From: Podarcis erhardii
Taxonomy: Eukaryota
Assembly: GCA_964252035.1 (NCBI GenBank)
Contig: OZ176212.1
DNA length: 64,000 bases
Direction: 5' to 3' (one strand)
Below, in pieces: positions 1-64,000 of this stretch. The position numbers and the translations under genes are program-made. Position 1 is the first letter of the stretch; each line of letters begins with the position of its first letter. The notes under the pieces are model-generated. The model had not been told where the DNA came from. It did no database searches and worked only from the letters and a program-made list of their open reading frames with translations.

Positions 1-525
1 GTTGCCTTCTTCCACTTCTGGTACCGACCTTATCCTTAAGTTGGTCTCCCTGTTCCGCAGTTCTATCATGGAAAGATAGGTCTGATGTTCACCTACTTGT
101 TTACTGAGTGGTCTTACCTCTTTTTCTAACTCTCCCAATCTTTGGCTGGTATCCTCAGCCAATTTCTGATTTTCACCTGCAGCCTCCTTCAGTTCTCCAA
201 TTGCTTGTGCATTCTGTGCAACTTGTCCAGTTAGTCTATTTAAACATTCTGCGTTTTGATCAATTTTAGCTGTTTGCTGATCAACTTTTCTGTCCAAAGA
301 CTCCAATTTTTCAAGTATTTTCTCTAAGATAGAGCCAGTTGCTCCTGAGGCCATATCTTCCAATTGTAATTCCTCAGTTTCTCCCTCCCCTGCCCGTGGC
401 AGAGAAGCAGCTTCTTCCTCAGAAGGCAAAGTAGGCACAGATGATCTGCGTGCCTGTGAGGCTGCGGTTAAGGTTGTTAGAGTTGTTTGTCTGGTTTTTG
501 GTCCCTTTCTTTTTGCGCCACTCAT
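1..525 (-). CDS. L1 ORF1 N-terminal part (open to the window edge, absent from the ORF track)
   Basis: My translation from the ATG at 525 is MSGAKRKGPKTRQTT...RRSSVP...LEKILEKLE...IELRNRETNLRIRSVPEVEEGN with no stop in 175 codons. It matches ORF1 at 62552 (MSG...RSSIP...ELQRKEKNLKLRLVPESEGDN). Confidence 0.85.
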   Translation of the reverse strand, partial: MSGAKRKGPKTRQTTLTTLTAASQARRSSVPTLPSEEEAASLPRAGEGETEELQLEDMASGATGSILEKILEKLESLDRKVDQQTAKIDQNAECLNRLTGQVAQNAQAIGELKEAAGENQKLAEDTSQRLGELEKEVRPLSKQVGEHQTYLSMIELRNRETNLRIRSVPEVEEGN

Positions 526-1530
526 TCCAAAGTTATCTAAAAGTCAAGGTCAAGCTGAGTTGTTCCCATGAGAAAAACAACGGCCCAGATGGTAATAGTC
601 AAACAGGAGGCCGGGAAAAAGAAAGTAAAACAGTGTCACTGCTGTAAGTCCCAAATCCTCTAGGGGGAGCTTAAAATGTCTTTTGGGAAGAGATCAATTC
701 CAATAAAGTTAATAAAGTCTAATTCAATGTCCAGGGACCTTCACAAAGAAAGGTTTTAGCAGAGTTAGTACTTAAAAAGCCACAATGTTTCAGACAGTGC
801 TTACTGGAATTCCAAAAGGTGCTTCAAAGTAGCAAGTCCAAACTCCCTCAGATTGTTTCAAAGTTTAAGTTCAAAGTATCCAAATCTGCAGGCTGACTGC
901 TCAGCTGCTCAGGCAGTTCCAGCGCCTGGGTTTCTTACTTAAATTGTAATCCAAATAGAAGAAAGGTAACACAGTCCCAATAGAAGTCATAAAATCAATT
1001 ACTTAGAGTCCTTAGTCTGCTTAAAAGTAATTTCAGTGGGTGCCCAGATCAGTTAGGTTGAAAGTTCACTCTTTGCCTCCACTCCTCCAGCTCTTTACTT
1101 TGAAGTTCAGTGTCAGCGGAAGACGGACTTCCTGTTTTTCGTCACTCGGCTTTCAGCCAAATTCGATATTTTTGGATCTTAAAGTTTTGTAAAGTCCTTA
1201 TTACTCACGGGTTGTTGCATTCCGAATCAGAAGTTTCAGGAAGAAAGCTCAGCACTCACCGGCAGCAGCAACACGGCTTCGCTCCGTTGATTGCAAGACG
1301 ACCCACAGCGCCGCTACCCCCTCCGCGATCCGGAGCCCCTTACGGGGTCCCTTCAACGTTTCGGGGGCTGCTCCTGGCGCCCGCCGGGTCCCGAGACCAC
1401 AGGCTTCTGCCGCCTGTGGTTTTTCAAAATGGGTCTCCGCTTCGCCGCAGCGGACGACCCGTTCTCAGCGGAGCTTCCCTCTCCCGGTTAGAAGAGGGCA
1501 GCCATTGCCGTTCGCGCTGCCTCCGGAAGT
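1..1530 (-). mobile_element. L1-clade LINE 5' part (CpG-rich 5'UTR plus ORF1), running off the left edge
   Basis: Minus strand starts ACTTCCGG...AATGGC at 1530 with a CpG island at about 1110-1530. It shares blocks with the 5'UTR at 61624 (e.g. TTCCTGAAA, TGCAACA.CCCGTGAGTAA) and leads into an ORF1-like frame. Confidence 0.85.
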
Positions 1531-1734
1531 GGAAGTTGGACACACACTTTTGGAGGGGTTTCACTCATACCAGCTGGACTGCTACCAATGAATAGGCATG
1601 CAAGACTTTTATTTGGACTCTTGTGTTTATGCTGTGGTGTCAAGCAAACATTCAATTTTATTTCCCATGCTACTTTTATCTATTCTATATGAAACCCAGG
1701 CATCATCTGGAGACTTAGTATGAAGTATTCCTAA

Positions 1735-1900
1735 TGTGTGGGTGACACCCAATTCTATCTCTTCATATTATATGATTCAAGAGACTTTGCAAGTGCTAGA
1801 ACAGTGTCTGAAGGCCCTAATGGGCTTCCTGAGGGCCAATAAATTGAAGCTGAACACTGATAGATCACAAGCTTTGTGGATAAGTGGTTTCAGGTCCAAA
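1735..1900 (+). mobile_element. Old L2-like LINE RT fragment
   Basis: Degenerate ...LEQCLKALMGFLRANKLKLNTDRSQ resembles the L2 WMxxNKLKLNPDKTE motif. Confidence 0.6.
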
Positions 1901-2138
1901 AACAAGACTGACACCATCCCCCACCCCAGAGCCCAAGAATTTAAGAATCTATTAGTCTTCCTTAATTTAGCATGTACTTCATTATATCTACATTATTGCT
2001 GGCCCTGGATCATTTTATGGCAGTACGCAAGATGCTTTATAATGAAATTCTTATTTGGTTTATTAGCAATTTAATGCATATTTTAAAATACAGTACCATT
2101 GATGAACACTCTTCCATTGTTAACAATACATATTGCTA

Positions 2139-3077
2139 TTATGTCTTGGTCAATACATTCCTTCCCAAAGCTCTCATTAATGCCTCTTTGACTTCCTTGT
2201 TCCTGAAACTATATATAATGGGATTTAGCATAGGATTGATTACTGCATAAAATATAGAAATCATTTTATCATTCTCAGGGGAGTAAAATGATTTTGGCCT
2301 CATGTACATGAACATTCCTGTGCCATAATAGATGGTCACTACTGTTAGATGGGAAGAACATGTGGAAAAAGCTTTGTGTCTGCCACTAGTGGTACGGATT
2401 CTGATGATAGCAGCAATGATGTAGCCGTAGGACACCAGAACCAGGATAAAGGGCAGCATTAAAGTGCCTGCACCCCCTATCAACATCAGAAGTTCATTTA
2501 AGGTGGTATCTGTACAGATCATGTGCAGCAGAATGGGAGCCTCACAGAAAACATGATTAATAACATAGGGTCCACAAAGAGGGGGCAAAGATAAGTAGAG
2601 TGGAACTACAGAGACTAGAAAACTGATGGTCCAAGATGCTGCTGCAGTCTTCACACAAACACGGTAGCTCATTATTGTGGTGTAACGCAAGGGATGGCAC
2701 ACTGCTACATAGCGGTCAAATGCCATCACTGCTAGAAGGAGACATTCTGCTGCTCCCATAAAGAGGGAGATATAGGTTTGCAGCATGCACAGATGATATG
2801 ATATAGTTTTCTTGGTGGATATCAGGTTGGCCAACATTTTGGGGACTACAGCAGTGGTGTAGCAAAGGTTCAGAAATGCCAAGTGTTGAAGGAAAAAATA
2901 CATGGGAATATGCAGATGGGGATCTGCTGTGGCCAAGCAAATTATACTAATGTTCCCAAGAAGGGTTGCAGCATATAGAAAGAAGAAGATTGCAAAGAGT
3001 AAAGGTTCCATTTCTGGATGATTAGAAAAACCCAAAAGCATGAATTCCCAAACTTCTGTTTCATTTGTTGGTCTCAT
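2139..3077 (-). CDS. Olfactory receptor OR-1 (class II, OR2/OR13-like), 312 aa
   Basis: Motifs LHIPMYFFL, MAFDRYVAVCHP, KAFSTCSSHL, PMLNPIIYSFRN. The likely start is MRPTNETE at 3077. Upstream in-frame ATGs lie beyond a splice acceptor (ttgtctgctcttctcccag at about 3115). Confidence 0.95.
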   Translation of the reverse strand: MRPTNETEVWEFMLLGFSNHPEMEPLLFAIFFFLYAATLLGNISIICLATADPHLHIPMYFFLQHLAFLNLCYTTAVVPKMLANLISTKKTISYHLCMLQTYISLFMGAAECLLLAVMAFDRYVAVCHPLRYTTIMSYRVCVKTAAASWTISFLVSVVPLYLSLPPLCGPYVINHVFCEAPILLHMICTDTTLNELLMLIGGAGTLMLPFILVLVSYGYIIAAIIRIRTTSGRHKAFSTCSSHLTVVTIYYGTGMFMYMRPKSFYSPENDKMISIFYAVINPMLNPIIYSFRNKEVKEALMRALGRNVLTKT

Positions 3078-4831
3078 AATGCCCCATCGATTCCAACTAT
3101 TGGGAAGGGGGAACCTGGGAGAAGAGCAGACAAAACTACCTTTTAGAATGTGAGAATATAGATATATCATCATATATCCTAAACCTAAATCCTACATCTA
3201 AAGTATCATTCATCAAACACAAAATACAATTAATGCAATGTTGTTCTATAACTTTACTAGGCATATCTCCATCAGTTTGTCAAGTCAAGTTTTAGTTTTC
3301 AGTTTTATGCTCTTTTGCATATGCTAAGTCTGGACAAGATCAGTAAGATTGTTTTCCTCCTGATGTAACTTATTGTTTCTGATAAAATTATAAATTTGTG
3401 ATCTATGGAACAATAACTATAAAATTGTGAACTATGCAACAATATAGGAAAGAAACAAGAGTTCTTTGATCATACAGGCACTAGAAATTTCATAGATATA
3501 AAAGCAGAGCAGAGTTATGAAGAAATAGAGACAAATTTAAAAAGTTACATGAAAAAAGTTATTTTGAGCAACGATAGTACAGGTTGGCTTTCAGGTATTG
3601 TTGGATTAAACTTCCTACCAGCAAATAGTCAGGATTGGTGGGCATTGTAGCCCAACAATATCTGGAAGGCAACTCATTTATGATTTAGAAATTTTATTTT
3701 AATAGTATTTCCAATCTTATTTATTGTTTTTTGTTATATGCCTTAATAATAATTTTAAATATTGTTCAATTCCTTACTTGCATGCATCCTAATCATAATA
3801 ATAGAAATAAATCTTATTATGTTCACTTTTCCCCATCTGAGTATAAATAGGATTCCTTCTTCCCTTCCTTCCTTCCTGCTTGATTAACAGAAGTTAACAG
3901 AGGTCAACAGAAGCAGGGGTTTCTTCCCATAAACTAGTTTCTATGTATATACTCAATGCAGACTAGGTTAGGTGGGCAGACAGGCTAGGAGCTGTAAAAT
4001 AAAAAGATAAAAGATGAACATATAACTAACGCAATGAAGTCCAATAAAACTATAAAAAGCTGCAGTATTATCACAATTCAACATGACTGGTAATAGCAGA
4101 ATCAAGCTGGCCAGTCTATACTTATGTTTGCCCACCACACTCATCTTAAAGGTTACATATTTCTCTTGCCTAGTGAAGCTTACCATATTTGTTTAATACT
4201 ACAAGCTCCCCTCCAACACAGACAAAAAGTACATTTGAAGAGATGTGCTTATACAAATATATTAATATTCCTTTCTTTCTAGAATACATTCCATTATCTC
4301 CATAACACTTTTGCTCCATGCACCTCAATTATTTTTATTTGAATTCTAAGAGTTTTATTGAGAAGAAATCCCATGGATTTCAATTTAAGTTCCGGGGGGA
4401 GAGAGGGAGGGAGATAAAAGTCTAATTGATACCCTCTCCTTATAGTACCTTAACCTACCTTAATCGTAATATGTACATTCATTGCTCTTTGGCCTTGATG
4501 TTACGTTGACAATAATGCTGGTGTTTAAATTCACTGACAAATGGAAGCATTAGTGACCCATACTTGGAAGGTACATAAATGACACTCTTACTGCCATGCA
4601 GATTTTCTGTTGAGATGTGATGTTAATAATAAAGAATGGAGATGAAATATAGGAGTAGGGTGTAGGAAATGAACCAGAACTGAGTTCTCAAAGAAGTAAA
4701 GTCTTTTAAGAGCATAAAAACAGAAAGAGCCCTGCTGGATCTGGTCCAGCATTCTATTCACACAATGTTCTATCTGATATCTGGACTATTTTGGAAAGGA
4801 AGGTGAAGTGAAATTTTAATAATAATAACTA

Positions 4832-5115
4832 AATAAAAATAAAATTAAAAAATCCTTCCAGTAGACGACTCAACAGGCTCATCACAGCTATCTGCCAATC
4901 ACCCATTCCCACCACCCTTCTGAGTAATACCCCTCCCCACCTTCTCACTATATAGAAGGGTCTGGTGACTTCTGTTTCAGTGTATCTGAAGAAGTGTGCA
5001 TGCACACGAAAGCTCATACCTAGAACTAACTTAGTTGGTCTTTAAGGTGCTACTGGAAGGAATTTTTTTTATTTTGTTTTGACTATGGCAGACCAACACG
5101 GCTACCTATCTGTAA
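4832..5115 (+). mobile_element. Penelope-like element pseudo-LTR with an inverted partial copy
   Basis: 4838-4864 is the reverse complement of 5051-5080 (ctactggaagga-ttttt), an inverted arrangement typical of PLEs. It contains a minimal hammerhead core. Confidence 0.7.
4982..5019 (+). ncRNA. Minimal hammerhead ribozyme of the Penelope type
   Basis: GTAT-CTGAAGA-A-GTGTGCATGCACAC-GAAA-GCTC-ATAC. It has the conserved CUGANGA and GAAA core, stem II as the palindrome GTGTGCATGCACAC, stem I as GTAT/ATAC, a palindromic AGCU stem III and a CUC cleavage triplet. Confidence 0.75.
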
Positions 5116-5879
5116 ATAAAAATAGGAAGCAGCCCCAGAGACAGAATCTAAATACAAGAGCATTTACTCCATTTTACCAGTACAGTAAATGTTATTCAGA
5201 GAGCCACTGCCTTCAGTTGTGAAAGCAGAGTCTAGTTATCATTCTCAGTTCACACTAATAGCAATATCAGAATATGTTTCATTCCTTTCATTTTTTGTTT
5301 TCTTTTAAATCAAGGATTGTACCTAGTTTTGTCTTGTTCACCTAAGTCTCTGATCAAGCTGAAATTTATAGTAAGGGTGAAAGCAATTGTCACTGGCACT
5401 CTTTTGCCTCTGCAGCCCCTGTTCCATTCAACCTCTACTCCAAAGGGCTCAGTGTCTCCACAGAATATCATGGCAGGTTGCCAGAGAAAGAATGGATTTG
5501 CAGAGTTCCCTTCCCTCTGCTCATCTTCACAAAAACCTCTGCTGAATCAAAGAACATTGTGTGAGTTGACAGAATTAGAGACAATCCAGTATGTTTATTT
5601 GTTCCTGGGGGAAAAAACCCAAGATAACAGCACGAGACGCTACATTGCATGCCCTCCAACATTTCTCCAATGAAAATAGGAGAATGGAATTATCATTCCA
5701 TAATGATAATTTTACTATTTATACCCCACACATCTTAGTGGGTTGCCCCAGCCACTCTGGACAGCTTTCAACATATATAAAAATGTAATAAAACATTAAA
5801 CATTTTTTTTAAAAAAAACCCACACTTCTCTATACAGAATTGCCTTTAGACGGCTTGGGAATCAAATAACTCCATGCCC

Positions 5880-6013
5880 CCCCCCCAATATTTCTCCAAT
5901 GAAAATATGGAAGTCCTAAGGAAAAGTGGGACATTCCGGGATCAAATCAGAAAACTGAGCAGCTTCTTTAAATCAGGGATGTCCCTGGAAAACAGGGACA
6001 CTTGGAGGGTCTG
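5880..6013 (-). mobile_element. Non-autonomous DNA transposon (MITE) fragment, also present in copy B at about 15770-15895
   Basis: End sequence ...gtccctggaaaacagggacacttggagggtct is present in both duplicate copies. Confidence 0.45.
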
Positions 6014-6576
6014 ACATTGACATTCCCAGGGTATAGTACCCCTCTCTTCTGGAGATTCAATAATTGTAAAAAAATGGGAACCAGCCAAGAAGATCCCTTC
6101 AGCTCCACCTTCATCCAAGCACAGTACAGGTAGTCTCATTGAAATACATTAGACATAAGTTGTCCCACTGATTCCATAACTACCTTCTTCTGGATCCAAC
6201 CCATAGTGTGTTTAATTCCTATTGTGTTTGGTCTTAAGCAGATAAGCTGAAAAGTACTGAATAATATGACCTACTTGTATACCGTTCATACCACATGAAT
6301 GCAGAAGAGAATGATAAAAAAACTTCTATATTTACTCCTATCTTCTATATGATGGCTTTATTAGTTGCTAGAAAATCCCCAAGCTCCAATTAACTTTGCA
6401 CGTCTTACTATGAAATGGACTCAGCAGAAATTACCACTCCCTTAAAAAAATAAAAAACTTACAGGATAATGGAAGGTTAAAGTGGACAAAATTTAAAGAG
6501 ATTTTTAGGGCCAAATTATAATACAGATCTGGAGAAACAGAGTTGGGTGGGCAAAGGCACCCATAACTGCTAGGAG

Positions 6577-6843
6577 CAGGGGTCAACAAGGTTTATCTTG
6601 CCTGGGCCTAATCAGTCCCACGGAGATCCCTCCAGGGGCTGGATCACGAGCGTGTGTGCGCCTGTGATTTTTGGTGTCTGCATGTGCGCAGACGCAATTT
6701 CCGGCACCACAAAAGTGAGTTCCCGCACCGCGCTGCACTGGTTTAGTGCAGCACGAGAGCAGACGGCTCGGTTCAGGGGTGGCTCGTGGGCCGGTCAAAT
6801 GACCTCTATGGGCTGCTTCTGGCCCATGGGTTTTAGGTTTCTG
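6577..6843. mobile_element. hAT-like MITE inserted in copy A only
   Basis: Starts CAGGGGTCAACAA and has a CpG-rich interior. It is absent at the matching site in copy B (16425-16440, ctgctagagttaggg). The right end is degenerate and the TSD is unresolved. Confidence 0.55.
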
Positions 6844-7796
6844 AGTTAGGAAATGTTAGAAATTATTACATGGCAGAATTTAGATTATGTTTCGAGTATG
6901 AAAGGGAAGGTGCCAGACTAAACCAAAAAATCGCCTGAGAAGAAGGGCCATCAAGGTGTAATTACTGGACAATGGCCAGCCATTGACCTTCTGCCTGAGC
7001 TCAGGGTAAATAGCAGAATTGGGAGGGGACAGTTACAGGAGGCATGATGTCACACAGGAAAAATGTGCCCTTTTGGAAAAATAAAAGAGGTCTAGATAAG
7101 TGGGGTGAGTAAATAGAGGTTGGAGAAGAAGAGGGAGGACTCGACAAGTTGTTTTGAAGACCGAACCATCTTGGTGAACTGGCTAAAGGCAGGTTGGGAG
7201 AGAGGCATGGAGATGCCTGGGAATCAATTCTGGGCTACAGTGAAGGAAAGCCTCCTCCTGAGATATAATGTTGTAAATTCTCCCCAAGCCCATGTGTAAA
7301 TATTGGTAAAATAACCCATATTTCTTAAAGACCTTTGTCTCTACTATGTCTTGATTTCACACAACCCTGGGTGAGCACATGGAACCCCCTAGAATCTTGC
7401 TACCATTTAGCAGAGATTGGGGGTGGGGTGGCACACAAACTTTAACACAGTGTCACAGGCAGGCTTTATGGGGTTGACACAAGGATCAGATATCTCCCAA
7501 TGAGCCAAACTCAAACAGGCTCATGACTAAGTCTATCAATCAGTAGTCTCTCAATTCTTTTTCTTTAAAAATGCAGTATTTATTTGAAAATTCACATATT
7601 TGCAAGGGGAAGAACTTTGAATAGAAAATACTTCTTATGCAAAGGGAAGAAAATGCACCTTTTAAAAACAGGGAATGCTTTTCTTTCCAAAGGAGGCTTG
7701 CAAAGCTTCTTGTGCACTATTTCCTAAGCACCAATAGTCAGCTGGATGTCAGTTATGTGGGAAGCACAGTGCAAGAGGTGTAGACACCACAAATCT

Positions 7797-7866
7797 TTTT
7801 TTTTTCTTTCAAATAATATTTATTCAAGCTTTAAAAGGTTACAAAAAGAAACACAATATAACATAT
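7797..7866 (-). mobile_element. L1-type 3' end (poly-A tail and AATAAA) abutting the CR1 5' end
   Basis: Plus strand shows a T-run, then tttatt, then A-rich sequence. This is an L1-like 3'UTR on the minus strand. Confidence 0.5.
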
Positions 7867-10409
7867 CCAAAAGCCAAAGTGAGAGCATTTGGGTCAAAAT
7901 TAAGGGAGAGAAAAATAACAGTGACCTCATTGTGGGCGTTTACTATAGATCCCCAAGCCAAACGGAGGACATAGATGATGCCTTCCTGGAACAGATGGCC
8001 AAGCATGCAAAAGGAAGGGAGACAGTAGTAATGGTCAAACAGATTCCTCACTGTAATGGTCAAATGGTCAAACAGATTCCTCACTGGCCTTGCAGACAAC
8101 TTCATTGTCCAGAAAGTGGGAGAAGCAACAAGAGGAACAGTCATTTTAGATCTGGTCCTAACCAATGTTGGTGACTTGGTTAGTGAGGTAGAAGTGGAAG
8201 GATCATTAGGTGCGAGTGATCATGCTCTTCTGAAGTTTACAGCGGAAAGGAGCAGCCAAGCATACTAGGACTCAATTTCTTGACTTTAAGAAAGCCGACT
8301 TCATAAAACTCAGGGAAGTGCTGGGTGAGATCCCATGGACAGTAATACTAAAAGGAAAGGGAGTTCATGATGGCTGGGAGTTTGTTAAGAGGGAGATAGT
8401 AAAAGCACAACTTCAGGCAATACCAATGAGACGGAAACATGGAAGGTGCCTAAAGAAGCCAGGGTGGTTATCTAAAGAACTTTTAACTGAGTTAAGATTA
8501 AAAAAGGATGTGTACAAAAAATGGAAAAGGGGGGAAACCACCAAAGAGGAATTCAAACAAATAGCCAGCACGTGTAGACACAAAGTCAGAAAAGCTAAAG
8601 CACAGAATGAACTCAGGCTTGCTAGAGAGGTTAAAAGCAACAAAAAAGGCTCTTATGGGTATGTTCGTAGCAAAAGGAAGAGCAAAGAAACCGTGGGGTG
8701 ACTCAGAGGAGAAGATAGTGAAATGCAAACAAGGGACACAGAAAGGGCTGAACTCCTCAATGCCTTCTTTGCCTCAGTCTTCTCCAATAAAGAAAACAAT
8801 GTCCGACCTGAAGAATTTGGAGCAAATGATTCAGCAGAGGAAACACAGCCCAGAATAACTAAGGAGATAGTACAAGAATACTTGGTTAGTTTAGATGTAT
8901 TCAAGTCTCCAGGGCCAGATGAACTGCATCCAAGAGTATTAAAAGAACTGGCAGATGTGATCTCAGAACCACTGGCAGTCATCTTTGAGAATTCCTGGAG
9001 AACAGACGAAGTCCCAGCAGACTGGAGGAGGGCAAATGTTGTCCCTATTTTCAAAAAGGGGAAAAGAGAGGACCCAAATAATTACCGCCCAGTCTGACAT
9101 CAATACCAGGGAAGATTCTGGAGCAGATCATTAAGCAAACAGTCTGTGAGCGCCTAGAAAGGAATACTGTGATCACCAATAGTCAGCATGGATTTCTGAA
9201 AAATAAGTCATGTCAGACTAACCTGATCTCATTTTTACAGAATTACAAGCCTGGTAGATGAAGGGAACGCAGTGGATGTAGTCTACCTTGATTTCAGCAA
9301 GGTATTTGACAAGGTGCCCCATGATATTCTTGTAAAGAAGCTGGTAAAATGCGGACTTGACTATGCTACCACTCAGTGGATTTGTAACTGGCTGACTGAC
9401 CGAACCCAAAGGGTGCTCATCAATGGTTCCTCTTCATCTTGGAGAAGAGTGACTAGTGGGGTGCCACAGGGTTCTGTCTTGGACCCAGTCTTATTCAACA
9501 TCTTTATCAGTGACTTGGATTATGGACTCAAGGGCATCCTGATCAAATTTGCAGATGACACCAAACTGGGAGGGGTGGCTAACACCCCAGAGGACAGGAT
9601 CTCACTCCAAAACGACCTTGACAGATTAGAGAACTCGGCCAAAACAAACAAGATGAATTTTAACAGGGAGAAATGTAAAGTATTGCACTTTGGCAAAAAA
9701 AAATGAGAGGCACAAATACAAGATGGGTGACACCTGGCTTGAGAGCAGTACATGTGATCTAGGAGTCTTGGTTGACCACAAACTTGACATGAGCGAACAG
9801 TGTGACGCGGCAGCTAAAAAAGCCAATGCAATTCTGGGCTGCATTAATAGGAGTATAGCATCTAGATCAAGGGAAGTAATAGTGCCACTGTATTCTGCTC
9901 TGGTCAGACCTCACCTGGAGTACTGTGTCCAGTTCTGGGCACCACAGTTCATGAAGGACACTGACAAACTGGAACGTGTCCAGAGGAGGGCAACCAAAAT
10001 GGTCAAAGGCCTGGAAACGATGCCTTATGAGGAATGGCTAAGGGAGCTGGGCATGTTTAACCAGGAGAAGAGGAGGTTAAGGGGTGATATGATAGTCATG
10101 TTCAACTATATAAAAGGATGTCACATAGAGGAGGGCTGCTCCAGAGAAGCGGACACGGAGCAATGGATCCAAACTACAAGAAAAAAGATTCCACCTCAAC
10201 ATTAGGAAGAACTTCCTGACAGTAAGAGCTGTTCAACAGTGGAATTTGCTGCCAAGGAGTGTGATGGAGTCTTCTTCTTTTGAGGTCTTTAAGCAGAGGC
10301 TTGACAACCATAAGTCAGGAGTGCTCTGATGGTGTTTCCTGCTTGGCAGGGGGTTGGACTCGATGGACCTTGTGGTCTCTTCCAACTCTATGATTCTATG
10401 ATTCTATGA
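7866..10409 (+). mobile_element. CR1 LINE, 5'-truncated, with a disrupted ORF2 (endonuclease C-terminus and RT)
   Basis: Motifs ESIWVKI...[38 protein letters not shown]...KFADDTKL and [13 protein letters not shown]. It ends in the (ATTCTATG)n tail and has several stops and frameshifts. It is absent from copy B. Confidence 0.97.
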
Positions 10410-11678
10410 CTTCACATGCAAGACATGGCTTGAATGAATAGGATGAATGAAATGGCCTTACAAATAGGAAGCCCATGCCTTCCAGATTAGGTCCTCAGGC
10501 TGATAGTTCTCCATTCCTGCTGTAGAGAGTTGCTGGAACTGGAGGGTGGGGCCTGGGTCTGCATCTTTTCTGGAAATGCTAGGTGCCAAAGTGCACCAGG
10601 TGTGGTCATGTTGAGTTAGTAACCACAGAAGGCCATGCCTCTAGTATTGACATTAGTCAGGGCCACCCCAGAGGCAACATTCAGTCTTACAGTCTCAAAG
10701 ATCAATGCTGAATGTTGGAAGAATTTGAACTTTGTGAATTTCAATAAGAGAAGACTCCATTCACCCTTCCCAAATTAATGAATCAGGTGGATTTTGTACT
10801 TCTCCCAACTTTGTGACAGTGTTCTCAGTTCATGTAAAATGTGTAAGTGCATTATCAAATGTTCATTTTAAATTATATTTAGAAAAATACATTTTGTGAG
10901 AAAAATACATTTTTGAATGCTAAACTTAACATTTTGACATGGATTTATTTATTTATATATGTATGCATCATCACACTTTAATGCAGAATTAAATTAATAT
11001 TTGCAATGGTGATACAGACTAGAAATATACTGATCCAACCACCCCTCGTTACACATTCCTACTGTGTCTGAACAAAGCTCTGAAACCAGAGCATAGAGTT
11101 CCAGGTAATTAATATAGTCATAGTTGATTTATTTATAAACCACATATTCTACAAATACATCTGTGCTTGAAGCAGTTCACAAAAATATTTAAATATCGGA
11201 GCAGATTTTGTTGCTGGCATCCTTCTATCTCAGGAGACAATGGAAAAATACATATGCTGTAGAGACTAATATGGGAGAGACATGTTTTGTTGTAGCTGGC
11301 GTAGAGGAAGAAGCACATTTACAAAACATAATAATACCTCATGACACAAAATAATAATGATGATGATAATTAATATTAAATAAAAATAACAGTTCATTTA
11401 ACATACATGAAAATTTAAGAGTGCAAAGTTCAACAAGTCAAGTAGTTTCACATCCAAATGCACCATCAAAGCTGATGGCATCAGTGCTGAGTAACCTCCT
11501 ACCTTTTATTTACACCTGATCCTCAAAGTCCAGAAAGTAACTTCAGACTTAATCTGGAAATGGATCCCTTATAAAGACTCTTATGGCTAGAGTATGGGAA
11601 AAAGCAAGCAGAAACAGCCATTCACTGTTGAAAAACACCGTTTCTTTTCCCTCACATGGTTCTAGATTAAGGTAGGTA

Positions 11679-12024
11679 GAGAGAAAGAGCCAAGCAGTAG
11701 AAGCAAAGACCCAATGAAATCTATGAACTCGATAAAGCTGATGTCAATGCAGGCGAGGTGTAGCAAAGGGGCACTGTCACAGAAGTAGTGATTAACGACA
11801 TTAGTTCCACAGTAAGGCAACCTCACTTTCAGCACTGTTGACAAGAACACAGACAAGAACCCACTGATCCAAGAGCCAATCAGCATACTGACACAAACTT
11901 TCCCAGTCATGAGAGTGGGGTACCTAAGTGGGTAGCAGATGGCCAAGTAGCGGTCAAAGGACATCACAGCAAAAAGGATGAACTCTGTAGAACCCATGAA
12001 GAAGTAGAAGTATGACTGAGCAAA
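11679..12024 (-). pseudogene. OR fragment (TM3-TM5), a truncated duplicate of OR-4
   Basis: Nearly identical to about 19576-19920 (FAQSYFYFFMGSTEF...LLLLGS). The C-terminal part is lost in a deletion of about 0.9 kb relative to copy B, and the N-terminal part is absent. Confidence 0.92.
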
Positions 12025-12099
12025 ACACAAAATATACTCATGGGTTTGGGGGAGAAAGGAATAAGAAATAACTTAATATTCCCCACTGTTTTGTTGGCA

Positions 12100-12420
12100 A
12101 TTGATCTGAATATAACATGCATTAGACAGGTGGGGTGTGTGTGTGTGTTTCTTTGCTTTTTTATCATTCTGAATAATTTGATGTCATCAGAAAACATGAC
12201 CACCTCACTGTTCATTTCTCCTTCCAGGTTATTAATGAACAAGTTTAAAAGCATATGTCCCCGTATAGATCCTTGGAAAATCACACTTCATACATCCTTT
12301 CAAGATAGCCTCTCTTTATCCCATGACTGCTAAGTATTCTCAGGAGTCTTTGGTCAAAGACTGTATCAAAAGGTTTTTGAATGTTCAGCTATGCAACGCG
12401 GACTATATCACTCCTGTCCA
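12100..12420 (-). mobile_element. Old CR1 RT fragment at the duplication junction
   Basis: FQGSIRGHMLLNLFINNLEGEMNSEVVMFSDDIKLFR is a degenerate PQGSVLGP..FNIFINDL...KFADDTKL. Confidence 0.75.
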
Positions 12421-12842
12421 CATTTTATTGATGCTCTCAATTACCTCTAAATTGTCACTTAGACAAATATGCAAAAAAGTTCAACTTATTAAAAGACTTC
12501 TCATTATCATAAAAGTCTTTTCATAAAAGTCTTCTCCTGTATGCATGCATACAATTTTCAGAAGCCAATGGTGTCTAAAGTAACATTTTAGCCATAATAA
12601 TTGAACCAGATAATTAATATTAGTGTTCATTGAACCATCCTCTACCTCAGAGCCCAGGAATTTAGAAATCCACTAGCCTTGGTTAATTTAGCATATCCTT
12701 CATTGTTTCTACATTATTGCAGGCCCTGGACATTCTAAAGCACGGGATGCTTTATAATGAAATTCTTGTTTGGACTATAAGAAATTTAATGCATATTTTA
12801 AAATACAGTACCATTGATGAACACTGTTCCAATACATTTCTA

Positions 12843-13781
12843 TTATGTCTTGGTCAATACATTCCTTCCCAAAGCTCTCTTTAATGCCTCTTTGACTTCC
12901 TTGTTCCTGAAACTATATATAATGGGATTTAGCATAGGATTGATTACTGCATAAAATACAGAAATCAGTTTATCATTCTCAGGGGAGTAAAACGATTTTG
13001 GCTTCATGTACATGAAAATTCCTGTGCCATAATAAATGGTCACTACTGTTAGATGGGAAGAACATGTGGAAAAAGCTTTGTGTCTACCACTAGTGGTACG
13101 GATTCTGATGATAGCAGCAATGATGTAGCCGTAGGACACCAGAACCAGGATAAAGGGCAGCATTAATGTGCCTGTACCCCCTATCAACATCAGAAGTTCC
13201 ACTAAAGAGGTATCAGTACAGATCATGTGCAGCAGAACAGGGAGCTCACAGAAAATATGATTAATAACATAGGGTGCACAAAGAGGGGGCAAAGATAAGT
13301 AGAGTGGAACCACAGAGACTAGAAAACTGATGGTCCAAGATGCTGCTGCAGTCTTCACACAAACACGGTAGCTCATTATTGTAGTGTAACGTAAGGGATG
13401 ACACACAGCTGCATAGCGGTCAAATGCCATCACTGCTAGAAGGAGACATTCTGCGGCTCCCATAAGGAGGGAAATATGGGTTTGCAGCATGCACAAGTGA
13501 TACATTATAGTTTTCTTGGTGGATATCAGGTTGGCCAACATTTTGGGGACTACAGCAGTGGTGTAGCAAAGGTTCAGAAATGCCAAGTGTTGAAGGAAAA
13601 AATACATGGGAGTATGCAGATGGGAATCTGCTGTGGCCAAGCAAATTATACTAATGTTCCCAAGAAGGGTTGCAGCATATAGAAAGAAGAAGATTGCAAA
13701 GAGTAAAGGTTCCATTTTTGGATGATTAGAAAAACCCAAAAGTATGATTTCCCAACCTTCTGTATCATTTGTTGGTCTCAT
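12843..13781 (-). CDS. Olfactory receptor OR-3, recent paralogue of OR-1, 312 aa
   Basis: Intact OR motifs (LHTPMY, MAFDRY, KAFSTC, PMLNPIIY). About 24 amino-acid differences from OR-1 by my count. Confidence 0.96.
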   Translation of the reverse strand: MRPTNDTEGWEIILLGFSNHPKMEPLLFAIFFFLYAATLLGNISIICLATADSHLHTPMYFFLQHLAFLNLCYTTAVVPKMLANLISTKKTIMYHLCMLQTHISLLMGAAECLLLAVMAFDRYAAVCHPLRYTTIMSYRVCVKTAAASWTISFLVSVVPLYLSLPPLCAPYVINHIFCELPVLLHMICTDTSLVELLMLIGGTGTLMLPFILVLVSYGYIIAAIIRIRTTSGRHKAFSTCSSHLTVVTIYYGTGIFMYMKPKSFYSPENDKLISVFYAVINPMLNPIIYSFRNKEVKEALKRALGRNVLTKT

Positions 13782-15009
13782 AATGCCCCATCAATTCCAA
13801 CTATTGGGAGGGGGGAACCTGGAAGAAGAGCAGACAAAACTACCTTTTAGAACGTGAGAATATAGATGTATCATAATATATCCTAAACCTAAATCCTGCA
13901 TCTAAAGTATCATTCAGTAAATGCAATATAAACTTTATGCAATATTGTTGCATAACTTCTTTAGGCATATCTCCATCAGTTTGTCAAGTCCAGTTTTAGT
14001 TTTCAGTTTTATGCTCTTTTGCATATTCTATGTCTGGAAAAGATCACTAAGGTTGTTTTCCTCCTTATGTAACTTCTTGTTTATGAAAAAAAATATAAAA
14101 TTGTGATCTATGCAACAATTACTATATAATATAGGGGGGAACAGTTCTTTGATCATACAGGTACTAGAAATTTAGCAGATATAAAAGCAGAGCAGAGTTA
14201 TGAAGAAATAGAGACAAATGTAAAAAGTTACATTTTTAAAAGCAAGTTATTTTGAGCAACGATAGTACAGGTTGGCTTTCAGATATTGTTGGATTAAACT
14301 TCCCACCAGCAAATGGTCAGGATTGGTGGGCATTGTAGCCCAACAATATCTGGAAGGCAACTCATTTCTGATTTAGAAATTTTATTTTAATAGTTTTTCT
14401 AATCTTATTTATTGTTTTTTGTTATACGCCTTAATAATAATTTTAAATATTGTTCTATTCCTTACTTGCATGCATCCTAATCATAACAATAGAAATAAAT
14501 CTCATTATGTTCACTTTCCCCATCTGAGTATAAATAGGATTCCTTCTTCTCTTCCTCCCGCCTTGATTAAGAGAAGTTAACAGAGATCAACAGAAGCAGG
14601 GATTTCTTCCCATGGAGGTAGATATCAGATTATATCCTTAAACTAGTTTTCTTTGCATATACTCAATGCAGACTAGGTTAGGTGGGTGACTGAGCGGACA
14701 GGCTGGGAGCTGTAAAATAAAATGATAAAAAATGAACATATAACTAACCTAATGAAGTCCAATAAATCTACAAAGATCTGCAGTATTATCACAATTCAAC
14801 ATGACTGGTAAAAGCAGCATCAAGCTGGCCAGTCGATGCTTATGTTTGCCCACCACACTCGTCTTACAGTTTACATGTTTCTTTTGCCTAGCAAAGCTTA
14901 CCATATTTGTTTAAAACTACAAGCTCCTCTCCAACACAGACGAAAAGCACATTTGAAGAGATGTGCTTATACCAATATATTAATATTCCTTTCTTTCTAG
15001 TATACATTC

Positions 15010-15226
15010 TTTTTATTTTTTCCAAACATAAATTTTAATTCTGCACAGTGCTCCCGCTATTGGTGCTCTACAACGCCAATCCTCTCTCTCTCTCCTCCCG
15101 CCCAGCCACGCTCCTGCCTTCGTTCACTTCCTTCCTTCCTCCCGTCATCCTCCTTATCGGGTGCTGCTCAGGGTCTCGGGCTCCGAGTGGGGCAGGTCGC
15201 TCTGGGTCTCATGGTGGCTCCGGTGC
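15010..15226 (-). other. 217-bp GC/CpG-rich polyadenylated insertion, candidate 5'-truncated retrocopy
   Basis: Absent from copy A at 4291-4306. The minus strand has a 23-codon open frame, a TAA at 15154-15156, ATTAAA and an A-rich tail. Confidence 0.55.
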
Positions 15227-18200
15227 CACTTTTGCTCCATTCACTTGTAGCCTCAATTTATATTATTTTTTTTAATTCTAAGAGTTTTATTGAGAAGAAA
15301 TCCCATGGATTTCAATGTAATTTCCAGGAGTTAGGGGAGGGGACAGGAGAGAGAAAAGGCTAATTGAAACACTCTCCTTATAATACCTTAACCTACCGTA
15401 ATCCTAATATGTACATCGATTGCTCATTACCCATGTTACATTGACAATAATGCTGGTGTTTAAATTCACTGACAAATGGAAGCATTGTGACCCGTACTTT
15501 GAAGGTGTATAAATGACACTCTTACTGCCATGCAAATTTTCTATTGAGATGTGATGTTAATAATAAAGGATGGAGATGAAATATAGGAGTAGGGTGTAGG
15601 AAATGAACAAGAACTGAGTTCTCAAACAAGCAAAGTCTTTTAAGAGCATAAAAAAATGAAAGAGCCCTCCTGAATCAGACTTAAAAACATAATAAAACAT
15701 TTAAAAAACACTTTTCTATAAAGGATTACCTTCAGATGGATTGGGAGTTGAATAACTCCATACCCTGCAACATTTTGCCAATGAAAATAGATACATCCTA
15801 AGGAAAAGTGGGACATTCCGGGATTGAATCAGAAACCGAAGCGGCTTCTCTAAATCAAGGATGTCCCTGGAAAATAGGGACACTTGGAGGGTCTGACATT
15901 TACATTCCCAGAGTACAGTTCCCCTCTCTTCTGGAGATTCAATAGTTGTAAATAATGGTAACCAGCCAGGAAGATTCCTTCAGTTCCACCTACCTCCAAG
16001 CACAGTACAGGTAGTCTCATTGAAATACATTAGACATAAGTTGTCCCATTGATTCCATAAGTACCTTCTTCTGGAACCAACTCATAGTGTGTTTAATTCC
16101 TATTGTGTTTGGTCTTAAGGAGATAAGCTGAATAGTATGCTTAAGTATGAATAAGTATGAACTTGTATACATATGAAGAGGATAATTAAAAAAAAACTTA
16201 CATATTTACTTTTATCTTCTATATGATGGCTTTATTAGCAGTTAAAAAATCTCAAGGCTCCAATTAACTTTGCACGTCTTACATTCTGCTATGAACACCC
16301 CCCCAATATTATTTTACAGGATTATGGGACATTAAAATGGTCAACCTTTAAAGAGATTTCTAGGGCCATATTATATTGTTACAGATCTGGAGAAGCAGAC
16401 TTGGGGATCAAAGGATCCCATAACTGCTAGAGTTAGGGAATGTTAGAAATTAGTATATGGCAGAATTTAGTTAATGTCTGGAGTATGAAAGGGAAGGTGC
16501 CAGACTAAACAATAAATAAATAAATAAATCACATGGGAATAAGAGCCATTAAGCTATAATTACTGGACAATGACCATCCATTGACCTTCTGCCTTAGCTC
16601 TGGCTAAATAGAAGAGTTGGGAGGGGACGGTTACAGGAGGCATGATGCCACACAGGAAAAATGTGCCCTTCTGGAAAAATAAAAGAGGTCTAGATAAGTG
16701 GGGTGAGTAAATAGAGGTTGGAGAAAAAGAGGGAGGACCCCACAAGGTGACATGTAAATGTTGTAAATTCTCTCCAAACCCAGGTGTAAGTATTTCTACA
16801 ATAAACCATATTTCTTAAAGATTTTAGTCTCCACTCTGCCTTGATTTCCCAGATACAACCCTGTTTGAGCACATGGAACCCCCTGGAATCTCGCTACCAC
16901 TTGGCAGAGATTGGAGCAGGGGTTGGCGCACAGACTTTAAAAAAAAAAAAATCATTTCTAGATGTGAGGGTCACAGCCATGCTTATGGAGTTGACACAAG
17001 GATAATATATCCCCCAATGAGGCAAACTGAACAGGCTCATGACTAAGTCTATCAATCAGTAGTACCTCAAGTCTTTTTTTAAAAAAAAATCATTGTTTGA
17101 AAATTCACATATTTGCTGGGGGAAGAAATTTGAATATAAACTACTTCCTTTGCAAAGGGAAAAAACTCATTTTAAAAACAGGGAATGATTTTATTTCCAA
17201 AGGAGGCTTGTGCAGTACTTCCTAAGTACCATTCGCCAGCTGGGTGTCAGTTGTTGAGCTTTTTTGATTTTGGAAATTCCCCCCAGACAATTTGAATTCC
17301 ACTTTTTAAATCCAGAAATGTCTGGGAAAATCAGGACATATGGCAGCCCTATAACCAACTGATCAGCAGTGCCTGCAAAGCCTTTTTTGTCCAAGTCACA
17401 CCTATAGCTGCCCCTCAGCTGTTGTCACATATGACTTCACATGCAGGACAGCTGGGTGTGGCTTGAATGAAATGGCCTTACAAATAGGAAGCCCCAGTCT
17501 TCCAGATTAGGTCCTCAGGCTGATAGTTTTGCATTCCTGCTGTAGAGAGTTGCTGGAACTGGAGGGTGGGGCCTGGGTCTGCATCTTTTCTGGAAATGCT
17601 AGGTGCCAAAGTGCAGCAGGTGTGGTCATGTTGAGTTAGTAACCACAGAAGGCCATGCCTCTAGTATTGACATTAGGCAGGGCCACCCCAGAGGCAACAT
17701 TCAGTCTTACAGTCTCAAAGATCAATGCTGAATGTTGAAAGAATTTGAACTTTGAGAATTTCAATAAGAGAAGACTCCATTCACCCTTCCCAAATTAATG
17801 AATCAGGTGGATTTTGCACTTCTCCCAACTTTGTGACAGTGTTCTCAGCTCATGTAAAATGTGTAAGTGCATTATCAAATGTTCATTTTAAACTATTTTT
17901 AGAAAGATACATTTTGTGAGAAAAATACATTTGTTAAATGCTAAACTTAATATTTTGACATAGATTTATTTATATATGTAAGCATCATTACACTCTAATG
18001 CAGAATTGAATTAATATATGCAATGGTGATACAGACTACAAATATACTGATCCAACCACCCCTCGTTACACATCCCTACTGTGCCTGAACAAAGCTCTGA
18101 AACCAGAGCATAGAGTTCCAGGTAATTAATATAGTCATAGTCGATTTATTTATAAACCACAAATTCTACAAATACATCTGTGCTTGAAGCAGTTCACAAA

Positions 18201-19261
18201 AATATTTAAATATCGGAGCAGATTTTGTTGCTGGCATCCTTCTGTCTCAGGAGACAATGGAAAAATGCATATGCTGTAGAGACTAATATGGGAGAGACAT
18301 GTTTTGTTGTAGCTGGGGTAGTGGAAGAAGCACATTTACAAAACATAATAATACCTCATGACACAAAATAATAATGATGATGATAATTAATATTAAATAA
18401 AATTAACAGTTCATTTAACATACATCAAAATTTAAGAGTGCAAAGTTCAACAAGTCAAGTAGTTTCACATACAAATGCACCCTCAAAACTGATGGCATCA
18501 GTGCCGAGTAACCTCCTACCTTTCATTTACTCCTGATCCACAAAGTCCAGAAAGTAACTTCAGACTTAATCTGGAAATGGATCCCTTATAAAGACTCTTA
18601 TGGCTGGAGTATGGGAAAAAGCAAGCAGAAACAGCCATTCACTGATGAAAAACACAGTTTCTTTTCCCTCACAGTTCTTCTAGAAGAAGTTACATTATGA
18701 AGGCTCTTGGAGTGTGGGGCAAAACATGTGAAACCAAAGTATCCCCCTTCCCCTCATATTCACACCATACATTTAAAGTGAATTGCTTTCCCTCAAAGAA
18801 TCCTGGGAGCTGTAAGTCACTCCTCACAGAACTACAACTCCCAGCACCTTTAACAAACAACAGTTTGCCTGCTTTGCTCTATTACCAAAGGGGCACTTGG
18901 GGGGAAGGATCTGCTTAAGAAGGGGGAGGATCCAGCTGCAAGGAGCAGAGGAACAGGAACAGGAGGACCTGGCAGTATATCAGTCTCCCCTGGACCATAG
19001 CTGGTTGAAGAGCTTGGTCATGAATAAGGGCGTAGTGCTACAACTAAAAAGACTCTCACTCTCTATTCACAACCCGCATAACCTCAGATGGTGGGGAACA
19101 TCTTTAGAGAAGAAGTTTCTCTGTAGAGTAGTGTAGGAGAAGGCAATTCTCCACAGTCATAAAACCCAGTCAATATGCACTATGGACAATACAATCTGTG
19201 CTGTTATATTGAAAATGTGAACTTTATGTAAGGTGTATATTCTGAAGGTGTATATAGTACA

Positions 19262-20209
19262 TTAGTTATATTTTATTCTGGAGGTTAGCTTCTTTAGGAC
19301 ATCTTTTAACACCTCTTTCATTTGTTCATTCCTTAGACTAAAGATGAAAGGGTTCAATAAAGGTGTCAAGATGCCAGAGAAAATGGCTAATGCTTTGTTC
19401 ATGCTCATGGTGTCACTCTGGGATGGCCTGACATAAACAAAGATGGAGATTCCATAGCCCATGGAGACAACAGTGAAGTGGGATGCACAGGTGGCAAAGG
19501 CCTTCTCCCTTCCCTTTGCAGAAGGAATTTTGAGGATGGTACTGATTATGTAGACGTAAGAGACAGCAGTGAATGAGAGAGAGCCAAGCAGTAGAAGCAA
19601 AGACCCAATGAAATCTATGAACTCGATAAAGCTGATGTCAATGCAGGCGAGGTGTAGCAAAGGGGCACTGTCACAGAAGTAGTGATTAATGACATTAGGT
19701 CCACAGTAAGGCAACCTCACTTTCAGCACTGTTGACAAGAACACAGACAAGAACCCACCGATCCAAGAGCCAATCAGCATATTGACACAAACTTTCCCAG
19801 TCATGAGAGTGGGGTACCTAAGTGGGTAGCAGATGGCCATGTAGCGGTCAAAGGACATTGCAGCAAAAAGGATGAACTCTGTAGAACCCATGAAGAAGTA
19901 GAAGTATGACTGAGCAAAGCAACCACCAAACGAAATAGTTTTTCTTTCAGCCAGGAGATTGGCTAACATTTTAGGCACGACGCAAGTTGTCATGAGTATC
20001 TCAATTAAGGACAAGTTGCTGAGGAAGAAATACATAGGGGAGTGAAGGCGATGATCAGTGCAGATGAGTACAATGATGAGTGCATTCCCCAGCACTGTCA
20101 CCAGGTAAATGAGAAGGAAAACTATGAAGAGGATGATCTCCACATTTGGTTCATACATAAATCCAAGCAGAAGAAATTCACTGACATTTGTCACATTCTC
20201 TATTTCCAT
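19262..20209 (-). CDS. Olfactory receptor OR-4 (OR6-like), 315 aa
   Basis: Motifs LHSPMYFFL, MSFDRYMAIC, KAFATCASH, PLLNPFIFSLRN. A splice acceptor (ccttccttcattcag) lies just upstream of the ATG. Confidence 0.96.
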   Translation of the reverse strand: MEIENVTNVSEFLLLGFMYEPNVEIILFIVFLLIYLVTVLGNALIIVLICTDHRLHSPMYFFLSNLSLIEILMTTCVVPKMLANLLAERKTISFGGCFAQSYFYFFMGSTEFILFAAMSFDRYMAICYPLRYPTLMTGKVCVNMLIGSWIGGFLSVFLSTVLKVRLPYCGPNVINHYFCDSAPLLHLACIDISFIEFIDFIGSLLLLLGSLSFTAVSYVYIISTILKIPSAKGREKAFATCASHFTVVSMGYGISIFVYVRPSQSDTMSMNKALAIFSGILTPLLNPFIFSLRNEQMKEVLKDVLKKLTSRIKYN

Positions 20210-20497
20210 GTTATGGCATCCTGAATGAAGGAAGGAGGGGAAGGGATGATAATCAATACTAGCATTGTAAACTCAATTGCTAAGAATAAATAGAAGACCC
20301 ATATTCCACACAGAGTTATATTACATAAACAAGTGGCATAATGAAAAGCAAATGATAGTTGTATTGTATGTATTACTTGATCTTGCTTTGTAAGGATGGG
20401 ATCATGTTTTCTGTTTCTGCAAAGCATGTAAATGTAAAGACTGAAGTGATGAAACATATTTTGCCCTCTTTATTACCCGATGATAAGGTAACAAAAG

Positions 20498-20498
<1 letters not shown>

Positions 20499-20539
<41 letters not shown>
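20499..20539. repeat. (GT)n microsatellite
   Basis: Direct reading of the sequence. Confidence 0.95.
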
Positions 20540-20540
<1 letters not shown>

Positions 20541-21695
20541 TGTATCATATATGTAGAAGATATTAACAAGCTAGAATATAAATACTATTAAAGGATTGAA
20601 ATATGTCTAAAATACTGGGTTGCAAGTGAATGAAAATTTACTTATGAGTAAGCGTCACAATAGGTTGTACTACAAGTAATCATAGCTAAAGTTGTTATGC
20701 ATATGACATTAAGTTTTCTATTCCAGACTATAGTGTAATAGCTTTTATTGCACAATATTTTAGTAATAAGTAAATTATCAGAGTAAAAAAAGAGATAGAA
20801 AAGTATCAGTTTGGCAACAGGTAGGTTTCCTTGAAAATCAATTTAGTTTATATCCAATTTATTTATTTCATAAAATTTATACATCACTTGATTGTAAAAA
20901 CAAACAAACCTCAAGGTGATTTACAAAATTTATTGCTATCATACAAAAATTCTTGTTTCAAAATGTTGAGCTCCTCAAGTTTCATTTTACTCCCATCTAC
21001 AAAATCATCTTAACTGCATTATCATCTGCATTTTCTAGAAAACAATATCCCAGTTTAGAATGTCTGTAAGCATTCAGCTGATAAATGGTTGGTACACGTG
21101 TATATTGTGAGAGTGAGCAAAGTGAGGTATCACAATTATCTTACCTTGCAAACACTCAAGTGTTCTTCTATATGCATAGGAAAGATCACCAGTAAGATTT
21201 CTAGGTGTATGTCGACGCCAGATAATGTGTCCAGAATAATGTCTCTCACCTGCAGAGTTTTTATTACTGCAAACTGCATGTGGTTCCTGAATGTAACTAC
21301 ACTTCCAAATTTATCAAATATAAGGTTGACACCAAAGTAATAACAAATTTTCCCACTGCAGATTTTAAAGAATGAAAGCAAATTCAAATTGTTAATAAAA
21401 ACACCCCAAAACAATTGACCCCTACACAAAAGAGAGAGAATAGCACAGCCCTTCTGAAGATGAAATAGTTTCCTGCCCCAGTCTATTATAAGTACTGTTG
21501 GATTCTGTTATTTCAAACTTTATGCTGTTTCACCTTTTCCTTAGGGAATGTTGCTTGCTACCCCTGACAACATCCCCAGGGAAAAGGGGAATGGAAGAAT
21601 ATTTGTGTATATATGCACACAGGACACATATAAATTTGAGAAGATGATGCCGACAACATTTCATCACATGACTAAAAATAAACCTTTTGGTTTTC

Positions 21696-22275
21696 TTTAA
21701 AGAAGTGAACAAACATTGCAGAATCCCTTTAACCAGAGTGAGGGACTTCACAGCTGACCATGCATATTTGGCTGTGAGCTGGGAGGAAATAGGCCTGGAG
21801 AACGGTTCATGAAGTATGGCTATGAGGTGAAGAACTTCATCAGCCTGGACAAGAAGACCCTGACCTGACAGTAGCCGAGGTGCCCAAGGGGGAATGGGAG
21901 TGTGAATACAATGCCACGCTGACCTGGAAAGGCTACTTAAAGGAGGAATGCATGGAGTCATTTAAGAAACTCATGGACTATGGCAAGACAGCCAGAGATG
22001 AAGGTGACCAGGAAGGCTAACTATGAAGGTTTGAAGACCTTCCTTTGCCAAGCCCACAGCTTCTACACCAAGGGGATTGATGCCAACTGGGTGGAGGATG
22101 GGGAGATCTGACAGGAGGGCACCTTCTGTGGAGTGGTCACACACAACTCAGAAAGGACCTACTATGCTTTGCTTGGCATCAAGACAGACCCCAAGGAGAG
22201 GGACCACTACTTGTGCCATGTGGAGCATGACAGCCTAAATGAGCCTCAGGACATGGTTCAGGATCTCCCACCCAG
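21696..22275 (+). pseudogene. Intron-less MHC class I heavy-chain remnant (end of alpha1, alpha2, alpha3)
   Basis: My translation across frameshifts: LQNPFNQSEGLHS*PCIFGCEL...KYGYEVKNFISLDKKTLT(W)...EWE...GYLKEECMESFKKLMDYGK / PEMKVTRK...FLCQAHSFYTKGIDANWVEDGE...NSERTYY...DPKERDHYLCHVEHDSL. Both Cys pairs and the NQS glycan site are kept. It has stops and frameshifts and no introns. Confidence 0.88.
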
Positions 22276-22656
22276 CAGTGGAGCAAGCCGATTGGGTGCC
22301 CGAGGTGGCGTGCTTGCCCTGAGCCCAGGGGTGGGGCTAGCTGCCCATGGGAGCAGGACCAGCTGCCCGCGGGGGGGGGGGGGAGGCAAGCCAGGGCAGA
22401 ATGCTCCATAGGGCCTCCAAGGAATTGGCCTGCCTCCTCCCACTCAGCCGCCCTACAGCTGAGGGGAAGGTAGGAGGCAGGCCCTTTAGGGCAGCGTGGA
22501 GCCTGCAGGCGCCCAAGCCACCACGTCACTCCTAGGAGAGACGTGTGGCTTGGGCGTGCTGCAGGCCCCGTGATAAGTGCCGCCCAGCATTTTGTCACCC
22601 CCTCAGTGGTGACACCCAGGGCTGACTGCCCCCACTGCCCCCTTCCTCCACCACTG
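22276..22656. mobile_element. GC-rich MITE (non-autonomous DNA transposon) immediately after the MHC-I alpha3 region
   Basis: Imperfect terminal inverted repeats CAGTGG(---)AGCAAG and CTTCCTCCACCACTG. No clear TSD. Confidence 0.6.
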
Positions 22657-23395
22657 CTCTCACCACCACCCTCACAAAAATGAATCACCTCTTGTGTTAA
22701 TAGAAAATATTACAGTAGGCATGAACGTAAGAATTTCAGCAGAACTTAATTATCAGGAGACTAATTAATACGACCCACATTTTAAATAAGAATCCAGTTG
22801 TGTGTTCCCACAGGGAACTAATGAGTCAGGGAATGTGGGTTAAGCACTTCTTGGAATTTTTGTAAAGTTTGAGGGGGGGGGATACAATTCTTTGCCTTTC
22901 ATTATTTTGAAATTAGGTAGAAAATATATCTTGGGAATAATGAAAGCATTGACACTCCTGGGTAAAATGGCAAAGAAAGAAATACAGTTTTGCAGCTACA
23001 GTAATTAGTTATTAGAAGTTGTTAGAAATGTTTATCTATGAAATTAAACAGTATTACTCTACAATAGAGGGCATTTGGCATTAATACTTACACTTGTAAA
23101 CTTGTACTAATCAACAACATACATTTTTCTGGTTGACATTTCTGATTAGCCAAAGCAGCCATTTAGTATCTTGTTCATGTATCAATCTACATAAATCCAC
23201 TTGGAAGGTACTTTGACACAACGCTTCCTGCATGAACCTATAGTGGAGTGGGTGGGATAATTCTAAAATAATTTTGACATAGAGAAAAGGACAAAATCTA
23301 AATATGATTTTGAACAGCTTAATCTGTTCAATGCTGATTTTATTCTATATAAAATATAGGACAGTAAAGCATTAATATTAATAATAATAATAATA

Positions 23396-23399
<4 letters not shown>

Positions 23400-23444
<45 letters not shown>

Positions 23445-23632
23445 TTCCACCCATCTGGCTGGGTTTTCCCTGTCACTCTGGTTGGCTCCCGACAGAATAT
23501 CAAGCATTAAAAACATCTCTAAATAGGGTTGTCTTCAGATGTCTTCTAAAAGTCAGATAACTGTTTATTTCCTTGACATCTGATGGGAGGGCATTCCACA
23601 GGGTAGGCACCACTATCAAGAAGGCCCTCTGT
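23400..23632 (-). mobile_element. L2-like LINE 3' end with an (AAT)n tail
   Basis: An (ATT)n run is followed by ...tagggttgtcttcagatgtcttctaaaagtcag...gggagggcattccacagggtaggcaccact, resembling squamate L2 3' regions. Confidence 0.65.
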
Positions 23633-24342
23633 ACTCAGTAGCACAGCAATATTGGCTAAACTACTTCATTTACATATAATACACTCAGAGCATTCTGATT
23701 TAGCTCCTTCCTCTTTCTCATCAGGCAGCAAAGAGAAAGAGACAAAGGATAATAGTCCTACATTCCGGAACACAGCAATATAAACATCCTGTCTCTGTCA
23801 CTTCCCACTATGTGGAATGAAAACATACACCGTTATGTGATAAAAAAACAATCCCATGACTGCAACACGGGGCAAGAATCCTTACAGTAACTAGGGACTA
23901 CATGCAAGCAGAAACAGACTTCTGATTGTGTGTTGGGACAGGGAATTTTGCAAACCAATGGGTGTTGCATGCTAGAGCTGTGCACAAAAATTTCAATCCA
24001 CCCTGAAGCTCTTGTCTATACCCTTCCTGCTCCAAGATTGGACTGATTTGCCTTGGTCTAGTCTGGAGTCCACCCACCTCACCCCAAATCCATCCCCAAA
24101 GCCATTTGGGTTACGTTAAAGGATTGTTTTGTTTTGTTTTTACAACCATATAAAAAAGCCAGGAGGAAATCTACCAACACTGTGCAGGATCTGATTCTAT
24201 CACTTAGCAGCTGTCCAATTCTAAATGGTGCTGCTCCTTCATGAGGAGCTTCCTTGCATGCAAAAGAATCTGCTTGCAAAGAGCTAAAACTCCTTCATGA
24301 GGTCTGTGTAACTCAGATGAAATGAGCATTCACATTTTATAA

Positions 24343-25153
24343 TGTGGGAGCCCTTTACAGGATCGTGTGTGGTGCTACAGTTCCCAGGTAACTATCTAGT
24401 AGAGAGGGGGCTTGCCTGCCTCTCAGCATTATTATTTGGAGGTTCATGCCCAGCCTCAGTAGTCATGTTTCATTGCTGGGAGGTGGGGGCCAGTCCCATT
24501 TATAATTAGGAGGTGGAGCCGACAGTAGCCAGGCAGTCGGCTCAGGAGATTCACCCTCCCTACCCTCCCTTTTTTTAATGTTTTCTTGTTTGCAAGTTAA
24601 CTTTTTCTTCCTGTTTAGTGAGCGCTGCTACGGTCTTTGACTGGTTGCTGTTGAAGGACTGGGAAGAAATTTTCCTGCATTGGCAGGTTTTGTCTTTGCC
24701 GTAGCAATTCATCACAACTTTGGCGGTTATGGCCTTGGGTAGAATCCCTTAGTCTTTTCTTCCCTATAATGGCGGGGGGGGGGATGAAGTGGTGACTCAC
24801 CCCCCTGTGGCGGTGATTCCAGGGTCCCCCTCTTAAAGGGGTTATATATATGGGTTTCATTGGCCATACACTGAAAGGTTGTCAGTGAACCACCCTGCGT
24901 GCGGGGATATGGGCTTGGCTGCCTGCTACACTTACATCTCACAGAGCACCCCCATATCCCATTTACCCTGATGAGCCCCAGTTCCCCCTGGCTGGGGGGC
25001 TGGGAGGGATACACGCCCAAGGCCTAAGCCAAGGTCTTCCTACATTCAGAAGTTTAATAAAGCTGTGGCCTGATTTTTAATTCCATAATGTCAGAGTCTT
25101 TGTTCCTTTCTTATGATCCCTGGGGGCTGGGGGCTGCAGCACCTGGTCACACA
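24343..25153 (+). mobile_element. Solo LTR (probably Gypsy-type)
   Basis: TG...CA ends, AATAAA at about 25056, and 4-bp flanks ATAA/ATGA matching at 3 of 4 positions. It shares internal blocks with the element at 60705. Confidence 0.6.
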
Positions 25154-26806
25154 ATGATACCTTCTGAATGCTGATGATGCCTTAGACTCAGGAGACCCCA
25201 TTCTTGCCACTAGCTCCCTATCTTGGTCACCCTTGGTCAGCATTGATGGCCTTGCTATGCTTCCCACTTCATAACTCTAGTCTAGAATATTTTGAAGTAT
25301 GCATCGTACTCCCCAGCATTGCCCTAAGAGTAATATCTATACTAACTGGGCCTCCAAGGACTTTTTTTATTAATTAGTTTGTTTATTTATTCAGGTTGTG
25401 TGGGGGTTGAATAGACATCTTTTGATGCATATAGAGAGACAGAAAGAAGGGCTGAGGATGCCATTTTCCTTGCGATTGCAGAACTAATTTTAAAGTCAAA
25501 TAGGTTAGTTTTTCAAAACACTTGGTGCTGGAACCAGTCTTTTAGCAAGGTGCTCTAGTGCTTTATGGAGGTCAGAACAGACTTTACTCTTAGCAGGATT
25601 CATCGCTAGACACATGGGGTTTTAGATTGCTAGTGGATAAAAAATACGGTATGTTAAATCTAGATGAACTTTAGTGCTCCTTTCCACACAGAACTCATGG
25701 ATTTATGCCACTTAACTGTCCATGTTTTAACAAGAAATGCAGACATGCTAACTTCTAGACTTATTTTATTGTCCTTTTTATTGTGTGCTTAACTTGTTCA
25801 TATACCTGTTATTACAGAACCTATAGGAAACACTTAACACGTATGATTTTCCTTAGAAGAACTAGTCCACGATGGTCTGGCAGTAGCCATCATACTGCAA
25901 ACAATTTTATTTTTCTTCTTTGATGGACATGTAAGCATGGATAACTCAGTCAACAAGAAAGTGAGTAATTACAAAAATCTATCATCTATCTCTATCTCTC
26001 TATCTCTCTATCTGATGTTCATACCAGCATATGAGGTGATATAGCTCAATGGCAGACCATATGATTTCCATATAAATAGTCTAAGATTCAATCTCTGGCA
26101 GACTGCCATCATGTAGACAAGTAGTTGGAGGTAAAGCCCATCAAAATTACTGGGCTTCCCCGTCTCCCAACTAAATAAATGTAAGAGGCACTAGCATCCT
26201 GAGGTGTGTGGTTGATGTCTTAACATAGATATCAGAAGGAAAGGTTTGGTTGATCGAAATGGTAGCTGCCCATCCTTCTTCATGTAACTCACATGTTACT
26301 ACTGCCTGTTTATTTGAGGCTAGGGAGATATCTGGATTGGAAGAACACACTGCAAAAATAAAGAGGTTTCCAAAGGAAGTTAATGCTTTTCTCAAATTTT
26401 GGGAACCTCTGCAGTGTGTATCCTAGTGTGTCCTGTGTCCTAGTGTGTAATTTTATACCCACTTAGAAGCAAGCAAACCCTGATATTAAAAACTTATAGC
26501 ACAAATATATGAAATTTGCCCTCTCTAGCCTTATATGTACAAATGCTGCTAGTGCATATACACATACATTAGGACATTATGTTACACTGTTTCATATGCA
26601 GCAGGTAAGTTAGTGTTGGAGCAACATTATAAACTGGAACTCTGTGTGCATTAAGCACTTGTTGTCCAGACACTTTCATTATCTATATCACAATAAATAG
26701 AGAAATAATAGTACACAGGATCAAATGCACAAACAGAGAAATTTGATGACTAGTTTACAAATTAAGCTTGATTTAATGTGCACGTGTACATTTATACAAG
26801 TAATGG

Positions 26807-26868
26807 CAGGAGGTTGGACTCGATGGCCCTTGTGGTCTCTTCCAACTCTATGATTCTATGATTCTATG
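26807..26868 (+). mobile_element. CR1 3' tip
   Basis: ggttggactcgatggcccttgtggtctcttccaactc followed by the (ATTCTATG)n tail, as at 10350-10409. Confidence 0.85.
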
Positions 26869-27149
26869 AATTAGGGCCAGCTAGCACACATATAAACTCC
26901 TCACCCAATATTCACATCTCTAATGAGTGACTTTCATGTTTAAACATATTGCCACAGGGGGGGGAAATTGTATGCCCTAGCATCACCCCAGTGCAATGTT
27001 TTCCAAATGACATTTCCAGCTACTCATCATCAATTAAGTAGCAATTAAATGTAGATCAATGAAGCAATGTGTATGTTTGTATGAACAAGGTATTTTTGAC
27101 TATTAACTGAATGTATACACTAACTATAATATCTGGAAGTTTGGTGATT

Positions 27150-27322
27150 AGTGTTGGACTTGGACAAGGGAGATCTGCATTTAAATTCCTGTTCAGCCAC
27201 AAAGCTTATTGGGTGGCATTGAGGCAAGTAACCATTTTACAGCCTAATCTATGTCTGAAGGTGACTGTGAAGATAAAGGGGGCGGGGATGTTCATCACCT
27301 TGAGCTCTTTGGAGAAAAGTCA
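27150..27322 (+). mobile_element. Old MIR/CORE-like SINE remnant
   Basis: Degenerate ...ggagatctgcatttaaattcc..agccac...gaggcaagt...cagcctaa...ctgtgaagataaa. Confidence 0.4.
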
Positions 27323-27771
27323 AAATATACATTTAATAATAGAATCATTCTGTGACATTATGTCTCTTATGAGTGACTGAAGACATTCCTAAATGTTATA
27401 AGCAACTGAGGAATATACTTCTGGGAACCAAGCATAAGATAAGGTAGGGATGGGGAACAACTGACCCCCCCATTGTTGTTGGACTACAGTTCCCATTATC
27501 CCTGACTATTGGTTATGATGGGCATGGCTACTGGATGTTGGAGTGAAACTTCTGGAAAGCCAGAGGTTCTCCATCCTTAAGCTATTTATTTTCTCTCATA
27601 CTGCAAAGCAGGAAAAAGCCAGTAAAAGTCAGGTCCAGGAAGTCAGTCAGCTGGCTATCCTGCAAAATGGTGGCAGTCTGGAGACATCTGAGATGTAGCA
27701 CTGTGGTTCCGATACCATTTGTAACAAGATGCTTTCTCTTTATCTAGGTGGAGAGATAAATATGATGAAAC

Positions 27772-28722
27772 ATGGAAAGGAAGAATGCAACACATGTAAC
27801 TGAGTTCATCCTAACTGGTTTTCCAAATCCTTGGGAGATAGAGATCCTCCTCTTTCTGATATTCTTCATCATTCTGATGGCAACAATGATTGGGAACACC
27901 ATAATCATAACTCTTATAATAATTGATTACCGCCTACATTCCCCCATGTATTTCTTCCTCTGCAACTTGTCTGTCATTGAAATTTTTGCAACTCTGACAG
28001 TGGTGCCGAAAATGATGCAGAACTTCCTACTGGAAAAGAAATCCATCTCTTTCTATGGGTGCCTGGGTCAGTCATATTTCTATTTCTTGTTTGGCACCTC
28101 TGAATATGTTCTACTGGCTATGATGTCCTATGATCGATATGCAGCTATATGCTACCCACTTCGCTACAGCACAATCATGAGTGGGAAGGTTTGTGTCAAT
28201 CTTGTTGTAGGTTCCTGGATGAGTGGATTCTTCTCCATACTTGTTCCCACGGTGATGAAGTTAGGCTTGCCTTACTGTGGCCCTAATGTGATCGATCACT
28301 TTTTCTGTGACAGTGCCCCTTTGCTCCACTTAGCCTGTACTGACATCAGCCTTGTGGAATTTATTGACTTCATTGTCTCACTTCCCATTCTTCTGGGTTC
28401 TCTTTTACTGACACTCATCTCTTACTTTTATATTATAAACACCATTCTCAGGATTCCTTCTGCCACAGGAAGGCAGAAGGCATTCTCAACTTGTGCCTCC
28501 CATTTCACCGTGGTTACAATTGGCTATGGCACCTCTGTCTTCATTTATGTTAGGCCGTCCCAAGCCAATTCTATGAGCTTCAACAAAATTGCCTCTCTGG
28601 TCACAACTGCAGTGACACCCTTGCTCAACCCCATTATCTTTACATTTAGAAACCAGAAAGTCCAGGAAGTTTTTAGGGACTCAGTTAACAAGTACATAAA
28701 GAAAAGAAAAGAAGGAGATTGA
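27772..28722 (+). CDS. Olfactory receptor OR-5 (OR6-like), 316 aa
   Basis: Motifs LHSPMYFFL, MSYDRYAAIC, KAFSTCASH, PLLNPIIFTFRN. Splice acceptor tttctctttatctag at about 27748. Confidence 0.96.
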   Translation: MERKNATHVTEFILTGFPNPWEIEILLFLIFFIILMATMIGNTIIITLIIIDYRLHSPMYFFLCNLSVIEIFATLTVVPKMMQNFLLEKKSISFYGCLGQSYFYFLFGTSEYVLLAMMSYDRYAAICYPLRYSTIMSGKVCVNLVVGSWMSGFFSILVPTVMKLGLPYCGPNVIDHFFCDSAPLLHLACTDISLVEFIDFIVSLPILLGSLLLTLISYFYIINTILRIPSATGRQKAFSTCASHFTVVTIGYGTSVFIYVRPSQANSMSFNKIASLVTTAVTPLLNPIIFTFRNQKVQEVFRDSVNKYIKKRKEGD

Positions 28723-30368
28723 AAAGGGCTGTAAATTTACATTTATTCCACCCACACCCCTTAATTTTCTTCAAGGTGATAATTGTAGGATACAAGGTTC
28801 TCACTTTAATCCCCCCACTTTGTGGTGTAGTTTAGGTTGAGAAAAAGTAAATGGCCTGAGGCTGCCCAATGTGCTTTATGACCGATCGTGGATTTTACCC
28901 AAGTTTCTTCTTCATCACAGCATCCTAGACTTTACGACAAACAAAACATATTTAAAATTAATATTAAAAATGTTCTAAATTTGTATGTCTATATTCTCTC
29001 AAATTTGTTTTTAGATGTTCTGTAGAATCTGTAATAATGGAACCATCCAACAAAAAGATGATACGCTATTATTTGTAAAGCATCTCTTGTATTTTTGTTT
29101 AAAATAAAAAATAAGGGTAGAAATGTTGAAGACAATATATTTTAGCCACAATAAATCAATTAATAAATTCTTGGTTGGATCTTATTGTGTTAGCAGTCAT
29201 GGAAATATGAGAAGTACTTTAAATACAGTATATTAATTTTAAAAACTCCAAGAGAGGAAAAAGACAAGGAAAAAAATATGGTGAGATTGCAATGTTAAAG
29301 CCAAGTCAAAATTAAATGAATTTTAAAGGACTAAGGTTGCTTCCAAATGACCTGTTTATTGTAGGGTTGTGCACTGGGTTCAGCCAAAGCCCAAATCCTG
29401 AACTGAAATCAGCTGATTCAGAACCAACTGATTCAGCATGTAGCCTCTGGAAAGTTGCTCAGAAGATAATGTGGCCCTCACACTGAAAAATGTCCCCTAT
29501 CCCTGCTATGCACATTTCTATGGGCTTATCTCTAGACATACATAGGACTATGCTGTTAAAATCCTATTAATTTTAATGGAACATGTTGCACATCAGATCT
29601 TAGTGTATTGCATAACATTTTATTAGTCCCTGTGGTGATTCTGACAGTCTCATGAGAATCATTTTATGAACAAATTTTATTTAATCAGCTGGAAGGGTAT
29701 AGTTGTTAAAGGATCATTTGGTGAGCTGTAGTAGCTGAGTGAAAGCAAGAGAATATTTAGCACCATCTGAAATTACTCTTGGAAAGAATATGAAACCTTT
29801 GTAGGTCAGTTATCATATGTGCACCAGGGAGGTCATCTGAACAAGCGGTTTTCTATTGACTGAATAAGCTATTAAAACAGCTTATTCTGGAGCACCTCTG
29901 AAGTGCATGAGGTTCCAAAAAGATCAAATCCAATTCTACAACAGCAATGGCAGGAACACAAATGAATATTCCTCTGATCTCTCTGTGTCCCCAAACATCT
30001 TTAGAATGTATCGCCTGGAAATGCAGCTGATTTTTTTTGCTGAAGATTTGGTTTAATGGTAAAAGAACACCTGTGAAGCACGGAGCATGATTTATGTGAG
30101 TCACAAAATGCCTTATAAAAATTAAAATCTTCTGTGATATTATGTCAGTTACAAATACATTTATTTTTAAAATATTTTTTAGCAAAGTGGGTTGGGTGTT
30201 GAGTGTTCAGGTTTTTTATCTGAATAGAATTTTTTTTAATCCCCCCGCAGGAAGACCCATATGCAGCCTCCATACAGCAGGATAAAGTAACATAATGCAG
30301 GGATGAATATAAGGGCAGCATTAATAAAGGATATGGATAGTTAAGGCCATCAATGAATATCTCAAAGG

Positions 30369-30510
30369 TCTTCTCCTCCTCCTCCTCCTCCTCCTTCTTT
30401 GGCAATCACTCATAGCCAAGTAAAATTGTCTTCCATGGACACAGTCTTAACAGTGTGTCCATAAGTGACTGTGGAGGCCACACGTCCTTCTACAGTGGGG
30501 CTATAGGTCT
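30369..30510 (-). mobile_element. RTE-clade LINE 3' end with an (AGG/AAG)n tail
   Basis: A (CCT)n tail is followed by ttctttggcaatcactcatagccaagtaaaattgtcttcc...gtgactgtggaggcca. Confidence 0.55.
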
Positions 30511-31101
30511 CAAAGGTAAAATAAGGCTAGCAGGAGGAGAGCCTTTGGGTGCTACTACAGGTAGCAAAATCTTATCAACTCGCAGTGACTGATTCAGTAA
30601 CTTGCATATTCTTACAAAAACAAAAAAAACTAACCCCACTACCAACCTTTACACTGGAACATAGCGTCTCTCCAGCTTTTCAGCCAAATCCCTTTTCAAA
30701 TCTATTTAAGTTTCCAGGGATTGCATCTGGGACCTAATGCATGCAAAACATTTGCTCTACCACCGAGCTGTACCTCTACCCTCGTATTCAATACAACACT
30801 GTTTTCCATGCAGGCAACTTTATGCTTCTCAGCTGTTCATCTGCCTTTCCCATTTTCATTATTCAGTTCACCTTCTGTTTCTCCATTTGCCTCGCTTTAC
30901 TGCTCCATTTTTTTCCCTCTTGGAAGAAAAAGGAAACACACACACACACACACACATGCACATAGAAACATACATATTCATTTTGCCTTCCAGGAATATT
31001 AATTTTAAATATGATTCTTTAACAACGAACATAAACATGAACATACGATTATGTTGTGTTTCCTTGAGTGTGTCCTGTCACCAGGCTTACCTCTCTTTGT
31101 C

Positions 31102-31430
31102 TTTTTTTTTTTTTTTTAAATAATTTTTATTCAATTTTCAATTTTAAAGACAAAACAAACTTACATAAAAAAAAAATCAAAACAAAGGTAAAACAAACAC
31201 AAAACAAAACACAACCAAATTTTCATCTCCTTCTTTCAATGACTTCCCCGCACTCCCCTGCCCACCTTCCATTTTCACTACATAGCTCAGCAAATTATTT
31301 ATTAGATCTCTTAAAAATTATTCAATTCTTTCCTTCCAATTTATCTTTTCCCCCTTTTTAACTTATCATAATTTTACATGTTCCCTTTCCCATATTGGAT
31401 CTATTCTCCAAGGTCGGCCTAATTTCTCTC
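31102..31430 (-). mobile_element. L1 3'UTR fragment
   Basis: Poly-T tail, tttatt, and gacttcc (GGAAGTC as in the 3'UTRs at 35935 and 48197). Confidence 0.6.
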
Positions 31431-31768
31431 CCACAAACTCATCTTTTTTTTTTTTTTTTTTAATATTAAATCTAAAATCATAATATTTCAGTTCCAAATC
31501 CCAGGTTTTTACCACCCCAAATTCCCCTCCCCCCTGCCCCCGCTTTGCCCCTGTCTTTTTTTTTTATCCCTTGCTATATTATCTATGTGACTGAAAAAAA
31601 TAAGTTGCAAGTTGTCATTTTATGTTATTATATGTTATTGTATTTCACTCCGTGGTATTTTATTTTATTTGTATTTTTGTATCGTTTTACTTTTGTGAGG
31701 TCTTATAATAAATAATTCCCCCTCCCACCCACCAGTTCTACTTCTTTCTCTCAGGAATCCTTGAAAAC

Positions 31769-32722
31769 ATGACAGAGAATCAAACTGTTATTACAGACTT
31801 CATCTTCCTTAACTTTCCAGAACTGCATCGGCTGGAACATCTCATGGGAGTCATCCTCCTTGCATGCTACCTGCTCACCGTATCTGGAAACCTCATGATC
31901 ATCATGATCATCATTCATGATCATCACCTACACACACCCATGTACTTCTTCTTATGGAATCTTTCCTGCTTAGAGATTTTAATTACAACCACTGTAGTGC
32001 CAAAGGTTCTGGCTAGTCTTCTGCTAGGCTTCACAACAATTTCGTACCCAGCTTGCCTTTCTCAGTGCTATTTCTTCTTCTTCTTAGGAAGCAGTGACTT
32101 TGTCCTATTAGCAGTCATGTCATACGACCGCTATGTGGCCATTTGCAACCCATTGCGCTACACATCAATTATGAGTACTCAGCTCTGCCCATGGCTAGTC
32201 CTCGGATCTTGTACTGTTGCCTTTTTGGCTACTATCTTTCCCACCATCCTGGTTATAAATCTACCTTTCTGTAACAACAATAATATTGATCACTTTTTCT
32301 GTGACAGTGTGGCCTTGATGAAGCTGGCTTGTGCTGACACTAGTTTTGTGGAGCTACTGAGTTTCTTCTCATCCTCAGTCACCGTGGTGGGATCCTTTAT
32401 TTTCACAGTGGTGTCCTACATTTACATAATAAAAACCATTCTCAAGATCCCGTCTGCCTCTGGGCGCCACAAGGCATTCTCCACCTGTTCCTCCCACTTT
32501 ATTATTGTCAGTCTTGGCTATGGCAGCTGCATCTTCATGTATGTACGGCCCTCAGGCAGCAACCCATCAATTAATAAGATGGTATCTTTGATCAATACAG
32601 TGCTGACACCCCTGATGAGTCCATTCATCTTCAGTCTGAGAAATCAGCAGGTGAAAGCTGCCCTCAAGTCACTTTTTATTAAGCATGCAGTCTACTCAAA
32701 GAATAACCCAAAGTTGGGATAA
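31769..32722 (+). CDS. Olfactory receptor OR-6 (OR6-like), 317 aa
   Basis: Motifs LHTPMYFFL, MSYDRYVAIC, KAFSTCSSH. Splice acceptor ttctttctctcag at about 31753. Confidence 0.94.
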   Translation: MTENQTVITDFIFLNFPELHRLEHLMGVILLACYLLTVSGNLMIIMIIIHDHHLHTPMYFFLWNLSCLEILITTTVVPKVLASLLLGFTTISYPACLSQCYFFFFLGSSDFVLLAVMSYDRYVAICNPLRYTSIMSTQLCPWLVLGSCTVAFLATIFPTILVINLPFCNNNNIDHFFCDSVALMKLACADTSFVELLSFFSSSVTVVGSFIFTVVSYIYIIKTILKIPSASGRHKAFSTCSSHFIIVSLGYGSCIFMYVRPSGSNPSINKMVSLINTVLTPLMSPFIFSLRNQQVKAALKSLFIKHAVYSKNNPKLG

Positions 32723-33626
32723 TGGTTTTTAAATAGAAAACATGAAGGTGAAATTAAATGAAGGGGGGAGTTTCCTTTCAATTGTCTGTTGTTATTAGGT
32801 AATCCACAAGATTTCAACTTTTCAGGTATAGTTTATATTAATTAGAGGGTCATGTGTAACTTCTTCACTTAGAGGGGGGAGAACTTCTTGCACTACATAA
32901 TTTAAACTACTGGAAACTTCAGATTAGATTATAGATATTGCATGACTCTCTATTTTCTTTTAATTAAAAATGCATTTATTGTACTGTATTGTTTACCTTT
33001 CTCGTGTTGTAAATCACTTTGATATGTTTTGTGATTTAGCTGTATATAAATGCTTTTATAAATTAAATAAATATTAGAACTCTGTGATCAATAGTTACCA
33101 CTATTTATTGTTTGGTATATCTGCTAGCTGCTATATACCTTTACTGTGATACATTATTCACTCAACTATCAAATATTTTGAAATGCCTATATATGAAATT
33201 CAAAAAATCTGAGGTAGACTTCATTACATAGTTATTTTGGGTAACTTAGTACTAGAACTCAGTTTATTTCAGTTTGTTCTAGCTACTTACATAGAAGAGC
33301 ATCTGGAGAGAAAAGTAAGATATGAATTTTAAATCCACTGGTAGTTTTGTTTATATATGCACAAGCACAAGTTGTTTAATGACTTGATTCCAGGTTCAGG
33401 GAAACTTCTGAACTCTCCTTTTGTGGCACATTAGGCCCAGTGTATGGGAGAAATGGAGCTGATGAAGAATGAAATAGTGGGTAGCATTCTTGAGGGGTTT
33501 CTCAGACAACAGTTAGGCAGTGAACTGGGTCCCAGGAGGTAATTGTGATCTCCCCAGGAGGAAATTGCAGAAATTCCCAGCAAAAACCATGCCAACCACC
33601 ACCCAGTAGTGAATGCATGTCCAAAG

Positions 33627-34152
33627 GCATTACTCCGCGTCTATGTCCATGCACAATGAATGAAGTAGAGGACTTCATACATTTCTTTTTCTACTGCCCT
33701 ATTTATGAGCTAATAAGAACTAAGCTCCTCCTCTTGATCCCATCCACCATCACATCTAAGGAAGACTGTTTGAAATCGCTTCTTGTGGACGCAAATCCCC
33801 AAGTTACACGTGGGGTGGCAATCTTTATAGTGCAGGCCTTGAAACTCAGGGCTACTTTGACGGAGTAGTGTGTCCTAGACCTGGTCCTGTCTTAATTCTT
33901 TTATTTCCTTTTAACCTAATGTCCCGAGCCTATTTTGGGGCCATTATATGCTTTTTATACATTCACATTCTAGATTTCCGGCGCTGGCAACTAAATCTTT
34001 ACATTATTGTCTTAGGGTAATTTAAATGTCATAACCCCAGCAATATCGCTTTGAATTTTGTGTGGTTGTTTGTTTCTAGCATTTTTTGTTTTATCCTGCT
34101 ATGGCTGTATGCTAATGCAATAAAGGTTTGATTGATTGATTGATTGATTGAT
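33627..34152 (+). mobile_element. 5'-truncated non-LTR retrotransposon (RTE-X/Crack-like) with an (ATTG)n tail and 13-bp TSD
   Basis: C-terminal zinc knuckle RLCPCTMNEVEDFIHFFFYCPIY, stop at 33868, AATAAA and (ATTG)n. TGCATGTCCAAAG is duplicated at 33614-33626 and 34153-34165. Confidence 0.8.
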
Positions 34153-34308
34153 TGCATGTCCAAAGTCCGCTTTGGGGGCAGGACAGTCAGTTTATTTCCA
34201 GGGGTAAAATCCTAAAAAAAGTTCAACAACTTTGGTCGGCTCCTTGGTTGGCCCTCACAACCCTTCACTTTATCAAATTTGCCACTCTTTGGGGGGGGAA
34301 AAGGTTGC

Positions 34309-36120
34309 ACTTCCGCTTGGGTGCCTGGTTATAGCGGACGAGAGCTCTTTCGGCTGAAAGAGCCCCAGTGCACTGAAGGCTGGGGAGACCACAAGAGCTT
34401 TGTGGCACCCCGAAAACAACCTCAGATTGAGCATTCTGAGGACCTGGTATTCCTGTGGGTGCCCAGAATGACTCCCCCGCTCCCCGATAGGCTCGTAAAA
34501 AGAGCTCCAAGAGCGAGCGGGGTTGGAGACGGGGGCACTTGGGAATAGACTTGCTTTCTTCACTGCATGAAGTTCTGAGTCCGGCGATCGTGAACGGCCA
34601 ATTTCTCCAAAATTTATTCGGAAAATTGTGAGTAAAAAGGATATAAATTTAGACAATAAATTTTACAGGAAAGGGAGGTCGATCGCTTCCCACTGAACAA
34701 GAGAGAAAACAGCTACTGCAGTCCAAAGCCACGAATTAAAATAGGACTTTTAGAAGACTTTCAAGTTAAACTTCCATAACCCCCCTTTTAGCAGGAGGAA
34801 GGGGGGAGAAAAACTTTTTATCTAAATAATCCCTGCATGAAATAGACTGGTGAAAATTGCCCTTTTCTTTTCAGAAGCGGATCACCCAGTGGGGAAGGCT
34901 AGACTCCATTGTAACATCACAAAGGAACAGGGTACTTTCAACTTTTGCTTTCCTCTTTGGGGAAAACAAAGTAACTGCAGCTGCCTGAACTGGAAAAAAT
35001 ATTACTAAAAGTGTCTCTTGCCCTCCAGAAACAATTTCAAAGTGGAAAAGCACTTTTTTGAGGTCCATTTGAGGAATTAAAGGTGTAAAAGTAAAGTTAA
35101 AGAAGGGAGGCACTGCTGAATTTTTTATAGGGGCTTTATAGGGGCTTGTGGTGGGAACCTGCTTTCTTCTTTGCTGTCATTTAGTCCATAAATTCCCAAC
35201 AGAAGATATTTATTGCCTTGTGCTGTAATTGTGTTGGAAGATTGGGAAAAGTTATGAAAGAAGGGGGTTAAGTTTACTGCATGTACTGTATTAAAAGAAA
35301 ACATCATGAAAATGATGTATAGATGGTACTTAACCCCAGTAAAGTTAGCAAAGATCTACCACATGAATGATAATACTTTTTTCACATGTGGTGGACGTGT
35401 CCCAAGGTGAAAGACTTCTGGGAAAAGATTTATAATGAATTGAAAAAAAATGTTGAAAAATACATTTATTAAGAAACCAGAGGCCTTTCTACTTGGAATA
35501 ATAGGAATGGAATTTCCAAAAAAGATGTCAAATTATTTTTGTATGCCACCACAGTGGCAAGACTGCTGTTAGCCAAAAATTGGAAATCCCAAGAAATCCT
35601 AGTGGTGGAGAATGGCAGATGAAGATGCTGGATTTTTTTGGAGCTAGCCAACCTGACTGGAAGAATCCACGACTAGAAAGAAGAGGAATATCAAGAAGAT
35701 TGGAAGAAATTTAAGGACTATTTAACTAAATATTGTAATATAAATAATTAGAAGTCAATTGAAAGTACCAAAAAGGCCTGGGATTAAAATATAATTCAAT
35801 TGTAAGTAAATTGGATTTAGAATAGTAAGAAAAGAGAAGAAGATAGTTAATTGTTGGAAATATTTTAGTTGAAGAATCATATTGGAGAGCCATTATATGC
35901 AGACACAATGAAATCCAGAAGGGAGGGATTCGAGGAAGTCAATTAACAATGTAAGATAAATTGGGTTTTTCAAGTGATATGTGTTTATTTTATTTTTTTG
36001 CTTTTCTTTTTTAGTATTGTAATGTGTTTTCTTTTGTGTGTTTTCTTTTCTTTTTTCTATGTTATATTTGTTATACCGTAATTGTGAAAAATGTAATAAA
36101 AATTTTTTGGGGGAAAAAGA
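34309..36120 (+). mobile_element. Internally deleted L1: 5'UTR joined to the ORF2 C-terminus and 3'UTR
   Basis: Starts ACTTCCG with a CpG-rich region. From about 35230 it reads a degenerate WEKL...KMMYRWYLTPVKLAKIY...HMWWTCPKVKDFWEKIYNEL...KKPEAFLLG, then a T-rich 3'UTR with AATAAA. Confidence 0.75.
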
Positions 36121-37478
36121 AAGAAACAAGTTTGGACACCACTGTAAATACAGATGGAATGGAGATCGTGATTCTTGAAATGCAGTGGGGTGCCTCCAAA
36201 CAAGCAAGCTACAAAAATAAATGGAAAATAAATATCTGCTCCAAAGCAGGGTGAGGTTGGGGATCCCTGTCTGTACTTCTTAATTACTCTGTATAGTACT
36301 AGAGAGTACTATATGGCATGCTATAGGTGTGTGAAACTGTGTATGTGACCCAAGAATGGAAAGGGTGCACAGCTTTGCTAGTTATATTATGGGCTGATTT
36401 AGACAACGGGTGCCCACAATGACAATGAAATCAAATATCTCTCCATTAGCATGTCCGCTTTCTTCAGTGAGTAATCTAAGTTATCATAGTGCACAATGGC
36501 AGAATATAAATACTTTAAGCAAATGAACAAATGCTTCTGAGCACTTCAGGGACATCTATGGATTGCTGCTGTGAGTCATTAACATTACCAGTAATCGGTT
36601 GGCTTCTCTCTAACTGAAGAGGAAATCACATTTAATTTTGCAAGTGCCCCCCCCCCCAAAAAGCCATTACCACATGGTAGACTTAGATACATGTCCTAAA
36701 GCCCATTCTAATATGGTAAAGCACAAGGCAGATATTCTGATCCCAGGACATTTCTTTCTCAGCTTCCCTTCACAAGACCAATCGTATGTCTTACACTATT
36801 TTTCCCCCTTTCAAAACAAAAAAGTATAGGACAGTACAGCTGAGATTTTGCAGATATGTTTTGCAGCTACATTGCTATACCTGGAAGCACAATTGTTGAG
36901 AGAGTATTGCCACCCCTGCAATTATTGAAATAATTGCTTCTCTCCCCGCCACCTACTTTCTGAGGCCCTGTGGATACACAGATACTACTTGCAAAATATT
37001 TTGCATGTGTTTGATGCAAAACCTGCCAACTATTAACTTGTATAAATAAGGCATTTGAAATACATTGTCAAGACTGCAGGAAAAGACAGTGTTGATACTT
37101 TCTATCTAAGATTTTTGTGATCTAAAGAACCAGTATTGGGTGGAGGTGTGTGTGTGCGTCTCAGTTTGACTATACTGTTGCAGATATTGGTAGACTATTA
37201 CTTGCTTTGACTTTGGTGCTATGCTGCAGTTAAATGATCTATTAACGTCACTCCTGTAGCTAGTTCACTGAAGGAAAAAGTGCTGTGCAGTCCATAGGTC
37301 ATGACATTAGGCTAAATGAGGCACCAGTTTCAACAAATGAGTAAATTCAGCTTGGAAAGAGAAAAGGCTTCTCTCTGGGAGGTCTGGTGTAGCTTAGGTT
37401 GCAATTCTGTGTGCTAGAGACTTCTATCCAGTTTTGGCCATTGTTGGGTGAAGTGCTTTGCTGGTTTACAAAACAGTT

Positions 37479-37687
37479 ATGCTACTCCTTCTATTGCTAC
37501 TCCTAACTCCTCACACAGTTCAGCAAAGTATGATATGTAGACACACTTCAGAAAGAGATCTGGTAATGTCTGAGAAATATGAGCAAGGGGGTCATACTAT
37601 TGGTGGTGTTTTTTCATTCCGTTCAGCTGCATTTGAATTCAACAGCTTCCGGGAACCTGCTGCTGATGCTGGTATTTATCTGACAAG
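37479..37687 (+). CDS. V2R vomeronasal type-2 receptor, exon 1 (signal peptide)
   Basis: MLLLLLLLLTPHTVQQ...IGGVFS... with donor AG/GTAAGC. 209 nt, phase 2. Confidence 0.85.
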
Positions 37688-38543
37688 GTAAGCACTATGC
37701 ATTTTTTAGAAATATAAAAAAATGTCTTTGGCTACATTCGAATAAATACAAAAAGCCCCTCACCCCACACTTGCACATGTGTTTAAATAATTAATTGGTA
37801 TCTATTTCTTTATTATCTATTTAATTTTCAAAGGGCTTAATCACATGAAGATGCCCTATAATACTCTTGTTCATTAAAAAAAAAAATGAAATAGAAATCA
37901 TTTTAATATGCTGGCTGATTCAGAGAGTATGCCAAAATCTACATACAAATATTCTTAGAAAGAGAACGGCAGAGCCACTGACCATCCTTCAAAAAGCTAA
38001 ACAACTTTGGCTGATCTCTTAATAAAAATCTTCACCCCAGGCACCAGCAGGGGTTGCTATGCTGCTGCCTGTGCTGGATCCAAATGGAAGAAGCAATATG
38101 TTTTTGGTTGTTAATGCATTGAGCCCATCACTCCTATGTTCATGTTGCATGTTATGTGTATATCCCAAAGACACTCTGCTGACATCCATTCCAAGGAAAC
38201 TGAACCCTAGAAAAGCATTTACTTCGGGGGGGGTGTGTGTGAAATTTTGAGACTTTGTGCAATGAATAAGAAAAATATAATTTTGTATGGCTCCTTGTTT
38301 ATTGAAAACTTATACTAGCAATTCAATAACTCAAAACTATATACGTATGCAAATGTCATTACACTTAGATGTTCACATTTGAATGCAATTAAGGTTGCAT
38401 GGTCAATGTAATCTCATCTTTTTAGTTCTGCCTCTTTCATTGGAAATACGTATTAGAAATACTGTACTGACATGTATCACGTTTTTTCTTTAAGTACTTG
38501 CCAGCTGAAAATTTTGTAACTATCAGTCCAATCCATGTTGTAG

Positions 38544-38835
38544 GGTGCTACCTAAGAATATCCAACATTTCCTGGCTTTTTGGTTTGCCATTATTGAAGT
38601 CAACAAGAATCCAAAGCTTTTACCTAATGTCACTCTGGGTTTCCGTCTACTTGACAACTTGTGCGATGGAAGACTCACTTATTTCACAACAATGCAGTTG
38701 CTCACATCAGGAGGTGTTAGGACCAATAATTATAACTGTGATACAAAGAACAGTGTCTTGGCCATTGTTGGGGGACTTGCATCTGAAAACTCCATTGAAA
38801 TATCAAATATTGCGAGCACCTACAAAATGGCTCAG
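38544..38835 (+). CDS. V2R exon 2
   Basis: QHFLAFWFAIIEVNKNPKLLPNVTLGF...YKMAQ. 292 nt with AG/GT ends, and its phase fits exon 1. Confidence 0.95.
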
Positions 38836-40648
38836 GTATGGACTTTTGGATTAGGAAGAGGGGTCATGTACTTTCAGAGGACTATTCATTCATCAAAATG
38901 ATTCATTTATTAAACATTCATCCTGATTTGCTTAGACAAAGCACTGTAAAGGTTAGATTTGAAGTCTTAATTGAGCATTCATTCTGATTGCAAGATAATA
39001 AGCATTCACCCTCATTACTTTGTGAACATTTTATATGTGTTGCTGCTAATTGTATGTATACACACAAACACATGGTTTTGCTTATATTGTTTATATTGGC
39101 TGAAACAGAATTTCATGTAAGCAAACAACCTGCAAGGCTTTCAAGAACATTTGCAAAATTTTCACTATATTTTCCTCCCCCATCCTGGATGTTTCAGCTC
39201 TTTTCACTTGATTCATTGCAGCTATATATATGCTTATGCTTATAATTACCTTAGCAGAACTTCCAAAAGATAAGTGATAGAGATGGATAGAGATGGATAC
39301 ATGGTGATAGCTAGACAGCTAGCTAGACTTTCGTCAAAGGCAAAACATGGATCTGCACAAAATCAAAACCCTTTGAAATTAACAACATACAGTATTACAT
39401 TAGAGATCAAAGGGCCAGTTTCATATTTTTTTTGTTTCCTTACCATTTTCAGTCAACAGAAGTTAACACTGGGATTCATGGTCTTATATGTTTTGCAATT
39501 TAAGCCACTACTTGGACTCAGAGGCCTAGCTGTGGGTGAGAACTTTCCCCCCCTGAGTATGGTTTCTTGATTTATGAGCAAAGTGTCATTCTTTTGCACA
39601 TAAATGTCCATAGGGAACAATTCCTCCTCCATGGTAAAGTATTATCCTCAGATTCCCAGCTTTCCACTCATCCACACTTTGTCATGTGCCAAGAAATAAT
39701 AAGTTTGAGTTTTCTGCTTGTCCCACACTTTCTAGGCGGGCACAGGTGTGAGTGGTTTTGCTCTTGCTTTACCACTTTCAATGGGAAAACCTACTCTCTA
39801 GAGATAAATTGGAGCAAATGTTAATCCAGAGAAAACCTGTCTGACATTTGCTCCAGTTGAGTGATAAAGATCAAGTTTTCTCCGGGGGAAAGTGGTAAGG
39901 TGAGGTCAATTCTTGATGAGGCCTTTGTTGAGAGAGAGAGAGAAAGAGAGAGATTCTAGTATTTTTAGAACCTGAGATGTGAAACGAAATGTAGACATGA
40001 TTCTCCTTTCGTGTGAGAAATTAGCTTTATCCTTTTTTCCAGCATTGCTCCCGAAATCTTGCCTCCCGCTCAAAATTCCTGTGAATGCCCATGTGTATAT
40101 AATGAACCAGCTATTGATCTTTTTGTGTCTATTCTGAGTGGCAGCAGCTCAGCAAATTCTTAAAGAGGTGTTTGTCGTGAGTCACTTGAAATTTAGATGC
40201 ACAGGACTGAAGATGGTACCTTTTGAACATTCAGTGACTATGTACCATCAAACACATCAAAATGGCCCTGTGGAACTCTTTTGCAACAGAGGATTGGCAG
40301 ATATAATCCCAGTTTGCTTTCAGGTATCTTCTACACATGGTATTATTCAGGAAGACCTTTTGAACCTGCAAATCTTTGCCAAGTACATTTATAAATACTT
40401 AAATACTATATATTAGATTTTGTTAAATATAGGACCAACCTAATTAACTTTAGTATTTTCCAGTTCCAGTAGCAATATGTTTATGTGACTAACTTTCTCT
40501 GATTGTTGTTACAGGTAAGGCTTTACGAGTGAGTGGTTGTGGACAAACCTATAGTACCTCCAAAGCTACCAATGTAGTATGCTTCATCTATGGGTATTCA
40601 CTAGTAATGTCTAATACAGGGATACCAACCCATGGGTGCCCTTGAGCC

Positions 40649-40684
<36 letters not shown>

Positions 40685-41230
40685 TTCAAACACTTTTGTT
40701 GGGTTTTAATAATGACAGGCAGATATAAAAGGAATAAGTGAAATAAAAAAAGGTTTCAAAAAGATTAGCTGACACAATTGTCGCATAATGCAGCTATGTG
40801 ATCTACTGAGTCAATAACTAATCATACCGAGTGGCAAAGAATGTGTGGCCCATAATTACAAAGGGTTCCATGGTCTAAGTGAAAACATTTTATTATTATT
40901 ATCATTTCAAAAAAAAATGTAAAAAGTAATCTTGAACTGTAGCCAATGCTGCCATTTACATAGACCTGTAGTACCCCATGCTTCTGAGCCACTGCATTTG
41001 TGTATAAAATAAAATTAGGCCGAGTGGCAAAGAAGCAATCTCTGAGCTTCCATTTCCTGGGGGAAGTAAGTCTCTAGTCCTCCTTGAATGCAAAATGTTC
41101 AAGTATCCCTCTAGACAATTTTTGTGAGGCAGCCAGGCTGCTCCTACCTCTTAGGGTTTTAGCCAATAATGAAGTCAGAGATGAGCTAGGCAAAATGAAT
41201 CAACTGGTTCCTAAATAATTGCTGTTTCAC

Positions 41231-41580
41231 CTTCCCAGTTACTGCACTTTTCCTGCTGCTACTTTTCTAATGCCTACCTTACTCTCAAAGCACTTCAGGG
41301 ACATCTATGGATTGCTTCTGTGAGTCATTAACATTACCAATAATCAGTTGGCTTCTATCTAACTGAAGAGGAAATCACATTTAATTTTGCAAGAGCCCCC
41401 CCCCCCAAAAAAGCCATGAGCACATGGTAGACTCGGATACATGTCCTAAAGCCCATTCTACCATGGTAAAGCACAAGACAAATATTCAGATCGCAGGACA
41501 TGTCTTTCTGGGCGCTTCCCAGTTACTGCACCTTTCCTGCTTCTACTTTTTTAATGCCCTCACCCGCCTTACTCTTAAAG
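41231..41580. repeat. Templated insertion (copy of 36540-36768) between 60-bp and 66-bp direct repeats
   Basis: 41291-41520 aligns to 36542-36768. 41231-41290 aligns to 41515-41580. Confidence 0.9.
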
Positions 41581-41784
41581 ATGCTCTTCACACACAATAG
41601 AAAACCTATATATTTTCATAAATGCTAACAGCAACTTTTAAACCCTCATTCTGCTAATACAGATCTTCAGCACCTCATCCAGTTTTGCCTTACAGTTATT
41701 TGAATTGGATATACTGTTTATGGAAGGACTGCAGATAAAGAACTTTAAATCAATACCTTACATGTGGCCTGTGTTCTCCTCCAG

Positions 41785-42636
41785 CTCAGTTATGGTTCAT
41801 TTGATCCAGTGCTAAGTGATAAAACCCGATTCCCTTTCTTCTATCGGATGGTACCAAATGAAGTCATGCAGATTAAAGGGGTAATCCAGTTACTCCTGCA
41901 TTTCTCATGGAAATGGGTTGGTCTCATTGCCCCAGATGATCACAGTGGAGAAACCTTTGTTCAGACTCTGAAGGGATTGCTCACTCAGCATAATCTTTGC
42001 GTGGCTTTCACTCATAGTATCTTGGCAATAACCTCTGCCAGAGACACAGATATAGAAAAGGAAGAGGCAAAAATGTATCACACATTCTCTCAAACCAAAG
42101 CCAATGTGGTTGTTGTATGTGGGGATTCCCAATCCCTAATCCTATTTACTTTCTGGATAGATGTGAATTATCAAGGTGCTCAAATGGCTCTCGTAGGGAA
42201 AGTTTGGATCATGAATGCCCAGTGGGACTTTACTGCAGTGGATTCTCAGAGTTTCTGGTCTCTAAAACATTTCCATGGTGCTCTGGCTTTCACAATTCAC
42301 ACAACGGTTGTGCCAGGTTTCCAAGATTTTCTTAAGGCCTTTAATCCTCACCAATATCATCCAAAAGACGAGTTCATGAAAGAATTCTACAAGAAAGTAT
42401 TTCACTGTGGAGTTATCTACTCTGATAGGACCAGTGAGATAAGATGTTCAACAGAGGAACACCTGGAGTCTCTGCCAGGAGCTGTGTTTGAAATGAGCAT
42501 GTTTGGTCAGAGCTATAGTGCCTACAATGCTGTTCATGTCATAGCACATGTTTTACATGAAATGCACTTATCCACCTCCAAGCACATAAAGTTGGGGGAA
42601 AGAAGCAGATTCGGACTGAGGAATGTGCAGCAGCAG
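41785..42636 (+). CDS. V2R exon 3 (Venus-flytrap domain)
   Basis: LSYGSFDPVLSDKTRFPFFYRMVPNE...WKWVGL...SYSAYNAVHVIAHVLHEM. 852 nt, phase 0. Confidence 0.95.
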
Positions 42637-42848
42637 GTAACATGTTTCAATATTTATTATTCTTTTATTGATAGATGATGCTGGTCCTGATGGTGATGAT
42701 GTGACCAAAGTCAATTTGCCCAACTAGATGCCCTCCCTAATTTGAACTGAAAATCCCATCATCCTTGATCATTCTCCAGGCTCTAAGATTTCGCCAACAA
42801 TCCCTACCATATGATGTGATTGCTTTGTTTTGTTTTGTTTTAAAAAAG

Positions 42849-43076
42849 CTACACCATATGTTAAGAAACATCAGGTTTAACAATAGTGCTGGGGAAGAGA
42901 TATTTTTTAATGAGCACCAGGAGTCTACAACTGGATATGATATTGTGAATTGCTATGTGTTCCCTAATGGATCCCTCATTCGAGCTAAAATTGGAATAAT
43001 GGACGCCCATACATCAGTACACAAGAAGTTTATCATTAAAGATAATGCAATAACTTGGAACAGTTGGTTCAACAAG
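42849..43076 (+). CDS. V2R exon 4
   Basis: LHHMLRNIRFNNSAGEEIFF...GYDIVN...FPNGS...ITWNSWFNK. 228 nt. The acceptor is an atypical aaaaaAG. Confidence 0.9.
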
Positions 43077-43856
43077 GTGGGTTATTTTAGTCATTAATAT
43101 TATATGCACAAATAACAAAGTCATTGTGTCATGCTTCATAAGGCATAAGTTCTGCACCACCCACATGCAAGAGGAGACATCAGCAGTGTAAGAAGTTCCC
43201 CCAGATATCTAGAAAAATTGGGGAGCCTCTAACCCCCTGCAACTGGCACTTGGGACTCTCACTAAGCCACACTCCTATTTCCTCTGCTTTGTACCCTCCT
43301 TTAGAGTTTTTGCCTCACTCGAATGTGCCCTTGAATGCCCACCATCTATTATACAATGGTGTGAGGGAATCACATTTGAGCATATTTTCTATAGACATCA
43401 ATTTTACTTGAATACGTACTTCAACATCTAGAGGGTTTATATGAATTCATACTTTTAACTTAAGATGCATGTTCTGATGGTTACCATGTCCACAAAATAA
43501 CCTATAGTGTTTTGTTGTTGTTGTCTTTTTATTAGTATTTTTAAATTTTTCTTTCGTTCTTCACTTTCAGTGATTCCCCCCCTTCCTTTTCTTACTTAAG
43601 TATGAAAATAATAGAAGGAAGGAAGGATAGTATGGATAAATTTGCCCCCAACAGAATTGTGATGTGTCATTCCTTAGTCATATGCCAGTAAATAGTGTGA
43701 CCTTTATTTGAGTCAGGGGTAAGAATGTAGTACAACTAGTGCAATAGTCTCTGCTGTTCCCTATGTCACTATTCACAGGATCACACCTATCTACCCCAAG
43801 TGAAGGATTAGCATCCTTCACCAGCAATACTTTAATCACCTTATTTTTCTATTTAG

Positions 43857-43983
43857 GCCCTGCCCTGTTCTGTGTGTTCTGAAAGCTGCCATCCAGGATA
43901 CAGCCAGAGAGTTCAGGAGGGTAAACAAGTCTGCTGCTATGATTGCACTCCATGCCCAGAAGGGATGATTTCTAACCAGACAG
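43857..43983 (+). CDS. V2R exon 5 (cysteine-rich domain, absent from the ORF track)
   Basis: [42 protein letters not shown]. tttag and gtagg boundaries, 127 nt, phase 1. Confidence 0.93.
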
Positions 43984-44634
43984 GTAGGAAAGTCCTGGAG
44001 TCCCATAGTTCTTTCAGTACTAAGTATGGGGCTGGGTGAAATTTCTTTCTCCACTTCGCAACCCAATTTGCATGAAGCGAAGGTGTGTGGACAAGTGGGC
44101 AAGAGTTAGAGTGATGGAAAGAAAATGCCCAGGCTCTGTAACATTTGGCTGGGATGCCCCTGAGAATGAGACTGCATGATGATGTATTGCCATTCCCAGC
44201 ACTGTAAATCTGACTTTAAAAAGAGAAATCTTCATATAAACTACCATAAGTTATAGCCTGAAGAAGGGAAGAGCATGAATGCCAACTAATTCCTCCGGGT
44301 AAGCAACAAAGTTAAAATTCAGCAAGCCTAGCAGCAGTGAAGCTGAAAGCCCCTCCCCACAAAAAGAAAACAACTAAATATTAAAAACTTTGTATCAGGG
44401 CTACTTAAGGTGGTGTAGTCAAGATATACTTGAACTCCAGCTCCCATCATCCCTGACCATTGGTCATGCTGGCTGGGAATGATGGGAACTGTATTCTAAC
44501 AATATCTAGAATATTGGCTACCCCTGCTCTACATACATTTCTGATGGGCTTTGCCCACAAAATCCTTGTTCCCTGATTCTACTTTGATTTCACCTGGTAT
44601 CTTACATCACTGACAGTTTCTACTCTTTTAAAAG

Positions 44635-45536
44635 ATGCAGATCATTGTGACAGATGTCTAAATGAGCAACGCTCCAACCAAGAACGGAATCAATGCATTC
44701 CAAAAGTAATTCACTTCCTCTCATATGAAGAACCTTTGGGAATGGCTTCAGCTACCTGTTCCCTCATGTTGTCTTTAGTCACTGCTCTGATACTTCAAAT
44801 ATTCATTAAGCATCAAGACACTCCAATTGTCAAAGCCAACAACCGAGATATCACCTACATTCTGCTTGTCTCTCTTCTGTTTTGTTTCCTCTGCCCCTTG
44901 CTCTTTATTGGTAGGCCAAGGAAAGTGACCTGCCTTCTCCGACAAACAGCATTTGGGCTCATCTTCTCTGCTGCTGTTTCTTCTTTGCTGGCCAAAACCA
45001 TCACTGTGGTCCTGGCTTTCAAAGCCACACAGCCAGGAAGCAATATGAGGAAATGGCTGAGGAAAAGAGTAGCCAACTCCATTGTCCTGTTCTGTTTCCT
45101 TGGCCAATTTGTAATCTGCACTGTATGGTTAGGAGCAAACCCTCCCTTCCCGAGCTTAGACATGCACTCTGAAAGTGGACAGATCATAGTTCAGTGTGAT
45201 GAAGGATCAGTCACTATGTTTTATTGTGTCCTCAGCTACATGGGCCTTTTAGCCATTATCAGTTTTCTGGTAGCTTTCCTTGCAAGGAACCTGCCAGATA
45301 GTTTTAATGAAGCTAAATTTATCACTTTCAGCATGTTGGTGTTTTGCAGTGTTTGGGTCTGCTTTGTTCCAACTTACCTCAGCGCCAAAGGGAAATACAT
45401 GGTAGCTGTGGAGATCTTCTCCATCTTAGCCTCTGCTGCAGGTTTACTTGGCTGTATCTTTTTTCCAAAATGTTATATTGTCATTTTGAAACCTAGTCTT
45501 AACACTAAAGGGCATCTCATAAGGAAATCCGACTAG
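44635..45536 (+). CDS. V2R exon 6 (rest of the cysteine-rich domain and 7TM)
   Basis: (D)ADHCDRC...FLSYEEPLG...TPIVKANNR...[21 protein letters not shown]...[11 protein letters not shown]. The spliced CDS is 2610 nt, i.e. 869 aa plus stop, with no frameshift. Confidence 0.96.
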
Positions 45537-46109
45537 TATCATCTTTGTGGCATCTTCTTCATTTTCTCATCAGAAATCAACCTCTGTTTTGACCCTAAAC
45601 TCATCTTCCAGAATAAAGCATATCTGCTCATTTTCCAGAATAAAGCATAAAGCAAAAATGGGGGAGGGGTATCATGAAAAAGGCAAGTTCTAGAAATGTA
45701 TTTATATGTTTTCAGATTAGGTTTGTGTTAATTTGAAAATATATTTTGAAAATAAGGAAGGAAAATACAGTGAAGTTACTCACTTTCCCCTCCCATGCAT
45801 ACACATCAACATGAATCAGTCAAAACTGATAAACATGGCAACTAAATTGTACATACGTCAATCTATCACCCATTTATTCTGGTCTTTACTCTGACCCCAA
45901 AAGTCATGAGGTTCATCAACTTTTCTCCAGTCTACATGTTATTTCCAGATACCTGATCATGTTTATTTATTCTATCTCACTGTCACTAAACACTGAGAAT
46001 GATATACTGTCATTTCTGATGTGAGGCATGTCAATTGTGAGGGGATAATTGAAATATGTTATTTCCACTGTACCAGCACCAAGTTCTTATAACAACAATT
46101 ATAAGGAAA

Positions 46110-46180
46110 GGAAATCATTATGAGATTGGTATCTCATAAATTGGGTCCCATGGGCCAAAGGGGAATCTCTATGGGAAGTG
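46110..46180 (+). promoter_or_regulatory. Candidate OR promoter/enhancer for OR-7: homeodomain-type and O/E (EBF) sites
   Basis: TCATTA at 46115-46120 and CATAAATTGG-G-TCCCATGGG (O/E match at 46146-46154). The motif is conserved upstream of paralogue OR-8. Confidence 0.55.
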
Positions 46181-47564
46181 AAAACATTAACCGGTCCTAC
46201 TGAGAAATAACAGGCCATACATTAATAGGAAAACAACATGAATGGTGTTGTTGACCCTGTTGCATTAGAATCAGTGTATAAATAGTTACCTCACAATGTT
46301 GCTTTAGAATTCAAGAAGATCACCAAGCAATACTAATGGATGATCTAACTATAGACAACCTGGATTTCTGCCATCTTTCTTTAGATTGAGAATAGTTGTA
46401 TTTTTAATGCTTCACAGTGGTACATGGTGTAATCATTTTTGGAATAAAACTTCTTACTTGTCTTCCATGCTAAGTTTTTTATTCTTGAGAGAAATTAAAT
46501 GCACCTTCAGATATCTGCAGTGCTTATGAGGTGTGTTATAAGGTCGCATTCAGATTATCTAAGAGGCAGCTGAGGAAGGTGTATAGGTGAACCTCCCGTG
46601 GTTCTTTTAGAAATTAAGGCAGGAAGAATTGTTCTGGGTATTTGTTTTTTTAAAAAAATCATATTGAGAGGGAGACAATGACTAACTTGGGCAAGAAAAT
46701 CACTTTGGCACACTGACAAAAAAAGGTAAGATTTTTTTTTTTGGGGGGGGAGCATATAGCGATGGGCCATCTTGCCCATTGCCCTAAGGACCCTTAATAG
46801 ATTATCTCAAAACAGATGTGTGTGAATGCTATGGAGTGTAAATGGTCCACACTGGAATAGAGTACTTGCAAATCTTTCTGCTTCAATAGAAGAATATAAA
46901 AAGGTCACATTCTCAGAGTCTTCAGCACATGGGCATTTAAACACTGCTTGTTGTTTCCAGTTGAATTCTGTTTTGAAATGTCTTTTTGAAAGCCTCTTGG
47001 TGTTTTGCTCAAGTAAAAAACTGATAAGGAGAGGTCTGAATCATAGCACAGTCCCAGAGCCCATATTTTGCATGCAGAAGACGCCAGGTAAAAAGTATGA
47101 TGTAGCAAGAGTTGGAATGGGGAATAAATTTGGTAGCGTGTTAATAACTTTGAGCATCATCAGAAAACAGCTCTCAGTCATTCATTTGTTTTCCTAAAAA
47201 CAGGTTTCCCCACTGAGACTGCAATCCTATACACATTTAATTGGGAGGAGGCCCCAGTGAACTCAATGGGACTTATTTCTGCAAAGATGTGCATAGTATT
47301 GTACTGTAAATCAGCAGCTTTTTCTGTATTCTATGGTGAGCTGTGGTCCTTCTGCATTTTGCTTACTATGCATGAAAGGAGCAGGAGTGCAGCCCATATC
47401 AATTAAAATCAGTACTAATGGACCTACAGTCCAATTACATATAAAGAAGTACTGACATTCACATCAAACCTAATTAGAATTACCATAAATAAGAGGGAAT
47501 ACTTGTCTGGGATCTTTATGTCTGGGGGTATGAAGATTTTATTTTTCAGGATGGTTAAAACCAA

Positions 47565-49095
47565 AAGGGACTGCAAAGAGCTCTAACTTATCCAAACTGA
47601 GTAAATGCGCAGTAAGATGGCAAATGCAATTCACCATAAAGAAGAGTAAAGTGATATATGTCAGAGAAGGGAGGAATTTTAATTTCACTTATGCATTCAT
47701 GGGGCCTGAAATGGCAGTGACTCACCAGGAATGAGACCTTGTAGTGAAACTGAATAACTTAATGAAGTTGACAACCCAGTGTGTGGAAGATATAAAAAAG
47801 TCAAATTCCAAGCTAGGGATCATTATTTTAAAAAATGAAAATAAAGGTGGAAGAGGACTGGAAGAAGTTCAAAGAATATCTCCAAAAACATTGTAAAATG
47901 TTTGAATGTTAAAATGATGTTGGATATAAAGACAATATGGCATCAGTGACATAGTAAAAAGAAATATGCAAAAATGTTTTAAGAAAAAAGGGTAAGACCA
48001 GAGTAAAATTATGTCGAAACTAAACAAATGATATAAGGGATTAAGTTATAAAGAACATGTGATAAATGGATTTAAAAGGAAAGGAAAACAGAAGACATAA
48101 TAGGTTGAAATGTATAATATTGAATAAGATTGGAAAGAGGGTAAGGAATTGCTGAACTTGATTGTGTAAAGGGGAATACAGAAAAGGGAGACGTGAGGAA
48201 GTCAGGAAAGAGGGTTATAAAGACAGTAAGCAAAAACCTAGATTTTTATTTTTTCTCTGTTCTTTGTTCTTTCTGATTATTTTTACTTTTTTTCGTTTTT
48301 GGATTGTGCTGTTTTTTATTGTCTTTCTCTTTTGTTTTGTCTGATTGTGATACTTGTTTTATTATGCAAAATCTTAATAAATATTTTATTTTAAAAAAAT
48401 GAAAATAAAACTGCTGCTCTACAAATATATGGTTTGATTGCATTGGAACAACGTGTAAGGTTCTGTTCATCACCTCTAAATGATACAGTATAGTAGGGAT
48501 AGGTTCTGGAAATGGAAACCAAATAAAATAAGGTGGTGGAGTGACTAAACCATGAGAAAAGGTTACAGCATTTGGGAGTTTTTAATTTAGAGAAAAGGTA
48601 ATTTAGAGAAAAGACCCAACAACATAAAAGTTTACAAAATTATGGATGCCATGGAGAAAGTGGGTAGAGACATTTTTCTCCCTCTATCATAAGGCTGTAA
48701 TTTATGGAAATCCAGTGAAGATGAATGTTGGAAGATTCATGACAGATAAAAGGAAGCACTTCTTCATGCAACACATATTCAAACTATGGAACTCGTTCCC
48801 ATGGGAGGCAGTGATGTCTACCAACTTGGACGGATTTAAAAGAGGATTGGACAACTTCAATGCGGATAAGGCTATCAATAGCTACTAACCGTGATGGCTA
48901 TGCTCCGCCTCTACAAGTAGGAGGCAGTATGCTCCTGGATACCAGTTCCTGGCAAGCTCAGAAAGGTAGAGTGCATTTGTGCTTGAACCCTGCTTGCAGG
49001 TTTCCCACAGGTATCTGTGTGGCCACAGTGAGAATAGGAAGCTGAAGTAGTTGGACGACTGGCTTGATCCAGCAGGTTCTTCTTATGTTTTCATG
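47565..49095 (+). mobile_element. Old CR1 3' part, split by a nested L1
   Basis: Degenerate ORF2 (...LGII...ENKTA...) and ...RFMTDKRKHFFMQHIFKLWNSFPWEAV...FKRGLDNF, followed by a long 3'UTR ending ...tcttcttatgttttcatg. Confidence 0.8.
47846..48394 (+). mobile_element. 5'-truncated L1 nested in CR1, with a 15-bp TSD
   Basis: EEDWKKFKEY is the ORF2 end, followed by a T-rich 3'UTR with AATAAA. AAAAATGAAAATAAA occurs at 47831-47845 and 48395-48409. Confidence 0.8.
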
Positions 49096-49373
49096 CTATG
49101 TTCACACTCTTTGTGTGAATGTTGCCCAAGTGGAAGTGCAGCCCTTGGCCTGATATATATTTGCTACCCCTGCTCTAGGGTGTGACACAAGAATGGTAAC
49201 TGAATAGATGAAAAAGAACTTACTGTTACATTATAAATGTAATCCACAGGTGCCCTGTGAGTGTAAACGCCATAACATGTATTATTAATATCTGTCTGAA
49301 GCTAGGTTTTTGCTACTTGTTATTAAGAATATATTATATTACTTTTATTTTGAAGGTCATTAACAGATACAAT

Positions 49374-50312
49374 ATGGTCTCAGAAAACCAAACTTCTGTG
49401 AATGAATTCATCCTCCTTGGTTTCTCTAATCCTCAAAGGCTTCAGACATTTCTTCTGGCACTCTTCCTATTGGCATACATCTTGGCCATATGTGGGAACA
49501 TCACAATTATCACCATTGTTCAGTTACATCAGAAGCTCCAAACTCCCATGTATTTATTCCTAAGCCATTTGTCTTTGATAGAAATTGGACACATGACAAA
49601 CACTATCCCCAAAATGTTGTTCGACTTCTTAAAAGACAGGAAAGTGATCAGCCTGGTTGGTTGCTTCACACAGCTTTACTTCAACCTCTTCCTGGGCCTG
49701 ACAGAGAACTTCCTGCTGGTGCTTATGGCTTATGACCGCTTCTTAGCCATCTGTAACCCTATGAACTATACCACAGTCATGAACAATAGAGTCTGTAAAT
49801 CTCTGATTCTTGGGTGTTGGGTGGGAGCTTTCCTTGCTCCCTTGCCCCCAACCATTCTTCTCGCTACGCTGGATTTCTGTGGGCCCAATATAATCAATCA
49901 TTTCTTCTGTGATCTCGCCCCAGTGCTGACTCTTCCGTGTAGGGGGAAATCATTCATTGAATTTTTCTTTTTCATGTCCATTTCTTCAATGGTTTTGGGT
50001 TGCTTTTGCTTGATTACGGTGTCTTATATCAACATCATTGTGACTATACTGCGGATGCCATCCAGTGGGGGGAGGCGTAAAGCCTTCTCCACTTGCACTG
50101 CCCATCTTAGTGTAGTATTAATATATTATGGCTCAGTCATCTATATGTATGTGAGGCCTTCAGCAAGGGATATCCGTAATACAGACAAAGTAGTGTCTGT
50201 CTTTTATTGTGTGGTGACACCATTTCTGAACCCTTTCATCTACACCTTGAGGAATACTCAGGTCCATGAAGCATTTAAAAGCATAATAGTAAAGAAGAGA
50301 ATATTCTATTAA
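49374..50312 (+). CDS. Olfactory receptor OR-7 (OR6/OR11-like), 312 aa
   Basis: Start MVSENQT follows acceptor taacag (49366). Motifs LQTPMY, MAYDRFLAIC, KAFSTCTAHL, PFLNPFIYTLRN. Confidence 0.95.
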   Translation: MVSENQTSVNEFILLGFSNPQRLQTFLLALFLLAYILAICGNITIITIVQLHQKLQTPMYLFLSHLSLIEIGHMTNTIPKMLFDFLKDRKVISLVGCFTQLYFNLFLGLTENFLLVLMAYDRFLAICNPMNYTTVMNNRVCKSLILGCWVGAFLAPLPPTILLATLDFCGPNIINHFFCDLAPVLTLPCRGKSFIEFFFFMSISSMVLGCFCLITVSYINIIVTILRMPSSGGRRKAFSTCTAHLSVVLIYYGSVIYMYVRPSARDIRNTDKVVSVFYCVVTPFLNPFIYTLRNTQVHEAFKSIIVKKRIFY

Positions 50313-50763
50313 GGTATGCTCAATTTTTAAAAACTTCTTTATTTAATGCCAGAAATACAAATTCTAATACAGATACTATGTGTTACTGAAATGCCATCAT
50401 TTCTTATTGCAACAAACTAAATACTTGAATATCATATAAATATATATGATATAGATTGTTGAAAAATTATGTTGTTTGTTTGAATATATTTTATTATTTT
50501 ACAAGAATGAATAAAACATAACCATTTTATTCCATCCCGGGAATCCTTCTTTTGTTTTAACAAAGTGTGCTAATTCCACCAAAAGAACATGAGACATTTC
50601 TAGATTCCAGAAATAATGAATCACAATAAAAGAATATTTCATTTATGTAAGCTAAAATAAATCAACATTATATTGATATTATACCTACATCAACCAGGCA
50701 AAGTACACAACTTAGTGAAATCCAAAATGCAGTGGGGAAAATTGCATTCTATGTAAAAAGAGT

Positions 50764-51065
50764 GTTGTTGTTGTTGTTTAGTCGTTTAGTTGTATCCAAC
50801 TCTTTGTGACCTCATGGACCAGAGCATGTCAGGCACTCCTGTCTTCCACTGCCTCCTGCAGTTTGTTCAAACTCATGTTCGTAGCTTTGAGAACACTCTC
50901 AAACCATCTCATCCTCTGTCGTCCCCTTCTCCTTGTGCCCTCAATCTTTCCCAACAACAGGGTCTTTTCAAGGGAGTCTTCTCTTCTCATGAAGTGGCAA
51001 AAGTATTGGCACCTCAGCTTTAGGATCTATTCTTCCAGTGAGCACTCAGGGCTGATTTCCTTCCG
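50764..51065 (-). mobile_element. BovB (RTE) LINE 3' end
   Basis: (GTT)n tail plus ...aaccatctcatcctctgtcgtccccttctcc...tcaatctttcccaac.. typical of BovB. Candidate TSD aaagagtgt / aaagaatgt. Confidence 0.85.
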
Positions 51066-51249
51066 AAAGAATGTATAAGGTTCAGAAAAATGAGTACAAT
51101 TTAAATACATACTTTTTGTACATTCTTTCAAAAATACCCAAGCAAAATGGGTTGGGATAGAACTATGATTGGGCACTGAAATTGGACAGAATTAGGGTTC
51201 TCAGTATTTCCTTAATAACAAGAATAACAAGCCAAGAGAGACAAAGAAA

Positions 51250-51305
51250 AATCCATTATGTGAATCACAATGGGTGGATGTTTCATAAATTGGCTCCCAT
51301 GAGAC
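51250..51305 (+). promoter_or_regulatory. Candidate OR promoter/enhancer for OR-8
   Basis: CCATTATG and CATAAATTGG-C-TCCCATGAG, homologous to 46110-46155. Confidence 0.5.
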
Positions 51306-53461
51306 AATTGTGGCTCTGCATGGAAATATAGAGATTTTTTTTTAAAAAAAAATACTGCTGGGAGAAAGCACAACATGCATTCCAGTAGGAAAACACCATG
51401 TACAAAATAAGGACATCATAAAACAATCACCTTATTCATTTTTTAAGAGTGCTTTAAGTAGATTGCCAAACAATGCTGATGGACTTTAGACTATTTATAC
51501 TCCTTCCACCTTTCTTCAAGTGGGAAATAGTTGTTTTCATTTTATACTTAACAATATTTAGCAATTTATTGAGTTCAGCTTCTATTTTTCTTTGTATGCA
51601 ATATTTTCTGGTCTTGAAAGGAATTAAATGCACCGTCAGATATCTGCCATAGTTACAAGGTTTGTGTGTGCTCAGATCATTCATCTGGTATCTGAGAAAC
51701 ATGTAAAGATGATCCTCCTGTAGTTTTGGTTTTAGGGGGATCCAGTAGATAGGATTGATTTCAACATCTTTTAAGTATTATTTTAGTTCAGAGTGAGAAG
51801 AAAAATAGGTAAGAGTTGAAAATATGTAGCAAGAGGCCACTTTCTATAATTTCTCATAATATCAAGGACCTTAAAAGGATATGAGCAATGATATGTATGG
51901 TCTGTGAATGGTCTGGACCAGTAGAGGGTACTTGCAGATCTTTCTGTTTGAGTGAAGAACTATAGGAAAGTTACACTTTTGGAGTCATCAGCACCATGAC
52001 TAAGCAATGCTTGATGTCTCTAGTTGATTGCTCCAAAATTGATTTTAAGCTTTTTGAGCTGTTTCTGCTGCTTTTTCCATTGTGTTGCCATACATTACCC
52101 CCGATGCTATTTTTACACCTGAAGACCAGGACATGTCAGGAATTTTCCTGATGTATGGCAAGCCTACATGGAAGTCTTTTGATGTTCTGCTCAAATAGGC
52201 AAAGGCAAAGATAGGCAAGGGCCATTCTAGAGTGGTAGAGTATATGCTTTGGATGCAGAGATCCTTGGGTTCAATGTGGCTCGTCTAGTCTAGCATCCTG
52301 TTCTCACAGTGGAAGAAGACCTGAGCACAACAACAATCTCCCTTCCTATGGTTTTCAGCAACTGGTATTGAGAAGCATACTGCCTCTGACATAAAAGCTT
52401 CATGTTCCCAAACCCTTTATGTTGAAAATAGGTTCCAGAGTTGAATGTTGGTCATTACTCAAAGAATCTCCAAGGTTATTGCCATAATCAAAAGGCATGG
52501 AATAATGCACCATTAGTTCTTCTATGTCTCAGCAGACTGTGGCTTCTGGCTTAGGTGATAGAGATAGGGCAATGTTATCAGACAGCAAATTGTCAGTTAC
52601 TTAATTCTGTATTTCATTACCTTCCTTATTATATTATTTTCACTATTTCACATTTCAGGCTCAGGCACCAAAATGTGCTAGTCTGGACAGTGATGATTTC
52701 AAGGGGACTGCTTGTAGATGTGTAGATGAAGTAATCCACCCTATTGTTTGTAGGCTAGATTACTTCACAGAGGGCTAACTGAAACACAACAATCATACTA
52801 CCTAGTGTTGTAATGTAAAACTTGGGTCACCCATACTTGCACCTGCCAAGGAGCTGCTTTTCGTTTATATGATTCCACAGCCCTATAAGCTCTTACAGTC
52901 ACCATCATGCTGTGAGGTCACTGATTCAGCAATGTAACCCCACATAACCTGCCCTGCTCCATATATGTAGCTGCATAATCCTCAAGTAGCTTTGAACCAT
53001 TTGTGATTGTACCATCCAGCTATGGGGGAACTATATGTTGAAATGAAAGTTTATAAAGTGTGATTGTTGGATATGAACCATATTATTTTAGTGTATCTCA
53101 CTTACTTGTTTTTGCAGGTTGATGTGCAGCAGTTAGCAGATCAAACTCTTCGCAGCTTGGATACAATACCCTTTAGCATCCAATAACAATCAAACTGCTG
53201 AATCAAACTGCTGTTAAAAGTTTGGGTGCTAGATTTGGGGGGGGGGTTATCAGGAGGGTATCAATTTTAAGTGATGTTTTTCTTCCATCACAGAGTGAGA
53301 CAGACCTAGCAAAAAAGGGTGGAAACCCTGGGTGAACTCTCTCGGAAGTGTTAACACTGCCAAGAGGAATAACTGTGAGTGCTTAAGTGATCAAACTTAT
53401 CTCTTATACACACCTAATTTTTTCTTTCTTTTTTCTTTTTAATGTCTTAACAGATAGAGGT

Positions 53462-54394
53462 ATGATTTTAGAAAACCAAACTTCTGTGAATGAATTCATC
53501 CTCCTTGGTTTCTCTAATCCTCAAAGGCTCCAGAAATTTCTCCTGTCACTCTTCCTTTTGGCATACGTCTTAACCATAAGTGGGAATGTCACAATTATGA
53601 CCATAGTCCAGCTTCATCAGCAACTCCAAACTCCCATGTATTTATTCCTAAGCCATTTGTCTTTGATAGAAATTGGACACATGACAAACACTATCCCCAA
53701 AATGTTGTTCGACTTCTTAAAAGACAGGAAAGTGATCAGCCTGGTTGGTTGCTTCACACAGCTTTACTTCAACCTCTTCCTGGGCCTGACAGAGAACTTC
53801 CTGCTGGTGCTTATGGCTTATGACCGCTTCTTAGCCATCTGTAACCCTATGAACTATACCACAGTCATGAACAATAGAGTCTGTAAATCTCTGATTCTTG
53901 GGTGTTGGGTGGGAGCTTTCCTTGCTCCCTTGCCCCCAACCATTGTTCTTGCCAGGCTGAATTTCTGTGGGCCCAATATAATTAACCATTTCTTCTGTGA
54001 TCTTGCCCCAGTGCTGATTCTTCCTTGTGGGAAAAAGTCATTCATTGAATTTTTCTTCTTTGTGTTCACTTCTTCAATGGTTTTGGGTTGCTTTTTCTTA
54101 ATAATAGTATCTTATGTCAACATCATTGTGGCTATATTGAAGATGCCATCCAGTGGAGGAAGGCACAAAGCCTTCTCCACTTGCACTGCCCATCTTAGTG
54201 TAGTATTAATATATTATGGCTCAGTCATCTATATGTATGTGAGGCCTTCAGTGAAGGACATTCGTGATTCGGACAAAGTAGTGTCTGTCTTTTATTGTGT
54301 GGTGACACCATTTCTGAACCCTTTCATCTACAGCCTGAGGAACACCAAGGTCCATGAAGCATTCAAAAGCTTAATAGTAAGGAGGAGAATTTGA
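53462..54394 (+). CDS. Olfactory receptor OR-8, paralogue of OR-7, 310 aa
   Basis: Start MILENQT follows acceptor ttaacag. All OR motifs are intact. Confidence 0.95.
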   Translation: MILENQTSVNEFILLGFSNPQRLQKFLLSLFLLAYVLTISGNVTIMTIVQLHQQLQTPMYLFLSHLSLIEIGHMTNTIPKMLFDFLKDRKVISLVGCFTQLYFNLFLGLTENFLLVLMAYDRFLAICNPMNYTTVMNNRVCKSLILGCWVGAFLAPLPPTIVLARLNFCGPNIINHFFCDLAPVLILPCGKKSFIEFFFFVFTSSMVLGCFFLIIVSYVNIIVAILKMPSSGGRHKAFSTCTAHLSVVLIYYGSVIYMYVRPSVKDIRDSDKVVSVFYCVVTPFLNPFIYSLRNTKVHEAFKSLIVRRRI

Positions 54395-54552
54395 TATTAG
54401 ACTCCAAACTCAAGGTACAATGGAAAAAATACAGAGTTTACTCTTTCTATGCCTACCTCCCTAAATGGTATCCTTTGTTAAGCCATAAACCCAAGAATTC
54501 AGTTTTATTTTGGGCCAAAACCAAAGCTTGCCATCCATTCACTTTCTACATA

Positions 54553-54908
54553 CAGTGGTGCCTCGCAAGACGAAAAGAATCCGTTCCGCGATTCTCTTTG
54601 TCTAGCGGTTTTTTCGTCTTGCGAAGCAAGCCCATTGACAGCTTAGCGGATTAGCGCTATTAGCGGTCTAGCGGCTTTTAGCGATCAGCTGAGAGGCGGC
54701 TTATCAGCGGAACAGCTGATAAGTGGCTTAGTGGCTTAGGAAAGGGGGGGGAGCGGGGAAAAAAAACCGTGGGAACTCGCAAGATTTTTTCATCTTGCGA
54801 AGCAACCCCATAGAGAAATTCGTTTAGCGAAGTGCCTCCAAAACGGAAAACCCTTTCGTCTAGCGGGTTTTCCGTCTTGCGAGGCGTTCGTCTTGCAGGG
54901 CACCACTG
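54553..54908. mobile_element. Tc1/mariner-pogo (Tigger-like) MITE
   Basis: TIRs CAGTGGTGCCTCGCAAGACGAA and TTCGTCTTGCAGGGCACCACTG, with a TA duplicated on both sides. Confidence 0.9.
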
Positions 54909-55139
54909 TATCCTTTACCAAATAGTGTTACCCTACATGTTGCTTACCAGTGTTCCTAACTGCAGAAAAGAAAGTAACTTGCAGAATGTTGAAAAACATG
55001 TTGCCTTCCAGATGCTGCAGGACTAGCACATCTGTCATCCTTGACCATTAGTTATGCTGGTTGGGGCTAATGGAGGCTAGTGTTCAACAATATTTGGACA
55101 ACCACAGGTTCCCTGTCTCTGAACCAAGTCACAACTAAA

Positions 55140-55140
<1 letters not shown>

Positions 55141-55181
<41 letters not shown>
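55141..55181. repeat. (GTT)n microsatellite
   Basis: Direct reading of the sequence. Confidence 0.95.
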
Positions 55182-55183
<2 letters not shown>

Positions 55184-55748
55184 TTAAATAGATCTTAATA
55201 TAGACTGCAATTCTCTACAATTTACTAGGGAGTAAGCCCCACAGAACAGCATTAAACATATTTGTAGACTGTTTGTTTTTTTGTTTTTTAAAAAACACCT
55301 TATTTATAGATAAGTGTTCTAAGAAAACCTGTAAATGTTTGAGTGTTGCATCTGTATATGAGTTGAAGACTGAATAAATATTCTGTCAGTAGATTTCCCT
55401 TTGATTATTAAATTACAGTAATTAACATTGGTTATCTTACACATTATTAGAAATTTGCTCTTCATATATAGGCACATGCGCTTAATGTTAAGAGTTACTG
55501 CTAAATTTCAAGTTCCAGAAACTCAACCCACCCTACCCCTCAAAAAAATTTCAAAGCAAAGTTGAGGTTTTGTCTTCAAAGCAAAACTTTCAAAAGATTT
55601 CAAGGGAACCCCAGTTTGTTAAAATTACCTATAAATTGTGTGTCATTCTACAAACCTATACATTGTGGGGAAAATTCATAAACACACACAGACACACAAT
55701 TCAGAGCAAAGTTGGTGGTACCTTTTCCTTTGAAATATCAAACATATT

Positions 55749-55808
55749 TCATAGAATCATAGAGTCATAGAGTTGGAAGAGACCACAAGGGCCATTGAGT
55801 CCAACCCC
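55749..55808 (-). mobile_element. CR1 3' tip
   Basis: Reverse complement of the CR1 terminus seen at 10350-10409. Confidence 0.85.
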
Positions 55809-56723
55809 AAGATTTCACAAGAAGGTATAACAGACAGAGCTATTTCTCAAGGGTGTTTAGTACACTCTTCCTTTATACGACACTATAGCAGAAAACAGCA
55901 TGTTCTCTATGTGACTCATGTTGCAAAATACCTAAGAAAAATAAGGATCTCTTTAGAAACCCAGTGCCCATAATGCATTTTTTATTGAACAAGGTGATGG
56001 GTTCCTCTGTTTTCATAATGGGGTTGCACCCAATTAAATTCTACTCAGAGGCATATTGAAATGACCTAACATTGTCATGTTTATTCATTTCAATGGGCCT
56101 ACTCTGAATCCTTAAGCTTTAAAGTATTTACCAAAACATGTGGTTTTGCTGCTTGAGAGTCTTGCTGTACTGATTGATTTTATTATCTGGTGCTGTATTT
56201 GTATTCCATACAGTTTTAGATTGTAGTGTAACATTTTTATTGCAAGCATGGGTCTGTCCTGAGAGGCAATGGAGTGCACCCCCCAGTTTGAAGTCAAACT
56301 GCTCTGTGTTAGCAGCAGCAAAGTGACCTCCCTGGGGCACAAGCCTGGGTAGTGTGTATGGAGGGCTGCCCAGATGACAAGACAGCCCCACCTCCACATC
56401 TCACTGATATGGTCCAAAGGAAAGCAGAGCAATATTTTTGGCACCAGTAGTTGCCAGAAAGAGCTGTACAAGGCACTATCCAGCCGTCTTAGGGACTCAT
56501 TTCTGGATTTGTGTAGGGACAGTTTCAACTGCTGTTAATAAATCAATAATAAAATCAGCACCAGTATGCATTTGTAAATACCCATAAACACATGAACATG
56601 GCGTTAGAAATTTACTTTATAAGGCTATGCAATTCCTGGCTTTTCTCACAGATAACCTTGCAGAAATTCTAAATGTAAATGCAAAGTAAAATATAACAAC
56701 AAAACAAGTACATGAGATCATCC

Positions 56724-57698
56724 TTAACAACAACTAAAGCCAATGGACTTCCTTTCTCTACTTGGCAAGCTATGTAAACATTTCCTATTGACTAGTTTCT
56801 GCAAGGCATCCTTGAAATCTTTGTTCCTCAGACTGTAGATGACAGGGTTGAGAAGTGGTGTTAGCACAGTGTAGAAAATGGAGACCACCTTATTCAGCTC
56901 TGATGAAAGACTAGCACTGGGTCGAACATACATGGAGATCATGGTGCCATAATATATCACCACCACAGCTAAGTGTGAGCCACAGGTGGAGAAAGTCTTT
57001 TTTCTTCCAGAAACAGAGGGGATTTTCAGGATAGTCTTGATGATAAATGCATAGGACACCAAGGTAAGCAAGAAACATGTGAAAAGAACCAATATAGACA
57101 GCACAAAAATGCTCATTTCGGTGGTGGAAGTGTCAGAACAGGAGAGCTTCAGCAGAGGTGGGATGTCACAGAAGAAATGATTGATTTGGTTAGATCTGCA
57201 GAAATGCAGCCTAGAGATCAGCAATGAAGGTAGCAACCCTGTGAAGAGACCAATCACCCAAGACCCTATTGCCAAGCGGGTGCAGAACTGTGTGTTCATG
57301 GCTTCTGCATAATGCAGTGGGTCACAGATTGCAAGGTACCGATCATACGCCATCACAGATAATAGGAAGCACTCCGTTGCACCAAAGAAGACAAAAAAGT
57401 ACAGCTGTGCCATGCATCCAATGAAGGATATGCTCTTGTTCTCCATGAGGAGGCTACTGAGCATCTTGGGCACAATGGTGGTGGTGTACCAGATCTCTAG
57501 GAAGGAGAGGTTTTGGAGGAAAGAGTACATAGGGGAATGAAGATATGACTCTAGCTTGACGACTGAAATAATAACCACATTGCCTGTGATGGTTAGGAGG
57601 TAGATAAGTAAGAACATGGTGAAGAGTAGGGTCTGCCACCCTGGAAGACTCTGGAACCCCAGAAGTTGAAATTCAGACACAGAGCTGCCATTCTTCAT
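56724..57698 (-). CDS. Olfactory receptor OR-9 (OR11/OR6-like), 324 aa
   Basis: Start MKNGSSVSEF follows acceptor tacctgcag. Motifs LHSPMY, LSFLEIWYTT, MAYDRYLAIC, KTFSTCGSHL, PLLNPVIYSLRN. Confidence 0.95.
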   Translation of the reverse strand: MKNGSSVSEFQLLGFQSLPGWQTLLFTMFLLIYLLTITGNVVIISVVKLESYLHSPMYSFLQNLSFLEIWYTTTIVPKMLSSLLMENKSISFIGCMAQLYFFVFFGATECFLLSVMAYDRYLAICDPLHYAEAMNTQFCTRLAIGSWVIGLFTGLLPSLLISRLHFCRSNQINHFFCDIPPLLKLSCSDTSTTEMSIFVLSILVLFTCFLLTLVSYAFIIKTILKIPSVSGRKKTFSTCGSHLAVVVIYYGTMISMYVRPSASLSSELNKVVSIFYTVLTPLLNPVIYSLRNKDFKDALQKLVNRKCLHSLPSRERKSIGFSCC

Positions 57699-59344
57699 TT
57701 GCTTTGCTGATCTTGAGCTCCCCTGCAGGTATGCCTCAGTCACAAAATGCACCATGAAAAAGAATTTAGGTTACTCAATCACCTTCCTAGAAAGACCACA
57801 GAATAACATGAGTAATAGCAGTAATAGCAGCAGGAGTGGTAAATAAAGATATTATGTTGCACCCTAGGTCAGTACAAGTACACTAAGTACACAGATTTGA
57901 ACAAGTAGACCAGATCTCTCATCAATGATTCTGTTCCCAACAGTAGTCAATCAAATTCCTCTAAAAAGTTTGGAGACATGGCATGTCCCTAACACCTGCT
58001 GCTCAGGATGCTCCATTTAGCCAGGGGTGGGGGACTTGTGACCCTCTATATATCATTGGAATACAAGTCTCATGACCCCTGTCCATTGGCCATACTATTC
58101 ATGACTGTTGAGAGTTGGAGTCCAATCCAGGTGGACAGCCTCCTCACCTCCTCATTTAGTTATCATGGATAATATCAATCTAAAAAAGTTATTTTCCATG
58201 AATTCGACTAATTCTTTTCTGAAGCTACCTAAGGTAATGGCCATTAACACAGCTTGTAGTAGTTAATATCATGTTATTTGTTTCAAGTGAAATAGTCCTT
58301 TCTTTTGTCTCCACTTAATATGAAAAAAGGAACATAACATTGCTTAATGCTATTTAAGAAAGACTCAGGAAGGGGAGAGTTATCCCATACAAAAACAATT
58401 ATTATCATTCTCCGAAGTTATGGTTATGAAGCTAGCAAACAGTGATTGACCATAGTGAAGTTAACATTCAAGGAGTGCATAATCAATCTACATGTACACA
58501 ATAGTTCAGCTGTTCAAATCAACAAATGTCCATTCATTTTACACCAAGAGATGTACATGTGTAGAGACAGTTTGCACCTTTCTTCAGCGTAATGTGTCAA
58601 CAGGTGTCATATCACCTTCTTATGGGAAGTCATCTGTATAAAATCTGTGACAACTGTGTGACATGAGCAACAGGTACAATCAAAACTCATATTTTGCATG
58701 AATTTGTAAAATTACATTTTCCCCTATATATTTGCTATTTTCACAGATATAACGTCTTCCTACCATAATGTCTGAATAATGATAATGATAATGAAAATAT
58801 TTAATCATGGGTTTTCCCAAGGCAGTGTACCTAATGGTATCCTTTTTATGCATTGCACACTAAGCCAAAGCATGCATTAACTCACAGCAGCATGGCAGCA
58901 GCAGGACTCTTAAAGAAGCATTGAAATTGAGATCCCCCCCCCAGTAACCCATATAATTGTCCATTTGTTCTAAGAGGCAATGCGGTACATCTCATCAGCC
59001 CCACCCAACATGGCCAATGTTCAGGGATGATGGGAACTGTAGTCAGGCAATATATGGAGGGCACTATATTGACTATCCTTGTGTTAAGCCATGGTTTGAC
59101 TTAGCTTTAAGTCTGAACTGAACTATTGTGTAATTCAGGCAATCACAAGACAAAGAGTTCTTGAGCTTGAGCAAGATTACTGCTTCGAGTGCCCTCAGAT
59201 AATTTCCTGTGACCCAAATAAGCCCCATTACATTACATTACTGGAGAAAAACGGTAGAAGCCTCCCTCTCTCCTCCCTCCCCAAGCCAAAATAAGGTCAC
59301 CTGTATGAAAAGGTGTGTGAAGAGTTCAAGAATTCAGCTCAGGC

Positions 59345-59470
59345 ATGTCTAAAGTTTGTCAGTAGACTTTGAGACTCTTCATCTCAAGGCTGTGGGTTCA
59401 AGCCCATTCCTGCCTTGCAGGAGGTTGGACTAGCTGACCCCTGTGGTGCCTTCCAACTCTATGATGCTAT
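59345..59470 (+). mobile_element. SINE with a tRNA-like head and CR1-like tail (degraded)
   Basis: B-box-like gggttcaagccc followed by ...ggaggttggactag...ttccaactctatgatgctatga. Confidence 0.5.
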
Positions 59471-60704
59471 GAATCCATTACATGAATCTATGAATATTAT
59501 AGGATCCTTACTGAAATAATCAGAATGACATATGTCTCACATGTCAACTCAGTAGGGTAGAACACTGAATCTTTTCAGGCTTGGTTGTACAGAAGAAAGG
59601 GGGACAGGGAAAAGTTGTTTATGTACTGCTTTATCCATTGTTTATAGGCAAACATATACAAATCAAATATCCAATACAAATAGTCAAGAAATTACATAAG
59701 TAACCAAATAACTATATTAATATTTCAATCCAAAACCACTAACAAAATCAGGTCCCTAATGACTAAAACTTCCATTATTAAAAACAAAAATGGGTCTTCT
59801 GAAGGCAGATGCACATCTAATGAAGCATAAAATTGAATTTAAATTTAATTAGAGGCTTCAATTTGTGCTTGGAGTTCTTAGAGGGACCTTGAGTAATGCC
59901 ATATCGTTGCCAAGTTGCCTTCATAACCACTATTATACTAAAAGTATACCTATCTGAAGTAGAAGCATAGGTCCAAATGTTCATTGTCAAGTTCAGATAA
60001 CTCACCAATTGAACTACCCCAGTTGTCTTGCAAAATAAGCAGGGGAAACAGGCTGATGATCAAAATGGTTTCATCTCATTTCAAAGAGTGAGCAGAATTT
60101 GCACCTCATTTGGAATTGCAGCTCTTAGTTAAGTCGCCAAAGCTACAGAGAAAAATGGTGGAGTTGTTTGGCCTTACTGCTCTCCAGCATCATGTGTTTC
60201 TGGAAACAGTGGCACAGTGACTTTAAAGCTCTGGAGAACACCTTGGGGATCTTTTCTACACAGCACCAGAAGAATTCTCCAGGTGCCCACAGTGAAAATA
60301 AGACCCCATCTGTTGTGCATTAATGAAGAAGTCATGCCCAAAGCATCTAACAAGGGAAAAGCACAAAGCAAAATATCAACCCAATTGCTATTTCTATATT
60401 ATGAACAGAGATTAGCCAAGAACAGAGATGGGAATTTCAGGCCGAAGGATCACTTGTCTAGGCCTGCCTGGTTCTCAGTATTCTGTCCAGGCTAAACCCT
60501 CTACCAAGCCACACCTCTCACCAACCTTAATTTTAATCCTTTTTAGCATTTGTATCCTGCTGGGATGTGTCCTTAAAATTATGAACAGTCGGTTTGTTTT
60601 TGTTTTACTTCAGATAATTTTTTAAAATAAATAAATAATCTATGGTAGCTATTCAGAAGCATGTTAGATGTAGAGTGATTTCTTTATTCCTGGAGTATAA
60701 GAGA

Positions 60705-61481
60705 AATCGGGTCCTCCCTTAAAGAGGGCATGTATTGCGGTGAGACCTGGAGAACCAACACCCTGTGTTGTGGGTGGGTACGATTGGTCAGCCACAACAC
60801 CCGATTGCTGGGTCCCTCAAAGCTATGTGCAATCTGGCCAGTGGGACGCAAAGGGACCTATTTATGCCCATGCACGTGACCCAGAGTTTCCTCTTTTGGC
60901 ACGTGCATTTGGAACACCTGCCCACCTCTCCCTATATTTTGAGCTTGCGTGCTTGACCTTGCTATGCCCTCGTGTGTTGTCTGTCATTGGGACAGGGTCA
61001 TGGCAGGAATTTTCCCCACTTGGCTGATTGGCTGTTGCTATTTGGGTTTCACCTGCCTCGTAGCAAATCGTTACAACTTGTAAGGTTGCAGATAGGCTCT
61101 GGTTCAGGTGATGGGTATGGGAGAACGCTCTCGCCATCCCTATGTGAAGGGTATTCCGTTAAAGGAATCCAGGGACTCAATAGTTTGGTCAACCCCTGAG
61201 AGGGGGTGTGCCCGTGCCTGAGTCCAGGGGGACATTTGGGTGGTGGAGTTAGCCTGTTCCTGGCTTTCTGCGTATCCAGGTGTTCACCCTTGGCTGACCT
61301 ATGCTGGAACTATCGGTCAGCGCTACCTGCATGGCAGGGAGCTAGTTGAACCAGAGCTTATGCAACCAGTCACTTTCTGTAATCAATAAAGTTGTGGCCA
61401 AAATTCTGCCAAAAACCAAAACCAAAATTTGAGTCAAGTGTGAATTTATTTAGGGGGGAGTGTTCTGGGTCTGAACATGCA
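60705..61481 (+). mobile_element. LTR-like element flanked by 76-bp and 78-bp direct repeats
   Basis: AATAAAGTTGTGGCC near the 3' end, a terminal CA, and blocks shared with the LTR at 24343. The flanks 60629-60704 and 61481-61558 are duplicates. Confidence 0.65.
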
Positions 61482-62551
61482 AATAAATAATTTGTGGTAG
61501 CTGTTCAGAAACAAGTTAGATGTAGAGTGATTTCTTTATTCCTGGAGTATATAAGAGACATGTCATGAAATCATTCAACACACAAACACAAAGCATTATC
61601 AAGTTATAAAGAGACATGTGAGGACTTCCGGTCGGCGCCATCGTTTAATGGCGGTTCTAGCCTCGAGCTCCGAGGCAGGACTGCTCCGCAAGTTCGGGTC
61701 CGACCAGCTACGGCGAGCGGGGGACCCCTAAAATTACAGGCGCGGAAGCCTGTAAACAAGGAGACTCGGCGGGCACCTTTTGCGCCCCCCGGTACTGTAA
61801 AGGAGCCTTTTTAAAGGCTCCCGAGCGGCATCTGGGTGAGCGCGGTGCTGAGAGTCGCTACCCAGCTTGTGGAGTGAAGCCGCGTCGCCATGAACGGAGA
61901 GCGCCGATTCCTTCCTGAAATAAAGATTTGACTGCAACACCCGTGAGTAAGATTGAGGGACTGAACGGGACACTAAATTTGAAAATTGGCTGAAAACGGG
62001 GAAGGCATTAAACAAGGAAGTCTGCCCCCCCGAACTGCATGATTAGTGAAGCAACGAAAATAGCAAGCTGTATTTGAAGGAAAAACCTTTCGCAAACTGT
62101 CAAACCTGACATTGGACTTAATATTCCCCCCAATTGGCAGGAGAAGGGGGGAAGATAAAATTGGATATTGTTCCTGCGCGGAAATAATCGCAAAAAAAGA
62201 CTTTTCACTGCCAAACTCCCCCAGATCGAGCTGCCTGAGCAAGGCACCGGGAAAGGAGAACTGTCAGTCTAAATTGGATACAAAGTAAGGTTTTTTTGGA
62301 AACTTAGCTGTTGGACTTTAATAAAGCTGTTGAACTTATGGTTAAACTGAAACATTTGTGGATTTACAGTATCGACTCTTGAACTTTTGGCTCATTGCTC
62401 TATGTTTCCCTTGCTTCTTTGTTACTCATTTCCTTTTGGACACAATTGAAAGCTCCCTCTAGAGGGTTTAAAGAGAAACTTTGTACATTGAAAAAAGAAA
62501 CAGTGGGATTTTCCACTTGCAAGTCTATTCTGTGAGAACGACCTTGAGGCC

Positions 62552-63457
62552 ATGAGTGGCCCTGTGGATGAGATAGTAACTAGACATAAATCAAAACAAG
62601 CGCAAGCACAAGCACAGAAGAAAAGGAGCTCAATACCAGATATAACACCAGCTGCACAGGAAAAGACAGTAACAGCTTCTATGGAATCTATGACTCAGGC
62701 ACTGGTCAAAATAAATCAATCTTTGGAAGCTCTGACAAAGCAATCTATAGAACTGACAAAGCAGTCCACAGAAAATTCTAAAAAATTGACAGAATTGACA
62801 GCAAGATTGGACTTGAACACGGCAAGCGTGTCATCTAATACAGATTCTATAAATAAATTAATTCAAGAAAGTTCTGAAACACGAAGGATTGCTGAAAGTG
62901 CAAAAAAAACTGCAGAGGAAACAAGGGGAAGATTTGAGCCGATCGAAAAAAAAGTAAATGAACATGATGCAACCCTCTCTTTATGGGAACTACAGAGAAA
63001 GGAGAAGAATTTAAAACTTAGATTGGTTCCTGAGAGTGAGGGTGACAACCTTGTGGGATTCCTTAAAAACAACTTTGCAGAATTTTGGCATGAGGAATGG
63101 GGAGAAGGAGAAGGAGTTGAGATTGAAATAACAACAGCCTTTCGGCTAGGTAGGAGGCAGACAAAGAAACCAAGGGACTGTTTAATCACATTGGGATCCA
63201 AGGAACAGAGAGATAAAATATTGAATCTACACTACCCAAAAGCCTTGGTGATCCAAAATTCTCAGGTACAGATTTTTAAAGATATCCCTAAATACATTTT
63301 GGAGGTGAGAACCCTCTTTAAAGAATTGGCTGATCTGCTCAAGAAAAACGCCATTCCTTTTAGATGGGAATTTCCACAGGGTTTGTCCTTTAACTTCAAA
63401 GGAAAGAAGATCAAAATAAGAACAATCCAAGACAAAGAACAGTTTTTGGGGAGATAG
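62552..63457 (+). CDS. L1 ORF1 (coiled coil plus RRM/CTD), possibly prematurely stopped; frame continues to 63589
   Basis: Heptad-rich N-terminal half, then NLKLRLVPE and ...IPFRWEFPQGLSFNFKG. The same frame stays open for 43 more codons after the TAG at 63455-63457. Confidence 0.88.
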   Translation: MSGPVDEIVTRHKSKQAQAQAQKKRSSIPDITPAAQEKTVTASMESMTQALVKINQSLEALTKQSIELTKQSTENSKKLTELTARLDLNTASVSSNTDSINKLIQESSETRRIAESAKKTAEETRGRFEPIEKKVNEHDATLSLWELQRKEKNLKLRLVPESEGDNLVGFLKNNFAEFWHEEWGEGEGVEIEITTAFRLGRRQTKKPRDCLITLGSKEQRDKILNLHYPKALVIQNSQVQIFKDIPKYILEVRTLFKELADLLKKNAIPFRWEFPQGLSFNFKGKKIKIRTIQDKEQFLGR

Positions 63458-63596
63458 CGGGAAGACTTGCAGAAAGGAACTGTAGACGAGGAAGAACCAA
63501 CCGACATTGCTAATCTGTCATTTGGACTTTTGCTACCACCATCAGAAGAAGAACAGAAACTTGGAGCAGTTGGAGGAACAGGTACTTAGTAACAAA

Positions 63597-64000
63597 ATGT
63601 CTCTGCAACTTCTTAGCTGGAACTGTAATGGTTTGAACCTTCCCCGAAAAAGACGTCAAGTCTTTCATATTTTGAAGAGAGAGCAGTTAGACTTAATATG
63701 TTTGCAAGAAACCCATATTGTCAGGACACACAGGAAATTATTGATAAATAAGAGACTGGGAAAGGAATTTATCTCATCAGACAAAGTGAAGAAAAGAGGA
63801 GTGGTGATCTATGCAAAAGAAAAATTGGCTCCAAAAATGATATTTAAAGATGAACAAGGAAGATACCTGGCAATTGAAATACAAATTCAAGGAGAAAAAA
63901 TTCTGATAGTCGGAGTTTATGCACCAAATGAAGGGAAGGTTGAATTTTTTAAGAAGTTGCATGAGACCTTAATGGACTTTCTGGATTATAAAATCGTATT
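63597..64000 (+). CDS. L1 ORF2 N-terminus (APE endonuclease), open to the window edge
   Basis: MSLQLLSWNCNGLN...DLICLQETH...KKRGVVIY...DEQGRYL...GVYAPN, with no stop in 134 codons. Confidence 0.93.
   Translation, partial: MSLQLLSWNCNGLNLPRKRRQVFHILKREQLDLICLQETHIVRTHRKLLINKRLGKEFISSDKVKKRGVVIYAKEKLAPKMIFKDEQGRYLAIEIQIQGEKILIVGVYAPNEGKVEFFKKLHETLMDFLDYKIV

What the first reader, a model, noticed from the sequence alone, without database searches (positions are those of the whole stretch)
21696..22275. Intron-less MHC class I remnant inside an OR/V2R cluster
Seen: the alpha1 end (NQS), alpha2 (Cys at 21773 and 21949) and alpha3 (Cys at 22046 and 22214) run contiguously. Neither domain junction (about 21740 and 21988) has an intron. 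There are stops at 21755 and in alpha3, plus frameshifts. A MITE follows alpha3, and no TM exon or poly-A is visible. Known: class I genes normally have one exon per domain, OR clusters are linked to the extended MHC in several amniotes, and rodent class Ib (M10) genes are co-expressed with V2Rs. Inference: either a processed pseudogene or a dead member of an intron-less class I lineage. I recall reports of such a lineage in squamates but cannot verify that here. Intact relatives near V2R clusters would be the exciting case.
Basis: partly seen in the sequence, partly recalled or inferred. Interest (0 to 1): 0.7.

Follow-up and report, generated by a model that had tools for sequence, protein, structure and literature searches.

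The report
Old dead MHC class I retrocopy
This is a roughly 1 kb, long-dead, reverse-transcribed copy of an MHC class I messenger RNA that landed between two smell-receptor genes in an ancestor of lacertid lizards; it is an ordinary processed pseudogene, and I found no sign of an intron-less class I gene family.

Summary
Window 21710-22264 carries the last ~12 codons of class I exon 2, then exon 3 (alpha2) and exon 4 (alpha3), joined exactly at the exon borders with no introns (tblastn E about 1e-43).

The same fragment, with its GC-rich tail, sits at the same site in Podarcis raffonei, P. muralis, Lacerta agilis and Zootoca vivipara. It is absent there in Rhineura, Hemicordylus, Elgaria and Tiliqua. 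Outgroup homology stops at about 21558-21708 and resumes at about 22661-22682. So about 1 kb was inserted on the lacertid stem.

It lacks a leader and most of alpha1. All five species share a 20-nt loss at the alpha2/alpha3 junction. Substitutions among lacertids fall equally on the three codon positions. Working class I genes in P. raffonei, Rhineura and Varanus have multi-kb introns. In P. raffonei the class I gene fetched lies on another chromosome.

The "MITE" is not supported. It has no terminal inverted repeats and no other copy was found. It arrived with the MHC part and may be the decayed 3' end of the mRNA.

Verdict: an ordinary, ancient, 5'-truncated processed pseudogene. A genome-wide search for intact relatives and an RNA-seq check could not be run.

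The parts
21699..21709 (+). Possible 5' copy of a target-site duplication (AAAGAAGTGAA), at the point where homology to the Rhineura empty site ends.
   Evidence: Read directly from the sequence. Rhineura has a single AAAAAAATGAG at the matching place. It is degenerate, so this is inference only.
21710..21743 (+). Tail of class I exon 2 (alpha1): ..QTLQNPFNQSE+G. This is the 5' truncation point of the retrocopy.
   Evidence: It aligns to the last ~34 nt of exon 2 of the P. raffonei and Rhineura genes. Upstream sequence does not align. Homology to non-MHC Rhineura sequence runs up to about 21677-21708.
21744..21991 (+). Class I exon 3 (alpha2), joined directly to exon 2. It has a TGA at 21755. 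Two lesions are window-specific: a 1-bp loss after 21866, which creates TGA 21866-21868, and a 12-bp loss after 21883. A 15-nt loss near the exon's 3' end is shared by all lacertids. Cys codons are at 21773 and 21949.
   Evidence: It is 64% nt identical to P. raffonei exon 3.
21992..22264 (+). Class I exon 4 (alpha3, Ig C1-set), joined directly to exon 3. Five nt are missing at its start, a frameshift shared by all five lacertids. TGA at 22109 (TGT in Zootoca). Cys codons are at 22046 and 22214.
   Evidence: Identity to P. raffonei exon 4 is 78% nt and 80%.
22265..22675 (+). It begins within about 10 nt of the expected exon 4/5 junction and ends where outgroup homology resumes. It is probably the decayed 3' part of the same transcript (TM, cytoplasmic exons, 3'UTR). 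Its identity is not proven.
   Evidence: It is present in all five lacertids and inside the lacertid-specific insertion. No TIR, no other copies, no Rfam/Pfam/protein relatives. It has no detectable similarity to the 3' exons of three class I genes. Its internal hairpin at 22498-22569 is disrupted by deletions in L003 and L004.
22676..22684 (+). Possible 3' copy of the target-site duplication (AAAAATGAA). The A-run could also hide a poly(A) remnant.
   Evidence: Read directly from the sequence. Homology resumes at 22661 in Elgaria and at 22682 in Hemicordylus. Inference only.
19262..20209 (-). Intact OR6M1-like olfactory receptor gene, used as the synteny anchor. It is not part of the retrocopy.
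   Evidence: It has single-copy-looking relatives of 83-88% identity across squamates. Orthologous loci were fetched.

Best explanation
Window ~21710-22675 is an ancient, 5'-truncated processed pseudogene of an MHC class I gene. A spliced class I mRNA was reverse-transcribed and inserted, most likely by LINE-type target-primed reverse transcription at an A-rich site. It landed 1.5 kb upstream of an OR6M1-like gene. This happened on the lacertid stem, after the split from amphisbaenians and before the common ancestor of Podarcis, Lacerta and Zootoca. The copy began inside exon 2, so it never had a start codon, a leader or most of alpha1. It was dead on arrival and has drifted neutrally since. 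The GC-rich tail came in with it and is most likely the now unrecognisable 3' part of the same transcript. Shown: intron-less exon junctions, shared presence and absence across species, shared lesions, an even spread of changes over codon positions, and spliced genes in three squamates. Inferred: the LINE mechanism, the target-site duplication, and the nature of the tail.
For: 1. Exon 2/3 and 3/4 junctions are exact, with no intron. The P. raffonei gene L010 has introns of about 6-12 kb. Rhineura L011 has introns of about 3.5-7 kb and Varanus L001 of about 0.7-1.3 kb.
2. The fragment plus tail is at the orthologous site in four other lacertid assemblies, so it is not an assembly or cDNA artefact.
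3. It is absent from the orthologous site in Rhineura, Hemicordylus, Elgaria and Tiliqua. tblastn at E<=1 finds no class I there. Flank homology ends at 21558-21677 and resumes at 22661-22682.
4. Lesions shared by all five species are the 5' truncation, the 20-nt junction loss that shifts the frame, and loss of the Trp codon at 22109.
5. Variable sites by codon position are 12.7%, 11.6% and 14.3% (chi-square p=0.74). The rate is similar to the flanks: 12.8% against 9.6-17.2%.
6. In P. raffonei the OR locus is on CM049762.1 (56 Mb). The class I gene fetched is on CM049751.1 (127 Mb). The other listed P. raffonei class I proteins come from a contig of that same 127-Mb length.
7. In the exon 4 DNA tree the fragment clade is sister to the lacertid gene, excluding Rhineura (support 91/91). 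In the protein tree it lies inside the lacertid+Rhineura clade (support 94) but outside the crown lacertid clade (100/99). The AU test does not reject fragment+lacertid as one clade (p=0.55).
8. Earlier notes of this scan report L1 elements and clean retrocopies with TSD and poly(A) in this genome (unchecked AI notes).
Against: There is no clear poly(A) tail, and only a short, degenerate candidate target-site duplication. The 3' 400 bp cannot be shown to be class I sequence, so a 3'-complete retrocopy is inferred, not demonstrated. The parent gene was not identified: the best protein identity is about 52-53% overall and 78-80% nt in exon 4. The protein-tree position rests on a very long branch. 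No genome-wide search was possible.
Confidence: 0.85

Rival explanations
1. It is a broken DNA-level copy of a functional intron-less class I gene lineage (like the teleost L lineage), which still has intact members elsewhere in lacertid genomes, possibly near V2R clusters.
For: Intron-less class I genes do exist in teleosts (PMC4364491). An intact processed class I ORF exists in platypus (PMC2375005). The fragment falls outside the crown lacertid class I clade. I could not search the whole genome.
Against: The profile-free search of 1.84 billion representatives found no hit above about 60% identity to the alpha3 piece. No fetched protein exceeds about 53% overall. The three class I genes examined all have introns. 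The insertion is a clean ~1 kb unit, truncated inside exon 2, at an A-rich site. There is no sign of constraint. No literature supports such a lineage in squamates.
Confidence: 0.04
2. The MHC piece was carried in by a mobile element or formed as a chimeric retrocopy. The GC-rich tail would then be the vehicle (a MITE or other transposon) or a second RNA template joined by template switching, not class I sequence.
For: The tail has no detectable similarity to class I 3' exons. It has unusual composition and an internal palindrome. It shares its insertion boundaries with the MHC part.
Against: It has no terminal inverted repeats above chance. No other copy was found in 320 kb. Its ORF has no protein relatives, and it has no Rfam or tRNA match. 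MHC homology stops within about 10 nt of the exon 4/5 junction. That is expected if the tail is simply exons 5+ of a divergent gene.
Confidence: 0.08
3. It is the remnant of a class I gene that once resided in this OR/V2R cluster (extended-MHC linkage) and lost its introns, for example by conversion with a cDNA.
For: In Varanus komodoensis a spliced class I gene lies 19 kb upstream of a V2R. So class I genes can lie next to V2R genes in a squamate.
Against: Four outgroups have no class I sequence within 10 kb of the orthologous OR. The lacertid-specific segment is only ~1 kb and starts inside exon 2. The Varanus V2R does not look orthologous to the window's V2R (29% identity in exon 3). In P. 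raffonei, the class I gene fetched lies on another chromosome.
Confidence: 0.02

Closest known systems
Platypus processed class I gene/pseudogene (OranPS1-2-like, BAC3; PMC2375005)
   Same: It is an intron-less class I copy made from mRNA, located outside the MHC on a different chromosome.
   Different: The platypus copy keeps an uninterrupted 359-aa ORF and is full length. This one is 5'-truncated inside exon 2 and has stops and frameshifts. It is at least as old as the common ancestor of the four sampled lacertid genera.
Teleost L-lineage MHC class I genes (Dijkstra et al. 2007, as cited in Grimholt et al. 2015, PMC4364491)
   Same: There are no introns between the alpha1, alpha2 and alpha3 coding parts. 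A retrotransposition origin has been proposed.
   Different: L-lineage genes are intact, expressed, multi-copy and regulated. This fragment is a single dead copy with neutral evolution. No squamate counterpart was found.
Ordinary LINE-mediated processed pseudogenes, for example the LSP1 and PPDPF retrocopies noted earlier in this genome (s1-220632, s1-241337)
   Same: It is spliced, dispersed to an unrelated locus and non-functional.
   Different: Those copies are full length, and the LSP1 copy has a clear TSD and poly(A). Here the TSD and poly(A) are eroded to a doubtful 9-11 nt A-rich repeat, and the 5' end is truncated.
Rodent M10 class Ib genes that partner V2Rs (from my own knowledge of Loconto et al. 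2003 and Ishii et al. 2003; not checked here)
   Same: The only shared point is that class I-like sequence lies near a V2R gene.
   Different: M10 genes are intact, spliced, expressed in vomeronasal neurons and located in the MHC. This fragment is a dead retrocopy 16 kb from the nearest V2R exon, and it has no ORF.

Membership tests
MHC class I heavy chain (sequence origin) | alpha2 domain with the Cys101-Cys164 pair, matching the MHC_I profile | tested here: met
   PF00129 matches both alpha2 pieces (E 0.011 and 0.0036, below the gathering score because the pieces are short). Cys codons are at 21773 and 21949. tblastn with full proteins gives E 1e-43.
MHC class I heavy chain (sequence origin) | alpha3 Ig C1-set domain with its Cys pair, closest to class I rather than class II or beta-2-microglobulin | tested here: met
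   The best PDB hit is class I chain 7cpo_A (E 2.6e-11). Class II and b2m hits are far weaker. PF07654 matches. Cys codons are at 22046 and 22214.
MHC class I heavy chain (functional gene) | Complete ORF with leader, alpha1, TM and cytoplasmic tail | tested here: not met
   There is no leader and only ~12 codons of alpha1. There are three stops and two frameshifts. No TM is recognisable.
Processed pseudogene (retrocopy) | Exons joined exactly at splice junctions, while the parent family has introns | tested here: met
   Junctions are at 21743|21744 and 21991|21992. Introns of 0.7-12 kb are present in P. raffonei, Rhineura and Varanus class I genes.
Processed pseudogene (retrocopy) | Insertion at a locus unrelated to the parent, with an empty site in outgroups | tested here: met
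   It is absent at the orthologous site in four non-lacertid squamates. In P. raffonei the class I gene fetched is on a different chromosome.
Processed pseudogene (retrocopy) | 3' poly(A) tract and flanking target-site duplication | tested here: inconclusive
   The only candidates are the A-run AAAAA at 22676-22680 and the pair AAAGAAGTGAA (21699-21709) / AAAAATGAA (22676-22684). Rhineura has one AAAAAAATGAG. They are too short and too decayed to test.
Processed pseudogene (retrocopy) | Neutral evolution and disabling lesions | tested here: met
   Codon positions vary equally (p=0.74), and the rate is like the flanks. A frameshift is shared by all five species.
MITE (for the tail 22276-22670) | Terminal inverted repeats | tested here: not met
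   Best end-to-end inverted alignment scores are 13-15, against a shuffled mean of about 12-13 and a shuffled maximum of 19-23, in all five species.
MITE (for the tail 22276-22670) | Many dispersed copies in the genome | tested here: inconclusive
   There are no other copies in the window or in 320 kb of held loci, and no protein relatives of its ORF. That amount of sequence is too small to exclude a moderate-copy family.
Functional intron-less class I lineage (teleost L-like) | Intact intron-less paralogues under purifying selection | not testable with these tools
   No tool searches this eukaryotic genome as a whole. Indirect evidence is negative.

The most novel reading that the evidence does not exclude
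The fragment is a molecular fossil of a stem-lacertid class I gene. It predates the radiation of all class I genes now sampled in Podarcis, Lacerta and Zootoca. Its tail may preserve, in decayed form, a 3' end (TM, cytoplasmic exons, UTR, or an alternative 3' exon) of a lineage that no longer exists. A bolder version is that intact intron-less relatives of this lineage survive elsewhere in lacertid genomes. The probability given here is for that bolder version.
Probability: 0.04. Interest if true: 0.6.

Novelty: new member of a known kind. Interest (0 to 1): 0.14.

Why it matters
It matters little. The result removes a tempting but unsupported link between class I and vomeronasal or olfactory receptors at this locus. 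It gives a dated neutral marker: an insertion shared by at least four lacertid genera and absent in amphisbaenians, cordylids, anguids and skinks. It also provides one old outgroup sequence for studying the birth-and-death turnover of lacertid class I genes. The sampled lacertid genes otherwise form one clade.

Tried and rejected
- **Reads.** No read depth or RNA evidence was obtained, and I did not try another route.
- **MITE reading.** Rejected for lack of TIRs and of other copies.
- **Tail as class I 3' end.** I searched the tail against the C-terminal parts of 200 class I proteins. I also searched it against the 3' genomic parts of three class I genes, with a minus-strand control. Nothing exceeded noise, so the idea is unproven.
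- **Tail as a known RNA or domain.** Rfam, tRNA and Pfam scans of the tail were empty. The word-indexed protein search with its 169-aa ORF gave no hit.
- **Empty site in Rhineura.** A global alignment to place the empty site in Rhineura exactly was not decisive. The boundaries are therefore given as ranges.
- **Alpha1 farther upstream.** The apparent alpha1 similarity at 21632-21700 in one tblastn alignment was rejected. That stretch is homologous to non-MHC sequence in Rhineura.
- **Viral MHC homologue.** This reading was considered and dropped. The insertion is only 1 kb, nothing viral-looking lies beside it, and its nearest relatives are lizard class I genes.
- **AU test.** The test on the 115-row tree did not finish. 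A 40-row tree was used instead.
- **Spliced model.** Functional genes were compared exon by exon. For the protein tree alone, the window's own pieces were joined locally with X at each break.

Full report
**What is there.**
- Translating 21640-22330 in three frames shows a class I heavy-chain sequence spread over two frames:
  - the alpha1 end (..QTLQNPFNQSEG);
  - alpha2 (..FGCELG.. to ..KEECMESFKKLMDYGK);
  - alpha3 (PEMKVTRK.. to ..YLCHVEHDSLNEPQDM).
- Pfam finds MHC_I in both alpha2 pieces and C1-set in the alpha3 piece. These scores are below the gathering cut-off because each piece is only 36-55 aa.
- The alpha3 piece matches solved class I chain 7cpo_A at E 2.6e-11. The alpha2 piece matches class I and MR1 chains.
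- Whole squamate class I proteins hit the 64-kb window only here, at E about 1e-43.
- The window is an OR/V2R cluster with eight intact OR ORFs and V2R exons. It contains no N, and nothing in it was taken for human.

**No introns, at exact splice junctions.**
- I fetched three class I genes that appear functional:
  - Podarcis raffonei (L010): exons 2-5 are separated by introns of about 6-7 kb, and intron 1 is about 12 kb.
  - Rhineura floridana (L011): introns of about 3.5-7 kb.
  - Varanus komodoensis (L001): introns of about 0.7-1.3 kb.
- I compared them exon by exon and built no joined model.
- The last bases of exon 2 (..CAGAGCGGAG|gt) and the first bases of exon 3 (ag|GGATCCAC) correspond to the window's ..CAGAGTGAGG|GACTTCAC. 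The length is the same, so the junction is at 21743|21744.
- Exon 3 ends ..ACAG|gt. The window reads ..GGCAAGACAG|CCAGAG.., so the junction is at 21991|21992.
- Relative to the working genes, 15 nt are missing just before that junction and 5 nt just after it.
- Homology to exon 2 begins only at about 21710.

**Shared across lacertids, absent outside them.**
- The OR6M1-like gene at 19262-20209 served as a synteny anchor. It has relatives of 83-88% identity across squamates.
- With it I fetched the orthologous 21-kb loci from P. raffonei, P. muralis, Lacerta agilis, Zootoca vivipara, Rhineura, Hemicordylus, Elgaria and Tiliqua.
- All four lacertids carry the fragment and the GC-rich tail at the same place.
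- None of the four outgroups has any class I similarity there, even at E<=1.
- Outgroup homology to the window runs up to 21558 (Elgaria, Hemicordylus), 21584 (Tiliqua) or 21677 (Rhineura). It resumes at 22661 (Elgaria) or 22682 (Hemicordylus).
- So about 1 kb, MHC part and tail together, is a lacertid-specific insertion.
- Presence in five independent assemblies rules out an assembly or cDNA artefact.
- The window is not from any of these four assemblies. It differs from the two Podarcis by about 4-6% here, while they differ from each other by 1.3-1.6%.

**Dead and drifting.**
- All five copies share three lesions:
  - the 5' truncation;
  - the junction loss, which shifts the alpha3 frame;
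  - loss of the Trp codon at 22109 (TGA in four species, TGT in Zootoca).
- Other lesions are lineage-specific:
  - In the window, a 1-bp and a 12-bp deletion.
  - In the two Podarcis, a TAA and a 4-bp deletion.
  - In Zootoca, a 129-bp insert and a ~190-bp duplication.
- The codon at 21755 is TGA in the window, Lacerta and Zootoca, and TGG in the two Podarcis.
- Among the five species, variable sites are 12.7%, 11.6% and 14.3% at codon positions 1, 2 and 3 (p=0.74).
- The MHC part varies at 12.8% of sites, against 17.2% and 9.6% in the flanks. There is no sign of protein-level constraint.

**Origin.**
- No protein is close. The best overall identity is about 52-53%, to lacertid and Rhineura class I alike, and about 60-65% in alpha3.
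- Exon 4 is 78-80% nt identical to P. raffonei exon 4.
- In an exon 4 DNA tree rooted on Varanus, the five fragment copies form a clade sister to the lacertid gene, to the exclusion of Rhineura (91/91). Exon 3 is uninformative.
- In protein trees the fragment sits on a very long branch:
  - It lies inside the lacertid+Rhineura clade (support 94).
  - It lies outside the crown lacertid class I clade (100/99).
  - Holding fragment+lacertids together is not rejected (AU p=0.55).
- This fits the synteny bracket. The source was a stem-lacertid class I gene, older than the radiation of the lacertid class I genes sampled.
- In P. raffonei the OR locus is on CM049762.1 (56 Mb). The class I gene I fetched is on CM049751.1 (127 Mb). 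The other listed lacertid class I proteins come from contigs of 120-127 Mb.

**The tail.**
  - It has no terminal inverted repeats beyond shuffles in any species.
  - No other copy was found.
  - It has no Rfam, tRNA or Pfam match.
  - Its long ORF has no protein relative.
  - Its one clear hairpin (22498-22569) is broken by deletions in P. muralis and Lacerta.
- Recognisable exon 4 homology stops within about 10 nt of the expected exon 4/5 junction. The tail ends where outgroup homology resumes.
- The simplest reading is that the tail is the rest of the same mRNA (TM, cytoplasmic exons, 3'UTR), now too diverged to recognise.
- I could not show this, so it stays an inference at roughly 55-60%.
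- The tail is 67% GC and varies at 34.5% of sites. That fits CpG decay.

**Mechanism.**
- The 5' truncation, the spliced structure and the A-rich target fit LINE-type target-primed reverse transcription.
- At the target, Rhineura reads ..CCTTTAAAAAAATGAG... The lacertids have AAAGAAGTGAA before the insert and AAAAATGAA after it.
- The poly(A) and the target-site duplication are too eroded to count as evidence.
- Earlier notes of this scan report L1 elements and clean retrocopies in this genome. The Zootoca copy itself carries a later small insert with AATAAA, an A-rich end and 9-bp direct repeats.

**Literature.**
- Processed class I copies outside the MHC are known, for example in platypus (PMC2375005).
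- Class I genes lacking introns between alpha1-3 are known in the teleost L lineage (PMC4364491).
- No paper in the held library combines 'intronless', 'MHC class I' and 'squamate'. The Anolis MHC paper does not mention such genes.

**Limits.**
- No tool here searches this lizard genome as a whole.

**Verdict.** This is an ordinary, ancient, 5'-truncated class I processed pseudogene. Interest is low.

Noticed in passing
window 20351-21677: The non-coding block upstream of the OR6M1-like start codon aligns to Rhineura (62-72% identity over about 1.3 kb). Parts of it also align to Elgaria, Hemicordylus and Tiliqua. It may be the OR promoter, a 5'UTR exon or a cluster regulatory element.
   Followed up: partly
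L001 9989-39438 (Varanus komodoensis SJPD01000217.1): A spliced, apparently intact class I gene (alpha1 9989-10261, alpha2 11529-11801, alpha3 12516-12800) lies 19 kb upstream of a complete V2R (31829-39438) on the same strand. GenBank model KAF7235111.1 wrongly fuses the two.
   Followed up: partly
L005 about 7700-8160 (Zootoca vivipara orthologue): The Zootoca copy of the fragment carries a 129-bp insert with AATAAA, an A-rich end and 9-bp direct repeats (GACAAGAAG). It also has a ~190-bp tandem duplication spanning the alpha2/alpha3 junction.
   Followed up: partly
L004 6295-8304, minus strand (Lacerta agilis): A 200-aa gene with no Pfam hit was called over the orthologous fragment and 1.4 kb beyond it. 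It is probably a spurious model on the pseudogene. I did not retrieve its product.
   Followed up: no
window 20210-27770 against L002/L003: The window's OR protein is identical to one encoded in P. raffonei. The surrounding DNA nevertheless differs from P. raffonei and P. muralis by about 4-6% in substitutions, while those two differ by 1.3-1.6%. The window therefore comes from a different lacertid, close to Podarcis.
   Followed up: partly
window 7746-10205 (+) and 62552-63457 (+): The ORFs at 7746-10205 look like a LINE reverse transcriptase. The 301-aa ORF at 62552-63457 resembles a coiled-coil LINE ORF1. I judged both by eye from the translations and did not scan them.
   Followed up: no
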